Shown here one piece after another: positions 1 to 64,000 of a stretch of 64,000 bases of DNA. Origin of the DNA: Escherichia phage vB_EcoM_IME392; the sequence record MH719082.1; one strand, given 5' to 3'. The position numbers were made by a program, and so were the translations under genes. The notes below the pieces were generated by a model. That model was not told where the DNA came from. It saw only the letters and a program-made list of their open reading frames with translations, and ran no database searches. Numbering within the stretch: the first letter of the stretch is position 1; each line of letters starts with the position of its first letter.

Positions 1-8889: not shown

Positions 8890-9363
8890 ATGGGCGAGTT
8901 AGCTAAGCAAAACTTAAGTACTATTCAAAAGGGTCTTTCCTTAGTTAATTCGGAGGGCTCTGAATCCGTAAACGTTAAAGCCCTACAAGGTAAAGAAATA
9001 GGCTTACAGATTCTTCAGTTAGGTCTGGCAGAATCCGAGGCTAACCGAGTAGCAAAGCTTAACGGGATTATAGAGATCCTGGAAAAGAAAATATTCGATC
9101 CTGAGCGATTAGATAGACTTACCGAGAAGGAGCAGATCGAGAGATATCAGCTGGCCTTAGCTAGCGCATCTCAATCGGCAGCATTCGTTAAATCGACCAT
9201 CGGCTCGATTAACTGGACAGCTATCGAAGTTTCTCTCTTAAGTCTGGCATCCGCCATTGAGACAGCCAACGAAGGTCAGTCTCCTAAGGATCGTAAAGAC
9301 ATGTCTACTATTGCCAATAACTTGATTAAGCAGTTGGCAGAAGGCATTGGTCCTAAGGGGTAA
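8890..9363 (+). CDS. putative terminase small subunit (positional call)
   Basis: start at ATG 8890 with AGGAG RBS; immediately upstream of large terminase. Confidence 0.35.
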   Translation: MGELAKQNLSTIQKGLSLVNSEGSESVNVKALQGKEIGLQILQLGLAESEANRVAKLNGIIEILEKKIFDPERLDRLTEKEQIERYQLALASASQSAAFVKSTIGSINWTAIEVSLLSLASAIETANEGQSPKDRKDMSTIANNLIKQLAEGIGPKG

Positions 9364-9366
9364 GCC

Positions 9367-11193
9367 ATGGCTGATGCATTAGATGAGTTTATTGAAGCAT
9401 GTGGCTCTAGACTCGAAGCTATGCATCAGTTAGCATTGATGAGTGGCTACGAGGAGCGGGTTCCAACGATCCAAGAGTTCGTAATGGATCCATACTACCT
9501 GGGTAAGTCCTTGGTAGATGCTGATGGTGTCTGCTCGGTCTATCCTATTTGGATGGATGCTCTGGCTAAGATTTATCCTACTCCGTACACTTCACCAGCC
9601 GTAGAGATTTATCTCACTGGTGGTATCGGTCTTGGTAAGTCTACTGCTGCTAAGATTATCACTCTCTATGACTTGTGCAAATTGCTATGTCTTAGAGATC
9701 CTCGTGCACATTTTAAACTTCTGCCATCCACAGTAATTCGCTGGATGCTGATGAACGCCACTAAAGGTCTGTCCTACGATGTACTCTATGCAGAGATCAT
9801 CGAGTGGATAGAGAATAGCCCATTCTTCAAAGGTAAGATGACTGGTGGTAAGAATCCTCGTACTCTGTTCATTAAGAACGTAGACTTAGGATTCGGTTCT
9901 CGTGGTCAAGATGCTCTGGGTCAGGCTACCGTAGGTGCCATCTTCTCAGAGATAAACGACATGACCGTAGTTCACGGTCAAGCAGAAGATAACTTTGATA
10001 CCATCTATACTCGTATGAACTCTCGTTTCGGGGGTAAAGGGGTAGAGATGATTGGCCACTTGATTCTGGACTCTTCGAATAAGGGAAACCGTTCCTTTAT
10101 CGATGTTCGTCTAGAGGATAAGGCCAAGAAAGGAATTCACGACTATCTGTTATTCAGATACGCTCACTGGGAAGCTAAATGGCACCTCGGCGGGTATTCT
10201 GGGGAAATGTTCTACGTCTATGCTGGTGACCAGTATCGAGATCCGTTTATCTTCGATGAGAATACTCTCAAGATTAAAGACGGTCTGGAGCCATCTCGTA
10301 TTATCTCTGTACCTGTTGAACATAGACAGGAATTCGAGACTAACATTGTTAAGTCTCTTAGGGATCTTGCAGGTGTGTCCACATTCGGTACATGGTCGTT
10401 CATCTCGTCCTACGAGGTGCTTAACCGAGCTGCTGATCACATTAACCCTACTGAATCTAACGTGGTGGTTCTGGACTTCTTCGATAAGGAGCAGACTCTT
10501 CACCAGACTATAGATATTCCTAGACTTGCCTTCCTTAATAAGAAGGATAGGTTCATCCATATTGACTTGGGTCTTAAGAACGACTCAACTGGTATAGCCT
10601 GTTCCTATCTCGATGGTTATGTTGACCAAGAGACTTACGATCCTCTAACCAGTACGCGCATGGTTACTCGTGAACCTAAGATCGTTACTGAGTGGGCGTT
10701 AGAAATTACCTGCCAGCCTGGTCAGGAAGTTCCTATCTACAAGATTAAGAACTTCTTAATAGAAGCATCTCAGCAGGGTTACCCAATTAAAATGGTAACC
10801 ACCGATGGATACCAATCCACTAACTTACGTCAGGATTTAACTCTGGCTGGGTTCGAGACTGCTCTGCTATCTGTTGACCGGACTAAAGATCCATATAACT
10901 ACTTAAGGAACTCGATTCTCGAAGGTCGCAGCACTATTCCAGCTGTACCTAAGTTGATCAAAGAACTTAAGGAGCTAGAGGAAGGCGAAGGTAAATTCGA
11001 CCATCCACCAGATGGCTCTAAGGATATCGCGGATGCCGTATGTGGATCCCAATGGTCTGTTAAGGAGAATATCCATAAGATCGGGTCTACTGCTACGGTT
11101 GAAGATCTTCAAGTTGCACTCCACGAACTTAATAAGTCTAGGGATGCGAAGGAGATGTTTCGGAACATTATTAAGCAACGAGTGGGTGGCTAA
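9367..11193 (+). CDS. terL: terminase large subunit
   Basis: 608 aa; N-terminal P-loop GGIGLGKST; C-terminal RNaseH-like nuclease motifs IHIDLGLKNDSTGIA and DHPPDGSKDIADA; followed by portal. Confidence 0.75.
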   Translation: MADALDEFIEACGSRLEAMHQLALMSGYEERVPTIQEFVMDPYYLGKSLVDADGVCSVYPIWMDALAKIYPTPYTSPAVEIYLTGGIGLGKSTAAKIITLYDLCKLLCLRDPRAHFKLLPSTVIRWMLMNATKGLSYDVLYAEIIEWIENSPFFKGKMTGGKNPRTLFIKNVDLGFGSRGQDALGQATVGAIFSEINDMTVVHGQAEDNFDTIYTRMNSRFGGKGVEMIGHLILDSSNKGNRSFIDVRLEDKAKKGIHDYLLFRYAHWEAKWHLGGYSGEMFYVYAGDQYRDPFIFDENTLKIKDGLEPSRIISVPVEHRQEFETNIVKSLRDLAGVSTFGTWSFISSYEVLNRAADHINPTESNVVVLDFFDKEQTLHQTIDIPRLAFLNKKDRFIHIDLGLKNDSTGIACSYLDGYVDQETYDPLTSTRMVTREPKIVTEWALEITCQPGQEVPIYKIKNFLIEASQQGYPIKMVTTDGYQSTNLRQDLTLAGFETALLSVDRTKDPYNYLRNSILEGRSTIPAVPKLIKELKELEEGEGKFDHPPDGSKDIADAVCGSQWSVKENIHKIGSTATVEDLQVALHELNKSRDAKEMFRNIIKQRVGG

Positions 11194-12771
11194 ATGGCAG
11201 AAAACGAAGTGGTCTCTAAGCAAGACTTAGATGACAAACCTGGTTCTCGCCAGGAGGTCTTAGCAAAGTTGCTAGACGATACCATCACTATGAAGCATAG
11301 TGATGGATTGTTGGGCACGGTACAGGCTTACCTTACCGATCGCCTTACCAATATGGTAACCACTCGTGAAAAGTATTTCAACGAGCTGGCGAGATTTCGC
11401 TATAACTATATCACAGCTGGTATCTATGATATCATCTGCAATGACGTGCTCACCAATACGGATGATGGTGGATTCGTCATAGAGATTGAAGGTGATGAAG
11501 AACTGACTCAGGAGGCGAACGAGCTAATTAAGGCTCTGGCCATCCCGGACTTCCTCACCTCCATTTTGCCGGAGTTACTGCACTATGGATCATACCCCTT
11601 AAGACCGTCACTGGAAGATGGCGAGGGATTGATTGGGTTGGTGGATGATTTTGATCCGCGTGATGTTATCGCAGTAACTGATTCATCCGGCCTTCCTATT
11701 TTCTTCTTCGTGAATTACACGACTAAAGATGCTGGGTACATAGACTATGAGTCTCGTCAGAAGATGGAGTATCTAGGTCCTCAAGAGGTATCTTACCTCT
11801 CTCTGGATCAGAACTTCATTAAGCTGCCGATTCCCGATAAAGTCACTGCCCAGATGAAGCGTAAAATTACGGAAGAGTTGGGTGAAGACGAACCTATGGC
11901 TAAGCTCATGGGTAAGTCGATTAAAATTCGTTCGTCCTTGTCATTCTTATGGGGATCTCTGGATAAGCTCAAGAATATCTTGATGCTGGATAAGGTTAAC
12001 GTCTATAAGACGCTGGCTAACCTCCTGAGTCCGTCTGTAATCGGTGTTCCTCTCCCGAATAATAACGACATTAAGCAGATGAAGTCTATAGTCAACGACT
12101 ATGACCAAATCATTAACAGTACTAACCTGTTTGCTGCTGATATGAGTAACCTCCAGTTTAACCTGCAGGATATTGTATCAGTTAAAGTCGTTCCTATCTC
12201 TGGAGATCGGTCTGTACCTCAGATCCTGGATACTGGTAAGTCGGATAACACTATCGATCCAGAGAAGATCAGATCCGAGTTAGAGGTTCTGTTACAGTCC
12301 TATGGTATTCCTCTGGAATTATTCCTCGGAAGCCTTTCCTCTAAGGATAACCTAAGGACGAATATTCGTTATGCTAAGAAGATCAAGCGCATCGGTAAGA
12401 GCCTGTGTAAATGGCTGCAATATCTGCTGCTGTTACACTTCGGCTTTAAATACGAGAATCTGGATCTCGAGTTATCTGAAATTAAGGTAACACTGAAGTC
12501 CTCTATTAACGTAGATGCTCTTGAGAATATGGAGACTCAAGATCTTCTTATCACAAGTATTAATGGTATGACTGGGATGCTGGATTCTCTGAAGAACGAG
12601 ATCGAGAACTCCAATTATACTATTGATAACGATGCTCTGCTTAAGGTAGTCGCGGATACTCTCGCAGACATAGGCTCTCCGTTCCACGGAGTAATTAAGC
12701 TTAAGTCCGAGGTCCCTATAACCCAGCAGACTCCTCCTGCTCCCCCAGAAGATGGTGAAGAGAATGAATAA
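11194..12771 (+). CDS. portal protein (positional and size-based)
   Basis: 525 aa directly after terL; acidic C-terminus. Confidence 0.55.
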   Translation: MAENEVVSKQDLDDKPGSRQEVLAKLLDDTITMKHSDGLLGTVQAYLTDRLTNMVTTREKYFNELARFRYNYITAGIYDIICNDVLTNTDDGGFVIEIEGDEELTQEANELIKALAIPDFLTSILPELLHYGSYPLRPSLEDGEGLIGLVDDFDPRDVIAVTDSSGLPIFFFVNYTTKDAGYIDYESRQKMEYLGPQEVSYLSLDQNFIKLPIPDKVTAQMKRKITEELGEDEPMAKLMGKSIKIRSSLSFLWGSLDKLKNILMLDKVNVYKTLANLLSPSVIGVPLPNNNDIKQMKSIVNDYDQIINSTNLFAADMSNLQFNLQDIVSVKVVPISGDRSVPQILDTGKSDNTIDPEKIRSELEVLLQSYGIPLELFLGSLSSKDNLRTNIRYAKKIKRIGKSLCKWLQYLLLLHFGFKYENLDLELSEIKVTLKSSINVDALENMETQDLLITSINGMTGMLDSLKNEIENSNYTIDNDALLKVVADTLADIGSPFHGVIKLKSEVPITQQTPPAPPEDGEENE

Positions 12772-13018
12772 ATCTGAGCTGCTTATGCAAGCTGTTGATG
12801 AGTCTGCTGCTACTACGTACACGCTGACTCGCCTTGCAAAAGATAACAGCGATACCGTAAATGGTGTGCTGGATAACTTCCTCCGTGACGTGCAGATCCA
12901 CGATGCTGGCGCTACTGCATCTACCGATGACAATGGCGATCTCACAGTAACTACTCGCCTCGGCGATGGTCTGACTTATATCATGGAAAAGTACGGCTTC
13001 AGCTACACTAAGTCGTAA
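12764..13018 (+). CDS. hypothetical head-module protein
   Basis: ORF, start at internal ATG. Confidence 0.4.
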   Translation: MNKSELLMQAVDESAATTYTLTRLAKDNSDTVNGVLDNFLRDVQIHDAGATASTDDNGDLTVTTRLGDGLTYIMEKYGFSYTKS

Positions 13019-13030
13019 TAAGGAACCGCT

Positions 13031-14467
13031 ATGGAAGTCGTAGACTCAGTCAATGCTGTTGACTTAGTTGAGGTATCCGAGGCAGTCCAATTCGACGTAG
13101 TTGAAAACGCATCCGAAGTTGATGGAAAATACGTCCTAGCGAAAGCTGTAGGTCCTGCGTTCTTTCCTGGTCAAACCTCTGGTAATAAAGTTTATTACCC
13201 CGAGGCGCTCTGGGAAAAAGTGCTGGCCGATGGGGACGTTAATTCCCGGCTGCAAAACCGTACCATGTTTGGTACGATTGGTCACGACATTGAGGATATC
13301 AATGACGAGGTCATCCGTCGAGGCGAACTGTCTCATATCGTAACTAAACTTTTTGTAGATGATGCTGGTGTAGGTCGAGCTGAGTATCTGGTGGTCAATA
13401 CCCCGACTGGTCAGATTCTCAACACGCTACTCCGAGCAGGCTCTAAGCTGCGGGTGTCTACAAAGGCTAAGGGAGCGTTGTCCCATCCAGATGAGAATGG
13501 GGTCAAAACTCTCAGAAGCTACTATCTTAAAAGGATAGACTTCGTACTTACCCCAGGATTCGAGCAGGCACTGCCCGAAGTAGCAGAGTCTCTGAACAAA
13601 ATCCGTAACCAACTACCAGATCCCGTCGAGGAGAGTAAAATGGAACAGAACGAATTCATTGAGCACCTTAAGACTGAGAACGCTCAGCTGAAGGCTCAGG
13701 TTGATGAATCCAAGCAGGCCAATACGGTCCTGAAAACTCAGCTGGATGAAGCGAAGACCCAACTGGCTACCGCTACCGCCCAGCTGGCTGAAGTTAACGA
13801 GTCCCTGGCTAAATACCAGACTCTGGGTACCTTCGAGCAGGTAGACGAAGCACTGACTAAAGGTGCGGAAACTATCACCACTCTGAAAGAGTCTCTGAAC
13901 GAGGCTATCGAAGAGTCTGCTCACGACGTCCACGATCTGGAAGTCGTAGAAGAAGCTCTGGAGAAATACAAAGAGCTGGGTACTCCTGAAGAGATCTCCG
14001 AAGCTATCGCCACCCTGAATGGCTTGATCGAAGAGAAAGAGACCCAGGTCTGCGAATCTCTGGCCAAGAAATTCAAACGCAGCCCGAGCATGATTAAAAC
14101 CATGCAGACTGCGCTGGGTGGCCTGGATAAAGTCGAAGAAGCTCTGGTAGCTGAAGCTGCCGAACTGGGCATCAAAATCGACGAATCCGACGATGGCGAA
14201 GATAAAGGCGACGGTAAAGACGATAAGGGTGATGACAAATCCGACAAGAAAGATGGTGGGGATGACAAAGGCGACGATGCCGATGAATCCAAGAAAACTC
14301 CGTCTAAAGTCGAAGAGTCCCTGAATCGTGTAAATCGCCTGGGATCTCTGATGTCTACCAAACAGATCCGCACCAATCTGATTAATACCCAGAAAGTTGA
14401 CGAGTCTGCTGGTAAAACTGCCGACGCGCCTCAATCTCGTGCCGGTAAACTGATGTCTCGTCGATAA
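13031..14467 (+). CDS. putative prohead protease-scaffolding fusion protein
   Basis: 478 aa; globular N-terminal 200 aa followed by Ala/Glu/Lys/Gln-rich coiled-coil and acidic D/K-rich tract typical of scaffolds; sits between portal and capsid. Confidence 0.5.
   Translation: MEVVDSVNAVDLVEVSEAVQFDVVENASEVDGKYVLAKAVGPAFFPGQTSGNKVYYPEALWEKVLADGDVNSRLQNRTMFGTIGHDIEDINDEVIRRGELSHIVTKLFVDDAGVGRAEYLVVNTPTGQILNTLLRAGSKLRVSTKAKGALSHPDENGVKTLRSYYLKRIDFVLTPGFEQALPEVAESLNKIRNQLPDPVEESKMEQNEFIEHLKTENAQLKAQVDESKQANTVLKTQLDEAKTQLATATAQLAEVNESLAKYQTLGTFEQVDEALTKGAETITTLKESLNEAIEESAHDVHDLEVVEEALEKYKELGTPEEISEAIATLNGLIEEKETQVCESLAKKFKRSPSMIKTMQTALGGLDKVEEALVAEAAELGIKIDESDDGEDKGDGKDDKGDDKSDKKDGGDDKGDDADESKKTPSKVEESLNRVNRLGSLMSTKQIRTNLINTQKVDESAGKTADAPQSRAGKLMSRR
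13640..14467 (+). CDS. nested in-frame scaffolding protein (internal start within 13031-14467)
   Basis: in-frame ATG at 13640 preceded by GAGGAGAG; codon usage switches to highly optimised exactly here. Confidence 0.4.
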   Translation: MEQNEFIEHLKTENAQLKAQVDESKQANTVLKTQLDEAKTQLATATAQLAEVNESLAKYQTLGTFEQVDEALTKGAETITTLKESLNEAIEESAHDVHDLEVVEEALEKYKELGTPEEISEAIATLNGLIEEKETQVCESLAKKFKRSPSMIKTMQTALGGLDKVEEALVAEAAELGIKIDESDDGEDKGDGKDDKGDDKSDKKDGGDDKGDDADESKKTPSKVEESLNRVNRLGSLMSTKQIRTNLINTQKVDESAGKTADAPQSRAGKLMSRR

Positions 14468-14522
14468 CAGACTCAGTATCCGTAAGTGTAATTTGACTTT
14501 CCATGATTAAGGACTAATTTTC

Positions 14523-15950
14523 ATGACTAAGCAGAATATCGTGCTGTCTAACGTCGACGAGGCCTCCGCAGATGTAATGGCTAACGCCTACTTCGACAAA
14601 TACAGCGAGCAAATGGATGCATACGCATCTAACTCCATCCTGGCGCGTGTTAACGAAAGCCTGTCTCCGTTCGAAATGATCGCAGTCGGCCAGACTCTGG
14701 ACCAGTACCAGGGTTACCAGAAGTACGTCAACGAATCCATGAGTGGCCTGGCATCTATGGGTGCTATTCCGGCAATCGCTCTGGACGTTATTACCGCATC
14801 TGTCGGTAACTCAATCCTGCCTCTGATCTGCTCTATCCAGCCGATCCCTGAAGAGCATGGTATTGTTTACTACCGTCAGATCAAAGCATCCCAGACCTCC
14901 GGCGGTTACAACGCAGGCGACGTGATCCGTGATCCGCTGTCTCGTGATAATCCTGGCGAAGGTACCCTGGGTGCCCAGCGTCGTCAGCAGGTAATCGGCA
15001 CCGGTAACGGCACCGAAACTAACTTCGCTGCTACTCTGGAACTGTATCCTGTTCGTCCGAACATGGTCTTCGTCAACATCCCTGGTGTTGGTAATGGTCA
15101 GGACGACGGTAACGGTAAGATCCTGGGCTTCGGCTTCGATGGTACCATCAACTACAAAACTGGCGCGATCACTATCGCAGCTAAAGCAGCTGTTCCTAAC
15201 ACTGCTCAGGTTGCTGTTCGCTTCGACGTTGATGTTGATCTGCTGGATAACCTGGATAAAATCCAGGCTGGTCTGATCTCCAAAGATATCCGTGCGGAAA
15301 TCTGGACCCTGGCTGCTGATATCGGCACCTTCGCTAACTTCGCCTTCCAGAATCGCTTCGGCCGTTCTGCAGAAGACGAAGTCGCATCCGACCTGTCCAA
15401 CGAAATCACTAACGTCCTGAACGTTCGTGCTATCAAACAGATCGCTGCGATGGCTATCGGAGAAACTATCTGGGATCAGACTCCTCCGGCTGGTGTTTCC
15501 TACGCTGAGCACAAACTGACTCTGGTTGATACCTTTGCTCGTGCTGAATCCGTGTTGCACAACAACGCTGGTGTAGGCTCTGTGAACCGTATCATCTGCG
15601 GTCGCTCTGCTGCTGCGGTATTCCGTGGTATGCCTGAGTTCACCCCAGCAGGTCAGTCTGTCGGTACTTCCGTATCTCTGTACGGCTTCTACGACGGCGT
15701 GCCGGTAATTCGTGCAACTGGTGTTATCGAAGATAACGCTGCGTATCTGATCTGCAACCCGGACGGTTACTTCAACTGCCCGCTGGCATACTCTCCGTTC
15801 ATGCCGCTGATCGTTACCGATACCATCCAGAACCCGAACAACCCGTTCCGTGGTACTAAAGCTGCTGGCGTTTGGGCGGGTATGACCCAGCTGAACCCGA
15901 ACCTGGTAACCAAACTGACCTTCAAACTGGCTAACTTCTCTGGTAGCTAA
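14523..15950 (+). CDS. major capsid protein (putative)
   Basis: 475 aa; strongest codon optimisation in window; follows scaffold; strong terminator downstream. Confidence 0.6.
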   Translation: MTKQNIVLSNVDEASADVMANAYFDKYSEQMDAYASNSILARVNESLSPFEMIAVGQTLDQYQGYQKYVNESMSGLASMGAIPAIALDVITASVGNSILPLICSIQPIPEEHGIVYYRQIKASQTSGGYNAGDVIRDPLSRDNPGEGTLGAQRRQQVIGTGNGTETNFAATLELYPVRPNMVFVNIPGVGNGQDDGNGKILGFGFDGTINYKTGAITIAAKAAVPNTAQVAVRFDVDVDLLDNLDKIQAGLISKDIRAEIWTLAADIGTFANFAFQNRFGRSAEDEVASDLSNEITNVLNVRAIKQIAAMAIGETIWDQTPPAGVSYAEHKLTLVDTFARAESVLHNNAGVGSVNRIICGRSAAAVFRGMPEFTPAGQSVGTSVSLYGFYDGVPVIRATGVIEDNAAYLICNPDGYFNCPLAYSPFMPLIVTDTIQNPNNPFRGTKAAGVWAGMTQLNPNLVTKLTFKLANFSGS

Positions 15951-15976
15951 GATTTGATGCGTTAAGTTGGCATTAG

Positions 15977-16010
15977 CTACGGCCTCTTATTGAGGCCGTA
16001 GTTTTTCTTG
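15977..16010 (+). terminator. rho-independent terminator after capsid gene
   Basis: perfect 10-bp stem CTACGGCCTC/GAGGCCGTAG, loop TTATT, then TTTTTCTTGTTTT. Confidence 0.7.
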
Positions 16011-16022
16011 TTTTAATTTACT

Positions 16023-16052
16023 TTGACATATCTCGATTAGTCAAACTAAATT
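16023..16052 (+). promoter_or_regulatory. sigma70-like promoter candidate
   Basis: TTGACA (16023-16028), 18-bp spacer, TAAATT (16047-16052); palindrome ACTAAATTTAGT (16045-16056) overlaps the -10. Confidence 0.4.
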
Positions 16053-16099
16053 TAGTCAGGACGACACACTAGCACTAACCACCAACCAAAGAGGTAGAT

Positions 16100-16816
16100 A
16101 TGTATAAGGTAACTAATAAGTCCGAGTACACTGTTCAAGCTAACCTATCCGCAGACGGTCCGGTAAGCATCGCTCCTAAAGAGAGTCTGACCATTCGTAA
16201 CCCGTCTCGCGATTTCGTTAAAGAGATCGGTCGCGTATCTAACCTGCTTTCCTATACGGAAGTAAGTGGTGATGCGTCTGGTGATCAGACCGATAAAGAC
16301 GAAGTGGTCGTAGCTGAGCCAGAACATCCGAACTCGCTGGACAAAGAGCCAGGTACTGTTATTCAGGGTACTGCTCTGACCAAAGAAGAAATTAACACTG
16401 CTGCTGAGCGCTCTGATCATAAGATCAATGACAAAGTGCCCGACACTGCGGTAGTTGGCGCTAACCAGGATGCTGCTGCACCTAAAACTGGTGGCGAGTC
16501 TAACGTCGCTCCTAAAGAAGTGACTGACGCAGAATTAAATAACGCTGGCGCTGGCGCTGCTGCCGGTGGTGAAGATCAGGGTACTGGTAATGCGGAAGAT
16601 GCTTCTGCAGATAAATCCGACTCTGGCATCCGTCAGTTTACCGGTGAAGAACCTACCAAATCTGAAGATGACGGCGAAGGTGAGCAGTACACTCGCGAAG
16701 AGCTGGAATCTACTCACTGGGCTACCGTTAAGAGCATCGCGGAATCTAACGGTATTGACTACACCAACAAAGGTGAAGCGATCACCGCTATTCTGGATGC
16801 TAAAGTAACCAAGTAA
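16100..16816 (+). CDS. acidic virion-associated protein with C-terminal HeH/Rho-N-like motif (decoration protein candidate)
   Basis: 238 aa; AAGAGG RBS; highly optimised codons; C-terminal WATVKSIAESNGIDYTNKGEAITAIL. Confidence 0.45.
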   Translation: MYKVTNKSEYTVQANLSADGPVSIAPKESLTIRNPSRDFVKEIGRVSNLLSYTEVSGDASGDQTDKDEVVVAEPEHPNSLDKEPGTVIQGTALTKEEINTAAERSDHKINDKVPDTAVVGANQDAAAPKTGGESNVAPKEVTDAELNNAGAGAAAGGEDQGTGNAEDASADKSDSGIRQFTGEEPTKSEDDGEGEQYTREELESTHWATVKSIAESNGIDYTNKGEAITAILDAKVTK

Positions 16817-16849
16817 TAGCTAAAATTCAACGAGCCTACGGAGCATAGT

Positions 16850-17386
16850 ATGGATATTCGCAGTTTAGTTCTCCAGGGAACAGATACTCTCAGGAAGAAT
16901 CAATATCCTACTGGTAAAGTAGGCTCGTTCGATTTTAACTATGTTATGAGAAATAAACAGCTCATCGTTAAATCTCAGGCACGCCCTTCCAGTGGTGAAT
17001 CGTATTCGGCATATCAGTCCCAGATTGTATTCTCTGGAGTAGGTTATTCTGATGTTCCGTCTCCTGATTTCCCTCTGACGTACAATTCTCCTAACGGGAA
17101 GATTTATCTTCAGAAGCCTACCACTCGGAATACTGTCCAGATCAGATGTTCTTGTAAGGACGATTATTTCATGTGGCAGTACCCTAATAAGTCTAAGGGT
17201 GCTCTCCTGGGTAGATTTAAGCCGTATGTACGTAAAACAACGGATCGTCCTCCTAGAAACCCAGGCAACGTACCAGGAATGTGTAAACATGCTCTGGCTC
17301 TCGTGAAGAATCTGTTTTCTATGGGAGTTCTCCAGCCTGATTCTCAGGTACAAGAGTACTTATCAAGACCAACTAGGAGTATATAA
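16850..17386 (+). CDS. hypothetical structural protein
   Basis: ORF in head-tail gene series. Confidence 0.5.
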   Translation: MDIRSLVLQGTDTLRKNQYPTGKVGSFDFNYVMRNKQLIVKSQARPSSGESYSAYQSQIVFSGVGYSDVPSPDFPLTYNSPNGKIYLQKPTTRNTVQIRCSCKDDYFMWQYPNKSKGALLGRFKPYVRKTTDRPPRNPGNVPGMCKHALALVKNLFSMGVLQPDSQVQEYLSRPTRSI

Positions 17387-17673
17387 TGGTAACTGCAGCA
17401 GAAGTTCTTTCGTCTGTTGACGAAGCCACTTATACGATCAAGCGCATCAAACAGATTCGTGACGGTCGTCTGGTGATTCGTCAGAAGCGTCAGTACGCTG
17501 GTCCGGCACCTAAGCCAGGATTTAAGCGTAATCCTCAGACTGGCAACATCGAGAAGATGACAGCTACTGAGCACCGTAAGCGTTCTAAAGCTGTCCGTAA
17601 GGTACAGCGTAAGGCCACGGTTAAGCTGAAACGCGCTAAATCAATTCGTCGCAGAGAGGCTATGGGGTTATGA
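17386..17673 (+). CDS. small highly basic protein
   Basis: 95 aa, Lys/Arg-rich; AGGAG RBS. Confidence 0.5.
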   Translation: MVTAAEVLSSVDEATYTIKRIKQIRDGRLVIRQKRQYAGPAPKPGFKRNPQTGNIEKMTATEHRKRSKAVRKVQRKATVKLKRAKSIRRREAMGL

Positions 17674-18299
17674 GTCTGAGCTATGATGAACTCGTTGAAT
17701 CGTTCCTGTTAGAATCAGGGCAATTTATTCTGGATAGTCTGGATGATACTGCTCTTACGCAGGACCGAGTGGAGCTTATCATAGCTAAAGAGCTAGCCAC
17801 CTACTCCAGATATAAACCTAATCTGGTTACTGGAGCTTTGAATCTCTGGAATAACCGAAGATTTACTGGTAAGGATGAGCACGGTAATCCTGAGCCCATC
17901 CCTATCGTAATTCACCGACTATTCGTTAATGGTGGTTTTACTCGCTTGATCACCAACAATAGATTCGGTACCATCTCCCAGAACTACTGGCGCTTCGATA
18001 ACGGAGTGTTCAATATGTATATGGAAGATGGGCAGTACTTGTGTGAGTATGCAGTAGCGCACACCTATAATAAAGAAACTAAGTCAATCGACTCCTTAGA
18101 CTTAACAGCAACTACGTTCATGAGTATGGTTCATGGTAAGATGATGCAAGTCTTAGGCAGGTCCCGACGAGCCTTCCAGATCAGTGATAGTCCTATACTG
18201 ATGGATGGTGATGCACTAATAGCGGACGGCCAACAGATGTATGACCAGGCTATGGAAGATCTTAAAACCCAGAGCGATTACATGTTGGCTTCTATGTAA
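17670..18299 (+). CDS. hypothetical head-tail joining protein
   Basis: ORF, start overlaps upstream stop. Confidence 0.5.
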   Translation: MSLSYDELVESFLLESGQFILDSLDDTALTQDRVELIIAKELATYSRYKPNLVTGALNLWNNRRFTGKDEHGNPEPIPIVIHRLFVNGGFTRLITNNRFGTISQNYWRFDNGVFNMYMEDGQYLCEYAVAHTYNKETKSIDSLDLTATTFMSMVHGKMMQVLGRSRRAFQISDSPILMDGDALIADGQQMYDQAMEDLKTQSDYMLASM

Positions 18300-18308
18300 G
18301 AGGCTTTT

Positions 18309-18872
18309 ATGGAGAAGAGAACTCACCAGGATAGACTGGAGGAGGCTTCCCGCAAGTTCGCATTAGTTCAAATACCTTTAGCAGTGAAAACTGCTGGTAT
18401 ATATTGTCGGTTGTATCGTAAAGTCAACGACCTACGTGATGAGGTCTACGGCAATTACGGAGGAGTCGACGAACTAATCCCCATTACAGCGAACTCGGTG
18501 TATTCTGGCATGGATAATGCAGTTGCATCGGCATCAGGTTCGTCGCTGGACTTATCCAGCTTGGGTACTTTAGAGGACGGTGCGCTAGCTCAGAACGAAA
18601 TCGACGTCTCTTCGGGCTACGAAGTAGAAGACGAGTTCCGAGTGCTGCTTACCGCATCTCAATGGCGAATAGTAGCGGGCTATGAGGGAGGCTTCCTCGA
18701 GGATAGCGGGTATGCTTTTGCTCTTACCTCCAAGGACTTAAAGACAGGTGATGTCGTAGAGTTCGACAGGAAAGACGGAGCTCTCGCGAGATTCCGAGTA
18801 ATTAAGCCGGTATCTCTTGGTCGAAAAGTGGATATCGTTACCAGATTCCAATTATCAAACATAGGGGATTGA
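18309..18872 (+). CDS. hypothetical head-tail joining protein
   Basis: ORF with RBS. Confidence 0.5.
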   Translation: MEKRTHQDRLEEASRKFALVQIPLAVKTAGIYCRLYRKVNDLRDEVYGNYGGVDELIPITANSVYSGMDNAVASASGSSLDLSSLGTLEDGALAQNEIDVSSGYEVEDEFRVLLTASQWRIVAGYEGGFLEDSGYAFALTSKDLKTGDVVEFDRKDGALARFRVIKPVSLGRKVDIVTRFQLSNIGD

Positions 18873-18873
18873 T

Positions 18874-19539
18874 ATGGCTAGTTTGGCGATCACTCCTGCT
18901 GATGTAATTGCTGCTCTTAATAAGTGGTTAGCTACTAACTATAAGACTGTTAAGAGTATCGTGTTTGATCCTATGGCTGGTTATGAAACATCCATAGAGA
19001 ATGTCAGAGCCACGAGTATTCAATTGAATAACTATCGTGAGGCTAAATCCACGATGCCGATTCTGTCGTGGAACCGGACGCCCTTCCGCAGAGGAGATAT
19101 GGGTAAAACCATATCCCAGAAGATGAAAGGTGCCGATGGTAAATGGTACAACGTAACTGTAGCCATGATGAAGATGGACTACAGATTCGTATTCTTCGCC
19201 ACGAATATGAAAGATGTTGAGCAGTTTGAGGTTGACTGGTTAACACAGCGTGGGTTAAACGGGATTACGAATGCTACAGTGAACATGGGGCAGTCGCTAG
19301 GTGAATTTACCTTCGCCTTAAACTGGGGCATGTCTCTGGAAGATATAACCTTTAATCTGGAGACTAATTACTACAAAGCCTTAACTGGCTCTGCGGAGAT
19401 TAGTGGACCGGTTATATCAGCCACGGAACTGGGTGAGGATGACCTCAATAACCTTATCGAGGTGGTTGAGTTCCAACTCCAGTCCTGTAATGGCGGAGTA
19501 CTTCCGGATAAGTTTACAATTACAGATCTCGGAGATTAA
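18874..19539 (+). CDS. hypothetical tail completion/neck protein
   Basis: ORF with RBS AGGGGA. Confidence 0.5.
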   Translation: MASLAITPADVIAALNKWLATNYKTVKSIVFDPMAGYETSIENVRATSIQLNNYREAKSTMPILSWNRTPFRRGDMGKTISQKMKGADGKWYNVTVAMMKMDYRFVFFATNMKDVEQFEVDWLTQRGLNGITNATVNMGQSLGEFTFALNWGMSLEDITFNLETNYYKALTGSAEISGPVISATELGEDDLNNLIEVVEFQLQSCNGGVLPDKFTITDLGD

Positions 19540-19540
19540 G

Positions 19541-19732
19541 ATGTCTGAACAAAATAAAACCGACGCCCCAGTTAGCGAAAAGGTTCGCCTGTTCTCTATT
19601 GTGGATTATGACGTCGAGATCACCATTAAAGGTGGTCAAACTATCCTCGTTCCTCCGAAGGGCATCCTGAAAGATGTTCCTAAAGAGTGGCTGGAAGATG
19701 TCAAACTTCCTGCTGGCGTTAAGATGAAATAA
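19541..19732 (+). CDS. small hypothetical protein
   Basis: ATG 19541 after GGAGAT; 63 aa; optimised codons. Confidence 0.45.
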   Translation: MSEQNKTDAPVSEKVRLFSIVDYDVEITIKGGQTILVPPKGILKDVPKEWLEDVKLPAGVKMK

Positions 19733-19742
19733 GGAGATTTAA

Positions 19743-21542
19743 ATGTCTGCACCACGCGTAAGCTATGCGGAGCGCGATCTGAGTGCGTACGTTCCTGCCA
19801 CTGAGACTATTTATGCGGCTATCGTAGTTGATGCTGTTAAAGGTCCGGTAGAGAAACCGATCGTGCCTGGCAATGCTCCCAACTTCCTGAAAATCTTTAC
19901 GCCAAATGAGCAAATCGACATCGGTATGTCTACTGCGCACTTCTCTGCGCTAACCGTGTTGGAGAAATACTCCAGCGTGGTGGTAGTTCGTGCTGCTTCT
20001 GCTGATGCTCGCTATTCAGGCGCTCTGGTAAATAAAGACGGTACCGTCGTTACTGCCAGTGATATTAAAGATCCGTCTGCAGTGGATATGGACGACGAGT
20101 CCTTCCTGATCGCAGCAGCTAACCAGGGTCTTTGGGGTGATGAACTCCGCTTCCAGGTACTCGGCTATAAAGCTACTGAGACTGTCGCCGTAACTGGTGG
20201 TATTCTTAAGTCTACCCAGAAATGGGGTGCTGGTTATCCGGTTAAACTGGCTGGCTCTAACCTGCCTGCTGAAGTAAATGATTACACCACTTACTTCGCA
20301 GTACCTGCTGCTGGTGGTATTAAGCTGGCAACCAGCCGAGCTAATGCTACCGCATCTACTCCTGTTACATTGACCGTGTCCGATGCTACTGGAGTTATCG
20401 TATCTCCAGCTGTGGAGTACACCAAGATCCCTAATACCTTCAATCTGCGGGTATTTAAAGCGGACGATCTGGTTAATCCAGTGCTGGACGTAATCGGTTC
20501 TAAGATCAATGGTCTTAAGGATCAGGACAATAAGTCTCTGTACATCGAAGATGTTACTGCCGACAATATCTACGCTCAGGTGTTTAATAACCCTCTGAAC
20601 ACTGATCCGGTTACTGACATCGTTATCCCAGCAGCATTGGGTGGTGGTTCTAACGGATCTCCTGTTACCGATGGAGACTGTATTCGTGCTCTGAATAAGC
20701 TCAACAACCCTCGTGAATTCGCTATTAAAGTGATCATGAACGGTGGTCGTACTTCTCAGGCATACGGTTCAGCGATCATCGCACTGGCAGAGTCCCGTGC
20801 TGACTGCGTCGGTATTACCTCGGTTCCTCTGACTGCACAGGGTGGTGTATCTCCTGCCCAGTCTATGGTTAACTATCGTAAGCACGACACTAACTGGGAT
20901 ACCAGTTATGCTGCCATGTATGCGCCTCACGTTAAGATCTACGATCGTTACAACGACCGTAATCTGTGGGTATCTCCGGACGGCGTTGCGACGAAGGCTA
21001 TCTTCGATACCGCATCTAACTTCGAGATCTGGTACCCAGTGGGTGGTAACAAGCGTGGCGTGGTTAACGTGCTGGATACGTACGTACACCTGCTAGACTC
21101 TGACCAGGATCTTCTGTATGATGCGGGTATTAACCCTATCGTATTCGAAGAAGGAGAAGGTATCAAGATCTGGGGTCAGAAGACTCTTCAGTATGCCAGC
21201 TCTATGCTGGATCGTCTGAATGTCCGACTCCTGCTGGTTACCATCGGTCCGGCTATCCGTAAACTGCTGGCGAACTTCCTGTTCGAATTCAACGATGCGG
21301 ATACTCGTGCGCTGGCTAAAGGTATGGTCGATACCTATATGGATTCGATCATGGCTCGTCGCGGTGTTACTAAGTATGTCACTATCTGTGATGATACCAA
21401 CAACACTGCAAGCGATGTGGATAACCATATCCTGCGAGTAAGCCTGCTGGTTTGCCCGAATAACTCGACCGAATACATCCCTCTGACTATTGGTATTACC
21501 AATAACAGTGTGGACTTCGATCTGGCCGCGGAAGCACTGTAA
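19743..21542 (+). CDS. tail sheath protein (putative)
   Basis: 599 aa; AAGGAG RBS; position before tube-sized gene; optimised codons. Confidence 0.5.
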   Translation: MSAPRVSYAERDLSAYVPATETIYAAIVVDAVKGPVEKPIVPGNAPNFLKIFTPNEQIDIGMSTAHFSALTVLEKYSSVVVVRAASADARYSGALVNKDGTVVTASDIKDPSAVDMDDESFLIAAANQGLWGDELRFQVLGYKATETVAVTGGILKSTQKWGAGYPVKLAGSNLPAEVNDYTTYFAVPAAGGIKLATSRANATASTPVTLTVSDATGVIVSPAVEYTKIPNTFNLRVFKADDLVNPVLDVIGSKINGLKDQDNKSLYIEDVTADNIYAQVFNNPLNTDPVTDIVIPAALGGGSNGSPVTDGDCIRALNKLNNPREFAIKVIMNGGRTSQAYGSAIIALAESRADCVGITSVPLTAQGGVSPAQSMVNYRKHDTNWDTSYAAMYAPHVKIYDRYNDRNLWVSPDGVATKAIFDTASNFEIWYPVGGNKRGVVNVLDTYVHLLDSDQDLLYDAGINPIVFEEGEGIKIWGQKTLQYASSMLDRLNVRLLLVTIGPAIRKLLANFLFEFNDADTRALAKGMVDTYMDSIMARRGVTKYVTICDDTNNTASDVDNHILRVSLLVCPNNSTEYIPLTIGITNNSVDFDLAAEAL

Positions 21543-21552
21543 GGAGATCAGG

Positions 21553-22077
21553 ATGCCGCCTATTACTTTGGATCAAGTCCGCAATCTGGGAGACTTCGCC
21601 ACGATCGTCGACTGGGAATTACAGTTCATCACTGTACCTTCCGGCCTGAATAATCTGTCGGATGCAGTCTTCCTGCGTTGCGAATCTTCGGATATTCCGA
21701 AAAAGACTGGTACTTCCACATCTATCCAGATTCGTGGTCTGGTGCCAGTTAAACAGCCTGGGATTTACGCTCCTCCTCAGACTCTTACACTAACCTGTAA
21801 CGAAACTGTGGATAACGCAATCGCTCAGCAGATTGCTAACTGGCGTGAAATGTGCTACCAGACTGGTACTGGTGTTGCTGGTCGTACTCAGGATGTTAAG
21901 GCGAAACTGCGTCTTAAACGTCTGAATCGTCAGAAAGTCGGTATCTGGTATTATGATCTCGAAGGTGTATTCCTGGAAGATTATGATGCTGGTGGCCAGC
22001 TGGGCTCTACTTCGGCTGACGTACTGAAACCAGTCCTGACGTTGTCCTACGACGACTTCAAGGAAGGAGCTCTTTAA
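21553..22077 (+). CDS. tail tube protein (putative)
   Basis: start at ATG 21553 after AAGGAGA; 174 aa following sheath. Confidence 0.5.
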   Translation: MPPITLDQVRNLGDFATIVDWELQFITVPSGLNNLSDAVFLRCESSDIPKKTGTSTSIQIRGLVPVKQPGIYAPPQTLTLTCNETVDNAIAQQIANWREMCYQTGTGVAGRTQDVKAKLRLKRLNRQKVGIWYYDLEGVFLEDYDAGGQLGSTSADVLKPVLTLSYDDFKEGAL

Positions 22078-22091
22078 TAGAGAGGTAGACC

Positions 22092-22568
22092 GTGTTTTTG
22101 AATAATGTTCAACAAGTACGGTCTATCGAATGGGGACAAATGCACTTGTGGGATGTAAGATTCCCTGATGCTCCGTCCCCATTCTCCGACTGGTTTCCTG
22201 CTACGGATTATCAGTTGAACTCAGTAACTGGGTTAGCTATGTCTCAGCAGTTTTACATGCGAGATTTTAAGTTCCCCCAGAGTAAAGGATCTCCGGATTT
22301 AACATTCCAGGTATTGGACGATGAGAAGATGACACTCCATGAGTGGTATCAGCATTGGTTCGATGAAATATACCAGGAATCTTCCGGAGTACTTACTTTA
22401 GCTGAGTGTGTTAGACCAGTTATAGTAGCTACCTTAAATCGTCAGAGACAGAGAGTGTTGTTAGAGACATTCTATGTATTCCCAGACGGTGCGGTAAACA
22501 GAAGTGGCTCGTCCAATTCGGATCAAGTCAACTTCACAATGAACTTCATCATAGCAGGTAAGAACTAA
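22092..22568 (+). CDS. tail assembly chaperone candidate
   Basis: GTG start with AGAGGTAG RBS; position between tube and tape measure. Confidence 0.4.
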   Translation: MFLNNVQQVRSIEWGQMHLWDVRFPDAPSPFSDWFPATDYQLNSVTGLAMSQQFYMRDFKFPQSKGSPDLTFQVLDDEKMTLHEWYQHWFDEIYQESSGVLTLAECVRPVIVATLNRQRQRVLLETFYVFPDGAVNRSGSSNSDQVNFTMNFIIAGKN

Positions 22569-22574
22569 GGATCA

Positions 22575-23405
22575 ATGATGGAAACTGTATCTCGTGAAGA
22601 ATTAGCGTCCCAGAAGGCTTCCGAGGAAGTCGTTGCTGCGACTCCTGTAGTCGATCCGGCTACGTCAGACTCTACTGGTATTCTGATTACCGCGGAACAG
22701 CTTCCGTCTCGGTTCTTAGCTTACCCTGCTGGTACCACTATTTCGTATAAGCCCTACAGCTTCGGCGAAGTAGAGAGATGGTCCCACGGTAAGATGACTC
22801 TTGAGCAGAAGATCGAACTAACCTTCGCCAACATCGAAACTCGCGGTATAACTAAGGGACAGATCGTATTCGAAGATCTCCTCCTTATTATGGTACTCCG
22901 TAAGTTAACCACGTTCTCTAAGAACGAGTGGCGTCTTTCCTACACATGCCCAGGTTGCCAGGAATATATCTCCTCTAGCCGTAGCTTAAGCGAGATTATC
23001 TTCCAGGACTTAACCGAAATAGAAGAATTGCCTATTATCCTCGATCTTCCTAATGGGGATACTCTGGAATTCACCCCGTTTACGGTTGATGATATGATGG
23101 TGTGCCGTCGTATCTCTCCCGAGCGCTCTGCGGAAGTAGAGTTGCCTAAGATGGTCCGTAATAAGACCTACGAAGAAGCCAAGAAGATTATCCTCGAGAA
23201 TAAAGACTCTGATATAATTCAGGCTCTTCAGATGATCGACGAGATTCTTGACTTTGGTCGCCAGTATATTGAATGTGCTTGCCCTAAGTGTGGACATAAG
23301 GCCGAAGTAACGGTCAAGGGGGTAAGCCAACTGGCGGAACCGTTTCGTAGAGATGAAGTCTCTATTAAACATCTCATCTCTTTTGGCAAGAAGAAACATG
23401 GTTGA
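22575..23405 (+). CDS. tail assembly protein candidate
   Basis: 276 aa; AAGGA RBS; contains CxxC...CxxC. Confidence 0.4.
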   Translation: MMETVSREELASQKASEEVVAATPVVDPATSDSTGILITAEQLPSRFLAYPAGTTISYKPYSFGEVERWSHGKMTLEQKIELTFANIETRGITKGQIVFEDLLLIMVLRKLTTFSKNEWRLSYTCPGCQEYISSSRSLSEIIFQDLTEIEELPIILDLPNGDTLEFTPFTVDDMMVCRRISPERSAEVELPKMVRNKTYEEAKKIILENKDSDIIQALQMIDEILDFGRQYIECACPKCGHKAEVTVKGVSQLAEPFRRDEVSIKHLISFGKKKHG

Positions 23406-23483
23406 TCTTTACCACGTGAAAAGGATGGACTTTTCCGAGGCATTCCACCATTATCAAGAAATAGTTGCTGCGGAGAGTAAATA

Positions 23484-26342
23484 ATGGTTAGCATAGTTAG
23501 AGGCATATCTGGGATTGCTCGTACAGAAGCTACCGATCCGATTAAGGATGCCTCTGATTACGAGCATGCCAGGTCTAAATTGGAAGAAGATCTTATCGGG
23601 ATCCGTTCTACGGTTAAGATACTCTCCAGCAACGATGTAGATGTAGGTCTTAGCTCCGATGAAGTTAAGACCCTGAATACACTGATGGGTAAGTTTTACG
23701 GCAGGGCTAAGTTCTCTACCCAGGAAGCTGAGCAGCTGATCTCCTTAAGAGATAAAGTCGGCCAGGTTGCGGATATGTACGCTACTGCCGAGGATCAAAA
23801 GGCCATCGCTGCGGAATCTTTACTCGACACCTATCAGTCAATATTAAATGACTCTAGACTTACTCGTGGCGTCCGTATGACTGCTATGAGAGAACTGAGT
23901 GGGTTACTTCGGGTACTTAACGTATCCAATTCCTCACTTAGTACTATCAATATGCGGAAGAATAACCGCATCATTGAGCAAGCTAGAGCTGAGTTAGCCA
24001 ATCAGAACGTAAAGATTAAATATTCTGATACGGTAAAGGTTGCTAACTTAACGAACAGGAGTAAGGATGAGAGGGATACTCTTGACAGATTTAACATACG
24101 TCAAACTGGCCGTAATTTAAGGGATTCGTTCCTTAATACCCCATCGCAGTTTTCCGTAGGTTCTGTCCGCAAGGAAGCACTCTCATCAGGTCTAGGTGCC
24201 TTAGGTTTAGGGGACCTGGATAGTGTATTCGGTATATCTGATAAATTGGATGGTGCCATATCATCCATGTTCCGTAAAAGGAAAGATGAACCGGATACTA
24301 CTGACGAAGAATTAAAGGCCATATCTCGAGAGATTCTTAAATCAGAAAATAAACCCGATGGAGAATCTTCCACTGAGGCCTCTGCTAAAGTCGACGGTAA
24401 AGAGGCTAAGGTCGAGATTACTACTCCAGATGCTACTGTAAATCCAAAACCCAGTTTCGGACCTACTCCAGAAGAGGAGCAGAATCAGAAGCTGGACGAG
24501 ATTAACAACAGCATTCGAGAGTTAATTAATGAGACTAGGTCTGGCCAGGACGAACTGTCCCGTAAGCAGACTCAGTTAATTAATGGTCAGTCTACTTTGG
24601 TGGATATCGATGAGCAACTGGTATCGGTAACCAGAGCTAATGGAAGAGCTAACCATGAAGAAATTGATCCTTTCGCTAACGAACAGAAGCAGGGTGCTGC
24701 TGATTCTATCTTTGATGATCTTATCGGTGGTGGCGATGAGCGTGGCCGCAGAGGTAGAAGAGGTAGGGGAAGAAGAGGCAGGACTCGTCTCGGTCGTGGA
24801 CTCAGCAGGTTCGGTAGACTCGGCAGGATGGCAGGCAGAGCAGTCGACGCAGCTGCCACCGGAGGACTTGCGAGAGGTGCTGCTCGTGGAGGTGGTGCGC
24901 TTCTGAGAGCTGGCCTTAAGGGAGCTAAGTTCATCCCAGGAATCGGGTTAGCCGTAACTGCTGGTATGGGAGTTTATGATGCTGTCTCTGGATGGGATGG
25001 AGATAAGGCTAAGGAACTATTCGGTAGTGACGATAACTGGGCTAAGGCTGGCTCATCTGCAGCCTCACTATCCTCTGGGTTAACTTTAGGGTTAGCATCT
25101 CCAGAGGATGTAGTGAATGTCGCTAAGTCTGCTGTAGATACTGTACAGAAGACATACGAAGGTGCGGTTAATATTGCAAATAACCTAACGGCGTCATTCT
25201 CAGGGATGTATAAGAATGCGTCCGACTGGCTTTCCAAGTCCGTCTCCGATACATCTAAGTGGTTCTCCGATAGTTACGACTCAGTAACCAAGTCCATAAC
25301 CGGAGAAATCAGTGAATTATCTAACTTGGTTACAGAATTTATAAATGATCCTATGAAGTCTATAGGTGAAGGTATTGGTGGCCTATTTGATTGGCTATCA
25401 GACCTACCGGTAGTCGGTGACTTCTTTAAAGGACTTAAGAAAGGAGCTGTTGCGGTATCCAATGGGATTATCGGAGCAGGTGCCTCCATAGTTAATGGCG
25501 CAAGAGCTGTTGGTGGAATAATATCCAATGGTTATGACAGTGCTGTTGATGCCGGTGGTAGTATCCTACAGTCCGCTATGCAGAATGCCTCTCGATACCT
25601 CCCAAGCTCTAAGGAGCAGACGGAGCGTAAGAACAATCTGGCAGAGTATGCTAAGCAGCAGGGAATCGACGATAAAGAATTGGCTCTATTCATGGGCCAG
25701 GTTCAGCATGAATCTGGTAACTTCCGTTATAATAAAGAACTAGCCTCTGGTAAAGCGTACGAGGGTCGTAAAGACCTGGGTAACGTAAATCCTGGGGACG
25801 GGGTTCGTTATAAGGGTCGTGGCTGGATACAGCTTACTGGTAGGGCTAATTACCAGAAATATGGTAAGATGCTGGGTATAGATCTCGAAAATAATCCGGA
25901 GATGGCTGAAGATCCTGAAATCGCCAATAAGTTGGCGGTTGCATATTGGAAAGATCGTGTGCGACCACAGCTGGAGAAGAAAGGATCTACTGTTGAAGTG
26001 GCAACTAAGGCAGTCAATGGTGGGTATAATGGGTTAGCAGACCGTGCTGCATATACTGCAGAATGGATGAAGAATGGTTCTGATGCTGAGGCATCTAAGT
26101 CAGGAGCTACCCAGGTTGCTCAGAACGTACCTCTCGAGGTCCCTAAAGCTCCTACCCCTACAGACGATGTTAATAAACAACGTCAAGATCAGAATAATCA
26201 ATTGGCTGCTATGGCTGCTGGTTCCACCAGAAATCAGGATCCTGCTGCTATAACTCCTAACGTACCTTCAGTGGTTACGGATAAGAGTGACACTATTGAT
26301 GACTATGGTCTGGCGTTCTTCAACAAGATGGTGTTCTCATAA
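23484..26342 (+). CDS. tape measure protein with GH19-like lysozyme domain
   Basis: 952 aa; Arg/Gly-rich tract RGRRGRRGRGRRGRTRLGRG; GH19-like block QVQHESGNFRY...YKGRGWIQLTGRANY. Confidence 0.7.
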   Translation: MVSIVRGISGIARTEATDPIKDASDYEHARSKLEEDLIGIRSTVKILSSNDVDVGLSSDEVKTLNTLMGKFYGRAKFSTQEAEQLISLRDKVGQVADMYATAEDQKAIAAESLLDTYQSILNDSRLTRGVRMTAMRELSGLLRVLNVSNSSLSTINMRKNNRIIEQARAELANQNVKIKYSDTVKVANLTNRSKDERDTLDRFNIRQTGRNLRDSFLNTPSQFSVGSVRKEALSSGLGALGLGDLDSVFGISDKLDGAISSMFRKRKDEPDTTDEELKAISREILKSENKPDGESSTEASAKVDGKEAKVEITTPDATVNPKPSFGPTPEEEQNQKLDEINNSIRELINETRSGQDELSRKQTQLINGQSTLVDIDEQLVSVTRANGRANHEEIDPFANEQKQGAADSIFDDLIGGGDERGRRGRRGRGRRGRTRLGRGLSRFGRLGRMAGRAVDAAATGGLARGAARGGGALLRAGLKGAKFIPGIGLAVTAGMGVYDAVSGWDGDKAKELFGSDDNWAKAGSSAASLSSGLTLGLASPEDVVNVAKSAVDTVQKTYEGAVNIANNLTASFSGMYKNASDWLSKSVSDTSKWFSDSYDSVTKSITGEISELSNLVTEFINDPMKSIGEGIGGLFDWLSDLPVVGDFFKGLKKGAVAVSNGIIGAGASIVNGARAVGGIISNGYDSAVDAGGSILQSAMQNASRYLPSSKEQTERKNNLAEYAKQQGIDDKELALFMGQVQHESGNFRYNKELASGKAYEGRKDLGNVNPGDGVRYKGRGWIQLTGRANYQKYGKMLGIDLENNPEMAEDPEIANKLAVAYWKDRVRPQLEKKGSTVEVATKAVNGGYNGLADRAAYTAEWMKNGSDAEASKSGATQVAQNVPLEVPKAPTPTDDVNKQRQDQNNQLAAMAAGSTRNQDPAAITPNVPSVVTDKSDTIDDYGLAFFNKMVFS

Positions 26343-26977
26343 TGGCAGTATTAGACATCGAGAAGCTATACGCGAATCCAGATGCTAGAATTGTCTTAGT
26401 CCATCCTGGTAACAAGTCCCGTACTGTAGGTCTTATAGAGACGGATTTCGGATTCGATATTTCGTCTCTGTTTGAATCTGGTGAAAACTTGATGGCTGGT
26501 ACCTTAACGCGAGGTGCTAACGCGGTAGCTAATACCGTGGGTATGGATCAGATGGTTATACGAAATATTCGTGAAACTATCGCTCAGTGGCGAGGAAGTA
26601 CCAAACCAGTATTTCCAGTGCCTCTGACAATTATCTCATACAATCCATCCATCAGACCTTTGGACATAGTTAAAGAGTTCCTGGCTGGGGTAACATACAC
26701 TACCAAGAACGGACTTATGTTCGGAGCTCCTAATGGGTACTCTGTAACCAAGGCGACTGGTAATTTCAATCCGGATACCGCTATAACAGGTACATGGACT
26801 CTGCAGATCGGCCAGTGGTTCAGGGCAACTAGCCTTATACTCGTGAACGTGTCGACTCAGTACAGCAAGGAAATAGCTCGCTCTACTGGTCAGCCGTTAT
26901 GGGCTAAGGTGCAACTGTCCTTCACCCCAGCATATCTGCCGGATGAGGATCATGTAAGATCCTGGTTTATTAAATAG
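26342..26977 (+). CDS. hypothetical tail/baseplate protein
   Basis: ORF, translationally coupled. Confidence 0.5.
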   Translation: MAVLDIEKLYANPDARIVLVHPGNKSRTVGLIETDFGFDISSLFESGENLMAGTLTRGANAVANTVGMDQMVIRNIRETIAQWRGSTKPVFPVPLTIISYNPSIRPLDIVKEFLAGVTYTTKNGLMFGAPNGYSVTKATGNFNPDTAITGTWTLQIGQWFRATSLILVNVSTQYSKEIARSTGQPLWAKVQLSFTPAYLPDEDHVRSWFIK

Positions 26978-26984
26978 GTGACTT

Positions 26985-27362
26985 ATGTTCAAGATAGACT
27001 CAGACAAATTGGCTCAGAGGTATGATATCTCTAAATTCATGTCTAATGAGAATGGGTCTATCTTGGACTCTGTTGATTCTGAATTTATGTACAAACTGAA
27101 GAATCTTTCTCGGTATGGTACATATACAGTGATCTCAGAAGTGGGTAGACCCGACCTACTCTCAGAACGAATCTATGGTGCTGGATTGACTCAGTACTGG
27201 TGGATTCTTATGATGGTGAATGAGTTGCGGTTCCCATGGGACTTAACCATGAACTTAGTTCTGAGATATCCACTGATTGACGATCTGGAAGATATTTACT
27301 TCTCGCTGACTCCAGATGTGTCATCTGTCTCCGCTACTGCTAAAGTGGAGAGCTTATCATGA
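26985..27362 (+). CDS. hypothetical tail/baseplate protein
   Basis: ORF with RBS. Confidence 0.5.
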   Translation: MFKIDSDKLAQRYDISKFMSNENGSILDSVDSEFMYKLKNLSRYGTYTVISEVGRPDLLSERIYGAGLTQYWWILMMVNELRFPWDLTMNLVLRYPLIDDLEDIYFSLTPDVSSVSATAKVESLS

Positions 27363-28483
27363 TAGGTGTAAAAGGTCAATATGTTGCCATGTTTAAGATT
27401 GGCGACTTTAAAGACTTCATCGGCCCTAGAGATCTTATCCAGTTTAAGATCATCGAAGAGGCTGGTAACGTTATGCCTACTTATGAGCTAGTTTTCGAGT
27501 GCCGAGATGAGCAAATAGTCTCAGTACTCAAGGAAGGCAATTTCATTTATGCCAGTTTCGGTCGTAACGAAGCTAGCATGATTAACGTTAAGTTAGCCAT
27601 CCTAAAACGTCAGAAAACTAATTTCGGAGTAGGGTCTCAAATCCTCAGAGTACTGGGAGTCTTCGGAGCTGTTCCGTACAGAATAGATTCCCAGGCAGCA
27701 AGTCATACTGGTACCTCAATAGAGGTGATGAAGTCTATAGTCTCTAAGTATTTTAAGGCAGACTTCAATTGCCCAGCATCTGATAACAAGATGAACTGGC
27801 TGCAGAATAACATTAACGATCGAGATTTCGTTAACCAGTTATGGCTTCACAGTAATTTAAACTCCGATACTCCATTGGTAGGTATTACTACTGATGGTTT
27901 GTTTAGGGTCCGGTCTATCTCTACAGCAGTGGACAGGAATAATCCTAACTGGAAGTTAACTTCCCTAGAGACCAAAGATGCCGGTGCTATTTATTACGAT
28001 AAGCCACCTAACATCTATAGCGATTCAGGAGCAGTAAATGCTCTTGGTGGCTATGCCAAATCCAGGATTGTTCACAATCAGAGCGACAATCAGTCGTTCT
28101 ACTCCACTCCTCAGGGATCCCCTATCCTATCAGTATCGAGTAATCAGGAAGTCTCGGATACGGGACGGCGTCTGGGAGGAGTGTCCATCCTTAATGAGAA
28201 TGTACATTCTTCCTACCATTCGTCCTTCGATTACAACATCCGAAACCTCCTCCGATTATCCATGATGAAAGCCAAGGTCGAGATTACTGGGTATTATTTC
28301 AATATCAGAGTTCTCGATTCTGTGTTACTTAAAGAAGACTCTGATGCTCGTCGTAAGGAAGCCAATATGGATTCGTCAGGTCTTTGGCTAACCCAGAAGG
28401 TGTGCAGGATCTTCACTAACAAAGACTTATGTACCGTCCTTACGTTATGCAGAGATGGGATGAATAATTCCAGAGAGGTTTAA
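27359..28483 (+). CDS. baseplate hub candidate
   Basis: 374 aa, ATGA overlap with upstream gene. Confidence 0.4.
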   Translation: MIGVKGQYVAMFKIGDFKDFIGPRDLIQFKIIEEAGNVMPTYELVFECRDEQIVSVLKEGNFIYASFGRNEASMINVKLAILKRQKTNFGVGSQILRVLGVFGAVPYRIDSQAASHTGTSIEVMKSIVSKYFKADFNCPASDNKMNWLQNNINDRDFVNQLWLHSNLNSDTPLVGITTDGLFRVRSISTAVDRNNPNWKLTSLETKDAGAIYYDKPPNIYSDSGAVNALGGYAKSRIVHNQSDNQSFYSTPQGSPILSVSSNQEVSDTGRRLGGVSILNENVHSSYHSSFDYNIRNLLRLSMMKAKVEITGYYFNIRVLDSVLLKEDSDARRKEANMDSSGLWLTQKVCRIFTNKDLCTVLTLCRDGMNNSREV

Positions 28484-28485
28484 GT

Positions 28486-29145
28486 ATGATAAATATTATA
28501 GACCTCATGCGTAATGGTCAGGATCCTCTGAAGGCCATCCATAAGGGAGTAGTCGTTGATAATAACGACCCTGCCCAAAAATGCAGAGTAAAGGTTAGGG
28601 TTCCTGGGGTACTCGATGGTGATGGTATCCCATGGGCCATTCCTATTGCATCTGCATTCCTGGGGGATGGGGAATCTGACCGTGTGGAAATACCAGAAGT
28701 AGGTACCGAGGTATCTGTCTCGTTCCCCACAGGAGATCAGCATTTCCCATTCTACACTGGGAGATGGCACTCTAAGGAAGTCCCGGAAGAGTTTAAAGAG
28801 AATTATCCCAATAGGTACGGATTTAAGGATTCTACCGGCACTGTATTCTATATAGATAAAGTGTCTAAGGAAGTTCATTTTAAGCACTGTTCTGGATTTC
28901 AGTTCGATATTGACCAAGAGGCTAATTTTACTCTCACCACCCCAGGAGGAGGTAAGGTCGATATCGCTAAAGCTCTGGAGATAATCGCCAAAGAGCATAT
29001 CAAACTGGATACTCCTCTTGTCGATGGAACAGGAGAGATCAAGGACAAGGTTCGCAAGATGTCGGAAGATCGCGCTATCTACAACGGTCACGATCATGTT
29101 GGCGATAGTGGTGGTAGTACATCTCCGCCTAACTCTAAACAGTAG
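28486..29145 (+). CDS. baseplate spike (gpV/gp5-like) protein
   Basis: 219 aa; N-terminal KGVVVDNNDP...RVKVRVPG...IPWA pattern. Confidence 0.5.
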   Translation: MINIIDLMRNGQDPLKAIHKGVVVDNNDPAQKCRVKVRVPGVLDGDGIPWAIPIASAFLGDGESDRVEIPEVGTEVSVSFPTGDQHFPFYTGRWHSKEVPEEFKENYPNRYGFKDSTGTVFYIDKVSKEVHFKHCSGFQFDIDQEANFTLTTPGGGKVDIAKALEIIAKEHIKLDTPLVDGTGEIKDKVRKMSEDRAIYNGHDHVGDSGGSTSPPNSKQ

Positions 29146-29149
29146 GTTC

Positions 29150-29521
29150 ATGATGGTTCAGCCAATTTATCGAGATATAGACCAGACCCTTAAGCGTAAC
29201 TCGCTTAAGGATGGTGATGCAGTATTTCAGGCCATAGTTAATGTACTGAAGACTCGCAAAGGTACCAGAATGTTTAATATGGAGTTTGGTTCTAATCTCG
29301 AAGATATCATCATGGAACCATGCGACGATATCACTGGTCTGCAAGTTTATGCAGAGGTGGTCGACGCTGTTACGAGATGGGAGCCAAGAGCCCTGTTAGA
29401 CCGAGGTAAAACTAAGGTTACTCCTGATCCGGATAATCACATATTCTGGGTAGACTTATGGTTCTCTGTCAAAGGAATCGATGGTCAAGAATTTAACTAC
29501 GAGGTGGGTCTGAAACGATGA
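29150..29521 (+). CDS. baseplate wedge protein (gp25/GPW-like)
   Basis: about 123 aa; start at ATG following upstream stop; size and position. Confidence 0.55.
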   Translation: MMVQPIYRDIDQTLKRNSLKDGDAVFQAIVNVLKTRKGTRMFNMEFGSNLEDIIMEPCDDITGLQVYAEVVDAVTRWEPRALLDRGKTKVTPDPDNHIFWVDLWFSVKGIDGQEFNYEVGLKR

Positions 29522-30891
29522 ACATAATTCAAGATTCCTCTCTATCCTTCGACCAGATCAGAACGGATTTAGAGAACTATATTAAGTCTCTTCCAGATTA
29601 TGAGACTAAGTGGAAGGACTTCTACGAGGCTGGTGCTGGCGAAACAGTACTTAATACTGGTGCTGGTATCACTGCATTCTTAGCTTACGCTGCCTACATG
29701 AACCGCCGAGATTCGTTACTGGATTTCGGCAATATGACCTCGACCATCGTGTCTATTGGGTCTGCATTAGGTTACGTGTATAATCGTAAATCTGCTCCTC
29801 TTCTCCAGATTACGTTTACATCCACTGAGCAAGTTTACTGGGATAAGGAAGATCCTATCGGTAACTACATGGGTCGTTCTCTGGTTCTCACCAACTCCAC
29901 CCAAATAGAAGTTGGCGTGAACACCATTGTGGTTGCTATAGGTGATTGGGTCTCTCAGGAGATAACCATCACTGATGCTAAGGATTTTAAAGGTATCAAC
30001 GTACCTATTCAGCCTGATAATAATCTGGTTAACCTGTATATCGATGGAGAGAAGATCTCCTACACCACAGCTGCGGAAGATATGGATTCGGACAATGTCC
30101 TAATTCGTTCTTACTTCTCGGGAATATTCATTATCTTCGGGAACGGGTCACTGGGCAGGAAGGCTGCTGTTAACCAGGTACTTAAGATAGAGTACGTTGC
30201 TCCCGCTGATAAACTAGATGGGTTAACTCTGGATCCTACCAAGATTCAGTTATACGTTGAAAATACGAGTAACTCATCTGAAGTTAAATACCCTGGGTCA
30301 GACCCTGATAGTCCTGAGAAGATCGTTGCTATTGCTCCTGGTTATTATTCAGCCAAGAGACGTCTGGTTACTCTGGACGATTACGCTTCGATAGGTGCTT
30401 CTTATCAGGGTGTGGTAAGTGCTAACGCTGCTCTTCCGACTACTTCTTGCTGCTCGGTTAACGTCTCGTACCTACGAGCCGATGAATTAACCATGAATGA
30501 TGCTATGAAGGCAGATTTCGAGAAGTATATGCTGCAGTACGCCATGCTGGGTTCTAACATAAATGTTATAGACCCTATCAGGATCATGGTCGATGTTAAG
30601 ATGCGAGTGGTTATTGACTCCGGAGCTGATACGGATGCCATTACCAAGAAGATTCGTGAAACCATAAATAAAAAGTGCATGACTAACGGTGCATTCTTTA
30701 CGGTTAACGATATGACTCTGCCAGAGTCTCTTCGCGTTAGACGTATCTACATTAAGCAGCCTATTCTTGACCGACAGGCTAAGTACAATGAGTACTATAA
30801 GCTCCGCAAACTGGAGATCAGTTATACGGAAGATCGGACTCTGGTAGATTCCGGAGGCACAGATAAGAATGCGGGGTATGAGTATGGCTAA
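29518..30891 (+). CDS. baseplate J-like protein
   Basis: 457 aa directly after gp25-like gene, ATGA overlap. Confidence 0.5.
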   Translation: MNIIQDSSLSFDQIRTDLENYIKSLPDYETKWKDFYEAGAGETVLNTGAGITAFLAYAAYMNRRDSLLDFGNMTSTIVSIGSALGYVYNRKSAPLLQITFTSTEQVYWDKEDPIGNYMGRSLVLTNSTQIEVGVNTIVVAIGDWVSQEITITDAKDFKGINVPIQPDNNLVNLYIDGEKISYTTAAEDMDSDNVLIRSYFSGIFIIFGNGSLGRKAAVNQVLKIEYVAPADKLDGLTLDPTKIQLYVENTSNSSEVKYPGSDPDSPEKIVAIAPGYYSAKRRLVTLDDYASIGASYQGVVSANAALPTTSCCSVNVSYLRADELTMNDAMKADFEKYMLQYAMLGSNINVIDPIRIMVDVKMRVVIDSGADTDAITKKIRETINKKCMTNGAFFTVNDMTLPESLRVRRIYIKQPILDRQAKYNEYYKLRKLEISYTEDRTLVDSGGTDKNAGYEYG

Positions 30892-32362
30892 GTTCAACAC
30901 TCTAGATTACTTCTCTCCTAACCTTAGAGGGAACGAGTTATATAAGTTCTTCTCGCAGGTGCTGGATCATGGTCTAGAGACTGTTGTCTTTCCGGAGATG
31001 GATAAAAATACGGCGATTTATGATCCTAGTAAACCGTCTTATGATCCGATTTATATCCTGGAGCTACTGGGTCAACCAGACTTAGCAGATCTCATAACTA
31101 CCGAGGTAGACCAGAACTCAGTATCTGTACTCCTCCCAAGTATCCTTGATAACAAGGGTATGAAGGATGGGGTTGATCTTATCTTTAAGCTGATAAATGT
31201 AGAGATAGAAGAGATATTGTATCAGAAGACTCCGGAAGGCTGCTCACTGGCAACCATCCTGCTTCCTAAGAACGTGATCTTGTCTACTCGGCAGATTAAG
31301 CTAATTGATCGTCTGTCGCGTAAGGTATTTCCGATATGCGTAAGACTTACCGGTATCGCTAACTGTCTTCCAGATGGCGTTGAATCTCTCGGAAGCGCCT
31401 CCTTGGACACCAGTTGGTTGCTAGACACATCAATCCTGGATGGTTCAGTAGGTATACGAGTCCCAGATATTTCGGATACTCTATGGCTGCGATTCTGTCT
31501 CGATATTATGTCGGAGATGGAAGTACCTCTTGAAGTGTTGATTGATCGCTTCTCGGATCGTCTGATGAACTCTTATCTGACTGTATTCGATAGGAGAACT
31601 ATCAAGCTAGATAATGGTCTTATTCTGGATATGGGTACATACTTAGATCTCCAGAATACCGACACTGCTCACAGCAGACTCTATAGCTCATTGGCTAAGT
31701 TTAATGTAGATTTAAGCGCCGATTCCAGAACTACTGAGATTGAGTCCTTACTGGACTTATCAGACTTGGTAGCTGGGTTGGAGTTTAAGTCCTCTATGCT
31801 GCGTGAGATCTTCCTGTTCTTGGATATCGACCTCTCAGAGTTCGGATTCCAGAATTACATGGATAGGAAGATAGAGCACTTATCCAAGGGGATAGAGCAA
31901 GTAAATTATGGATATGAGGGTGGTAATTACGCTGATGGTTACGATTTAACTAACTATCAGGGTTTCGAATACGAGAACTTATACGTAATCCAATCTCATC
32001 GTGATGGCCAAACTCAGCGTAGCGGGACGGCTTATTACGGATTGCCGGAAATAGACTGGCTACACTTCGAAGGTATGGACTTCATTAATGGGTCTTACCT
32101 GCTGGATGGTACTCGTTATCTTCACCAGGAGTTCATTAAAAAGATCAAAGTGTACGATTGGTATACTCATTGGTCTAGCTACCGAGAAGCTATGTTCCTA
32201 ACCACTCATAAGACCGAAAGACTCTTAGAGAAACGGGATGGGACTATTCTCCATGACGGAACTTATAATCGCGGTGAGAAAGTAACTCGTTACGGATTCG
32301 AACCTCTGTACAACGACGTTATTAGTCACGATGATACTTACTATCGCGATGCCAATCTATAG
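30869..32362 (+). CDS. baseplate/tail-fibre-associated protein
   Basis: 497 aa; alternative starts at 30878/30884. Confidence 0.45.
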   Translation: MRGMSMAKFNTLDYFSPNLRGNELYKFFSQVLDHGLETVVFPEMDKNTAIYDPSKPSYDPIYILELLGQPDLADLITTEVDQNSVSVLLPSILDNKGMKDGVDLIFKLINVEIEEILYQKTPEGCSLATILLPKNVILSTRQIKLIDRLSRKVFPICVRLTGIANCLPDGVESLGSASLDTSWLLDTSILDGSVGIRVPDISDTLWLRFCLDIMSEMEVPLEVLIDRFSDRLMNSYLTVFDRRTIKLDNGLILDMGTYLDLQNTDTAHSRLYSSLAKFNVDLSADSRTTEIESLLDLSDLVAGLEFKSSMLREIFLFLDIDLSEFGFQNYMDRKIEHLSKGIEQVNYGYEGGNYADGYDLTNYQGFEYENLYVIQSHRDGQTQRSGTAYYGLPEIDWLHFEGMDFINGSYLLDGTRYLHQEFIKKIKVYDWYTHWSSYREAMFLTTHKTERLLEKRDGTILHDGTYNRGEKVTRYGFEPLYNDVISHDDTYYRDANL

Positions 32363-32370
32363 GTGATTAG

Positions 32371-33138
32371 ATGAGCAATTATACTGGGGCATTTAACTTT
32401 CATGCTCAGGTGTACCAATTTGAAGAAAGTGATGTGGTTAAAGGTGGCCCGGACGGCATTGATAACGTGCCTCTTACCCAGCTGTCAGATCGTACGTTTT
32501 ATCTTAAGGCTCTTGCTGACTTTACATTCCTTAAGCTATTCAATCTTAATCCTCTCGGCTCGTTCAAACAAGGATTCCAGATTAACGTGGCTGGGTATGC
32601 GGTCTTCGACGAGGCCTCCGGTAAGTGGTTTAAGTGGACAGGATCTCTACCTAAAGTAGTGGTTAAGTCTTCTAAGCCAGAAACTACTGGAGGTATCTAT
32701 GATCCAACCACCAATCCGAGCGGTAAGTGGGTGGCTATTGACTTCAGTGTTCTAGACCTTGGCGCTGGGGTTAAGATCCCTACAGCAGCTGCTCCTGGTA
32801 ATCTGTATAGCGGTAAGTACAATCCAGCCTTCGTTAAGATTGAGAATGTCTCCAATCTAGACATAGCAGAAGCCATATATACCAGACTAGGGAATGTGGT
32901 TACTGTTAATGGCAAGATCACTGCTTCTGCTACCGATGCCGGAGAAGTAATGAAAATAGGAATTGGCTTACCTATTAACGCTACCTTCTCAGATGACTCA
33001 AGCCTCTCAGGAGTTGGCGTTGGTATAGTAGCTGGTCAGATTTATGCCGATGTGGACAGTAGTGTGGCTGTTCTTGAGATTAATCAGGGTAGTACAGACG
33101 AGCTGTCTCTGAGATACACGTTCTCTTACACTATATAA
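32371..33138 (+). CDS. receptor-binding-protein anchor-domain protein
   Basis: N-terminus paralogous to 33151 gene; GKWFKWTGSLPKVV...TGG motif. Confidence 0.5.
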   Translation: MSNYTGAFNFHAQVYQFEESDVVKGGPDGIDNVPLTQLSDRTFYLKALADFTFLKLFNLNPLGSFKQGFQINVAGYAVFDEASGKWFKWTGSLPKVVVKSSKPETTGGIYDPTTNPSGKWVAIDFSVLDLGAGVKIPTAAAPGNLYSGKYNPAFVKIENVSNLDIAEAIYTRLGNVVTVNGKITASATDAGEVMKIGIGLPINATFSDDSSLSGVGVGIVAGQIYADVDSSVAVLEINQGSTDELSLRYTFSYTI

Positions 33139-33150
33139 TAGGATATCGAA

Positions 33151-34068
33151 ATGGGTACTTATCAGGGTAAAAATCAGTACGTAGAGGACATCTATACCTT
33201 CGAACGTACTGACAAAGTGTCGGGTGGTGATGACGGTATTGATAACGTACCCATTAAGAATCTTACCGACAGAACTACATATCTCCGTAGTCTAGCATTG
33301 AATTCATTCCTGGATATCTATGGGATTAACCCAGTAGGTACTTTCGGGATAGGATTTGATCTCCAGGACTCTGGGGATGGTGTGTATGACGAGGTGTCTG
33401 GCAAGTGGTATTACTGGCTAGGCTCCTTCCCCAAATCTGTTGCCGAGAATTCTTCTCCGGAAGATACTGGTGGTATCTTCGACCCAGAAAGTAATCCAGA
33501 TGGATTATGGACTGAGGTAATTCCGGTAAACCAGCGTCAGGTAGATATGGCTGCTCGGGCATTCCGAGTTAAGACCGAAGAAGTCCAGTTCATGAAAGTA
33601 GGTCGTCCTCTCGACGGCTTTCGTGTATTGTATGACTTAGCTTCCCAGGAAGCTTATCGTTTACCTATGGATATCCCTGAAGGATCAACTATTGTTAGCT
33701 TAACAGACGGAGGGTGGCTAGAGCATAGCAATGGCAGGGTAAACTTATCTGCTTACGCCGTCGAATTAGAAGAGTATAAGTACTTTACCGGAGGCGACTT
33801 CAGTACCGGCTTTACTCTACGTCAGAACCACTGCATAGTTATGCATGATGGTGTTCTGTATCGCTGGGATGGCGATTTTCCGAAGACCGTAAATGCTAAC
33901 AGTACTCCAGAATCAGACGGTATTGGTGATGGTAAATGGGTTCCTGTTAAGACTGGTGCCCTGTATCGCTATGCTACTGTTGCCCAGTTAGATAGTGTTG
34001 AGAATGCTCTAACTACTCGCATAAACGAAGTAGAGAGCGCCGCTTTTGTTAACGCATTACTGTTCTAA
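33151..34068 (+). CDS. receptor-binding-protein anchor-domain protein (two motif copies)
   Basis: GKWYYWLGSFPKSV and VLYRWDGDFPKTV repeats. Confidence 0.5.
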   Translation: MGTYQGKNQYVEDIYTFERTDKVSGGDDGIDNVPIKNLTDRTTYLRSLALNSFLDIYGINPVGTFGIGFDLQDSGDGVYDEVSGKWYYWLGSFPKSVAENSSPEDTGGIFDPESNPDGLWTEVIPVNQRQVDMAARAFRVKTEEVQFMKVGRPLDGFRVLYDLASQEAYRLPMDIPEGSTIVSLTDGGWLEHSNGRVNLSAYAVELEEYKYFTGGDFSTGFTLRQNHCIVMHDGVLYRWDGDFPKTVNANSTPESDGIGDGKWVPVKTGALYRYATVAQLDSVENALTTRINEVESAAFVNALLF

Positions 34069-34077
34069 GGAATACCC

Positions 34078-34419
34078 ATGGCAGCTAAATTTAAACGAGC
34101 TAGCGCTACGCTAACTAAATCTGAATCTACCATTTATACTACTCCGGCTACTGGTGCTATAATCGTTGGAATCCTGGCAGCCCATAATGGTGTTACAGAT
34201 GCTGCAGCTCAGTTTCAGCTTAAGATTAAACCTGCATCTGGAAATGATGTATACCTGCTAGGTAAAGACACTAATCTTCCTCAGAAGTCGGCATTGAATA
34301 TCGATTCTGCTAAGGTAATTCTCATGGATGGTGATCAGGTAGTAGCTTCAGCATCTGCTGTAGATACTTCTAATAACTCGAACATGGTAGACCTGACTCT
34401 TTCCATTGTGGAGAACTAA
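34078..34419 (+). CDS. hypothetical tail protein
   Basis: 113 aa ORF with AAGGA RBS. Confidence 0.45.
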   Translation: MAAKFKRASATLTKSESTIYTTPATGAIIVGILAAHNGVTDAAAQFQLKIKPASGNDVYLLGKDTNLPQKSALNIDSAKVILMDGDQVVASASAVDTSNNSNMVDLTLSIVEN

Positions 34420-34420
34420 T

Positions 34421-35767
34421 ATGGGTGGTTATATTGGTTTCAATCCATCTGATGGTGCTGGTGAACTTCGTAATGAATTGACTCCTAAGATCAAGAACAA
34501 CCAGGATAACATCATCGAGTTGTGGGCGAATGACTTAGCCGATTGTGGTTACAATCTGGCAGCTACTTTCGAGTTCGGTGGTATCTTATCTAACCGATTC
34601 GATCTGGTAGTATCTCTTGATCGTCAGCGTGCATATTCATGGAAGGGTAACTTTCCAGTAGATATTGCAAACGCACCTATCACCCATTCTAATTGGGTAC
34701 CTTGGTCGATCGACCAAATGGGTGCTGGTAACTTATTGGAAGTTAAGTGGGTATCCTCTCGTAAGTTATTAGGGTCACCATTATGGGGTGGATTCGTAGC
34801 AGCTGATGGTGGTATCTTCTCACGTATCTTGTATCCTGATACTTGGGCAGCAGTCAATGCTGGACTAGTACAAGTATGTCCTGAAGCTGACTGGGTAGCT
34901 GATCCTACTAAGCGCCACTGCTATACTACTGGTGATGGTACTACTACCTTCCGAGTACCTGACTTAAATGGTGCGTACCGTCATCCTAGTGACTCCTCTA
35001 AGAACTCCATTCCAGGATTATTCTTACGTGGTGATAATGGTAGTGACTACGGATACGTCCAGCGTAATGCTGCACCTAATATTACTGGTATTATACAAGG
35101 TCGTACTTCTGGTACTTATGGTCGACTATTCAGTCAATCTACTATTAATAGTGGAGCATTACAAACTAGTGATGAGAATGGTGGTGAATTCGCTACTGGT
35201 ACAGTAACTGCATCGACTCCATCTGATCGTATGAGTAAGTTACTATTTGATGCATCAAAATCACTTACACCAGGTGCTGAGGCTTACGGTCGTGCTGAAC
35301 CTAATGGTGCACCTGCTGATGAAGTCCGACCTAACAGTGCAGTAGGTTGTTACGCTATCCGTCTACAAGGTCGAGTTGTGAATCCCGGTACGGTGGATCT
35401 GTTATCATTAGTTGATACAGTTGCAGGTATGACTATAGGTAATACACCTAGCAGTAATCAGATTCCTAACATGAAGCATTGGACTCGTGGAGGGTCAGGT
35501 CGTGCATGGTGGAGGAAAGAACCTGATGGATTCATTAGACAGGGAGGATTCTTTACTGCTAATGTTAGACCTGGTTCAGGTACTAAAGTGTACGTTGATG
35601 TAACATGGGCTATACCATTCCCTAATGAATGTAACTCAGTAACCGTAGGTGATGCTGGATTCGGTGATGGTAATATGTGGGGCGCCACTAATATCACCAG
35701 GACTGGAGCTCGTTTATGGTGTAGCGCAGTAGGCGAGGGTGGTTACTACTTGGCTGAGGGCTACTAA
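34421..35767 (+). CDS. tail fibre protein
   Basis: start ATG 34421; shares TTFRVPDLNG...RGDNG...NGAPNITG block with 36207 gene. Confidence 0.55.
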   Translation: MGGYIGFNPSDGAGELRNELTPKIKNNQDNIIELWANDLADCGYNLAATFEFGGILSNRFDLVVSLDRQRAYSWKGNFPVDIANAPITHSNWVPWSIDQMGAGNLLEVKWVSSRKLLGSPLWGGFVAADGGIFSRILYPDTWAAVNAGLVQVCPEADWVADPTKRHCYTTGDGTTTFRVPDLNGAYRHPSDSSKNSIPGLFLRGDNGSDYGYVQRNAAPNITGIIQGRTSGTYGRLFSQSTINSGALQTSDENGGEFATGTVTASTPSDRMSKLLFDASKSLTPGAEAYGRAEPNGAPADEVRPNSAVGCYAIRLQGRVVNPGTVDLLSLVDTVAGMTIGNTPSSNQIPNMKHWTRGGSGRAWWRKEPDGFIRQGGFFTANVRPGSGTKVYVDVTWAIPFPNECNSVTVGDAGFGDGNMWGATNITRTGARLWCSAVGEGGYYLAEGY

Positions 35768-36195
35768 TGGCTAATTATCTATATAGCAATTCTCGTAAAT
35801 CGTTCTATCCAGTATCGTTAATAGAAAATTATCAAAATAGCATAAACGGATTACCTGAAGATTTAGTAGAAGTCAGTGATTCTGACTTTAATGAATTTTC
35901 TCAGAGTCGTACTAATGAGTGCTGTAATTTAACTGAATCAGGATTCGAGTGGATTCCTAAAGGTCCTGAACCAGTATCAGTCGAAGATGCTCATCGTATC
36001 AAGAGTATCTTGATAAATAGTGCTAATAAGACTATTAGTACCTGGCAGACTAAGTTGATGCTTAATAGACTATCTGACGAAGATAAAGTCAAACTGAATG
36101 CTTGGTTGGACTACATCGATGAGCTGGAAGCTATCAATCCTGACTCAGTAGAAGATACATCAGCTATCCCGTGGCCTACTGCTCCTGAAGCATAA
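35767..36195 (+). CDS. tail fibre assembly chaperone (Tfa-like)
   Basis: 142 aa; C-terminal LNAWLDYIDELEAINPD...IPWPTAP. Confidence 0.55.
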   Translation: MANYLYSNSRKSFYPVSLIENYQNSINGLPEDLVEVSDSDFNEFSQSRTNECCNLTESGFEWIPKGPEPVSVEDAHRIKSILINSANKTISTWQTKLMLNRLSDEDKVKLNAWLDYIDELEAINPDSVEDTSAIPWPTAPEA

Positions 36196-36206
36196 AGAGG
36201 TATAAA

Positions 36207-37658
36207 ATGTCAAATGGATATATTGGTACCTACCCTAAATTCGCTATTTATTCTCCTGAGAAATTGGCGAAAGGTACCACCACTAAGACTCTGCAGTATG
36301 CTCCAGGATCAGCTTATGCAATTCTGGTAGTAGTAGGCGGGGCGATTCAGGAACCTAACGTAGCCTATACTGTAGCAGGTAATGTCATTACTTTCACGGA
36401 GACGCTCCCGTACGATGGATGGGTTCAGTACCGTGGACTTGAAGGTAAGGATGCTACTGACTTTATCGCAGCTGCAGGTGATCCAGTACTATCAGCACGT
36501 TGGGCATTCTCACGTGATCATATCTGGGATGGATTCGTTCCACTAGATGGTCAGGAATTATCTCGTGCTATGTACCCGTCAGCATGGGAGGCTATCAATG
36601 CTGGATTAGTACCAGTCGAGGATGATGCTGCATGGTTGGCTGATCCCAAGAAACGTGCATCGTTTACTAAGGGTGATGGTACTTCAACATTCCGAGTACC
36701 TGACCTTAATGGTAAGTTGGGTGATTCTATAAAGGGACTGCACATCCGTGGAGATAATGGTGATTCAGCTCGTACCGGTAAAGTACTCCAGAATGGCGCT
36801 CCGAATATTACAGGATACACTAATTTATTAGGGTATAACACATGGGCAAATAATGCCGGAGCGGCCAACGGTGCATTAAACTTAAGCCAGGGTTTAGCAT
36901 TCTCCAACGGTACCGATTTAGTTGTAAACTCTTCTTACAGAGAATTAAGAGCTAATTTAGATGCATCTAAATCTAATGCATCTTATGGTCGTGACGGCAC
37001 TGATGAAGTGCGTCCTAATGCAGCTATTGGATGCTGGGTAGTCAAGTTATTCGCAGGTATCGCTAATGCTGGTGTAGCTGATCTGCAGCAAGTGCTAGTC
37101 ACGTTAGCTGGTAAGATGGATAAGACCAAGTACGAATTCGGTGTACCAATGATTGGCGTACCATTCTACTGGCCATCGGATAAGATGCCTGATGAAGTAT
37201 ATCCTGAGCTGAAAGGTATGCACTTCATCCAAGCTCGTGGTGATAACTTCGATGCTGAACTGTATCCTAAGTTAGCTACTGTTTATCCTAATAATAAGTT
37301 ACCAGATTTACGTGGTGAATTCATCCGTGGTTGGGATGACGGACGTGAAGTGGATACTGGACGAGCTCTGCTATCGCGTCAATCACATTCAATTATTGAA
37401 CACTCACACTATATGGAGTTGTGGACAGGTGACGTACTTCATTCTGGGGATGCTAGAGATGGGGTAAATGCAGGAGTACTGGCTACCTATGGTGATGGTG
37501 GGTCAATTAAATCTGACGAATCAGGTAATCATGTACCCTCCTTAGTACGAGCTATTAATACTCGTAATATTAATCGTTACAACGTAAATAGCGAAAATAT
37601 AAGCACAGAAAACCGTCCACGTAACGTAGCATATAACATCATTGTAAGGGCATTATAA
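36207..37658 (+). CDS. tail fibre protein with phage tail-collar domain
   Basis: VPFYWPSDKMPDEVY...LPDLRGEFIRGWDDGR. Confidence 0.6.
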   Translation: MSNGYIGTYPKFAIYSPEKLAKGTTTKTLQYAPGSAYAILVVVGGAIQEPNVAYTVAGNVITFTETLPYDGWVQYRGLEGKDATDFIAAAGDPVLSARWAFSRDHIWDGFVPLDGQELSRAMYPSAWEAINAGLVPVEDDAAWLADPKKRASFTKGDGTSTFRVPDLNGKLGDSIKGLHIRGDNGDSARTGKVLQNGAPNITGYTNLLGYNTWANNAGAANGALNLSQGLAFSNGTDLVVNSSYRELRANLDASKSNASYGRDGTDEVRPNAAIGCWVVKLFAGIANAGVADLQQVLVTLAGKMDKTKYEFGVPMIGVPFYWPSDKMPDEVYPELKGMHFIQARGDNFDAELYPKLATVYPNNKLPDLRGEFIRGWDDGREVDTGRALLSRQSHSIIEHSHYMELWTGDVLHSGDARDGVNAGVLATYGDGGSIKSDESGNHVPSLVRAINTRNINRYNVNSENISTENRPRNVAYNIIVRAL

Positions 37659-38266
37659 TGAGCATTGAATTTAACGATCAAGGTTTTGCCACCACTTCTG
37701 GTAAAGTGATGGTTTATAACTACAATGAAGATACTCGTGAATTCACATTTAATCGTGAAGAGTTTATCTACGTAGGTGTATCGGTACCAGCTCACTCCAC
37801 AATCGTTCCAGTGCCTGCAGAACGTGAAGGATATGCTCGAGTGTATCATGAAGATACCAAGAAGTGGGAATATGTAGAAGATCACCGTGGAGTAGAAGTT
37901 TACTCAAAAGCTGATCAAACTAAAGTAACTATCCAGGAACTCGGACCTATCGACGATATCTACACTACGATTGCTCCTACTTCAATCCATGATAATTGGG
38001 ATGAAGATACTGGTGCATGGGTACTAGATGAAGTTGCTGAGCACGAAGCTAAGGTGGTTGCGGCTGATGCCAAGAAAGTAACATTGATTGAGGATGCTAA
38101 TGCTTATATCAATAGTAAGCAGTGGCCATCCAAACTGGCAATGGGCCGACTGAGCGATGCTGATAAAGTCAAGTTCAATTTGTGGCTAGATTATCAGGAG
38201 GAAGTAGAAGCTATTGAAACTACTGATCCTGATACTATCGTATGGCCAGAAGCACCTGCTAAGTAA
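37658..38266 (+). CDS. tail fibre assembly chaperone (Tfa-like)
   Basis: C-terminal FNLWLDYQEEVEAIETTDPDTIVWPEAP, paralog of 35767 gene. Confidence 0.55.
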   Translation: MSIEFNDQGFATTSGKVMVYNYNEDTREFTFNREEFIYVGVSVPAHSTIVPVPAEREGYARVYHEDTKKWEYVEDHRGVEVYSKADQTKVTIQELGPIDDIYTTIAPTSIHDNWDEDTGAWVLDEVAEHEAKVVAADAKKVTLIEDANAYINSKQWPSKLAMGRLSDADKVKFNLWLDYQEEVEAIETTDPDTIVWPEAPAK

Positions 38267-38341
38267 TATTTATTAAGGGGTAGTTATGTCAATTAATTAC
38301 ATGACTCCAGATAGTATCGTGATTGTAAGTGAGGTGTCAAT

Positions 38342-38965
38342 ATGAGCCTCACCCGTCTTAAGTATTTAATGAACGAAGGTACAGATGCTGAAGTTGAAGC
38401 GTATCTACGCCAGCTGGGTATCGGTAATGGAGCTCCATTAATAGGAGTACCGTTCCCGTGGGTTCATCCTACCAAGATGCCTGATGAGATATTTACTTCA
38501 ATGAAGGGTATGCGATTTCTGAAGATGAATGGTCAGACATTCGATCCAGAAACATACCCAGAACTGGCTAAGCTATGGACAACTAATCAGTTACAAGATC
38601 TACGTGCACAATTTATCCGTGGATGGGATGACGGTCGAGGCATGGATGCAGGACGAACGATCAATACTGGTCAGTCAGATTCTGCCCCAGAAATATCTGG
38701 TTGGTTCAGGACTGTTAATACTGAGAATGCATCAATCTGGGAAAGCATAACATCAGGATTTGGTTCTGGAGCTCTCTACGGTACTAATACTAAAGGTCAG
38801 TATTATAGATTAGCGGGACTTCCAATGGATATTAACGCTACCTATAAGTATCCTACAGTAATTAACTTCTTGGCATCACGATCATCTTCAGTATATGGAC
38901 GAAACGGCACCAATGAAATTGTACCTAAAAACGTAGCATTTCTGTACATCGTTCGAGCTAAATAA
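38342..38965 (+). CDS. short tail-collar-domain fibre protein
   Basis: VPFPWVHPTKMPDEI...LQDLRAQFIRGWDDGRG. Confidence 0.55.
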   Translation: MSLTRLKYLMNEGTDAEVEAYLRQLGIGNGAPLIGVPFPWVHPTKMPDEIFTSMKGMRFLKMNGQTFDPETYPELAKLWTTNQLQDLRAQFIRGWDDGRGMDAGRTINTGQSDSAPEISGWFRTVNTENASIWESITSGFGSGALYGTNTKGQYYRLAGLPMDINATYKYPTVINFLASRSSSVYGRNGTNEIVPKNVAFLYIVRAK

Positions 38966-39044
38966 ATAAATAGCTACAATAGCAGGTGCAACTTGTACAT
39001 GGGTTATGATAAACGAAGTGTTGACAATATCATAGGGTGATTAA

Positions 39045-42032
39045 ATGTCTTATAATCCAATTGTAGAAGGGTCAACTTGGCCCGAGACTATTCGCCGCTT
39101 AGAAAAGACGGATAGGGCAGAAGGCGGTCAACTAGTTACTAATTCTAAGGATGAACCAGTATCCGGACATATTAATCATCCAATAACCCAATTAGCTACT
39201 AGAACCTCCATTTTAAAAAAGTCTAATTTATCGATAATTAATAATACTAAAGAACAGTGGAAGTTATTACTCGGTGACTTAGGACTAACTCTTGTTGGCA
39301 CTTTTGAAGAAGGTGCTACAGTAAACAGTAAAAAGGATGCTGTCTGGCATATTGATGGTGGCCAGTGCTACGTGTGGGGTGGCGTGCTCCCTAAGACTGT
39401 ATATGCTAACTCCTCACCGCTAACTACTGGTGGTGTCTCTTCTGATGCTTGGGTTAGTATTGGTGATACCGCACTGCGAGGGCAAATATCAGACCCGGAT
39501 GGTGCAACAAAATACCCCGAATTGCAGATTGCTCGATGGCGTGACATTTTCGACCCTCGTGGTTGGGGAGCTAAAGGTGATGGATTAGTCGATGATACTG
39601 TGGCTCTTAATAATCTGTTAAGCGCTGCTCCAGTAGGTCAGAAAATTAATGGTAACGGCAGAACCTATAAAGTATCCGCACTTCCAGATATTAGCAGATT
39701 CGTTAACACTCGTTTCGTTTATGAGCGTATTCCTGGCCAGCCGCTTTATTATGTATCTGACGAGTTTGTTCAGGGTGAGTTAATTAAAATAACCGATACC
39801 CCTTATTACAATGCTTGGCCTCAGGATAAAGCGTTCGTTTACGACGATGTTATTTACTGTCCGTTCATGGCTAGCGATCGGCACGGGGTTAGCAGGCTTC
39901 ATGTATCCTGGGTTCGCTCAGGTGATGACGGACAGACCTGGACGACCCCGGAGTGGCTAACTGACCTACACCCTAATTACCCAACAGTTAACTACCACTG
40001 TATGAGTATGGGGGTGATGCGTAATCGTCTCTTTGCGATGATTGAGACCCGTACTTTAGCAGCTAACGCATTAGTGACCTGTGAGTTGTGGGATCGCCCC
40101 ATGTCCCGTAACTACCATCTGACAGGTGGTATAACAAAAGCTGCCAACCAGCCTGTGGCTGTAATTACCATCCCTGAACACGGTCTTTTTGCTGGGGATT
40201 TTGTTAACTTCTCGAACTCTGGGGTGACTGGCGTTTCTGGGAATATGACTGTAACTTCAGTTATTGACCGCAACACGTTTACAGTTACCACGCCAAATCA
40301 ACAAGCATTCGACCAAAATAACTCTACCAGCCGCTGGCATATGGGGACATCGTTCCATCAGTCACCATGGCGTAAAACCAGCCTTGGATTGATCCCTATG
40401 GTTACCGAGGTTCACAGTTTTACCGCCATCAATAACGATTCATTCATGATGGGGTACCATCAGGGTGATGTTGCTCCGCGTGAAGTAGGTATGTTGTATT
40501 TCCCTGATGCATTTAACAATCCTGGGCATTATATAAAACGACGTATCCCTGCTGAATATGAGCCGGATGCGGCAGAACCCTGTGTTAAATATTTTGACGG
40601 TGTTCTTTATGTTGTAACCCGTGGAACTCGGTCGGACCGTCTGGGTAGTTCGCTTCATCGTAGTAATGATTTGGGTATAACCTGGCAATCATTGAGGTTC
40701 CCGAATAATGTCCACCACTCCACCCTGCCATTCGCTAAGGTAGGAAACGAACTGATTCTTTTCGGCACTGAACGCGCCGACAACGAGTGGGAAGCAAACG
40801 CACCCGACCAGCGATATTTTAGTTCTTACCCACGAACGTTTTACACGCGAGTGAACCTCGACACCTGGAACCTGGATAATACTCAGTGGGTGAATATCAC
40901 TGACCAGATTTATCAGGGTGGTATTGTTAACTCTGGCGTCGGTGTCGGATCGGTCGTCGTGAAAGATAGTTATATCTATTACATGTTCGGTGGGGAAGAC
41001 CATCTGAACCCATGGACATATGGAGATAACTTAGAGAAAGACCCATTCAAATCAGACGGTCATCCCTCAGATTTGTATTGTTACAAAATGCAGATCGGTC
41101 CAGACAATCGTGTTTCTCGTGATTTCAGGTACGGTGCTGTACCTGACAGAGCGGTTCCAGTGTTTTTTGATACGAATGGAGTTCGCACTGTTCCTGCTCC
41201 AATGGAATTTACAGGGGATTTGGGTTTAGGTCATGTGACCATTAGAGCCAGCACCAGTAGTAACATTCGCTCTGAAGTTTTAATGGAAGGTGAGTATGGG
41301 TTTATCGGGAAATCTGTACCGACTAATAACCCTGCAGGTCAGCGCATCATATTTTGCGGAGGCGACGGTACCAGTTCTTCTACTGGTGCACAGATTACGC
41401 TTTACGGTGCGAGTAACACAGCTTCTCGCAGGATAGTTTACAACGGAGATGAGCATCTGTTTCGGAGTGCTGATGTTAAGCCTTATAACGATAACGTCAT
41501 TGCGCTTGGTGGGCCTAGCAACCGTTTCACCACTGCATACCTCGGAAGCAACCCTATTGTTACTTCTAACGGAGAGAAGAAAACAGAGCCGGTAGTTTTT
41601 GATGATGCTTTTTTAGATGCTTGGGGCGATGTTCATTACATCATGTATCAGTGGTTGGATTCTGTACACCTGAAAGGAAATGACGCTAGAATCCATTTTG
41701 GCGTAATTGCTCAGCAGATCCGCGATGTATTCATTGCTCACGGTCTGATGGATGAGAACAGCACGGATTGCCGCTATGCTGTTCTGTGTTACGACAAATA
41801 TCCTCGCATGACAGACATGGTGTTCTCTCACTATGAAATAGTTGAACACACTGACGAGGAGGGTAATGTCACTACCACGGAAGAACCTGTATACACCGAG
41901 GTGGTTATTCACGAAGAGGGTGAGGAGTGGGGTGTGAGGCCTGATGGAATTTTCTTTGCTGAGGCAGCATTCCAGAGAAGAAGACTGGAAAGAATCGAAG
42001 CCAGACTTTCCGATCTTGAAAAGAAGCAGTAA
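39045..42032 (+). CDS. tailspike: sialidase-like beta-propeller with C-terminal S74 intramolecular chaperone domain
   Basis: 995 aa; Asp-boxes SGDDGQTW and SNDLGITW; C-terminal ARIHFGVIAQQIRDV...FAEAAFQRRRLERIEARLSDLE; N-terminal anchor motif. Confidence 0.65.
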   Translation: MSYNPIVEGSTWPETIRRLEKTDRAEGGQLVTNSKDEPVSGHINHPITQLATRTSILKKSNLSIINNTKEQWKLLLGDLGLTLVGTFEEGATVNSKKDAVWHIDGGQCYVWGGVLPKTVYANSSPLTTGGVSSDAWVSIGDTALRGQISDPDGATKYPELQIARWRDIFDPRGWGAKGDGLVDDTVALNNLLSAAPVGQKINGNGRTYKVSALPDISRFVNTRFVYERIPGQPLYYVSDEFVQGELIKITDTPYYNAWPQDKAFVYDDVIYCPFMASDRHGVSRLHVSWVRSGDDGQTWTTPEWLTDLHPNYPTVNYHCMSMGVMRNRLFAMIETRTLAANALVTCELWDRPMSRNYHLTGGITKAANQPVAVITIPEHGLFAGDFVNFSNSGVTGVSGNMTVTSVIDRNTFTVTTPNQQAFDQNNSTSRWHMGTSFHQSPWRKTSLGLIPMVTEVHSFTAINNDSFMMGYHQGDVAPREVGMLYFPDAFNNPGHYIKRRIPAEYEPDAAEPCVKYFDGVLYVVTRGTRSDRLGSSLHRSNDLGITWQSLRFPNNVHHSTLPFAKVGNELILFGTERADNEWEANAPDQRYFSSYPRTFYTRVNLDTWNLDNTQWVNITDQIYQGGIVNSGVGVGSVVVKDSYIYYMFGGEDHLNPWTYGDNLEKDPFKSDGHPSDLYCYKMQIGPDNRVSRDFRYGAVPDRAVPVFFDTNGVRTVPAPMEFTGDLGLGHVTIRASTSSNIRSEVLMEGEYGFIGKSVPTNNPAGQRIIFCGGDGTSSSTGAQITLYGASNTASRRIVYNGDEHLFRSADVKPYNDNVIALGGPSNRFTTAYLGSNPIVTSNGEKKTEPVVFDDAFLDAWGDVHYIMYQWLDSVHLKGNDARIHFGVIAQQIRDVFIAHGLMDENSTDCRYAVLCYDKYPRMTDMVFSHYEIVEHTDEEGNVTTTEEPVYTEVVIHEEGEEWGVRPDGIFFAEAAFQRRRLERIEARLSDLEKKQ

Positions 42033-42155
42033 ATAAAGACTTTTACCGTAGGTAGGAGAAGGTAGAGGCTTCAATTTAAGATTTAACTTAAACTAATCAC
42101 CACTCTAAAGTTACTAAGTGTTTGTACATCATGTAATATTTTATGGAGATCACCA

Positions 42156-44777
42156 ATGGGCGGTCGTTCTAAGTTATTTAGCGAACTGGGCGGAGCTCCT
42201 CTTAATACTTATCAGCATGATAACCAGACTCTCGATATTCGCGAGTTAGAAAATCAGCAGAAAGTATTAGACGAGACTCTTGCCGAAACAATAGGCAACG
42301 TTAACGAGTTGCAACAGACTGCTGGTCAGTCTATGTATATCCTCGGTAACTATGCCTCCGGAATGGTGATCGAGAACGACCGCCAGTACGTCAGATATGA
42401 TAATCTGCTGTACTATTGGACTGGTCCTGTACCGTTCACTACCACCGGCAACTTCTACGAAGAATCCTACTGGACTGGTGGGGTACAGAGCGGTATCGAG
42501 TGGAGTTACGAGGTACAGGAAGATGGGGAATTCGAGTTTAATATTCCTTACTCCTTTACCAACGTACGTCTATTCGTAGGTGGTGTCCGCCTTACTCGCG
42601 TAGAAGATTACACTATCGATGTGATTAATCGCAAGATCACTCTGACTAAGGTTAAGCTGTCGAAGGGTGTCCTGGTGACTGCCGAGCTGAACTCTCGTGA
42701 TGCTCTTAGCGTTACCCAGGATCGCATCGATAGCCTTACCAGAGAGATCTCAGAGAAAGTAGGTTTCGTTAATTACAAACTTACTGATCTGTCTGAAGGT
42801 CAGAGCCTGACTCTCACTACCAGAGTCCAGACTGTAAGCTTCTCAGTAAATGGGGAGTATTATAAATGGGATGGCGTTCTTCCTAAAGTTGTTAATTATG
42901 GAGATCCGGAGCCATCTCAATCTGAACAGGGGACTGGTAAGTGGATTCCTGTAGGTTCTGGTGCTCTTAAGTCAGAGCTCATGACTGCTGGCGAAACTAC
43001 TGGTGCTGCTATTGTCTATCTGAGATATGGTGGCACGGTGGCTGATGGTATTCGATACATCACCCCAGAAATGGCTCGAGCTAAAGGCGACGGTACTACG
43101 GACGATACAGCAGCTCTTCGCTCTGCTGTTACCCTGGCTAAGACTTATGGTCTTAAGCTTATGGGTATGGGTACTTACAAGATCTCTAACCAATCGGTGG
43201 ATATTTCCGGGGTAGTGATCGAGAACCTAACCATAGTTGGTACCGGTGCTAGTTCACAGCTGCTGGTTAATGGCGATACGGACATAACTAAGCTGAACCT
43301 TAGCAAATGCGGTATTCGTCACATCAACGGTATCTTTAAACTCGACCAGTTCGAAATTAATGACTGTTCTGCGACTGCTGCTCTGCTGTGTCAGCAATTA
43401 GCAGCTAATAGCCAACTGTTCGTCACTAATGGTATTATGCGTCGCTGTAACTATGGTTACCTCCGTCAGGGTAGTCCTGCATCTTCCAAGCCGCTCACTG
43501 CGACTCTGCTACAGAACTTACAGTTCTTCGACATGAAGAGCGACCCTATTGAGATTAACTTGGCAGTAGCAGATACCAATACCCGAATCGACAACATCAC
43601 TGTTGATAATGTCGACGCGACCAGCACTGGTAACGCTAACTGGGGTATTGCAATCGGTCTGGCTGGTACTGGTAACTACTCTCTGACTGCTCCGGACTCC
43701 GAGTATATGTCAGACGTGGTGATCAGTAATGTTAAGGTTAAGGGTGCTAAGCAGTGTATCCATATGGAGAAATGCCGAAACATCACTATACGAGACATCG
43801 AGATTTACCCAGATGTTAATAAGTCTACTGGCGTAGGTCTGGATACTGGCGGCCTTATTGCCTACGGATGCAAAGATATCGATGTGGATGGTGTGATCGG
43901 CTCCCCAGTTAACGGTACTGAGGAGATGATTCGATTCTTGTGGGGTACTGTAAACAGTGCTTACACCTTCGCTCATCGTAACATCCGTATTCGTAACGTA
44001 AATATCACTGGTACTGTTCATGTTGAGGTATGTACTACCGATACTCTGAACTCTACTGTCGAGATGAAGAATATCAAAGCTACCACTATATCTCTTCAGG
44101 GTATGGCATCCGAGTATCGTCTCTCGGACTGGTCAGCTGAGAAAATCATTCTCGACTTCCGCTACACGTCTGGTGATGCTCGAGATAACTACCGCCGTAA
44201 CAAGTGGATGGTTGCCAACATCTCCAACATGAAATGCCTTGATCCTAATACTGGTGCGGCTAACGTTACTGTCCAGAACATCACGGTGGATACTCTGGAA
44301 GTCTCGGATTGTAACTTCTCTATCCCGAAGACTACCACTGCTACTCACTACCGTGGTACTCCAGCATGGCGTCAGAACGGCGTGATTTATCATACCAAGA
44401 CTGGTACTCCTTACGGCATGGCTCTTCTTGCTGGTGACACTATTGTTGCCAGCGATGGAACTATGTTCACGGTGACCGCTCCTGGAGCTCTGTTCTATAC
44501 CAACGAAACTGTTGCGGCTGCCACTGCTGGGTCTAATTCTATCCGTTCTAAGGCTAACCTTAACTGGACTGGTCAGTATTATAAGACCGCTGGATGTAAG
44601 GTTAAAATAGCAGGAGGTGGTGGTGCTGATGGTGCTGATTATATCGGTACTATCATCCGTAGTGGTTATGTTAATGGCGGTAATTATTACTTTGATGTGT
44701 ACCCAGCACTTCAGTCTAACGTTCCTGATGGCGCAGTATTAACTTCTGTAGATACGCCAGCCTTTAAGACAGTTTAA
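42156..44777 (+). CDS. tailspike with right-handed beta-helix (depolymerase-like) domain
   Basis: 873 aa; two anchor motif copies; central repetitive N/G/T/V-rich region typical of parallel beta-helix. Confidence 0.6.
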   Translation: MGGRSKLFSELGGAPLNTYQHDNQTLDIRELENQQKVLDETLAETIGNVNELQQTAGQSMYILGNYASGMVIENDRQYVRYDNLLYYWTGPVPFTTTGNFYEESYWTGGVQSGIEWSYEVQEDGEFEFNIPYSFTNVRLFVGGVRLTRVEDYTIDVINRKITLTKVKLSKGVLVTAELNSRDALSVTQDRIDSLTREISEKVGFVNYKLTDLSEGQSLTLTTRVQTVSFSVNGEYYKWDGVLPKVVNYGDPEPSQSEQGTGKWIPVGSGALKSELMTAGETTGAAIVYLRYGGTVADGIRYITPEMARAKGDGTTDDTAALRSAVTLAKTYGLKLMGMGTYKISNQSVDISGVVIENLTIVGTGASSQLLVNGDTDITKLNLSKCGIRHINGIFKLDQFEINDCSATAALLCQQLAANSQLFVTNGIMRRCNYGYLRQGSPASSKPLTATLLQNLQFFDMKSDPIEINLAVADTNTRIDNITVDNVDATSTGNANWGIAIGLAGTGNYSLTAPDSEYMSDVVISNVKVKGAKQCIHMEKCRNITIRDIEIYPDVNKSTGVGLDTGGLIAYGCKDIDVDGVIGSPVNGTEEMIRFLWGTVNSAYTFAHRNIRIRNVNITGTVHVEVCTTDTLNSTVEMKNIKATTISLQGMASEYRLSDWSAEKIILDFRYTSGDARDNYRRNKWMVANISNMKCLDPNTGAANVTVQNITVDTLEVSDCNFSIPKTTTATHYRGTPAWRQNGVIYHTKTGTPYGMALLAGDTIVASDGTMFTVTAPGALFYTNETVAAATAGSNSIRSKANLNWTGQYYKTAGCKVKIAGGGGADGADYIGTIIRSGYVNGGNYYFDVYPALQSNVPDGAVLTSVDTPAFKTV

Positions 44778-44801
44778 TAGATTAAACTGAGGAGATTCTT
44801 G

Positions 44802-46253
44802 ATGTCCACCCAATTGCCAGATAGTCTGCAGTTAAGCAGCCTTAAGTACAAAGGTGACTATGCGGCTGGTATCTATCTAAACGGTAACCACTGCATTCTC
44901 AGATTTGTGCGTACTGATGGTAAGAAGGTGTTGGTTAAGTGGGTGGGGGACATCCCCCACACCACCGACGGTGAAACTCCGTATGCCGATGCCGAACAAA
45001 CTACTCTTAAAGCTGGATACGAGATCTTCGCCCAGACGAATGCAGTAGACTTCATTATTTCAATGCTTGGATCTTCTACCTCCTGGCGCTACATTGGCCA
45101 GGTAAACTCTGTGGAAGATCTGAAAACTATCACTCCTAAAGATGGCGATAGAGTGATGGTTAAAGGGTACTTCGGAGAGGGTACTCCTGGTGGTGGCGAG
45201 TTCAGAGTTAAAACGGAAAGCGACTCCATAGCCTCTGATAGTAAGGATGTGGTAAACGGTTGGGTAAGGGTTCGTCGTAGTAGAGAGTTCAGAGCTACCG
45301 AATTTGGTGCTGTTCCTGATAAATTCACTGACTCTACTGGTCAGGTTCAGGATATGCTTACCACTATCACCACTGGTCTGGCTATTATCGACCCAGGTGT
45401 AAAATACACTCTGGCCAGCTTAACTATTAAGCCTGGCGTCCAGATTCTGGATATGTCTGGATGGGATGGTAATTCATGGACGGCTGCAGTGAGATTCATC
45501 AGTAACTCTACTGATGGTTTAATTATCTCGTCTGCATCCAACGCTAACCTTAACCTTAACAGTAATAACGGGTTAGCCAGAGCTAAGGTATCTTACAGCG
45601 TAAGCGGAACTAAGATCTGGGAATCGGGTATGAGCGATGACTCTAACCGTGACTGGCATGTTCTTCGCGGAGCTGAATCTCGTTATCGTGTGGTAGCCTC
45701 TTCCCAGACTCACGCATGGAACCGAGATACCATAGTTGAAGGTGTCGATTACCACTTCGGTAAGAGAGCATCAGAGGATCATATTCTTCGATACGATGCA
45801 GTGAATACTGGCTATGATATCATTCATACCTACTATCACGGACCTACTCTTACTTCTAAGGTAACCCATAAAGGCGATGGATCAGTAGTCCTGACCCAGA
45901 ATGGTAAGGATACCATCAAGATAGTAGATGGTGTAATGACTGGTGCTCTTAAGAAGATCATCACGTCTACAGCTAATGTAACTCTTACCGCAGCTGATAC
46001 CGGTGCTATCTGCACTACCGATGGTGCCACTTCTGCTGTTACCGTTACCCTGCCAGTCGCTGTTCCTGGTATGACCTATGATGTTCTTGTAGGTGCCAAC
46101 TACAGCGTATCAGTAAAAACTGGTGGTACAGATCTCTTCCGTAATGGGAAAGCCACTATTTCCAACTCGGATAAGGGATCCTGGTTACGCTTAGTTTGTG
46201 CTATCTCTGGTTACTGGGAGATGGATACTGTTCAGGGTACCTGGGCAAGTTAA
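44802..46253 (+). CDS. tailspike/tail fibre protein
   Basis: ATG 44802 after GAGGAG; 483 aa in RBP gene series. Confidence 0.5.
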   Translation: MSTQLPDSLQLSSLKYKGDYAAGIYLNGNHCILRFVRTDGKKVLVKWVGDIPHTTDGETPYADAEQTTLKAGYEIFAQTNAVDFIISMLGSSTSWRYIGQVNSVEDLKTITPKDGDRVMVKGYFGEGTPGGGEFRVKTESDSIASDSKDVVNGWVRVRRSREFRATEFGAVPDKFTDSTGQVQDMLTTITTGLAIIDPGVKYTLASLTIKPGVQILDMSGWDGNSWTAAVRFISNSTDGLIISSASNANLNLNSNNGLARAKVSYSVSGTKIWESGMSDDSNRDWHVLRGAESRYRVVASSQTHAWNRDTIVEGVDYHFGKRASEDHILRYDAVNTGYDIIHTYYHGPTLTSKVTHKGDGSVVLTQNGKDTIKIVDGVMTGALKKIITSTANVTLTAADTGAICTTDGATSAVTVTLPVAVPGMTYDVLVGANYSVSVKTGGTDLFRNGKATISNSDKGSWLRLVCAISGYWEMDTVQGTWAS

Positions 46254-46269
46254 TTAAACGGAGACTACT

Positions 46270-47091
46270 ATGTCCTTTATGGTATTGGCCGAAAGTGGCC
46301 ACATCGCTTTAGCTAAAACAGTGCATGATGCGACTCTGCACTTTGCATGGGGTACCATCCCTGATGCTGTAGCTGCTCCAGAAACCCTGTCTGCCTCCGC
46401 GGTAGATGGGGGTACTCTAAATCCGGCCACGTATACCTATGTGGTTACTGCAGCTAACAAATTCGGTGAAACTACTGCCTCCATGGCAGCCACTGCTACT
46501 ATCGTTGCTTCGGCTTCTCAGCAGTCTATTCAGTTAAACTGGGGTGCATCTGCGAATGCTGAGAAATACATCATCTATCGCCAGGGTGCCAACTCCTATG
46601 ATAAAATTGGTGAGTCTACTTCCAATAGCTTTACTGACAATGGTAGCACTACTCCAGATAGCAAGGTTAATCCTCCTACGACGAACACTACATTCCCGTC
46701 TGCATGGACTAAACCTGCACCTAATCCGGACCCGACGCTGCCTGATCTGTATGCTGAAGTCGGACGTCGTAAGATCCTCACCAAGGAATATGTGAAACCG
46801 GATCCTAACGGTACCATCGAAACGTCAGAAGGGAAGTGGTCTATCTCCGATAAGCCAACTAAGCATCTGTATCTGCATGTTCAGTTTAACTATACTGATG
46901 CTGCGGATGACATGATCTATCAGTTCGCTATCTTCATCGGAACTGTACCCACGAGTGGTAATGAGAATTCTCTTTACCTAACCCCAGACATGATTAAGGA
47001 CAAGGGAGAGATGCTCGGGATCGAGAACCACACCCTAATTATTCGTGAGTCCACTACCCGCGAAGGTCATTCTGTCATCCTCACGTTCTAA
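46270..47091 (+). CDS. FN3-like domain tail protein
   Basis: 273 aa; fibronectin-III-like segment LNWGASANAEKYIIYRQ. Confidence 0.4.
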   Translation: MSFMVLAESGHIALAKTVHDATLHFAWGTIPDAVAAPETLSASAVDGGTLNPATYTYVVTAANKFGETTASMAATATIVASASQQSIQLNWGASANAEKYIIYRQGANSYDKIGESTSNSFTDNGSTTPDSKVNPPTTNTTFPSAWTKPAPNPDPTLPDLYAEVGRRKILTKEYVKPDPNGTIETSEGKWSISDKPTKHLYLHVQFNYTDAADDMIYQFAIFIGTVPTSGNENSLYLTPDMIKDKGEMLGIENHTLIIRESTTREGHSVILTF

Positions 47092-47102
47092 TGGAGTAAT
47101 AA

Positions 47103-50100
47103 ATGGCAACTTTACCGTCTGATTACTTTAACAGATTTGCGGCTAAGAAGAACTACGCCAAGCATCTGTTTATCGCGGACAGGCCGCTCCAGAGCTCGGA
47201 GCTAAACGAAATTCAGGATCAGCAGCTCAATAACGTCTCTACACTGTCCGGCTTCTTGGTCGGTGATGGTGCCATTACTGATGGGGCGGATATTTCCGCT
47301 CTTGGAGACGGTGTAATCTCTATAACCGAAGGTACGCTAATCTATGCCGGTATGGCTATGAATGTACCTGCTGTTACGGATGCATCGTTTCCTACTGCTG
47401 GTGAGGCTGTTTTAGGTGTATCTATCTCTGATAAGGTAATCACCTATCTCGAAGATCCTGAGCTCCTCATGCAGTATCAGAACTCTCCGAGCTATGGTTC
47501 AGCTGGTGCTGACCGTCTCCAGAAGGTAACTACTTGGCTGTTGGCCGATGATGTTCCAGAAGGAGATACCTTCTTCCCAGTATTCTATTTCAAGAATGGC
47601 GTACTGGTTAAGACCACCAAGTCTCGTAATGATCTCGACCAGTTCTCTGGTCTTCTTGGTCGCTACGATTCTGATACTCACGGTAACTATGTTCTGGACG
47701 GATTAACTCTGTCCTATGCAGGCATCGATGGCTCTACCCAGCAGATTATGTTGAACATGTCTGCGGGCAAGGCTCGTGTACTCGGAAACGAAGCACTGTT
47801 CGCCTATGAAAGTACCGTGCGTCTGGACCCTATCAACGATACTGGTAACGTAGCTTCAGAGCCATACGTGTTTACAGCAGGTACTTACACCTATCAACTG
47901 CGCTACTCTGTAATTGATCAGGTAACTGCTGTATCCGGTACTAAGCAGGTAACTCGTACGGTGACTCATGGTTCCGCAACGGGTTCGTCTGACTTACTTC
48001 CGGATACTCCTGTTCTGCAGATTATTTCTGTACAGCAGGGTGGTACTGTCTACGTTAAAGGTAGTGACTATGTACAGAACGGGGACTCTGTAGACTGGTC
48101 ACCTACTGGTAACGAACCATCTCCTGGTTCTACTTACCAGGTTACGTATCAGTACATTGATCAGTTCATCCCGACCTGGAACGATACCTCCATCACTATT
48201 TCCACCAGTGATGCTCTGGTATCTGGGTCTACGTTCTACGTAACCTACTCTTACTTCCTGTCTCGCTATGACCGTGTATCTATCGATGCCTCTGGTGCGG
48301 TTCAGATCACTAAGGGTATTCCGGCAATCTTGGCAAACGCTCAGTTACCAGGTACTTCAGCTACGTTGCTGTCTATCGCAACTGTTCGTCTGACTAAGGG
48401 TCAAGATCCGGTCATTAACAATGACCGCATCGAAGTGGTTACTTATAATGAGCTAAAAGATCTGATGTCTCTGGTAAGCGACATGCAGTACAACATCGCC
48501 CAGCTTTCGCTCCGTGATGAAACTCGCTCTACCGATCCGACTACGACTAAGAAAGGTGTAGTAGTTGACTCCCTGCTTAACGGTAACATGCGTGATGCTG
48601 GATTAACCAACAACGCCATTATCGATGATGGTCAGCTGTTCATCGGAGCATCTTTCTCACGACAGTCCAGTCTGGCTCCTGATGGTATTATGTTATCATT
48701 CACTGATACCGTAATTCAGTCTCAGGAATTCCGTACTAAGGACACCCGCATCAACCCGTATGCTGGGTCTGGTCAGGTACCTCAGGCGATGATCTCTGTT
48801 TCACCAGCTAAGATCGATACTCGTAGCTTCTGGTCGTACTTCCATGGTGGCTTTCTGCCGGTAGATACTACGATCACGATTAAGCTATCTGGGTATGCTG
48901 CCAACGAACAGATTGATCTTACTTTCCGTAACCTGCCAGTGGTTACCTTGACTGCGGATGATAACGGTGCTGTACAGTATGCTCATATGCTGTCTGGTGG
49001 TTTGGTTAACGGTACGTATCAGTATGTTGCTACTGGTAAGACCACTAAGGCTATTACTCGCGGTACCGTAACCATCTACAACTCTGGTAAAGTCGACTAC
49101 GGTCAGAACTGGACTGGTGGTGCTGTTCCGTGGGGTTACGATCCAGTGGCTCAGACCTTCACTATCCAGGCTACTCGTGATATTAACGCAGTATCTATCT
49201 ATCTGACTGAGCTGCCTACTAACACACTCCAGATTAAACTGGTCCCTACTTTGGTAGGTATCCCTAACTCCACTCAGCTTTATGGCTTCGGTGAAGTTCC
49301 GGCTAATAAGTGTGTACTGGGGTGGAACAAGATCAATCTTCGTTATCCAGTAACAGTGACTGGTGGTACTGAGTATGCCATCATAGTTGCTACGGCTAAC
49401 TATCAGGGTAAGGTAGCCACAGCTAAGATAAACGGATATGATCCCGATAAGCAGCAGTATGTAGTGAATCAGCCAGCTCAGGGTGTTCTTCTGACTTCTG
49501 CGAACGAATCTACCTGGTCTCCAGTTCAGGATGAAGACTTAGTGTATCGTCTCCATGCTGCTGACTATAGTTCTACTCGCACTGTTAACTTGGGTTCTGT
49601 AACGGTGGCTAGCAATACCAACAGTCTTTCGCTTACTGCTGATATTGAGACTCCGGCAAATACCTCCGTGAGATTCTATCTCACTAACGGTACTGATAAC
49701 ATTAACCTCAACGTTAACTCTGAAACGTATACTGAGAACTTCTCTGGTACTTTCAGTCTGATGGCTGAGTTTAATACCGGTGATCCTACTGTATCTCCGA
49801 AGGTCTTCGGTGGCGTCATCTTCCGTTCTGGTACTACTGATACCCCTGGGGTATATACCCAGCGTCAGTTCAGTATTCCTAACGGTAACATTACTCCGGT
49901 AACTCTTAACGTCATCTTGGATCAGTATGTACCATCTGGTGCTAGCGTAACCGTTCAGTACCAGAAGGATAGCGAATGGGTAGCCTTGTCAGGGAGTACC
50001 GGAACCGCTCTGGGAGATGGGTGGTACACTGTACCTTACAAACTGTCAGGAGTAAATGTGGCTAATACCCGCATCCGTATCACCCTGTCTCTATCCAACC

Positions 50101-50147
50101 CAGTTAACCGTCCGTTCGTTAAGAACGTTCGAGCATACTTTAGTTAA
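47103..50147 (+). CDS. large tail fibre/spike protein
   Basis: 1014 aa, last large ORF of RBP locus. Confidence 0.5.
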   Translation: MATLPSDYFNRFAAKKNYAKHLFIADRPLQSSELNEIQDQQLNNVSTLSGFLVGDGAITDGADISALGDGVISITEGTLIYAGMAMNVPAVTDASFPTAGEAVLGVSISDKVITYLEDPELLMQYQNSPSYGSAGADRLQKVTTWLLADDVPEGDTFFPVFYFKNGVLVKTTKSRNDLDQFSGLLGRYDSDTHGNYVLDGLTLSYAGIDGSTQQIMLNMSAGKARVLGNEALFAYESTVRLDPINDTGNVASEPYVFTAGTYTYQLRYSVIDQVTAVSGTKQVTRTVTHGSATGSSDLLPDTPVLQIISVQQGGTVYVKGSDYVQNGDSVDWSPTGNEPSPGSTYQVTYQYIDQFIPTWNDTSITISTSDALVSGSTFYVTYSYFLSRYDRVSIDASGAVQITKGIPAILANAQLPGTSATLLSIATVRLTKGQDPVINNDRIEVVTYNELKDLMSLVSDMQYNIAQLSLRDETRSTDPTTTKKGVVVDSLLNGNMRDAGLTNNAIIDDGQLFIGASFSRQSSLAPDGIMLSFTDTVIQSQEFRTKDTRINPYAGSGQVPQAMISVSPAKIDTRSFWSYFHGGFLPVDTTITIKLSGYAANEQIDLTFRNLPVVTLTADDNGAVQYAHMLSGGLVNGTYQYVATGKTTKAITRGTVTIYNSGKVDYGQNWTGGAVPWGYDPVAQTFTIQATRDINAVSIYLTELPTNTLQIKLVPTLVGIPNSTQLYGFGEVPANKCVLGWNKINLRYPVTVTGGTEYAIIVATANYQGKVATAKINGYDPDKQQYVVNQPAQGVLLTSANESTWSPVQDEDLVYRLHAADYSSTRTVNLGSVTVASNTNSLSLTADIETPANTSVRFYLTNGTDNINLNVNSETYTENFSGTFSLMAEFNTGDPTVSPKVFGGVIFRSGTTDTPGVYTQRQFSIPNGNITPVTLNVILDQYVPSGASVTVQYQKDSEWVALSGSTGTALGDGWYTVPYKLSGVNVANTRIRITLSLSNPVNRPFVKNVRAYFS

Positions 50148-50156
50148 GGAGTAAAC

Positions 50157-50333
50157 ATGTCTAGCAACGAACCATGGTTCAAGACTGGATTCGAAACAGA
50201 AATACCGGCAGTAGCGCCGGTAAACTCAATCTTCCAGTCCTTACAAGGTAAAAGATGGAGATTCGACGGCCAGGGATGGGTCGAAATAGAGTCACTACAG
50301 GTGGCTCTCCAGAGAAAACAGGCTCAGAAGTGA
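50157..50333 (+). CDS. small hypothetical protein (absent from ORF track)
   Basis: ATG at 50157 after TAAGGAGTAAAC; 58 aa MSSNEPWFKTGFETEIP... Confidence 0.35.
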   Translation: MSSNEPWFKTGFETEIPAVAPVNSIFQSLQGKRWRFDGQGWVEIESLQVALQRKQAQK

Positions 50334-50357
50334 GCCTTAACTAGGTAGGGGTATAAT

Positions 50358-51005
50358 ATGAGCGTTACACTTGACCAGCTGAAGAAGTTCCTCCCGACAA
50401 CTTCAACGGAAGTGCTGGAAAAGCTGCTACCCGCCATTAATACTACTATCGAGCGTTACGGTATCAATACCAATCGTCGTCTGCGCTATTTTATGGCGCA
50501 GACTGCCTTTGAAACTCGGGACTACACTAAGTTTGTGGAGTCCCTGTATTATACCTCTGCGTCTCGTCTGGTAGCTGTGTGGCCGAGTAGATTTACTCTT
50601 CGCGGTGAACCTGGTAAGCTTAATGCTAATGCTTACATACGCGACCCTGAGAAGTTAGCCAATCAGGTGTATGCTAATCGCATGGGTAACGGAACTCCAG
50701 CTAGCGGAGACGGGTATAAGTACATTGGCCGTGGAGCTATGCATCTAACTGGCAAAGCTAACTATCGAGAGGCCTCTTTGAGTATCTTTGGCGATGACCG
50801 TTTGGTAGAAGATCCAGAGTTAGTAGAGACGGATTTCGAAACGATCATGCTTACTGCAGGGTGGTTCTGGGATAAAAATAAATTAAATCAATTAGCAGAT
50901 CAGGACGCATTCACCAAAGTAACCCAGAAGATAAATGGGTCTGCTGCGACCGTACCTGACCGACTGCCTGTACTACGCAGAGCAAATCAGACTTTAACTC
51001 TTTAA
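50358..51005 (+). CDS. endolysin, GH19-like lysozyme/chitinase family
   Basis: 215 aa; YFMAQTAFETRDY and YKYIGRGAMHLTGKANY. Confidence 0.7.
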   Translation: MSVTLDQLKKFLPTTSTEVLEKLLPAINTTIERYGINTNRRLRYFMAQTAFETRDYTKFVESLYYTSASRLVAVWPSRFTLRGEPGKLNANAYIRDPEKLANQVYANRMGNGTPASGDGYKYIGRGAMHLTGKANYREASLSIFGDDRLVEDPELVETDFETIMLTAGWFWDKNKLNQLADQDAFTKVTQKINGSAATVPDRLPVLRRANQTLTL

Positions 51006-51019
51006 TATGGTGATCAATA

Positions 51020-51436
51020 ATGGACAATATCCTGGATGTGATCGATGGCACCAAGATTGATGAATATATCGCTCTTGCACTAGCCATCGTCGGCTTCGCA
51101 TCAGTCCTGGTGCAGGCTCTGGAGAAGATCGCTAAGATCACTCCTAATACTAAAGACGACGAATACATTGGGGTAATTAAGAAATACCTCGGTTATGCAT
51201 CGTCCATCTTAAACTTCGTCGCTCTGAACTTGCCTAAATCAACTGCCAGGGTAGATAAGAAATCCGCCGCTCAGGATGAGCAGAAAGTGCAGACCATGGA
51301 TAAAGCTAAGCAGGTTCTTTCCGACGTAGTCCAAACTCAGGATGATCCGCACCTAGTGAGTAAGGCCACCCAGGCTATTGATGCCCTTGATTACGGTAAG
51401 TCTCTGATCAAAAATCCAGAGGGTAAAAAGGAGTAA
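51020..51436 (+). CDS. holin candidate (single N-terminal TMD)
   Basis: hydrophobic IALALAIVGFASVLVQAL; next to endolysin. Confidence 0.4.
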   Translation: MDNILDVIDGTKIDEYIALALAIVGFASVLVQALEKIAKITPNTKDDEYIGVIKKYLGYASSILNFVALNLPKSTARVDKKSAAQDEQKVQTMDKAKQVLSDVVQTQDDPHLVSKATQAIDALDYGKSLIKNPEGKKE

Positions 51437-51439
51437 GGT

Positions 51440-51670
51440 ATGAAAGCTCTTACTCTTATTCTTCAGCTTATTACCCTACTCGTATCTGCTATGCAGACTC
51501 GTTCTCGGGAGAAGAAAGATGAAGAAATTAAAAATGACCCTACTGGCGCTTGGGAGTCTAAGTTTGGTAAGCTGCAACAGCCTACCGGTACAGATGCAGA
51601 CACCGAAGATAAGGTGCGACCGTCCACCGATAGCAGCGATAGCGGAAAAAGACGGGATCAGGATTCCTAA
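51440..51670 (+). CDS. i-spanin candidate (Rz-like)
   Basis: AAGGAG RBS; N-terminal TMD LTLILQLITLLVSAM; o-spanin ORF overlaps in another frame. Confidence 0.4.
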   Translation: MKALTLILQLITLLVSAMQTRSREKKDEEIKNDPTGAWESKFGKLQQPTGTDADTEDKVRPSTDSSDSGKRRDQDS

Positions 51671-51728
51671 CGCTGAATTAGCTAAATTGGTATCTTATAT
51701 AGATTGCCTAGAGAGCAATCAGAAGTGA
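51519..51728 (+). CDS. o-spanin candidate (Rz1-like lipoprotein)
   Basis: signal peptide plus lipobox MKKLKMTLLALGSLSLVSC; overlaps and extends past i-spanin. Confidence 0.5.
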   Translation: MKKLKMTLLALGSLSLVSCNSLPVQMQTPKIRCDRPPIAAIAEKDGIRIPNAELAKLVSYIDCLESNQK

Positions 51729-51738
51729 GGAATCTTGT

Positions 51739-52071
51739 ATGCGCGAGAGGGAAGAGTCTGAGTTCGGTGGACACCAACTCGATAGGCTAGCGAGACTTGA
51801 ATCTAACCAGAAGTTTCAGGGAGTAATACTTGATCAACTTATGGAGTCTTCTCGTAAGCAGACGGAGATATTAGCGGATATCCGTGAGCTAGTCGTTGCA
51901 CAGAATTTCATGTCTAAGAAGATTTCTGACCTTGAAGATGAGCAGGATGATCTAAGGAAGGAGATTAAGGAAGTAAATGACAAGATTAAATTCTGGAGTG
52001 GCGCGTTAGCAATTATTAGTGTACTGGTAGGATTGTTTAACGACGCCATCATCGGCATCTTTAAGCACTAA
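51739..52071 (+). CDS. coiled-coil protein with C-terminal TMD (holin/antiholin or lysis regulator candidate)
   Basis: 110 aa; GAGGAA RBS; C-terminal ALAIISVLVGLF. Confidence 0.4.
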   Translation: MREREESEFGGHQLDRLARLESNQKFQGVILDQLMESSRKQTEILADIRELVVAQNFMSKKISDLEDEQDDLRKEIKEVNDKIKFWSGALAIISVLVGLFNDAIIGIFKH

Positions 52072-52077
52072 ATAAAT

Positions 52078-52112
52078 GGGACTCACTCTATCACGAGTGA
52101 GTCCCATTTTTG
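52078..52112. terminator. bidirectional rho-independent terminator at the convergence point
   Basis: perfect 11-bp stem GGGACTCACTC/GAGTGAGTCCC, loop TATCAC, T-run ATTTTTGT on + and A-run upstream. Confidence 0.7.
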
Positions 52113-52123
52113 TGTAGATTAAT

Positions 52124-52366
52124 TTAGTTATGACGATTCCACATCTCAACCATAAGTCCCAGCTCACGGTCGGCAACTGCTTCATCTTCCATATCCAAAT
52201 CAGTAACCACTTCATGGTCGTCCCATTTACAGTTAGGACACTCCAGATGTAAGTGGTTATTCTCGTCAAGACGTAGAGTTGGGTGCTCTTTACAGTTATA
52301 GCATGCCTTCACTATCCCTGCCTTACACACTCCCTCCAGTTTGATGTTTAATTTCATCAAGTCCAT
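52124..52366 (-). CDS. zinc-ribbon protein
   Basis: 80 aa; CxxC(x20)CxxC. Confidence 0.5.
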   Translation of the reverse strand: MDLMKLNIKLEGVCKAGIVKACYNCKEHPTLRLDENNHLHLECPNCKWDDHEVVTDLDMEDEAVADRELGLMVEMWNRHN

Positions 52367-52920
52367 CAGATACTCCGTACAAATAATTCCCGGAATGGTT
52401 TAATTACCCTCTCTACTTCAGCATCCATCTTAGTTTCGGACTTACCAGATAAGATGTTGAAAAGAGATACACGAACGGCCTCCCGAACCGACTCTTGAGT
52501 CATATCGGCCTTACCTTCATACGCTGCATAAAGAGTCTGACAGTTGCTAAGCAAAAATACCAGCTCCACTGCCTGATGAACGAGTTCTTGGTACTGCTGG
52601 TCTCGTTCGATAGCCTCGTTCATCTTAGGAGTGTGTGGATTATCGCAGATTTCCCAGGTCTTTACGATATCCGGATTAGCGAATACGTCAGACGACTTAA
52701 TACCTATCGACACCTTAAGCAGACGATGCATAATACCGTTATTGGTAATAGTCAGGTCATGCATAGCTTGACGAAGAGCCTGCTCGAATTCAAAGCTAGA
52801 CTCACGGACTATTACATCGTAGCTCTCAGTCTGACCGATGGGACGGACAGTTAGGACGAGTACTGCTGTGCCTCCCAACATACCGATTAGGTTGTCTATA
52901 TCCATATTACTCAAAGTCAT
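52366..52920 (-). CDS. hypothetical protein
   Basis: 184-aa ORF, coupled to neighbours. Confidence 0.5.
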   Translation of the reverse strand: MTLSNMDIDNLIGMLGGTAVLVLTVRPIGQTESYDVIVRESSFEFEQALRQAMHDLTITNNGIMHRLLKVSIGIKSSDVFANPDIVKTWEICDNPHTPKMNEAIERDQQYQELVHQAVELVFLLSNCQTLYAAYEGKADMTQESVREAVRVSLFNILSGKSETKMDAEVERVIKPFRELFVRSI

Positions 52921-53279
52921 TTCTTTACCTTCTTATAGAACTTGTGGTCGCCTATTCTGGCTGTCATTCTATAGCCCTTCCAGTTAGGCCTAACCTTTAC
53001 ATTATGAAAGTGAGTAGCCCCGAATGTAGGATCTTCACTGTATTTAACTCTTGCCGCAATATGAATAGCAGATGCCTTAGATTTAGGATCTTTCATATTC
53101 TGGTAAGAGATGTGACGGTACCACGGAAAGGTATTCCTGTTTTTAACTACCTTACATGGGCTTATACCGTATTTCTTCGCTCGGTTGAGTACCACGTGGG
53201 CTACAGCTAACTGCCCACGTTCCGACTCTCCCCTGGCCTCATAGTAGACGACCATAGCTACGCAATCGGCAGAAGTCAT
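52917..53279 (-). CDS. SleB-like cell-wall hydrolase (Hydrolase_2 family)
   Basis: 120 aa; YYEARGESERGQLAVAHVVLNR...FGATHFH...IGDHKFY. Confidence 0.65.
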   Translation of the reverse strand: MTSADCVAMVVYYEARGESERGQLAVAHVVLNRAKKYGISPCKVVKNRNTFPWYRHISYQNMKDPKSKASAIHIAARVKYSEDPTFGATHFHNVKVRPNWKGYRMTARIGDHKFYKKVKK

Positions 53280-53310
53280 AGTTCATTCCAAATTAATCAT
53301 CCGTGACGGA

Positions 53311-53688
53311 TTACAGAGATTTCTCTGTGGTGGACTCTTCCAGTAGTCCACCCAGAGCTGCGAATACCATGTTCACCGAGTCGTCAATCTCTTTGATTAA
53401 CGATTGGAGATTATTGGTATCTGCGACCATGCCTCTGACCTGGTCGCTAATATCAGCCGCACCCAACTTAGTACCTTCACCAGCCAGACTGTCGATTAAA
53501 CGAACTTTGGCCTTATTTAACTGGTCGATTTTATCCTGGATAGCAGCCTTACGCTGATTACATGCCAGAATTATGATTTGTTTTAAATCAACCTGGCTAG
53601 CATAGCTCTCGCGGAAGTGCTTTACCAGATTAGCTTCGTCGATTACCGGCAGAGCCTCTGGATGAGGTCCGTTGAATGCGTTGTACAT
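53311..53688 (-). CDS. hypothetical protein
   Basis: 125-aa ORF. Confidence 0.5.
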   Translation of the reverse strand: MYNAFNGPHPEALPVIDEANLVKHFRESYASQVDLKQIIILACNQRKAAIQDKIDQLNKAKVRLIDSLAGEGTKLGAADISDQVRGMVADTNNLQSLIKEIDDSVNMVFAALGGLLEESTTEKSL

Positions 53689-53700
53689 AATTTCTCCTAA

Positions 53701-54324
53701 TTAGAAACGATCGCGACCTACGATTGGCGCGACTGGTTTAAAGTCAGTCTGGTCGTAACCTTTGTAAAGGTCGTAGCCACCACCAGCTATCTCAGTAAAG
53801 TAGATTTGCCCGATTCTCATATTAGAACGTAGGCGTATAGTATTAGGGCTTAAATTCACGATCTCCAAAGTGAACGCTCCTTTAAAGCCGTAGTCTCCAT
53901 AGCCTGCGCTAACGTGTGATAGGATACCTAAACGTGCCATAGTACTGCGACCGTCGTAATGCTGACAGAATGCTACACCACGGTCTACCGCGCTGTTACG
54001 GTAACGTGGGTCGTAATGCGCGAACCACTTCTCAGGCAACATAGCAGTACAGTCGATACGTTCTGATGCAGAACCTAATATGAACTCCCTAGGTTTAAGG
54101 TCGTAGTATAGCGCCTCTACTTCACGATACTCCGGAAGAGTACATGGTTTATAGGGATCTACTACATGGCCATCAGGCATCTTTTGAGGAACCAGGAAGA
54201 ACGGAGCTAAGCGTACATCTACACTATTCTGTCCGATTCGTGGTTCCTGATTGTCCAGATAACTGTGATAGGTCCATAATCCCTGAGTAATTGCCTGCTC
54301 AATATAAGATTTACCAAGGATCAT
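53701..54324 (-). CDS. dCTP deaminase-like protein (dUTPase superfamily)
   Basis: 207 aa; SVDVRL and DGRSTMARLGI match Dcd blocks. Confidence 0.65.
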   Translation of the reverse strand: MILGKSYIEQAITQGLWTYHSYLDNQEPRIGQNSVDVRLAPFFLVPQKMPDGHVVDPYKPCTLPEYREVEALYYDLKPREFILGSASERIDCTAMLPEKWFAHYDPRYRNSAVDRGVAFCQHYDGRSTMARLGILSHVSAGYGDYGFKGAFTLEIVNLSPNTIRLRSNMRIGQIYFTEIAGGGYDLYKGYDQTDFKPVAPIVGRDRF

Positions 54325-54509
54325 TACGGATGCTCCAGCATGTTCTTAACAGATTCTTCATCTGTAGCTTCTACGGCAGCATTATGATTCTTGAATGCTC
54401 CCCAGATATCATCAGATACGATCATAGTCTTAGGAGCTAAGTGCTCCGAACGAATAACCGTAATCTGGTTACGGTTAAGGTCCTTAGTTAGTTGCTCAAT
54501 ATCCATCAT
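54324..54509 (-). CDS. small hypothetical protein
   Basis: start at internal ATG 54509 after GAGGAA. Confidence 0.4.
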   Translation of the reverse strand: MMDIEQLTKDLNRNQITVIRSEHLAPKTMIVSDDIWGAFKNHNAAVEATDEESVKNMLEHP

Positions 54510-54527
54510 ATTCCTCGGTTCTATGGT

Positions 54528-54560
54528 AGAATAACATTGACCTCTCCTCAAAGAGGTCAA
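54528..54560 (-). terminator. hairpin terminator candidate downstream of dUTPase
   Basis: 9-bp stem TTGACCTCT/AGAGGTCAA, 6-nt loop, weak T-tract. Confidence 0.35.
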
Positions 54561-54591
54561 TAGTAATTACCGTAGTCTAACTACCCTGGGA

Positions 54592-55062
54592 TTACTTAAT
54601 CCCGGAATGCCCAAACCCACCGTCGCCACGTTCAGAAACATCAGAGAATTTATCCACGAGCTGAAACTCTGGCTGGATAACGGGAAGGAACACCATTTGT
54701 GCGATGCGGTCGCCGTGGTTAATAACGAAAGATTCGTTACTACGGTTCCACACAGACACCATCAGTTCGCCCTGATAGCCGGAGTCGATAAGACCAACCA
54801 GGTTACCCAGTACGATGCCATTTTTATGGCCGAGGCCGCTGCGGGGAAGAATCACAGAAGCGATGTTCGGATCTCCGATGTTGATCGCCAGACCGGTAGG
54901 GACCAGGATAGTTTCACCAGGATTTACAGCGATTTTATCGATTTCATCAGTCTTAATCATCGCACGAAGATCAAGACCAGCATCACCAGCTTTAGCGTAT
55001 TTCGGTAACTCCAGAGAGTCGTCCCAGTTAATAGTTTTCTTTACTTGAACTACAGTCATCAT
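54592..55062 (-). CDS. dut: dUTP diphosphatase (dUTPase)
   Basis: 156 aa; near-identical blocks to bacterial Dut: [57 protein letters not shown]. Confidence 0.9.
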
Positions 55063-55439
55063 GATGCCCTTTTGTACTGTTTAATGAATGCTGCGCAGAT
55101 GCTGGTGAAGAGGTGATCTTTGACTCGATGCTCTTCCGGCAACCGTGAATATGGAACCATACACGGGTGCGTCTTAGCTGCGAGATCTTTGATTTCTCCA
55201 TACTTCCAGCCCTGCTCCTTTTTAGTTTTAACCCAGAATTCATGGGACTCTTCTGGGCTTACACGGTTATTGTGCAAGCAGTTATACGCTCCATCAATAG
55301 CCGACTGTTTTATTTCATCGGATGTTGCTTCCCAGCTTAATTGGGTGAAGTCTCCGATAGAGTGACAGTATGCACGATTAGCTTCGTGACATACCTTAGC
55401 CACCATCAATACGATTTCTTCTCGGGTCATATGAGACAT
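55059..55439 (-). CDS. hypothetical protein
   Basis: 126-aa ORF overlapping dut start. Confidence 0.5.
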
Positions 55440-55663
55440 TATTTACCCTTGTGACGTTGCTTATTAATCTTACGGCCTTTAGCCTTCTTAGCCGCACGCT
55501 TTAATGCGGATGCTGTGGTAGTCTTCGGGCAGCTTACCTTAGCATAGACATGACGGAATCCGTCACGGCCTTTAACTGACACTGCTGGGGTGGACCACAT
55601 ACGACTTAACCCAGCCAGAGCCATACCGATACCGCCTAACAGACCAATACGACGTGATTGCAT
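55439..55663 (-). CDS. small basic membrane-associated protein
   Basis: 74 aa; AAGGAA RBS; motif copy 18 bp upstream. Confidence 0.45.
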   Translation of the reverse strand: MQSRRIGLLGGIGMALAGLSRMWSTPAVSVKGRDGFRHVYAKVSCPKTTTASALKRAAKKAKGRKINKQRHKGK

Positions 55664-55680
55664 AGAGATTTCCTTTCCAA

Positions 55681-55715
55681 CGGTTTAACAGCCTTTGGAG
55701 GCTACGAAAGAGCGG
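55681..55715 (-). promoter_or_regulatory. conserved leftward promoter-like motif, copy 9
   Basis: CGGTTTAACAGCCTTTGGAGGCTACGAAAGAGCGG. Confidence 0.45.
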
Positions 55716-56025
55716 AATCTTCGTCAGGTAATGAATTAACGAAGTCAGCTATAACTTGAGCATGACATGGTAAAGGCAAGCAGGAGCACCCTAAAGTCTT
55801 ACCCTTAAGAGTCCGTAAGTAAGAGATGCTTATGTGGCCATCTTTTACTTGCTGATGGAACCATAGTTTATATTTCGCGATGGCTAATGTTCGGGAACCT
55901 ACGTTAATAGCGTTAGGTAAATCTTTATGGCTCCACTTATTCCCGAATATAGTACCTCTCCCAACATATAGATCATAATTAGGATTGGTACGTATATTAA
56001 CCACCCTACAAAGTTTACTCTCCAT
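55702..56025 (-). CDS. DUF4326-like protein
   Basis: 107 aa; VVNIR...YDLYVGRG...GNKWSH...LKGKTLGCSCLPLPCHA pattern. Confidence 0.45.
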   Translation of the reverse strand: MESKLCRVVNIRTNPNYDLYVGRGTIFGNKWSHKDLPNAINVGSRTLAIAKYKLWFHQQVKDGHISISYLRTLKGKTLGCSCLPLPCHAQVIADFVNSLPDEDSALS

Positions 56026-56728
56026 CTTCTACAGAATTACCCTGCAGAGCAATCATGGTATTCACCTCATGCTCCAGATCTTGTAGATCTTTTACTCGGT
56101 TAATAGTTCGAACCCAGGTCTTAGCTTCCAGCATCGCATCGAACAGTGCATGGTGATCAGACATAGACTCATGCTGGCTACGCAGTTCTTCTTTAATCAT
56201 GCGACGATCATCGAATGAGATCAGCTGCAGACTAGCCAGAGTACGGTAATCACGATTCATCCAGTGCAGGAACGGAGACTTACGACCTTTAGCCTTAAAG
56301 TACCAGTCCAGGAATCCTTGGTCGAACTCTGGTGCGTTACCGATGAAGTTCAACATCTGGCAACCAGGATCCTGTAGTACCTTAGCTACGTACTCTTCGA
56401 TGATATCCAGAGCTTCGTCAACAGATACCGGATTAGCATATGCAGCATCACGGACGGGTTTCGGGAGAGTGTTGAGCCACTCTACTACATTAGGGTCCGA
56501 CTTCATACCCAACGCCAGTGACTCTTCGCGATCGATAGTGAAGTAGACATGGGAGTAATGCTCTGGACCTATAGTTACCATGCCTACCGACAGAACTACA
56601 CCAGGCTCTTTGAAATCGAGATACTCAGTCTCGATGTCGATTGCGCAGTGATAGGAGTCGTGATATGACAGGAATCGGTTAAACAGTTTATTCGGAGCCA
56701 GATGGTGTGGCATCATCTTAGTAGACAT
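56015..56728 (-). CDS. DEDDh-type 3'-5' exonuclease
   Basis: 237 aa; Exo I AIDIETEY, Exo III HHALFDAMLEA; AAGGA RBS. Confidence 0.6.
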   Translation of the reverse strand: MSTKMMPHHLAPNKLFNRFLSYHDSYHCAIDIETEYLDFKEPGVVLSVGMVTIGPEHYSHVYFTIDREESLALGMKSDPNVVEWLNTLPKPVRDAAYANPVSVDEALDIIEEYVAKVLQDPGCQMLNFIGNAPEFDQGFLDWYFKAKGRKSPFLHWMNRDYRTLASLQLISFDDRRMIKEELRSQHESMSDHHALFDAMLEAKTWVRTINRVKDLQDLEHEVNTMIALQGNSVEDGE

Positions 56729-56755
56729 CGGTTATCCTTATCAGTTGAGGTGCGA

Positions 56756-56790
56756 CACTTTAACAGCCTTTCGAGGGTAAGAAACGGCGG
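56756..56790 (-). promoter_or_regulatory. conserved leftward promoter-like motif, copy 10
   Basis: CACTTTAACAGCCTTTCGAGGGTAAGAAACGGCGG; 27 bp upstream of start at 56728. Confidence 0.45.
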
Positions 56791-56792
56791 AA

Positions 56793-57146
56793 TTAATCTT
56801 TATTCACAGTATACCCTAGACTGGTTAATAATGTATCTACTTCAACGGCATCATATACTGGAGATGCCTTACCTACTGTGATATGATCTGTGTAATGAAT
56901 TTTAGGAGTAGTTACTTTACGCTCTCTACCCGAGAGGAATTTTACTGCATCCTCAACATTACTATTATGATCACCAGTCCAGCCATCATCAATAGCCATC
57001 TGAATAATACGGTGATGAATAGCTCGGTTTTCGGCATTCTCTACTCTAGCCTTACTCAGATTAGCCTTAGTAGTGTCTAATTCCTGTCGTACTGAGTTAT
57101 ATCGCTCTTCCCAGCGTCCGTCATGAATTTCAGTATCTTCAGCCAT
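56793..57146 (-). CDS. hypothetical protein
   Basis: 117-aa ORF with RBS. Confidence 0.5.
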   Translation of the reverse strand: MAEDTEIHDGRWEERYNSVRQELDTTKANLSKARVENAENRAIHHRIIQMAIDDGWTGDHNSNVEDAVKFLSGRERKVTTPKIHYTDHITVGKASPVYDAVEVDTLLTSLGYTVNKD

Positions 57147-57378
57147 TACGTGCCTTCTTAAGATGCCATTGTGCTACCCACCAGAATGTAGTTCCTGGTG
57201 CAGAGTAGTTATTGAATAACCCACCATTACTAAGCAGACTCTTAGCTGCTCGACGATGACCACGACGCTTCTTGCGAGGATCGAGTTTAACTGCTTGAGC
57301 TACTTGCTCATAGGTATCATAACCCACGATCTGCATGCTCCCAACCGCATTAGTTACTGCTTGGATAGGTTGTTCCAT
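57139..57378 (-). CDS. hypothetical protein
   Basis: start at internal ATG 57378 after GGGAG. Confidence 0.45.
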   Translation of the reverse strand: MEQPIQAVTNAVGSMQIVGYDTYEQVAQAVKLDPRKKRRGHRRAAKSLLSNGGLFNNYSAPGTTFWWVAQWHLKKARNG

Positions 57379-57394
57379 AATTACTCCCAACGTT

Positions 57395-57424
57395 AAATAA
57401 AAATAGCGCTCCCTAAAGAGCGCT
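57395..57424 (-). terminator. rho-independent terminator (leftward)
   Basis: stem AGCGCTC/GAGCGCT, loop CCTAAA, followed on - strand by ATTTTTATTT. Confidence 0.5.
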
Positions 57425-57432
57425 AAGATAGG

Positions 57433-57606
57433 TTAGTCTTCTTCGCCCCACTCATCATCGTAGGCCTGCTTAGGAGTCTTACCTTCATCGTAATCATCCC
57501 GCCAGGCTTCCGCATCAGCAGCGCTACCGCCACGAGACTGAGCGTATTGGTGCAGCAGTTTATGCCACTCCGCAAACGATCCTGTCTCCTTAGTCATTTG
57601 TTCCAT
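57433..57606 (-). CDS. small acidic protein (absent from ORF track)
   Basis: ATG 57606 after GGGAGGAG; 57 aa MEQMTKETGSFAEWHKLL...DDEWGEED. Confidence 0.4.
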   Translation of the reverse strand: MEQMTKETGSFAEWHKLLHQYAQSRGGSAADAEAWRDDYDEGKTPKQAYDDEWGEED

Positions 57607-57624
57607 AACTAACTCCTCCCGAAG

Positions 57625-58092
57625 TTACATTAATAATCGTCCGAGCATGTTAATACCAGTAAGGACGGACTTGTACTCCTCACGGGTCATACCCCAGAAA
57701 GAGTCTCCGTGGGTATTTCCTTCGACCAGCTCCTTAGGCCAAGTATCGGTCAATTTTTGAGCTAGCTCCCCACCTTTCGCGAATTTAATCCGGAGTAGGT
57801 GTTCCATTACGTCTACTCGCTGTTCCTTCCACGATTCAGTAATGGGTAGCTTACGTCCATATCTCTTGGCCTCACCAGGAGTATGAAGTCTAGCTATGAT
57901 AAGACGATGGGCTAGCGATGGAGACTTAGATGCTTGATAGGCATGCTCCACACTAGGGTAAGTAAGGGAGGGAAGAGTCTCGTTCCCGTAAGGATTCTTA
58001 TCCTCAATATGAACAGGATAAAAGTTAGATAGGAATCGGTACTCTCCGCTAAACTCCAGAATAGAGTTCTTGTCGGTCCAGATCCGCATCAT
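57625..58092 (-). CDS. NADAR-domain (YbiA-like) protein
   Basis: 155 aa; FLSNFYP, SVEHAYQASK, VMEHLLRIKF, LVEGNTHGDSFWGM. Confidence 0.7.
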   Translation of the reverse strand: MMRIWTDKNSILEFSGEYRFLSNFYPVHIEDKNPYGNETLPSLTYPSVEHAYQASKSPSLAHRLIIARLHTPGEAKRYGRKLPITESWKEQRVDVMEHLLRIKFAKGGELAQKLTDTWPKELVEGNTHGDSFWGMTREEYKSVLTGINMLGRLLM

Positions 58093-58658
58093 CCCTCCAT
58101 AAATGCACGTTCAATGCGGCACACATCACATAGGTCTTTACCCAGCTGACGAGTACCATGCTTCTCGCAATATCCAGTACGGGATTCACGAGTTAATTCA
58201 CGTAAGATACGCTTGGCCTCTAGATCAGCACATCCCTTATCCAGCTCAGCACTAAACTGTTCGGCACTCATAATCCCTAACGACATCTCCGCCAGCTGTT
58301 CCCTATTTAACTGGCTATTTCCGTCACCAGTTAGGAACCAGTCCTTAACCCACCAGTAGCGATAATGATGCTTGGGATGACGATTATGTATTTCCATGCA
58401 GTCGTCCAGAGTTAGGAACTTAACCTGCTTATCTTTCCAGATGAATGGTTTATCGAACGGTATGTCGTCACGATTATCGTAGCATGCCCACTGAGGAACT
58501 GGACAGCCATCGCCATCTATCATCTGGTAGTGGAACTCTACTTGCATCTGTAGCATCTCTACTCGGGAATAGAATCGTTCGTGGTAGAAGACTACTACGC
58601 TCTTACCATGCTCCGGTACAAAGTCTTCAAGACTCTGCATACTGAAATTAATTGGCAT
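58089..58658 (-). CDS. hypothetical Cys-rich protein
   Basis: ORF; start chosen at internal ATG 58658 (GGTGAG RBS). Confidence 0.45.
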   Translation of the reverse strand: MPINFSMQSLEDFVPEHGKSVVVFYHERFYSRVEMLQMQVEFHYQMIDGDGCPVPQWACYDNRDDIPFDKPFIWKDKQVKFLTLDDCMEIHNRHPKHHYRYWWVKDWFLTGDGNSQLNREQLAEMSLGIMSAEQFSAELDKGCADLEAKRILRELTRESRTGYCEKHGTRQLGKDLCDVCRIERAFMEG

Positions 58659-58902
58659 GTTTCTCACCAAGATCGCGGAGGTAGTGGAACCCTTTCGTGC
58701 ACGCTATCTCGGCCAGTTTAGTTATGATAACTGCCACGATCACGAAAGGGATTAACGGCCAAAATACCGTAGCCAATGCTGTGTAGCCACCATGCTTAAT
58801 ACGGAATCTGCCAGTCACATAGGCTGCAATCGGATAAACGATGATCCCACCGATGACATAAGCAATCATCAGTCCCACGATCATATTATCAGTAAAGTAC
58901 AT
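58648..58902 (-). CDS. small membrane protein (2 TMD)
   Basis: 84 aa, two hydrophobic segments. Confidence 0.5.
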   Translation of the reverse strand: MYFTDNMIVGLMIAYVIGGIIVYPIAAYVTGRFRIKHGGYTALATVFWPLIPFVIVAVIITKLAEIACTKGFHYLRDLGEKHAN

Positions 58903-58911
58903 AATTATTCC

Positions 58912-64000: not shown

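Follow-up and report, generated by a model that had tools for sequence, protein, structure and literature searches.

A probable miniature overlapped spanin pair in the lysis cassette of an EP_H11-like Escherichia coli phage

Introduction

In the overlapped spanins of the P2 LysB/LysC type (classes of Summer et al. 2007 and, in its class descriptions, the survey of Kongari et al. 2018, PMC6139136), the gene of a lipoprotein, the o-spanin, starts inside the upstream i-spanin gene in the +1 frame and extends past it. Such a pair lies in the lysis cassette beside the endolysin gene, and its lipoprotein is short, contains proline and periplasmic cysteine residues, and is missed by gene callers. The proteins can be small: the same survey has among its entries i-spanins annotated at 64-78 aa and pairs whose periplasmic parts add up to as few as 62 residues, and it accepts more than 120 i-spanins that lack a coiled coil (Kongari et al. 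2018, PMC6139136). Lysis can also depend on further small proteins. Lcc6 of the Shewanella prophage LambdaSo (65 aa, with a transmembrane domain (TMD) and a 43-aa cytoplasmic tail) acts at the holin level (bioRxiv 10.1101/2024.01.23.576932); like the Mu releasin gp25, it is a small single-TMD protein with a cytoplasmic tail, needed besides holin, endolysin and spanin.

Here we analyse the cassette that closes the rightward late operon in a 64-kb stretch of DNA (the window) from an EP_H11-like E. coli phage. The order is GH19 endolysin, protein A, the overlapping genes of B and C, protein D and a hairpin (Table 1). A preliminary description of positions 51020-52112 had proposed a lysis cassette with an overlapping spanin pair, two flanking small membrane proteins and a terminator, and all of these elements are present in their proposed places. 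We consider it rather probable that the locus is a lysis cassette with a miniature two-component spanin encoded in two frames, in which B serves the inner-membrane side and C is the outer-membrane lipoprotein.

Results

Table 1. Features of the cassette and its surroundings in the window
Feature	Coordinates	Strand	Basis
Endolysin, GH19 type, soluble	50358..51005	+	phrog_181, Pfam Glyco_hydro_19
Protein A, 138 aa, candidate holin or spanin-associated factor	51020..51436	+	phrog_9685 match, one TMD
Protein B, 76 aa, conserved partner of the lipoprotein at the i-spanin position	51440..51670	+	conservation, hhalign, AlphaFold2
Protein C, 69 aa, o-spanin-type lipoprotein	51519..51728	+ (+1 frame vs B)	lipobox, conservation, hhalign
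Protein D, 110 aa, predicted to be tail-anchored, coiled-coil-like	51739..52071	+	KD19, architecture
Bidirectional intrinsic terminator	52078..52112	both	fold energy, conservation
Last gene of the leftward operon, 80 aa, CxxC...CxxC	52124..52366	-	ORF list; CDS in EP_H11; called in relatives

The assignment of the region to lysis is borne out by the gene directly upstream of A, whose product matches phrog_181 'endolysin' (8.4e-60 in the PHROG profile search) and Pfam Glyco_hydro_19 (4e-08, exceeding the cut-off). The preliminary description had overlooked this gene, which lies outside its range; the homologous gene is labelled endolysin in the EP_H11 record. The highest mean Kyte-Doolittle hydropathy over 19 residues (KD19, for which 1.6 is the conventional TMD cut-off) is 0.51, showing no TMD, and both a signal sequence and a SAR domain are absent. 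A SAR endolysin was rejected, because the protein has no hydrophobic N-terminus. The two small proteins said to flank the spanin pair do have hydrophobic segments of membrane-spanning character (KD19 2.24 in A and 2.26 in D), and no classical multi-TMD holin is encoded in the cassette. A, B and C match nothing in NCBIfam or Pfam.

C is the sole ORF with a stringent lipobox in the window when all six frames and all starts are considered. Because mononucleotide shuffles yield a mean of 0.5 such ORFs per 64 kb, the presence of the lipobox alone is non-significant; the significance of C comes from its position beside the endolysin, with its start 514 nt 3' of the endolysin stop codon, and from its conservation. 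The N-terminus (MKKLKMTLLALGSLSLVSC) fits a PROSITE PS51257-type rule, read by eye from the sequence: K2, K3 and K5 lie within the first 7 residues, residues 9-14 are uncharged, and L-V-S-C ends at Cys19, so that signal peptide and lipobox occupy residues 1-19. The +2 residue after the cysteine is Asn in the window and Ser in the related sequence L040, as expected for sorting to the outer membrane, and in the lipoproteins of other lineages it is Q, A, L or S and never Asp. The mature protein of 51 aa contains 5 Pro and 2 further Cys, and its C-terminal helix (ELAKLVSYIDCLESNQK) is invariant among relatives. C has no C-terminal TMD, for which reason a unimolecular spanin was rejected. An SD sequence, GGGAG, can be read 7 nt 5' of the ATG at 51519.

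The gene is intact in six sequences (the window, EP_H11 and the relatives L039-L042) at nucleotide divergence of up to 18%, with a lone indel of 6 nt. The lipobox Cys is retained in all of them, within LVSC in five of the six and within LASC in L040. Synonymous and non-synonymous counts in the overlap fail on their own to separate the two frames, and amino-acid conservation was instead compared with a random-substitution null. Between the window and L040, C differs by 38 substitutions and retains 75.7% amino-acid identity. When 38 substitutions were placed at random, the ORF, ATG and lipobox survived in 2.8% of trials, and none of the trials reached the observed identity, which indicates purifying selection on C. 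A patch of near-100% nucleotide identity is found at 51673-51718. Since A (51117-51146) and D (51898-51927) contain similar patches, it was left uninterpreted as a nucleotide-level constraint.

The profile of C aligns with lipoproteins of other phage lineages (hhalign probability 96.3%, E 1.8e-9). The lipoproteins reached in this way match phrog_8971 (at best 3e-31) and phrog_456, two families that PHROG calls 'Rz-like spanin', a name that is annotation and not experiment. Compared directly with PHROG, C matches just phrog_3198 (1.7e-3), over the signal peptide. C represents a divergent E. coli-phage branch, and the proposal of an o-spanin with a lipoprotein signal agrees with its lipobox, its conservation and its homology to annotated o-spanins.

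The frame at 51519-51728 might conceivably be a chance opening inside a real gene, and unexpressed. The shuffles do produce lipobox ORFs, C is unannotated in the EP_H11 GenBank record and uncalled by gene callers in the relatives, and a search of a 5.8-billion-protein collection with C gave no match. An empty search is expected here because gene callers never call C, and this is a known bias, given that 196 of 528 o-spanins in the survey's counts were unannotated (Kongari et al., PMC6139136). Moreover, the start, SD sequence, lipobox and invariant C-terminus are kept in all relatives, the amino-acid identity lies above the random-substitution null, profile comparison shows homology to annotated o-spanins, and the overlapped +1-frame arrangement recurs in about 13 lineages. 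We give hardly any credence to a chance frame and, judging from the sequence, regard C as a genuine, conserved o-spanin-type gene.

The arrangement of the two frames is also as proposed, with C starting inside B and extending past it in a different frame, namely +1. It starts 79 nt inside the B ORF and ends 58 nt beyond the B stop, and the overlap of 152 nt amounts to 66% of the B gene. The most constrained part of B overlies the sequence-tolerant signal peptide of C, while the most constrained part of C overlies the dispensable tail of B or lies past the B stop. Throughout the lineages examined, such a lipoprotein gene overlaps a small B or B' gene in the +1 frame, with the single exception of the Vibrio X29/phi 2/PVP-XSN group, whose lipoprotein gene is found some 0.8 kb downstream. 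The distant members are linked by profiles alone: BLASTP gave no alignment of the window C with the C of phiARM81mr or of the window B with the B of phi 2. In 50,697 phage genomes, tblastn with B, C and D as queries returned EP_H11 alone, plus weak coiled-coil matches to D.

B is preceded by an SD sequence (GGAG, 6 nt 5' of the ATG at 51440, read from sequence). Its residues 3-20 are a run of 18 uncharged residues forming a hydrophobic or amphipathic helix, followed by a charged helix (residues 21-32), the motif DPTGAWESKFG (residues 33-43) and an unconstrained tail (residues 49-76) that is overprinted by gene C. AlphaFold2 predicts helices at residues 2-32 and 34-42 and disorder at residues 43-76. 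The ORF is kept in 6 of 6 related sequences, with an invariant core at residues 24-48 and a variable tail; conservation is limited to residues 1-48, so that some 28 conserved residues follow the hydrophobic helix. B aligns with the B proteins of other phages (hhalign probability 92%, E 6e-7) in a family of 51 clusters with proteins of 58-87 aa, and those family members with the separated architecture stop 8 residues past the motif.

The preliminary description had called B an i-spanin with an N-terminal TMD, and this claim stands in part. The position of B, its pairing with C, which is conserved in more than 13 lineages, and the AlphaFold2 signal described below are in its favour. The TMD is borderline, since its KD19 of 1.59 is just below 1.6, as compared with 2.63 for lambda Rz. 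The conserved part is short, AlphaFold2 and conservation show in B neither a coiled coil nor a periplasmic helical domain that could reach the o-spanin, as is expected of an i-spanin, and no Cys was found in B of any relative examined, whereas C has two. Across the family, KD19 reaches 1.6 or more in 18 of 50 representatives, and the helix, typically interrupted by an acidic or polar residue at its middle, has a hydrophobic moment of 1.0-2.0 against 0.73 for canonical i-spanin anchors. The N-terminal helix of the B family is amphipathic and does not resemble a canonical anchor.

These properties bear on the question of whether B is the inner-membrane partner of C. C could be a real o-spanin-type lipoprotein that works alone or with another partner, its overlap with B reflecting genome economy. 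B would then be a small N-out/C-in or peripheral amphipathic protein with its charged tail in the cytoplasm, acting with A at the holin level, either as a holin/antiholin pair or as an Lcc6-like accessory. The amphipathic family helix would suit such a role, as would the rarity of a TMD-length run of uncharged residues (at least 17 in a row in just 2 of 50 representatives). The B-family PHROGs are labelled 'unknown function', none annotated as spanin was matched, and B shows no similarity to the i-spanins of the phrog_1026 type (hhalign probability 1%). A and B are always adjacent. Their genes are separated by 3 nt in the window, overlap in EP_H11, and seem to be coupled in translation. LambdaSo needs a holin-level protein of 65 aa besides Rz/Rz1 (bioRxiv 10.1101/2024.01.23.576932), and the survey lists 31 genomes that have a lipoprotein gene with no linked i-spanin (Kongari et al., PMC6139136). 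The strongly basic stretch after the B helix points weakly in the same direction, in that the positive-inside rule would place the conserved motif in the cytoplasm, beyond the reach of C; the argument is weak because lambda Rz violates the same rule.

Several observations nevertheless make this separation of B from C unlikely. A B-type gene without a C-type lipoprotein gene was never seen in about 13 lineages, and the cassette contains no further type II membrane protein that could pair with C. In Shewanella phage 1/4 and at one further locus (L036), the B position, after an A-type gene, is filled by phrog_1026 'Rz-like spanin', a recognised family of short i-spanins. Furthermore, when B was linked to mature C in AlphaFold2, residues 21-50 of B reached pLDDT values of 84, 90 and 80 and the C-terminal part of C 83-88, at a pTM of 0.48, in a model built with an artificial linker and an alignment of 11 rows. 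B alone at equal alignment depth gave 52, 65 and 60 with a pTM of 0.24. The gain of 20-30 points, which appears solely with C fused, favours a B-C contact indirectly. Foldseek of the B+C model against PDB gave no hits, and sequence searches of PDB returned designed coiled coils and nothing else. We thus retain B as the probable inner-membrane partner of C.

The preliminary description had overlooked the family of A (phrog_9685), which always accompanies the B/C pair. Residues 16-77 of A match this family of unknown function at 2.5e-16. An acidic N-terminus is followed by a single hydrophobic segment (residues 16-34), the motif KIAKITPNTKDD, an amphipathic helix and a hydrophilic, lineage-specific C-terminal extension of 60 aa; short members of the family end in basic tails. 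In at least 12 of the lineages examined, the gene immediately 5' of the B/C pair encodes a homologue of 64-80 aa; in one more (L046) the contig begins at B, so that the A position is unseen. The three-gene unit A-B-C is present in at least 13 divergent phage lineages. A has the generic features of a holin (small size, one TMD, a hydrophilic C-terminal domain, a gene in a lysis cassette) but searches of Pfam, NCBIfam and PHROG gave no match to a holin family, and these features make it a candidate while falling short of proof of holin function. Since A-B-C travels as a unit, A may be either a holin or a third, spanin-associated component.

In the latter case the spanin would have three components, with A as the stable transmembrane anchor, the weak helix of B packing on A, and B providing the link to C. 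A precedes the pair also in N4-like vibriophages, in which the trio lies away from any endolysin gene, and most phages with the trio carry a separate classical multi-TMD holin, so that A is unneeded as holin there. In the TMD of A, the small residues G25 and S28 (a conserved G..S) form an invariant motif typical of helix-helix packing, and the B helix, with its mid-helix acidic or polar residue, is usually too polar for lone insertion. However, the acidic N-terminus and basic C-terminus of A predict an N-out/C-in topology with no added periplasmic reach, and A also precedes i-spanins of the phrog_1026 type, which have good TMDs. The linkage itself is no proof of a spanin role. Holin and spanin genes are linked without an endolysin gene in other phages, such as T7. 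An anchoring role of A in the spanin seems to us quite improbable, and we continue with B and C as a two-component pair.

D, preceded by an SD sequence (GAGG, 8 nt 5' of the ATG at 51739, read from sequence), has a charged, coiled-coil-like N-terminal region of about 85 aa with 21 acidic and 16 basic residues, and its TMD lies at residues 90-108 near the C-terminus. Its matches were all weak, namely phrog_1193 'hemolysin' (5.7e-3) and coiled-coil Pfam families under their cut-offs; Pfam XhlA is absent among the hits at E <= 0.1. A match on a viral contig (L005) was dismissed as chance, resting on the shared peptide ESNQKFQG. D may be a holin or a holin partner.

It might also be asked whether D is the real i-spanin in inverted form, anchored by its C-terminal TMD with the N-terminal domain in the periplasm. 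Unlike B, D possesses a long helical, coiled-coil-like domain; it lies directly 3' of C and shares the hexapeptide LESNQK (residues 20-25) with the C-terminus of C; i-spanins with a C-terminal TMD are regarded as possible in principle in a passage of the survey (Kongari et al., PMC6139136). Against this, export of a charged 85-residue domain without a signal peptide is implausible, D homologues are confined to close relatives of the window phage whereas the C family is widespread and always paired with B, and the hexapeptide is not kept in L039, where D reads LEAGQK. We consider an i-spanin role of D very improbable, and B remains the favoured partner of C.

The proposal of a perfect 11-bp-stem hairpin at which two operons converge agrees with the stem, the fold energies and the strands of the flanking genes. 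The hairpin of 28 nt has 11 perfect pairs (52078-52088 with 52095-52105) and a loop of 6 nt; T5 follows 3' of the stem (52107-52111), and an A-rich run at 52070-52077 (AAATAAAT) 5' of it would be the U-tract of the leftward transcript. Its fold energy is -27.0 kcal/mol (z -8.9) on the + strand and -26.9 kcal/mol (z -7.5) on the - strand. A consensus terminator scan missed the hairpin, probably because flanking A/T pairs lengthen the stem into the T tail. EP_H11 keeps the hairpin through a compensatory C-G to T-A change, and L039 has another stem sequence at the same site with the same A/T flanks (-25.2 and -23.4 kcal/mol). In the window, genes run on the + strand from 8833 to 52071 and on the - strand from 52124 to 63823, and 52 nt separate the two convergent stop codons. 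These data support a bidirectional terminator whose structure is conserved.

Discussion

The order of events would be the following. The soluble GH19 endolysin would build up in the cytoplasm until a holin (A and/or D) opens the inner membrane and the enzyme degrades the cell wall. The B-C complex, presumably formed by the conserved DPxxxWxxxF helix of B bound to the C-terminal hairpin-helix of the lipid-anchored C, would then destroy the outer membrane. Transcripts from both directions would end at the hairpin (52078-52105). By our estimate, the conserved part of B (about 28 residues) and mature C (51 residues) may be too short together for a normal E. coli periplasm.

A bolder proposition is that A-B-C constitutes a widespread, undescribed 'mini-spanin' unit, in which A is indispensable as a third component, anchoring or regulating B; we regard it as speculative and unlikely. 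If it were true, the outer membrane would be disrupted by a three-protein complex whose inner-membrane side consists of two polypeptides, and the complex, too short for an intact periplasm, would engage only after cell-wall degradation. The trio, together with a marginally anchored protein at the i-spanin position, is a genetically tractable case in an E. coli phage, and could serve to address the minimum length of a spanin and its need for accessory factors.

The analysis also has consequences for annotation. In EP_H11-like phages this region holds six 'hypothetical proteins' and the o-spanin gene is missing, which can now be corrected by labelling the cassette. The annotation of phiARM81mr-like Aeromonas prophages, several Vibrio phage groups and Shewanella phage 1/4 needs the same correction; the last of these appears as 'spanin-less' among the entries of the 2018 survey (Kongari et al., PMC6139136).

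Among known systems, the P2-type overlapped spanins are the closest in the layout of the genes, their place beside the endolysin and the character of the lipoprotein. The window pair differs in that B has 76 aa with about 28 conserved residues past the anchor and neither coiled coil nor Cys, in that the anchor helix, borderline in the window protein, is amphipathic in the family as a whole, and in that a third conserved membrane-protein gene always precedes the pair. The overlap of 66% also exceeds the 8-40% of those overlapped pairs that were examined from Table S4 of Kongari et al. (PMC6139136). The lipoproteins of PHROG 8971, 456 and 1275 ('Rz-like spanin'; Vibrio, Aeromonas and Shewanella phages) resemble C in their size of 67-76 aa, lipobox, Pro-rich N-terminal half and C-terminal amphipathic helix (E/D)LxxY(I/L)xxLE, although C itself has no direct match to these models. 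The short i-spanins (phrog_1026 and, among survey entries, PhiP27, phage 7-7-1, phi1402, phi1422 and Phi1M2-2; 64-78 aa) share with B the size class and the position relative to the o-spanin gene, but they have no detectable sequence similarity to B and their TMDs reach KD19 values of 2.7-3.1.

Lcc6 and gp25 are possible functional analogues of A, or of B if B is not the partner of C. The likeness lies in their description; lcc6 is encoded far from the lysis genes, and LambdaSo and Mu have SAR endolysins whereas the window phage has a soluble one. XhlA of the Bacillus prophage PBSX (phrog_1193) resembles D in combining an N-terminal coiled coil with a C-terminal TMD within a lysis module, but the sequence match is marginal and XhlA is known from phages of Gram-positive hosts. 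The hairpin, GC-rich and perfect with its A-run 5' and T-run 3', has no unusual feature compared with other bidirectional Rho-independent terminators between convergent operons. Apart from the trio and the anchor of B, the locus is a standard lysis module with a standard terminator; its overlapping spanin arrangement is ordinary in kind, and it is the partner protein B that is unusual.

Organization of the lysis region

The preliminary description placed a lysis cassette at 51020-52112, and all of its coordinates and sequence features proved correct. The lysis reading is also right in outline, since the gene of a soluble GH19 endolysin directly precedes those of proteins A-D (see table). Gene direction changes twice: leftward from 679 to 8735, rightward from 8833 to 52071 (structural genes), then leftward from 52124 on; the lysis genes form the 3' end of the rightward block. 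The single cultured match of the window is Escherichia phage EP_H11 (OP688485, 111 kb; 94% nucleotide identity), in whose record A, B and D are hypothetical proteins and C is unannotated. The 58-aa ORF upstream of the endolysin has neither a hydrophobic segment nor a family match. A second peptidoglycan hydrolase, which is SleB-like, lies in the leftward operon, apart from the GH19 endolysin.

Two tRNAs are the only Rfam matches in the window, and a dCTP-deaminase-like gene and a dUTPase gene are also present. EP_H11 is among the phages predicted to have hypermodified thymidine (PMC12686479; bioRxiv 10.1101/2025.03.26.645540), and one of these two papers cites WBU87719.1, a homologue of the window's 207-aa protein.

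Features of the lysis region and of other parts of the window
Feature	Position	Strand	Remarks
tRNA-Met (CAU)	5645-5720	-	Rfam
tRNA-Arg (UCU)	6190-6265	-	Rfam
DUF4815 tail protein		+	1014 aa; first in gene order before the cassette
58-aa ORF	50157-50333	+	Between tail protein and endolysin; kept in all relatives
GH19 endolysin	50358-51005	+	phrog_181 (8e-60); no TMD
Protein A	51020-51436	+	One TMD
Protein B	51440-51670	+
Protein C	51519-51728	+	+1 frame
Protein D	51739-52071	+	C-terminal TMD
Hairpin	52078-52105		Followed by T5
SleB-like cell wall hydrolase	52917-53279	-	120 aa; Pfam Hydrolase_2 (2.5e-20); phrog_938
dCTP-deaminase-like gene	53701-54324	-
dUTPase gene	54592-55062	-
Small membrane protein	58648-58902	-	84 aa; two hydrophobic segments; leftward operon
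Small membrane protein	62037-62264	-	75 aa; leftward operon

Lipoprotein C

Because shuffled sequence yields a mean of 0.5 stringent-lipobox ORFs, the presence of C, the sole such ORF in the six frames of the 64 kb, proves nothing by itself. Five relatives were recovered: EP_H11, and four loci whose protein B identities are about 96-97% (L041 and L042), 74% (L039) and 64% (L040). Both the B and C ORFs and the GGGAG Shine-Dalgarno sequence are kept in all five. The lipobox Cys is kept throughout (LVSC in five of six sequences, LASC in L040), the C-terminus ELAKLVSYIDCLESNQK of C is invariant, and the single indel, of 6 nt, is in frame for both proteins. When the 38 substitutions between the window and L040 were placed randomly, 2.8% of trials retained the ORF, ATG and lipobox, and none reached the observed amino acid identity of C (75.7%). 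The C-family profile matches lipoproteins of other phages over the whole mature region (96.3% probability, E 1.8e-9), which are members of two families (phrog_8971 and phrog_456) that each bear the name 'Rz-like spanin'. Conservation, the random-substitution result and the profile match identify C, at the sequence level, as a genuine o-spanin-type gene, bearing out the overlapped o-spanin proposed initially. Its omission from annotation reflects a common bias of gene callers: Kongari et al. 2018 (PMC6139136) counted 196 unannotated genes among the 528 o-spanins of their survey.

Three patches (51117-51146, 51673-51718 and 51898-51927) are 97-100% identical in nucleotide sequence, synonymous sites included, among relatives that elsewhere are 40-80% identical in 30-nt windows; 51673-51718 comprises the last 17 codons of C, past the stop of B. 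Codon constraint, RNA structure or recombination are candidate causes of the patches. C and D share the hexapeptide LESNQK, in differing codons: in C it is C-terminal (51708-51725), and in D it spans residues 20-25 (51796-51813). D of L039 has LEAGQK there, and the sharing is probably a coincidence.

Protein B and its overlap with C

B is conserved only over residues 1-48, which contain one hydrophobic and one charged helix along with the motif DPTGAWESKFG; its tail (residues 49-76) is free to vary. A profile search of 1.84 billion representatives gave 51 clusters, all of 58-87 aa and aligned over residues 1-50, and the small same-position proteins of other phages are homologous to B (92% probability, E 6e-7). 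In every context read, bar one group, the +1-frame gene that overlaps B encodes a lipoprotein whose C-terminus shows the pattern (E/D)LxxY(I/L)xxLE. This holds for six metagenomic lineages, for phiARM81mr-like prophages of Aeromonas, for Vibrio phage 252E42.2 and for the N4-like vibriophages phi 1 and pVco-5. In the remaining group, Vibrio X29/phi 2/PVP-XSN, B ends 8 residues past the motif, and the lipoprotein is encoded 0.8 kb further downstream. The overlap has a clear logic: the constrained motif of B sits over the sequence-tolerant signal peptide of C, and the constrained C-terminus of C sits over the dispensable tail of B or past its stop. In one phiARM81mr-like Aeromonas prophage (L012, IMGVR_UViG_2639762719_000002; 2818-3189), a lipoprotein ORF without the conserved C-terminal helix is joined in frame to a downstream 77-aa gene, and the resulting 123-aa lipoprotein may be a decayed or remodelled spanin.

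The assignment of B as the i-spanin of the pair stands in part. In Shewanella phage 1/4 and locus L036 the slot of B is filled by a strong-TMD protein of phrog_1026 ('Rz-like spanin'), which favours seeing this slot as the i-spanin position. We also modelled B fused to mature C through a 27-residue linker with AlphaFold2 (11 paired alignment rows). The fusion gave a pTM of 0.48, with pLDDT of 84, 90 and 80 over B residues 21-50 and 83-88 in the C-terminal hairpin plus helix of C, whereas B alone, at equal alignment depth, gave 52, 65 and 60 for the same residues and a pTM of 0.24. The models point, indirectly, to a predicted contact between the conserved motifs of B and C.

On the other side, the helix of B is borderline: it is uncharged over 18 residues, and its hydropathy across 19 residues is 1.59, compared with 2.63 for lambda Rz. 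Hydropathy reaches at least 1.6 in only 18 of 50 family representatives, and a TMD-length uncharged run is found in only 2 of the 50. The family's helices usually carry a mid-helix acidic residue and are strongly amphipathic (hydrophobic moment 1.0-2.0, versus 0.73 in real i-spanin anchors). B has neither coiled coil nor Cys, shows no similarity to phrog_1026, and is conserved for only about 28 residues past the helix. In the main rival reading, B and A would together work at the holin level from the cytoplasmic side, as does Lcc6, a 65-aa protein of prophage LambdaSo (bioRxiv 10.1101/2024.01.23.576932). Size alone does not exclude an i-spanin, since Kongari et al. 2018 (PMC6139136) give annotated i-spanin lengths of 64-78 aa and combined periplasmic lengths as low as 62 residues, and over 120 of their i-spanins lack a coiled coil. 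The i-spanin label for B, anchor and topology included, is plausible but unproven.

Predicted bidirectional terminator

A perfect 11-bp stem and a loop of 6 nt make up the hairpin, whose folding energy is -27.0 kcal/mol (z -8.9) for the plus strand and -26.9 kcal/mol (z -7.5) for the minus strand. It lies between convergent stop codons, in a gap of 52 nt, and is flanked by AAATAAAT on the upstream side and ATTTTT on the downstream side. In L041 and L042 only the loop of the hairpin differs, in EP_H11 a C-G pair has become T-A by compensatory change, and in L039 an unrelated stem stands between the same flanks at this site (-25.2 and -23.4 kcal/mol). Structure kept without sequence is as expected for a bidirectional intrinsic terminator, and the fold energies together with the compensatory or replaced stems uphold the one proposed at the cassette end.

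Proteins D and A, and the conserved trio

D comprises a charged coiled-coil-like domain and the TMD; its homologues are confined to close relatives, and it is only marginally like XhlA (5.7e-3). With a soluble endolysin and no classical holin in the cassette, the inner-membrane hole would have to be supplied by A or D. The window encodes just two more small proteins with a TMD, of 84 and 75 aa, and these are possible candidates for an alternative holin or for superinfection exclusion.

The N-terminus of A is acidic, and its single good TMD contains small residues that are invariant; it also carries the motif TPxxKDD and an amphipathic helix and, in the window lineage, an extra hydrophilic extension of 60 aa. 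Neither its family (phrog_9685) nor those of B (phrog_9219, 21600 and 24944) carry a function label. A lies immediately upstream of the B/C pair in at least 12 of the lineages examined; in one more, the L046 contig starts at B, and the upstream gene is outside its sequence. Among these lineages are the N4-like vibriophages, in which the trio is not beside an endolysin, and phages already having a classical multi-TMD holin. A would therefore be either a holin or antiholin, or else a spanin-associated third component.

The phrog_9685 membrane protein, the small B-type protein and the +1-frame overlapped lipoprotein occur together in at least 13 divergent lineages (window 51020-51728; loci L002, L003, L006-L008, L036 and L043-L049), a conserved trio absent from the preliminary description. 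In Shewanella sp. phage 1/4 (L043, NC_025436; 2501-3040), which Kongari et al. 2018 (PMC6139136) class as 'spanin-less', the corresponding genes are an A homologue, a phrog_1026 short i-spanin (named 'Rz-like spanin' in RefSeq today) and an overlapped lipoprotein ORF that lacks annotation (phrog_1275 at 5.6e-13, atypical lipobox LGTGC). The residual novelty of the cassette lies in the atypical partner B and the always-linked phrog_9685 gene, and the rest is of a known kind.

Follow-up and report, generated by a model that had tools for sequence, protein, structure and literature searches.

Neighbouring dCTP deaminase-like and dUTPase genes of Escherichia phage vB_EcoM_IME392: a probable supply of dUMP for modified thymidine

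Gene sets predicted to direct 5-hmdU formation and thymidine hypermodification have been described for the phages EP_H11, IME392, YerA41, Carin-5 and RP13 (PMC12686479; 10.1101/2025.03.26.645540; PMC9023294). The thymidine of YerA41 carries a substituent of ~1 kDa, and T-modification has been predicted for Escherichia phage EP_H11 (bioRxiv 10.1101/2025.03.26.645540), whose proteins WBU87719.1 and WBU87640.1 are listed as a dCTP deaminase and a thymidylate synthase (TS), respectively (PMC12686479, Table 1). Outside the phages, mycobacteria possess both a bifunctional Dcd:dut and a separate Dut, with roles divided between the two (PMC5519681).

Escherichia phage vB_EcoM_IME392 is ~93% identical to EP_H11 at the nucleotide level. 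The window analysed here, a stretch of 64,000 nucleotides from its sequence record (MH719082.1), corresponds to EP_H11 positions 47119–106333. A sequence-only reading of the window had pointed to a Dcd-like gene paired with a dUTPase gene (dut) that would together channel dCTP to dUMP for dTTP synthesis. Both open reading frames are present on the minus strand, in the following arrangement.

53701–54324, minus strand: Dcd-like gene (207 residues), identified by PF22769, PHROG 1663, PDB and fold matches
54324–54509, minus strand: small open reading frame, 61 residues from ATG 54509, with a GAGGAA RBS
54535–54562, minus strand: inverted repeat, 12-bp stem and 4-nt loop, just 3′ of the dut stop
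54592–55062, minus strand: dut, trimeric dUTPase (156 residues), identified by HMM, motif and E. coli Dut matches
55059–55439, minus strand: gene for a RyR-domain protein (126 residues; PF02026, 5.8e-13), directly upstream of dut

Gene order and the dUTPase

The Dcd-like gene and dut are neighbours, as had been proposed, but not strictly adjacent: between them lie the small open reading frame and the inverted repeat. The stop of the small reading frame overlaps the Dcd-like start (TAATG). Its 61-residue start agrees with the EP_H11 ortholog WBU87718, annotated at 186 bp, and a program-made list of open reading frames extends it to TTG 54560, within the hairpin. The match of this product to PHROG 23599 is weak (1.7e-5), and an indel relative to EP_H11 makes a codon-based comparison invalid. 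The hairpin, with a poor T-run after the stem, may be a weak terminator, an attenuator or an RNA-stability element; terminator-like sites are not above chance in a terminator scan (5 found, against 3.5 ± 1.8 in shuffled sequence).

Overlapping the dut start is the stop of the RyR-domain gene (ATGA), the product of which may work together with Dut. In the metagenomic relative L008, RyR and dUTPase domains are joined in one open reading frame of 294 residues. Such a fusion appears to be rare, as it was not seen in the best 120 of 599 RyR homologues, all of which are stand-alone or have other partners. An extra EP_H11 gene downstream of Dcd, WBU87720, gave no match in a Pfam scan. The Dcd-like/Dut region probably belongs to a co-oriented, tightly packed early or middle gene block of a lytic phage of the E. 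coli type.

Judged by its sequence, Dut is a canonical trimeric dUTPase, and its assignment proved as unambiguous as first thought. E. coli Dut (PDB 1dud) matches it at E = 1e-54, with 66% identity across 133 aligned residues, and the long identical blocks noted before include runs of up to 13 residues. Cut-offs are passed for PF00692 (120.5 bits, cut-off 22), NF001862 (184.9 bits, NCBIfam cut-off 103) and TIGR00576 (147.1 bits, cut-off 102.55). All five dUTPase motifs (I, AGLDL at residue 28; II, PRSG at 73; III at 90; IV, RIAQ at 119; V at 145) align with those of E. coli Dut; the catalytic Asp in motif III is present, as is the P-loop-like motif V. Of near-equal length (156 and 152 residues), the two proteins differ by a four-residue insertion after motif I of the phage Dut, which is moreover phage-encoded and translationally coupled to the upstream RyR-domain gene. 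Codon differences from the EP_H11 ortholog number 15 synonymous and 1 non-synonymous.

Adjacency of dcd and dut is kept in EP_H11 and, roughly, in L008. In YerA41, the Dcd of which belongs to the same clade as the phage protein (39% identity), the two genes are far apart; the annotation around the Ab1-TPeters Dcd shows no Dut within 8 kb, and adjacency is absent in N4-like and ThyX-carrying contigs. The idea of Dcd and Dut as an obligate module was rejected on this lack of conservation among relatives.

Fold and catalytic residues of the Dcd-like protein

The 207-residue protein belongs to the Dcd/DCD-DUT branch of the dUTPase superfamily. It carries the Dcd signature recognized in the sequence-only reading (VDVRL, residues 35–39; DGRSTMARLGI, residues 124–134), scores 80.5 bits with Pfam PF22769 (dCTP deaminase-like; gathering score 27), and matches PHROG 1663 ‘dCTP deaminase’ at 6.7e-25 and PDB chains of DCD-DUT and Dcd at 1.6e-10 to 3.4e-7. 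The family matches of both Dut and the Dcd-like protein are far beyond chance. With TIGR02274, the NCBIfam equivalog model for dCTP deaminase, the score of 82.1 bits lies under the cut-off of 92.8, and the protein is thus not a certified equivalog; on the same model E. coli Dcd scores 224.2, and P0005, a homologue of shorter length, narrowly exceeds the cut-off at 93.3. A word-indexed search found 39 homologues of the protein among 5.8 billion clusters. It is 94.7% identical to the EP_H11 ortholog WBU87719.1, from which its gene differs by 69 synonymous and 11 non-synonymous codon changes (dN/dS = 0.035), and the gene is under strong purifying selection.

The AlphaFold (AF2) model of the protein (pLDDT 93.1, pTM 0.87) adopts a dUTPase-like β-barrel with the N-terminal extension of Dcd. 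The best Foldseek match is M. tuberculosis DCD-DUT (E = 4e-11, TMt 0.72–0.84), and B. halodurans DCD-DUT and E. coli Dcd are the other best fold matches. Making up the top 38 PDB matches are deposited Dcd/DCD-DUT chains plus five archaeal chains titled dUTPase, from Thermococcus, P45 and Sulfolobus; bacterial, eukaryotic and phage Dut chains match far more weakly (E ~ 1e-4).

Both the catalytic Ser and the catalytic Glu are retained. Residues S127, R131 and E154 align with S111, R115 and E138 of E. coli Dcd (S118, R122 and E145 in M. jannaschii), and H137, A140 and D144 align with E. coli H121, A124 and D128; all six phage residues are invariant in 40/40 homologues. Together with Q173, A140 and D144 are the equivalents of dUTPase motifs III and IV. 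These features suggest a dCTP-deaminase-family enzyme that is apparently active, and the retention of S127, R131 and E154 makes channelling of dCTP to dUMP the best reading of the pair, in keeping with the two-enzyme logic of Dcd and Dut in the enterobacterial host. Conserved as these positions are between the phage protein and monofunctional E. coli Dcd (PDB 1xs1; TIGR02274), the proteins differ in other respects: identity is ~24–30% (24% in the fold alignment, 29–30% in sequence alignments), the phage protein has an insertion of ~25 residues (residues ~92–118), Gln173 stands in place of Ala157, and Gly-Tyr in place of His125-Arg126.

A reading in which the 207-residue protein is no deaminase but another nucleotide hydrolase of the dUTPase fold (acting on dCTP or dTTP, or as a second dUTPase) or a regulator without catalytic activity is very unlikely. 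It would fit the TIGR02274 score and the GenBank name ‘trimeric dUTP diphosphatase’ borne by the YerA41 and haloviral homologues, and hypermodifying phages classically need a dTTPase or dTMPase. Against it, the deaminase-specific Glu154 is invariant across the family together with Ser127 and Arg131, and the phage’s own Dut has Ser at the Glu154 position (alignment by eye); moreover, the protein lacks dUTPase motif V, Dcd and DCD-DUT chains match its fold ~6 orders of magnitude better than dUTPases do, and an HD nucleotidase of EP_H11 is already a candidate for the exclusion role.

Whether deamination and pyrophosphate release are combined in this enzyme bears on the role of its neighbour. Owing to the retained motif-IV Gln, lost in E. 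coli Dcd, the protein may form dUMP directly. Residue Q173 occurs in 40/40 homologues, as it does in the proven bifunctional enzymes of M. tuberculosis (Q148) and M. jannaschii, both of which have IGQ at this position. In the M. tuberculosis DCD-DUT, S102, D119 and Q148, which are equivalent to S127, D144 and Q173 of the phage protein, reportedly hold the hydrolytic water according to work by Helt in 2008, and such residues are said, there and in work by Johansson in 2005, to decide between mono- and bifunctionality. A residue-level rule for this choice was not found in PMC4827122, PMC10733785 or PMC5519681.

That the protein is a bifunctional, dUMP-forming DCD-DUT (EC 3.5.4.30), with Dut only clearing other dUTP as in mycobacteria, is a tentative proposal that we consider somewhat doubtful; it is a mechanistic variant of the scheme set out below. 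The phage protein shares with M. tuberculosis DCD-DUT the fold, the Ser/Arg/Glu deaminase residues and the positions Ala140 (A115), Asp144 (D119) and Gln173 (Q148), and the segment A140-G141-Y142 is more like A115-G116-F117 of M. tuberculosis than A124-H125-R126 of E. coli. Bifunctional enzymes are the top matches in sequence as well as in fold, there is no Dut within 10 kb of the Dcd relatives in L005, L006 and L009, and mycobacteria, like this phage, have a separate Dut in the same genome (PMC5519681). On the other hand, the argument from the deciding residues remains an inference, E. coli Dcd trails the bifunctional enzymes only narrowly in the sequence and fold searches, and a dedicated Dut 270 bp upstream suits a dUTP-releasing enzyme equally well. 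The known DCD-DUT enzymes are only 26–27% identical to the phage protein, which is set apart by the insertion of ~25 residues before GRST, by GDYG for IDPG and by a different C-terminal tail. A more elaborate proposal, quite unlikely as a whole, would make the 207-residue clade a phage-specific dUMP-forming DCD-DUT, free of dTTP feedback or controlled by 5-hmdUTP, acting in a complex with Dut and the RyR protein as a dUMP module for hypermodified thymidine. Under that proposal the insertion and the altered allosteric loop (GDYG for IDPG) would change feedback.

The destination of dUMP

As first read, the window holds no thymidylate synthase: the EP_H11 TS homologue gives a best tblastn E value of 0.98, and the ThyX motif RHR(x7)S was not found in any of the six frames. 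In EP_H11, a cluster at 9.6–16 kb, outside the window-equivalent region, encodes a PIG-L deacetylase, an HMUDK_hel protein, a P-loop kinase, the TS homologue and a YfbR-like HD nucleotidase. Apart from the TS homologue, these proteins and two neighbour proteins have no match in the window at E ≤ 0.01 (tblastn). The window thus holds the dUMP-supply step only, unlike the full gene sets of the EP_H11 group, which include hydroxymethylase and modification genes. That IME392 has the hydroxymethylase cluster we infer only from EP_H11, at 93% identity.

Lying beside the P-loop kinase, WBU87638 matches PF18723, HMUDK_hel (5-hmdU-DNA-kinase helical domain), at 4.4e-35. The sole TS-family gene of EP_H11, WBU87640, has as its best solved relative the CMP 5-hydroxymethylase MilA (3e-15), with true TS at 4.5e-6 or weaker. 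Its catalytic Cys is conserved, and an Asn aligns with a MilA Asp that we take to be the cytosine-specifying residue, as known for the T4 enzyme. The nearest phage relatives of WBU87640 are in ViI-like, SP-10 and SPO1-like phages, which contain 5-hmdU-derived bases. By these comparisons, the EP_H11 TS-family gene looks like a pyrimidine hydroxymethylase.

The most likely reading of the pair, with a probability of roughly 0.7, is that Dcd and Dut give a flux from dCTP to dUMP, the dUMP most likely serving a TS-family hydroxymethylase in a pathway of 5-hmdU hypermodification. The 207-residue protein would deaminate dCTP through the Ser127/Arg131/Glu154 triad, yielding dUTP or, as Asp144 and Gln173 are kept, dUMP and PPi directly. 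The neighbouring Dut would convert dUTP to dUMP and PPi, completing the route and keeping dUTP from the replication pool, for a net flux under phage control. The consumer of this dUMP would most likely be a dUMP hydroxymethylase of the TS family, with its gene in another part of the genome, and not a true thymidylate synthase; 5-hmdUMP would pass through 5-hmdUTP into DNA as 5-hmdU and be hypermodified after replication. The scheme starts from gene identities, fold, conserved residues, purifying selection and EP_H11 gene content, all observed; in it the enzyme activities, mono- or bifunctionality and the modified DNA itself are predictions. The choice of 5-hmdU hypermodification over plain dTTP derives from the EP_H11 gene set outside the window-equivalent region. 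Of the pathway first proposed for the pair, the channelling therefore stands, and dTTP as its destination is probably wrong, the EP_H11 TS gene being hydroxymethylase-like.

An unlikely alternative is that the pair boosts canonical dTTP and sanitises dUTP, with more dUMP passing to host ThyA or a true phage TS in a burst of replication and the phage DNA containing ordinary thymidine. The same Dcd clade adjoins ThyX and a dNMP kinase in L009 and NrdD in L005 and L006, a dNTP-synthesis context, and is found in N4-like contigs; those with ThyX and the dNMP kinase or of the N4-like type are ordinary dTTP contexts, and the clade, also present in phages with ThyX, is consequently not specific to hypermodifying phages. 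Furthermore, no difficulty was reported in sequencing EP_H11, for which modification is a prediction only. Set against this, its only TS-family gene is nearer to MilA than to any TS and nearer to the homologues of hmU-type phages, and adjoins the HMUDK_hel protein and the HD 5′-deoxynucleotidase, features characteristic of pathways to 5-hmdU and of the exclusion of dTMP. The evident sequenceability of EP_H11 was counted against the hydroxymethylase reading, as were the TIGR02274 score, the ~25-residue insertion, the location of the hydroxymethylase, kinase and HMUDK-like genes outside the window, the presence of the Dcd clade in ThyX phages and the unconserved Dcd–Dut adjacency. The sequence-only reading had also raised depletion of the dCTP and dUTP pools, for which no supporting evidence was found in this analysis. 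Use of the pair as a weapon, with dCTP depletion arresting host replication or countering a host nucleotide-depletion defence, is highly improbable: its appeal is conceptual, in that Dcd consumes dCTP, but the phage itself needs dCTP for DNA of ~45% G+C, dcd and dut lie among genes of nucleotide and DNA metabolism, and relatives tie the Dcd clade to ThyX, kinases and RNR.

Place in phage thymidine modification

Taken alone, the Dcd and Dut pair is textbook nucleotide metabolism, and the finding is real but ordinary; it will not surprise specialists, as the EP_H11 ortholog is already listed as a dCTP deaminase in publications from 2025. It places the phage in the small EP_H11/YerA41/Carin-5 group, for which heavily modified thymidine has been predicted or shown. 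Phages of this kind withstand restriction enzymes and pose problems for sequencing, and new DNA chemistry can be drawn from their enzymes. Dcd and Dut together would be the entry point of the modified-thymidine pathway, and the mode of action (mono- or bifunctional) and regulation of the Dcd clade would explain how the pyrimidine pool is redirected in these phages.

Organization of the dut and Dcd-like genes

In this phage DNA (window G+C ~45%), both genes paired by an earlier sequence-only reading match the ORF list exactly in position; they lie on the minus strand.

53701-54324, minus strand, Dcd-like ORF, 207 aa
54535-54562, minus strand, inverted repeat (hairpin) with a perfect 12-bp stem, between the dut stop and a small ORF
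54592-55062, minus strand, dut ORF, 156 aa
55059-55439, minus strand, RyR-domain gene (PF02026), directly upstream of dut
55702-58092, minus strand, DUF4326 protein, Rv2179c-like 3'-5' exonuclease and NADAR-domain protein, located upstream within this gene block

The 156-aa protein is, by its sequence, a canonical trimeric dUTPase, as that reading held. It matches Pfam PF00692 (120.5 bits), NCBIfam NF001862 (184.9 bits, cut-off 103) and PHROG 135 (9e-59), is 66% identical to E. coli Dut over 133 aligned positions, the longest identical stretch being 13 residues (1dud, E=1e-54), and carries all five dUTPase motifs, including the motif III catalytic Asp and the P-loop-like motif V. From its ortholog in Escherichia phage EP_H11 it differs by 15 synonymous and 1 non-synonymous codons.

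Between dut and the Dcd-like gene are one small ORF and the hairpin. In the mechanical ORF list the small ORF begins at TTG 54560, inside the inverted repeat; sequence inspection offers an alternative, ATG 54509 preceded by a GAGGAA RBS, and because of this start and the annotated length of the EP_H11 ortholog (186 bp), the small gene is most likely 61 aa long. The hairpin, with a poor T-run behind its stem, may be an attenuator or RNA-stability element. The small-ORF stop overlaps the start of the Dcd-like gene (TAATG) and the RyR-gene stop overlaps the dut start (ATGA); the region from the RyR gene to the Dcd-like gene is a tightly packed block, probably co-translated. RyR and dUTPase domains are joined in a single 294-aa ORF in a metagenomic relative (L008:6556-7440), which, with the gene overlap, hints at a functional link. 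Such fusion is rare, as none involves Dut in the best 120 of 599 RyR homologues.

Family and predicted activity of the Dcd-like protein

The 207-aa protein passes Pfam PF22769 'dCTP deaminase-like' (80.5 bits, gathering score 27) but falls short of the equivalog cut-off in NCBIfam TIGR02274 (82.1 versus 92.8 bits), which marks it as a dCTP deaminase family member and not a certified equivalog; it also matches PHROG 1663 (6.7e-25). Its closest solved relatives by sequence are the bifunctional dCTP deaminase-dUTPases (DCD-DUT) of M. tuberculosis (1.6e-10) and M. jannaschii (3.4e-9), followed by B. halodurans DCD-DUT (9.6e-8) and E. coli Dcd (3.4e-7). With a confident AlphaFold2 model built from 41 sequences (pLDDT 93.1, pTM 0.87), Foldseek places Dcd and DCD-DUT structures at the top (E from 4e-11, TMt ≤0.84), with Dut chains of bacteria, eukaryotes and phages weaker by some six orders of magnitude. 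Loss of the Dcd catalytic residues, which the earlier reading had named as grounds for refuting it, is not seen: S127/R131/E154 align with S111/R115/E138 of E. coli Dcd (MG1655 sequence) and S118/R122/E145 of M. jannaschii, and are invariant, together with H137, A140 and D144, in 40 of 40 family members. The earlier Dcd-like assignment was essentially right. The triad's invariance and the lack of motif V make a hydrolase without deaminase function an unlikely alternative. Compared with EP_H11, omega is 0.035 despite 14% nucleotide divergence, with 69 codons changed synonymously and 11 non-synonymously, which indicates strong purifying selection on the gene.

Present in every member of the clade is Q173, in an 'RIGQ' segment whose counterparts are dUTPase motif IV (RIAQ in the window's Dut), Q148 of M. 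tuberculosis DCD-DUT and IGQ in M. jannaschii; in E. coli Dcd the position is Ala157. Likewise, A140-G141-Y142 resembles A115-G116-F117 of the M. tuberculosis enzyme and is unlike A124-H125-R126 of E. coli Dcd. In the M. tuberculosis enzyme the hydrolytic water is reportedly held by S102, D119 and Q148 (work of Helt et al. in 2008). Taken together, these residues suggest that the needs of both half-reactions are kept and that either dUTP or dUMP could be released; in both cases the net route with Dut would be dCTP to dUMP. In mycobacteria a bifunctional Dcd:dut coexists with Dut, the former serving dCTP:dTTP balance and the latter dUTP clearance (PMC5519681).

EP_H11 and the fate of dUMP

Megablast found one close relative only, EP_H11 (OP688485.1, 111 kb, ~93% identity), to which the window maps in reverse orientation at 47119-106333. 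Without a match there at E≤1e-20 is window 31636-46236, a ~14.6-kb block with large plus-strand ORFs (up to 995 aa) between collinear, 90-95% identical flanks; opposite it is a shorter EP_H11 stretch (~9 kb, 65.5-74.6 kb) with annotated tail-fibre genes, a pattern that probably reflects exchange of a host-range cassette. In EP_H11 the 207-aa protein has a 94.7%-identical ortholog, WBU87719.1, labelled 'hypothetical protein' in GenBank. Immediately downstream of Dcd, EP_H11 carries an additional gene of 651 bp, WBU87720 (57401-58051; L001:20621-21271), which has no match in a Pfam scan and no counterpart in the window phage (indel at window ~53700/53717); nucleotide identity is 85.7% for the Dcd gene beside this indel versus 96.6% for dut.

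As the sequence-only reading had it, a search of the window found no thymidylate synthase (TS). Outside the window-equivalent region of EP_H11, at 9.6-16 kb, is a cluster whose genes encode a PIG-L-type deacetylase, a PF18723 '5-hmdU DNA kinase, helical domain' protein (4.4e-35), a P-loop kinase (AAA_28, and 'thymidylate kinase' in PHROG), a TS-family protein and a YfbR-like HD 5'-deoxynucleotidase. The HMUDK_hel-only protein adjoins the separate P-loop kinase (L002, 12422-14205), an arrangement that resembles a split 5-hmdU DNA kinase. Also within this putative modification cluster is a full-length BCCT betaine/carnitine/choline transporter (L002, 8174-9556; PF02028, 1.6e-91), unusual in a phage. 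In the window, a 263-aa ORF (3889-4680, minus strand) with a sub-threshold match to the PF04488 DXD glycosyltransferase sugar-binding region (E=5.5e-4) may be a DNA/base glycosyltransferase relevant to hypermodification.

The TS-family protein of EP_H11 has a weak match to Pfam TS (44 bits), and among its solved relatives MilA, a CMP 5-hydroxymethylase, ranks first (3e-15), with genuine thymidylate synthases at 4.5e-6 or weaker. The catalytic Cys is kept, and an Asn aligns with a MilA Asp that, by the T4 enzyme, we take to specify cytosine; this replacement points to uracil as the substrate. Among phage proteins, the EP_H11 protein is closest to the 'thymidylate synthases' found in ViI-like phages, SP-10 and SPO1-like phages, which make their DNA from 5-hmdU. 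For ViI, and for M6, this is documented (PMC8989533). In two papers of 2025 EP_H11 is among phages with YerA41/SP-15-type DNA polymerases predicted to be T-hypermodified (PMC12686479; bioRxiv 10.1101/2025.03.26.645540), and WBU87719.1 and WBU87640.1 are given as dCTP deaminase and TS, respectively (PMC12686479); the gene pair and its role are thus already noted for this orthologous phage. The YerA41 Dcd belongs to the same clade (39% identity), and a ~1 kDa substituent is present on YerA41 thymidine (PMC9023294).

By analogy with this 93%-identical relative, itself a predicted case, dUMP would most likely pass to 5-hmdUMP and hypermodified thymidine, not to dTMP, given the cluster, the MilA-like protein and the predicted hypermodification. 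Of the proposal that the pair channels dCTP to dUMP for dTTP, the first step stands as a prediction; the destination is probably 5-hmdU-derived bases, judged by EP_H11 gene content, and canonical dTTP supply is less likely. Pool depletion, also raised earlier, has no support here as a weapon.

The Dcd clade in other phages

A word-indexed search of 5.8 billion protein clusters returned only 39 homologues, all in phage-like contexts. In N4-like contigs the Dcd adjoins NrdD; in L005 and L006, contigs of this kind, a NADAR protein occurs with it as well. In a 72-kb contig it follows ThyX and a dNMP kinase, and a 17-kb contig is syntenic with the window (exonuclease, RyR-dUTPase, three small ORFs, Dcd, lysis and tail genes). 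Dcd lies near Dut in the closest relatives only, this proximity being absent in YerA41 (g114 versus g141) and at the Ab1-TPeters Dcd. The N4-like, ThyX and window-like contexts point to a phage dUMP-supply enzyme with varied downstream enzymes, not confined to hypermodifying phages. What remains novel is the biochemistry of this phage Dcd clade, including possible bifunctionality, its ~25-aa insertion relative to E. coli Dcd and its regulation, and the RyR-Dut linkage.

Follow-up and report, generated by a model that had tools for sequence, protein, structure and literature searches.

A truncated orphan NADAR gene and a putative nucleotide-supply cassette in the leftward gene block of Escherichia phage vB_EcoM_IME392

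The sequence analysed, referred to here as the window, is a stretch of 64,000 nt from Escherichia phage vB_EcoM_IME392 (MH719082.1). Thymidine hypermodification has been predicted for the phage group that includes IME392 and EP_H11 (PMC12686479). The genomes of this group are about 111–116 kb in size. Three minus-strand ORFs are found where an earlier note on this DNA had placed a candidate anti-defence cluster: a NADAR-domain gene (57625–58092), a DEDDh 3′-5′ exonuclease gene (56015–56728), and a DUF4326 gene (55702–56025). All three lie inside 2.4 kb in the window, as they do in EP_H11 and in the relative L086, and profile searches against Pfam upheld each of the three family assignments.

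The NADAR gene (57625..58092, minus strand) encodes an orphan, YbiA-type protein of 155 aa (154 aa from the second ATG) that is C-terminally truncated relative to all of its homologues. Residues 2–155 are identical to AXY86136.1 of vB_EcoM_IME392. The protein matches Pfam PF08719 at 84.7 bits (cut-off 35.1; E = 1e-23; profile positions 9–156 of 163) and phrog_1017 at E = 1e-34, and the FLSNFYP, EHAYQASK, and GDSFWGM motifs cited for the domain are all found. The active site is also intact by comparison with the Phytophthora NADAR (Pn; PDB 8bau), whose ADP-ribose-binding and catalytic residues are all matched, by E49, K56, K76, G79, R80, W88, R92, E124, D130, and W133. In Pn, catalytic or ADP-ribose-binding roles have been assigned to E43, K50, R79, W89, R93, D130, and W133 (PMC11543638), which correspond to E49, K56, R80, W88, R92, D130, and W133 of the window protein. 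The glutamate that defines the YbiA-type subfamily (Pn E125) is present as E124.

The best matches among solved structures are E. coli YbiA (PDB 2b3w; profile E = 1e-33) and the Phytophthora enzyme (3e-19). A YbiA-like alpha-helical core fold is supported by an AF2 model of a 99%-identical, 218-aa relative, which has an overall mean pLDDT of 86; as means over 10-residue blocks, the NADAR part mostly scores 88–98, with blocks 1–10 and 31–40 at 75–76. Foldseek with this full-length model returned 2b3w (E = 5e-9, TM 0.70) and 8bau (E = 6e-8, TM 0.64). The best NCBIfam match of the NADAR, to the riboflavin-intermediate N-glycosidase equivalog TIGR02464, reaches 63.0 bits and falls below the cut-off of 73.7. 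Membership in the NCBIfam family “NADAR family anti-phage protein” (NF053876) was rejected (55.6 bits; cut-off 240).

The gene preceding NADAR (58089..58670, minus strand) encodes 193 aa and has a weak DUF5662 match below the cut-off. Its TGA stop overlaps the NADAR ATG (ATGA), which suggests that the two genes are translationally coupled. Between the window and L086 the 193-aa gene is 74% identical and NADAR only 51%, against 74–82% for the flanking genes; judged by these identities and by a Lar-like anti-restriction gene that shares the NADAR unit in L086, the NADAR slot is accessory and variable. The NADAR is an orphan in that it has no adjacent DarT; it is carried by a lytic phage and has a tested homologue in NADAR-Bas32. 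No ART or DarT family is found among the Pfam matches of the neighbouring ORFs scanned.

The NADAR reading frame is closed by a TAA (57625..57627, minus strand) directly after “...LGRLLM”, and DNA alignment with EP_H11 sets this codon opposite AAA (Lys), a difference of one base. AAA occupies the position in EP_H11 and in the 99%-identical metagenomic relative P0154, where reading continues KLREEL..., and in P0154 and five further members of the cluster the protein reads through to a length of 218 aa. The TAA could be a sequencing error. In 84 of 84 phage homologues at least six residues follow LLM, with an invariant Arg at +3, and R157 is nearly invariant in A6; the window NADAR ends at LLM, leaving the conserved C-terminal pattern LLM-x-x-R-x-x-L incomplete. 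In the AF2 model of the 218-aa form the terminal helix spans residues 148–169, and of these 22 residues the window protein keeps about seven. The loss through the stop thus amounts to about 15 C-terminal helix residues, or about two thirds of the helix, including the invariant Arg.

An acidic ORF of 57 aa (57433..57606, minus strand) lies in frame with NADAR, matches phrog_519 (E = 6e-19), and starts at an ATG of its own behind a GGAGG Shine-Dalgarno sequence. In relatives it makes up the C-terminus of the 218-aa fusion, and in 196 phage records, some with Ackermannviridae-sized genomes, its family is represented by a small separate gene. Despite the TAA, the 57-aa module could still be translated with the help of this ribosome-binding site. 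A terminator scan predicts that the NADAR/57-aa unit is separated from the ORFs that follow by an intrinsic-terminator-like hairpin with a 9-bp stem, 5 G-C pairs, and a loop of 4, followed by TTTTTATTTA (57394..57425, minus strand; hairpin proper at 57425–57404). The variable spacer region beyond it (56793..57390) holds minus-strand ORFs of 83 aa (57139–57390) and 117 aa (56793–57146), neither of which has a Pfam, PHROG, or NCBIfam match. In place of these ORFs, L086 carries genes for proteins of 69, 189, and 100 aa and a Lar-like gene for restriction alleviation, the latter lying in the same unit as its NADAR.

The exonuclease (56015..56728, minus strand; 237 aa) is a DEDDh 3′-5′ enzyme of the Rv2179c-like/T4 DexA family. 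It matches PF16473 at 67.9 bits (cut-off 27; E = 1e-18) and phrog_255 “exonuclease”, and the five DEDDh residues D31 and E33 (DIE), D136 (NAPEFD), and H192 and D197 (H-x4-D) align with those of RNase T. T4 DexA falls in PF16473 too (E = 2e-22). The T4 NrdA.1-like DUF4326 protein (55702..56025, minus strand; 107 aa) matches PF14216 at 63.3 bits against a cut-off of 25 (E = 3e-17) and has the invariant residues of the family, namely G22, R23, G28, N29, and C80-x-C82-x-P84-x2-C87-H88. Its AF2 model has a pLDDT of 95.7 and returned no confident solved structural relative. Word-based homologue searches with the DUF4326 protein and the exonuclease returned the EP_H11 lineage only, and DUF4326 homologues were gathered by exhaustive search.

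Downstream of this pair lies a module (53701..55663, minus strand) that was identified with Pfam and NCBIfam TIGR02274 and has the same gene order in L005 and L086. It encodes a 74-aa basic ORF (55439–55663), a RyR-domain protein (55059–55439), a dUTPase (54592–55062), and a dCTP-deaminase-like protein (53701–54324), with a 78-aa ORF between the last two. In EP_H11 and IME392, dUTPase and dCTP deaminase have been cited as a dUMP supply route for thymidine hypermodification (PMC12686479).

A repeated, promoter-like motif with the core AAAGGCTGTTAAA is matched 14 times where 1.3 matches would be expected, and 12 of these matches are on the minus strand; a sigma-70 promoter scan gave no excess over shuffled sequence. 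One copy, CCGCYSTTT-N-CGAAAGGCTGTTAAAGTGT (56755..56790, minus strand; core match 56759–56771), lies 31 nt upstream of the exonuclease ATG, a position also occupied in EP_H11 and L086. A second copy (55680..55715, minus strand; core match 55684–55696), conserved in position in EP_H11, L005, and L086, lies ahead of the 74-aa gene and partly within the 3′ end of DUF4326, and therefore closes the exonuclease–DUF4326 cassette. Copies of the motif bracket the pair in the window, EP_H11, L005, and L086. The earlier note had placed the exonuclease and DUF4326 each behind its own motif copy, which holds for the exonuclease: DUF4326 overlaps the exonuclease gene by 11 nt instead, and the nearest motif upstream of NADAR (59478–59490) is 1.4 kb and five ORFs away. 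With transcription units predicted from the motif together with a consensus terminator scan, NADAR would lie in a different unit from the exonuclease and DUF4326.

Taken as a whole, the interval, which belongs to the leftward early/middle gene block of an IME392/EP_H11-type E. coli phage, probably contains two distinct elements, namely an orphan NADAR of the AdfN class, in truncated form, and a nucleotide-supply cassette consisting of the exonuclease and DUF4326. The latter two genes appear to form a conserved two-gene cassette, for which the most likely role is nucleotide salvage and precursor supply for phage DNA synthesis. The dUTPase and dCTP deaminase genes just downstream, and the place of NrdA.1 between td and nrdA in T4, are in keeping with this role. 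Like T4 DexA, the exonuclease would break down fragments of host DNA, or oligonucleotides, into mononucleotides. The DUF4326 protein, translationally coupled to it through the overlap, would play an accessory enzymatic part, with a nucleotide or a ribose-phosphate as its substrate. The literature on NrdA.1, and on Rv2179c-family exonucleases in phage defence, yielded nothing functional.

For the NADAR, the proposal that a phage copy counters guanine ADP-ribosylation by DarT has a firm precedent. The AdfN class of orphan phage NADARs was described by Johannesman, Carlson & LeRoux 2024, who found that NADAR-Bas32 and NADAR-Bas60 can neutralise DarT1 and rescue phages that are sensitive to DarTG1, and that T4 AdfN depends on residues E36 and K43 (PMC11257639). 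Since neutralisation of DarT1/DarTG1 by NADAR-Bas32 was shown by experiment, DarTG1 counter-defence by a phage NADAR is published knowledge (AdfN, 2024). The window NADAR is 44% identical to NADAR-Bas32 over 147 residues (E = 7e-30), and by analogy with that enzyme an intact form would release ADP-ribose from guanine in phage DNA by hydrolysis of the N-glycosidic bond. The phage DNA would thereby be cleared of DarT1 lesions and could be replicated in DarTG1 hosts. In one study, E. coli YbiA and T4 gp30.3 hydrolysed G-ADPr in vitro and did not rescue DarT1 toxicity (PMC11125620). YbiA-type NADARs thus differ in vivo, and 44% identity to NADAR-Bas32 is no guarantee of protection against DarTG1.

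The proposal stands for T4 AdfN, NADAR-Bas32, and NADAR-Bas60 and is weakened for the window copy, which is without the conserved C-terminal helix segment. AdfN of phage RB69 is truncated by 15 residues and is non-functional, and the window NADAR may consequently be crippled as well. Counter-defence by this copy is probably weakened or lost, at a chance that we place near even. This effect of the truncation is read from conservation and from a distant homologue in a different subfamily.

An alternative that we regard as unlikely is that the NADAR acts on another N-glycosidic ADP-ribose or ribosyl conjugate, such as soluble ADPr-derived immune signals, cytidine-ADPr, riboflavin intermediates (as YbiA), or an intermediate of phage base modification. 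The proximity of its profile to that of YbiA, the YbiA-type Glu124, and the rank of TIGR02464 as best NCBIfam match are consistent with such a substrate, although that score is below the cut-off and the neighbourhood contains no riboflavin genes. Cytidine-ADPr is among the conjugates that YbiA-type NADARs remove (PMC12945103), and in the view of Iyer et al. the main targets of phage NADARs are soluble ADPr derivatives (PMC9503650). The phage itself encodes a SLOG protein, and NADAR homologues are present in other base-modified phages, for example PhiW-14 and AR9. However, all phage NADARs tested so far counter DarTG1, and these include the YbiA-type enzyme of Bas32 (PMC11257639).

Of comparably small probability is a proposal, following a hypothesis of the Aravind group, in which DUF4326 forms, with the SLOG and NADAR proteins of the phage, a dispersed set that degrades ADP-ribose-derived signals, its adjacency to the exonuclease and dUTPase genes being incidental. 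Among 33 long DUF4326 homologues, fusions are found to NADAR (2), SLOG (9), and Macro (2) domains, a pattern that favours this proposal, and such a role has been predicted in print (PMC9503650). A YpsA-family SLOG gene is located at 7870–8352 in the window, and in L094 a SLOG gene is directly upstream of DUF4326.

The nucleotide-supply reading of the exonuclease and DUF4326 also departs from the suggestion in the earlier note that the three genes act together. In its fullest form, this suggestion would be a single anti-defence pathway against DNA ADP-ribosylation, in which NADAR strips ADP-ribose, the exonuclease excises adducted strands, and DUF4326 cleans up ribose-phosphate products. The proximity of the genes in the window, EP_H11, and L086 speaks for it, as do the domain fusions of DUF4326, which Iyer et al. 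also reported (PMC9503650; PMC7824862). An Rv2179c-like exonuclease is also found near NADAR in Bas32 (at 1.2 kb) and in Ruegeria phage Tedan (at 2.8 kb). Against this, the stretch between NADAR and the pair holds two unrelated ORFs, a promoter-like motif, and the terminator-like hairpin, the intervening genes vary among close relatives, and only NADAR among the three genes is broken in the window. No general linkage is seen either, conserved co-localisation of the three genes across unrelated phages being absent: within 10 kb of 80 distant NADAR loci, a DexA-like exonuclease occurs at none (0/80) and DUF4326 at five (5/80), numbers close to those expected from genome-level co-occurrence. In T5-like phages the exonuclease is core (532 phage records) and NADAR accessory (about 100 enterobacterial NADAR records), and T4 carries all three families dispersed at 14–134 kb from one another on its map. 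A single pathway is therefore improbable. The exonuclease close to NADAR in Bas32 and Tedan and the DUF4326–NADAR fusions mean that some functional connection is possible, and the fusions to NADAR, SLOG, and Macro keep open a weak functional link between NADAR and DUF4326. In Citromicrobium phage RXM, which was considered for synteny and rejected, the DEDDh exonuclease after NADAR belongs to the RNase_T family and has no detectable homology to the window enzyme, and the next gene is not DUF4326.

Proximity is thus a poor guide to function at this locus, and a part in nucleotide supply is the better explanation for the exonuclease and DUF4326 genes. About 2,000 sequenced phages carry DUF4326/T4 NrdA.1, and its tight coupling to a DexA-like exonuclease offers a defined setting for tests of its role. 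If the truncation is read correctly, IME392 (TAA) and EP_H11-type phages (AAA) form a natural allele comparison, the two being only about 92.5% identical across the region. Such a comparison could reveal whether NADAR counter-defence depends on the conserved C-terminal helix with its invariant Arg, and could show whether a predicted thymidine-hypermodifying phage still needs a guanine-specific de-ADP-ribosylase.

The closest experimentally characterised counterpart of the window NADAR is NADAR-Bas32 (bas32_0066 of the T5-like Escherichia phage IrisVonRoten), likewise an orphan, single-domain protein of a lytic coliphage. The two share the YbiA-type catalytic set E, K, E, D, W, and both genes are situated in an early, replication/nucleotide-metabolism region with an Rv2179c-like exonuclease nearby. 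The window protein differs in ending 14 residues before NADAR-Bas32, without the conserved x-V/I-R-x-x-L tail, and the 57-aa acidic module (as the 218-aa fusion) is usual in its lineage and absent from T5-like phages. Unlike YbiA and 8bau, the window NADAR is phage-encoded and C-terminally truncated. T4 AdfN belongs to its own Pfam family, Phage_30_3, and has no detectable BLASTP similarity to the window NADAR. RB69 adfN resembles the window gene in its natural premature stop, which likewise takes about 15 residues off the end of the terminal helix; however, it represents another NADAR subfamily and was truncated by a frameshift rather than by a single nonsense codon. The window exonuclease shares its DEDDh motifs and early phage location with the family of T4 DexA and M. 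tuberculosis Rv2179c (PF16473), although it has no pairwise BLASTP similarity to DexA and is coupled to DUF4326, which DexA in T4 is not. T4 NrdA.1 (DUF4326, PF14216) is 41% identical to the window protein, both having the GRG...GN and CxCxPxxCH motifs and both adjoining nucleotide-metabolism genes. In T4 the gene lies between td and nrdA and overlaps nrdA, whereas in the window it overlaps the DexA-like exonuclease gene and precedes the genes for the RyR-domain protein, dUTPase, and dCTP deaminase.

All genes between 53.7 and 58.7 kb lie on the minus strand. Within 55702–58092 the earlier note had recognized a NADAR-domain protein, a DEDDh exonuclease and a DUF4326-like protein. Profile searches placed all three above their Pfam cut-offs with concordant PHROGs: NADAR at 57625–58092 (-; 84.7 bits, cut-off 35.1; phrog_1017), the Rv2179c-like 3′-5′ exonuclease family at 56015–56728 (-; 67.9 bits, cut-off 27; phrog_255, "exonuclease") and DUF4326 at 55702–56025 (-; 63.3 bits, cut-off 25; phrog_464). 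The peptide strings quoted for NADAR (FLSNFYP, EHAYQASK and GDSFWGM) are found in the 57625–58092 product, and the exonuclease, which can be aligned with RNase T, has all five DEDDh residues (D31/E33, D136, H192-x4-D197). The domain part of that reading is therefore correct.

The window NADAR is identical from residue 2 on to AXY86136.1 of vB_EcoM_IME392 (116.5 kb). E. coli YbiA (2b3w) and a Phytophthora NADAR (8bau) are its matches by sequence, and an AF2 model of a 99%-identical, full-length relative of 218 aa has a YbiA-like fold (TM 0.70 to 2b3w, 0.64 to 8bau). The ADP-ribose-binding and catalytic residues of 8bau, whose roles have been described (PMC11543638), are all conserved: E49, K56, K76, G79, R80, W88, R92, E124, D130 and W133. 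Judged by Glu124 in the sequence, the protein is YbiA-type; a DarG1-type enzyme would have Asp at this position and a T4-type enzyme His. The subfamily is present in 461 phage records (tblastn). The Escherichia phage EP_H11 (111 kb; 92.5% nucleotide identity), in which every gene is annotated as "hypothetical", is the sole near relative in the phage collection. The next best cultured matches to the NADAR are in Ruegeria phage Tedan (49%) and Citromicrobium phage RXM (47%), followed by T5-like phages including IrisVonRoten (Bas32) at 43–45%; one GenBank record labels a T5-like homologue "antitoxin-like enzyme". T4 AdfN has no BLASTP similarity to the window NADAR.

The window NADAR ORF ends in "...GINMLGRLLM*". 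Its TAA codon (57625–57627) is AAA in EP_H11 and in the 99%-identical metagenomic relative, and EP_H11 continues past LLM with KLREELIMEQ... into the next ORF to give 218 aa. In 57433–57627 (-), a single base decides whether there are two separate proteins, a 155-aa NADAR and an acidic one of 57 aa, or one fusion of 218 aa. Six of the nine members of the 90%-identity NADAR cluster, from independent assemblies, are 218 aa long; the IME392 entry alone is 154 aa, and the other two are fragments. In the more distant relative contig L086 (logan:SRR10902858_9818) the NADAR ends in "LLMKIRGELLTFSK*". No tail after LLM is shorter than 6 residues in the 84 phage homologues compared, all of which have Arg at +3 after LLM; this Arg is also nearly invariant in a 99-sequence alignment. 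The terminal helix spans residues 148–169 in the model, and about 7 of its 22 residues are retained in the window NADAR. Because an RB69 adfN allele without the last 15 residues is non-functional, leaving RB69 uniquely DarTG1-sensitive, the window NADAR is by analogy rated as probably impaired, at about an even chance. The TAA could also be a sequencing error. The 57-aa ORF follows in frame and has its own GGAGG-ATG, and in 196 phage records its family is represented by a small gene standing alone. The stretch CTTCGGGAGGAG is doubly used, encoding the conserved helix residues LREE and serving as the Shine-Dalgarno sequence of the 57-aa ORF. This natural TAA/AAA allele pair is the most useful lead from the analysis and could test the role of the NADAR C-terminus.

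The repeated promoter-like motif of this phage is about 36 nt long, CCGCTCTTT-N-CGAAAGGCTGTTAAAGTGT, also written CCGCTCTTT-N7/8-CG-AAAGGCTGTTAAAGTGT. Its core has 14 matches against 1.3 expected. Twelve of these are minus-strand copies, each lying between genes in one of two early-gene blocks and preceding an ORF of that strand: 2864–2876, 3850–3862, 5315–5327, 6842–6854, 7025–7037, 7083–7095, 7688–7700, 8712–8724, 55684–55696, 56759–56771, 59478–59490 and 60875–60887. The same positions are occupied in EP_H11, in L086 and in another relative, L005. Sigma-70-like sites showed no enrichment, and the motif probably serves as a promoter or regulatory site specific to the phage. Each of the three genes had been described as lying behind its own copy. 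This holds for the exonuclease, which is preceded by the copy at 56759–56771; it fails for NADAR, whose start codon overlaps the stop codon of the 193-aa gene before it, and for DUF4326, which overlaps the exonuclease gene by 11 nt. The copy at 55684–55696 lies after DUF4326 and before a 74-aa gene. A strong terminator-like hairpin with a T-run is located 3′ of the 57-aa ORF (57425–57404, -), and a second, with a 12-bp stem (54535–54562, -), between the dUTPase gene and a 78-aa ORF upstream of the dCTP-deaminase-like gene. From the motif copies, the hairpin and the gene overlaps, a division into units is therefore predicted: [...193 aa-NADAR-57 aa], terminator, [83 aa-117 aa], motif, [exonuclease-DUF4326], motif, [74 aa-RyR-dUTPase-...-dCTP deaminase].

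In L086 the genes and motifs are arranged as NADAR, 69 aa, 189 aa, 100 aa, a Lar-like restriction-alleviation protein (PF14354; L086 3846–4076), motif, exonuclease (79% identical to that of the window), DUF4326, motif, 75 aa, RyR, dUTPase. The exonuclease-DUF4326 pair and the downstream module are kept; the interval after NADAR varies. Because the NADARs of the window and L086 are only 51% identical while neighbouring genes are 74–82% identical, the sequences fit a variable, exchangeable accessory or anti-defence site in the NADAR slot. The last ~36 residues of the window 117-aa ORF (56793–57146, -; ...HYTDHITVGKASPVYDA...LGY) share 64% identity with a C-terminal extension in L086 1333–2025, where it is fused to a homologue of the window 193-aa protein. 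This sequence likeness indicates module shuffling among these small early genes.

Within 10-kb flanks of NADAR homologues on 80 viral contigs, a DexA-like exonuclease was found in none and DUF4326 in five, roughly the co-occurrence expected by chance in large genomes. Bas32 and phage Tedan do have an Rv2179c-like exonuclease close to NADAR, at 1.2 kb and 2.8 kb respectively. The Bas32 gene, bas32_0070 (6626–7327 in the IrisVonRoten sequence, L002), is downstream of NADAR-Bas32. Both Pfam (34 bits, cut-off 27) and an exonuclease HMM identify its product as an Rv2179c-like DEDDh exonuclease; the gene's label "putative metallopeptidase" is a misannotation in many T5-like records. With 532 phage records for the T5-like exonuclease against roughly 100 enterobacterial records for NADAR, these phages have the exonuclease as a core gene and NADAR as an accessory one.

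The pair of exonuclease and DUF4326 genes is conserved and has motif brackets of its own; its best fit is with the neighbouring nucleotide-supply module (dUTPase/dCTP deaminase) of a base-modifying phage. Between the pair and dUTPase, an RyR-domain gene (55059–55439, -; Pfam E=6e-13) overlaps both neighbours and is conserved in L005 and L086. Hypermodified thymidine has been predicted for phages including EP_H11 and IME392 on the basis of dCTP deaminase, dUTPase, a thymidylate-synthase homologue, aGPT-Pplase and an SP15-like DNA polymerase (PMC12686479; bioRxiv 10.1101/2025.03.26.645540). Two genes of the other early block may be relevant here: an SF2 helicase (ResIII/Helicase_C; 679–2319, -) and a weak glycosyltransferase-like protein with a DXD region (3889–4680, -; E=5e-4, below cut-off). 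The closest exonuclease homologue outside the lineage (28% identity) is in Acinetobacter phage Ab1-TPeters (110 kb; L087 4004–5330). There a gene for a NUDIX protein comes next, with those for endolysin and dCTP deaminase beyond it; this layout parallels that of the window, NUDIX standing where the window has DUF4326.

The DUF4326 family is found in 2,013 phage records and 2,447 representative clusters, with invariant residues G22, R23, G28, N29 and C80-x-C82-x-P84-x2-C87-H88. Fusion partners in 33 longer homologues are SLOG (9), NADAR (2), Macro (2), RNase H, DNA methylase and an ExoX-like C-terminal domain. This reproduces the pattern of Iyer, Burroughs and Aravind, who predict for DUF4326 a role in processing the ribose-linked phosphates found in ADPr derivatives (PMC9503650, PMC7824862). 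A YpsA-family SLOG-domain protein is encoded in the other early block (7870–8352, -; Pfam E=8e-7); SLOG, the commonest partner, NADAR and DUF4326 thus occupy three separate sites in this phage.

The three families are likewise dispersed in T4: DexA (PF16473) at 8.2 kb, gp30.3 at 128.3 kb and NrdA.1 (DUF4326; 41% identical to the window protein) at 142.7 kb, between td and nrdA and overlapping nrdA. Given also the separate predicted units, the variable spacer in L086 and the lack of general linkage in the 80 contigs, the proposal that the three genes act together as an anti-defence cluster is not supported, and a small probability is kept alive by the DUF4326–NADAR fusions. A phage NADAR as a DarTG counter is sound in general, yet already in print: T4 gp30.3 (AdfN), which strips ADP-ribose from DNA, is both necessary and sufficient against DarTG1, and NADAR-Bas32 and NADAR-Bas60 rescue sensitive phages and neutralize DarT1 (Johannesman et al., PMC11257639). 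One study found no rescue of DarT1 toxicity by YbiA or T4 gp30.3, both of which hydrolysed G-ADPr in vitro (PMC11125620), and YbiA-type enzymes also remove cytidine-ADPr (PMC12945103). Beside these systems, the window NADAR adds a new member to the known AdfN class of counter-defence enzymes, one that in this phage is apparently damaged.
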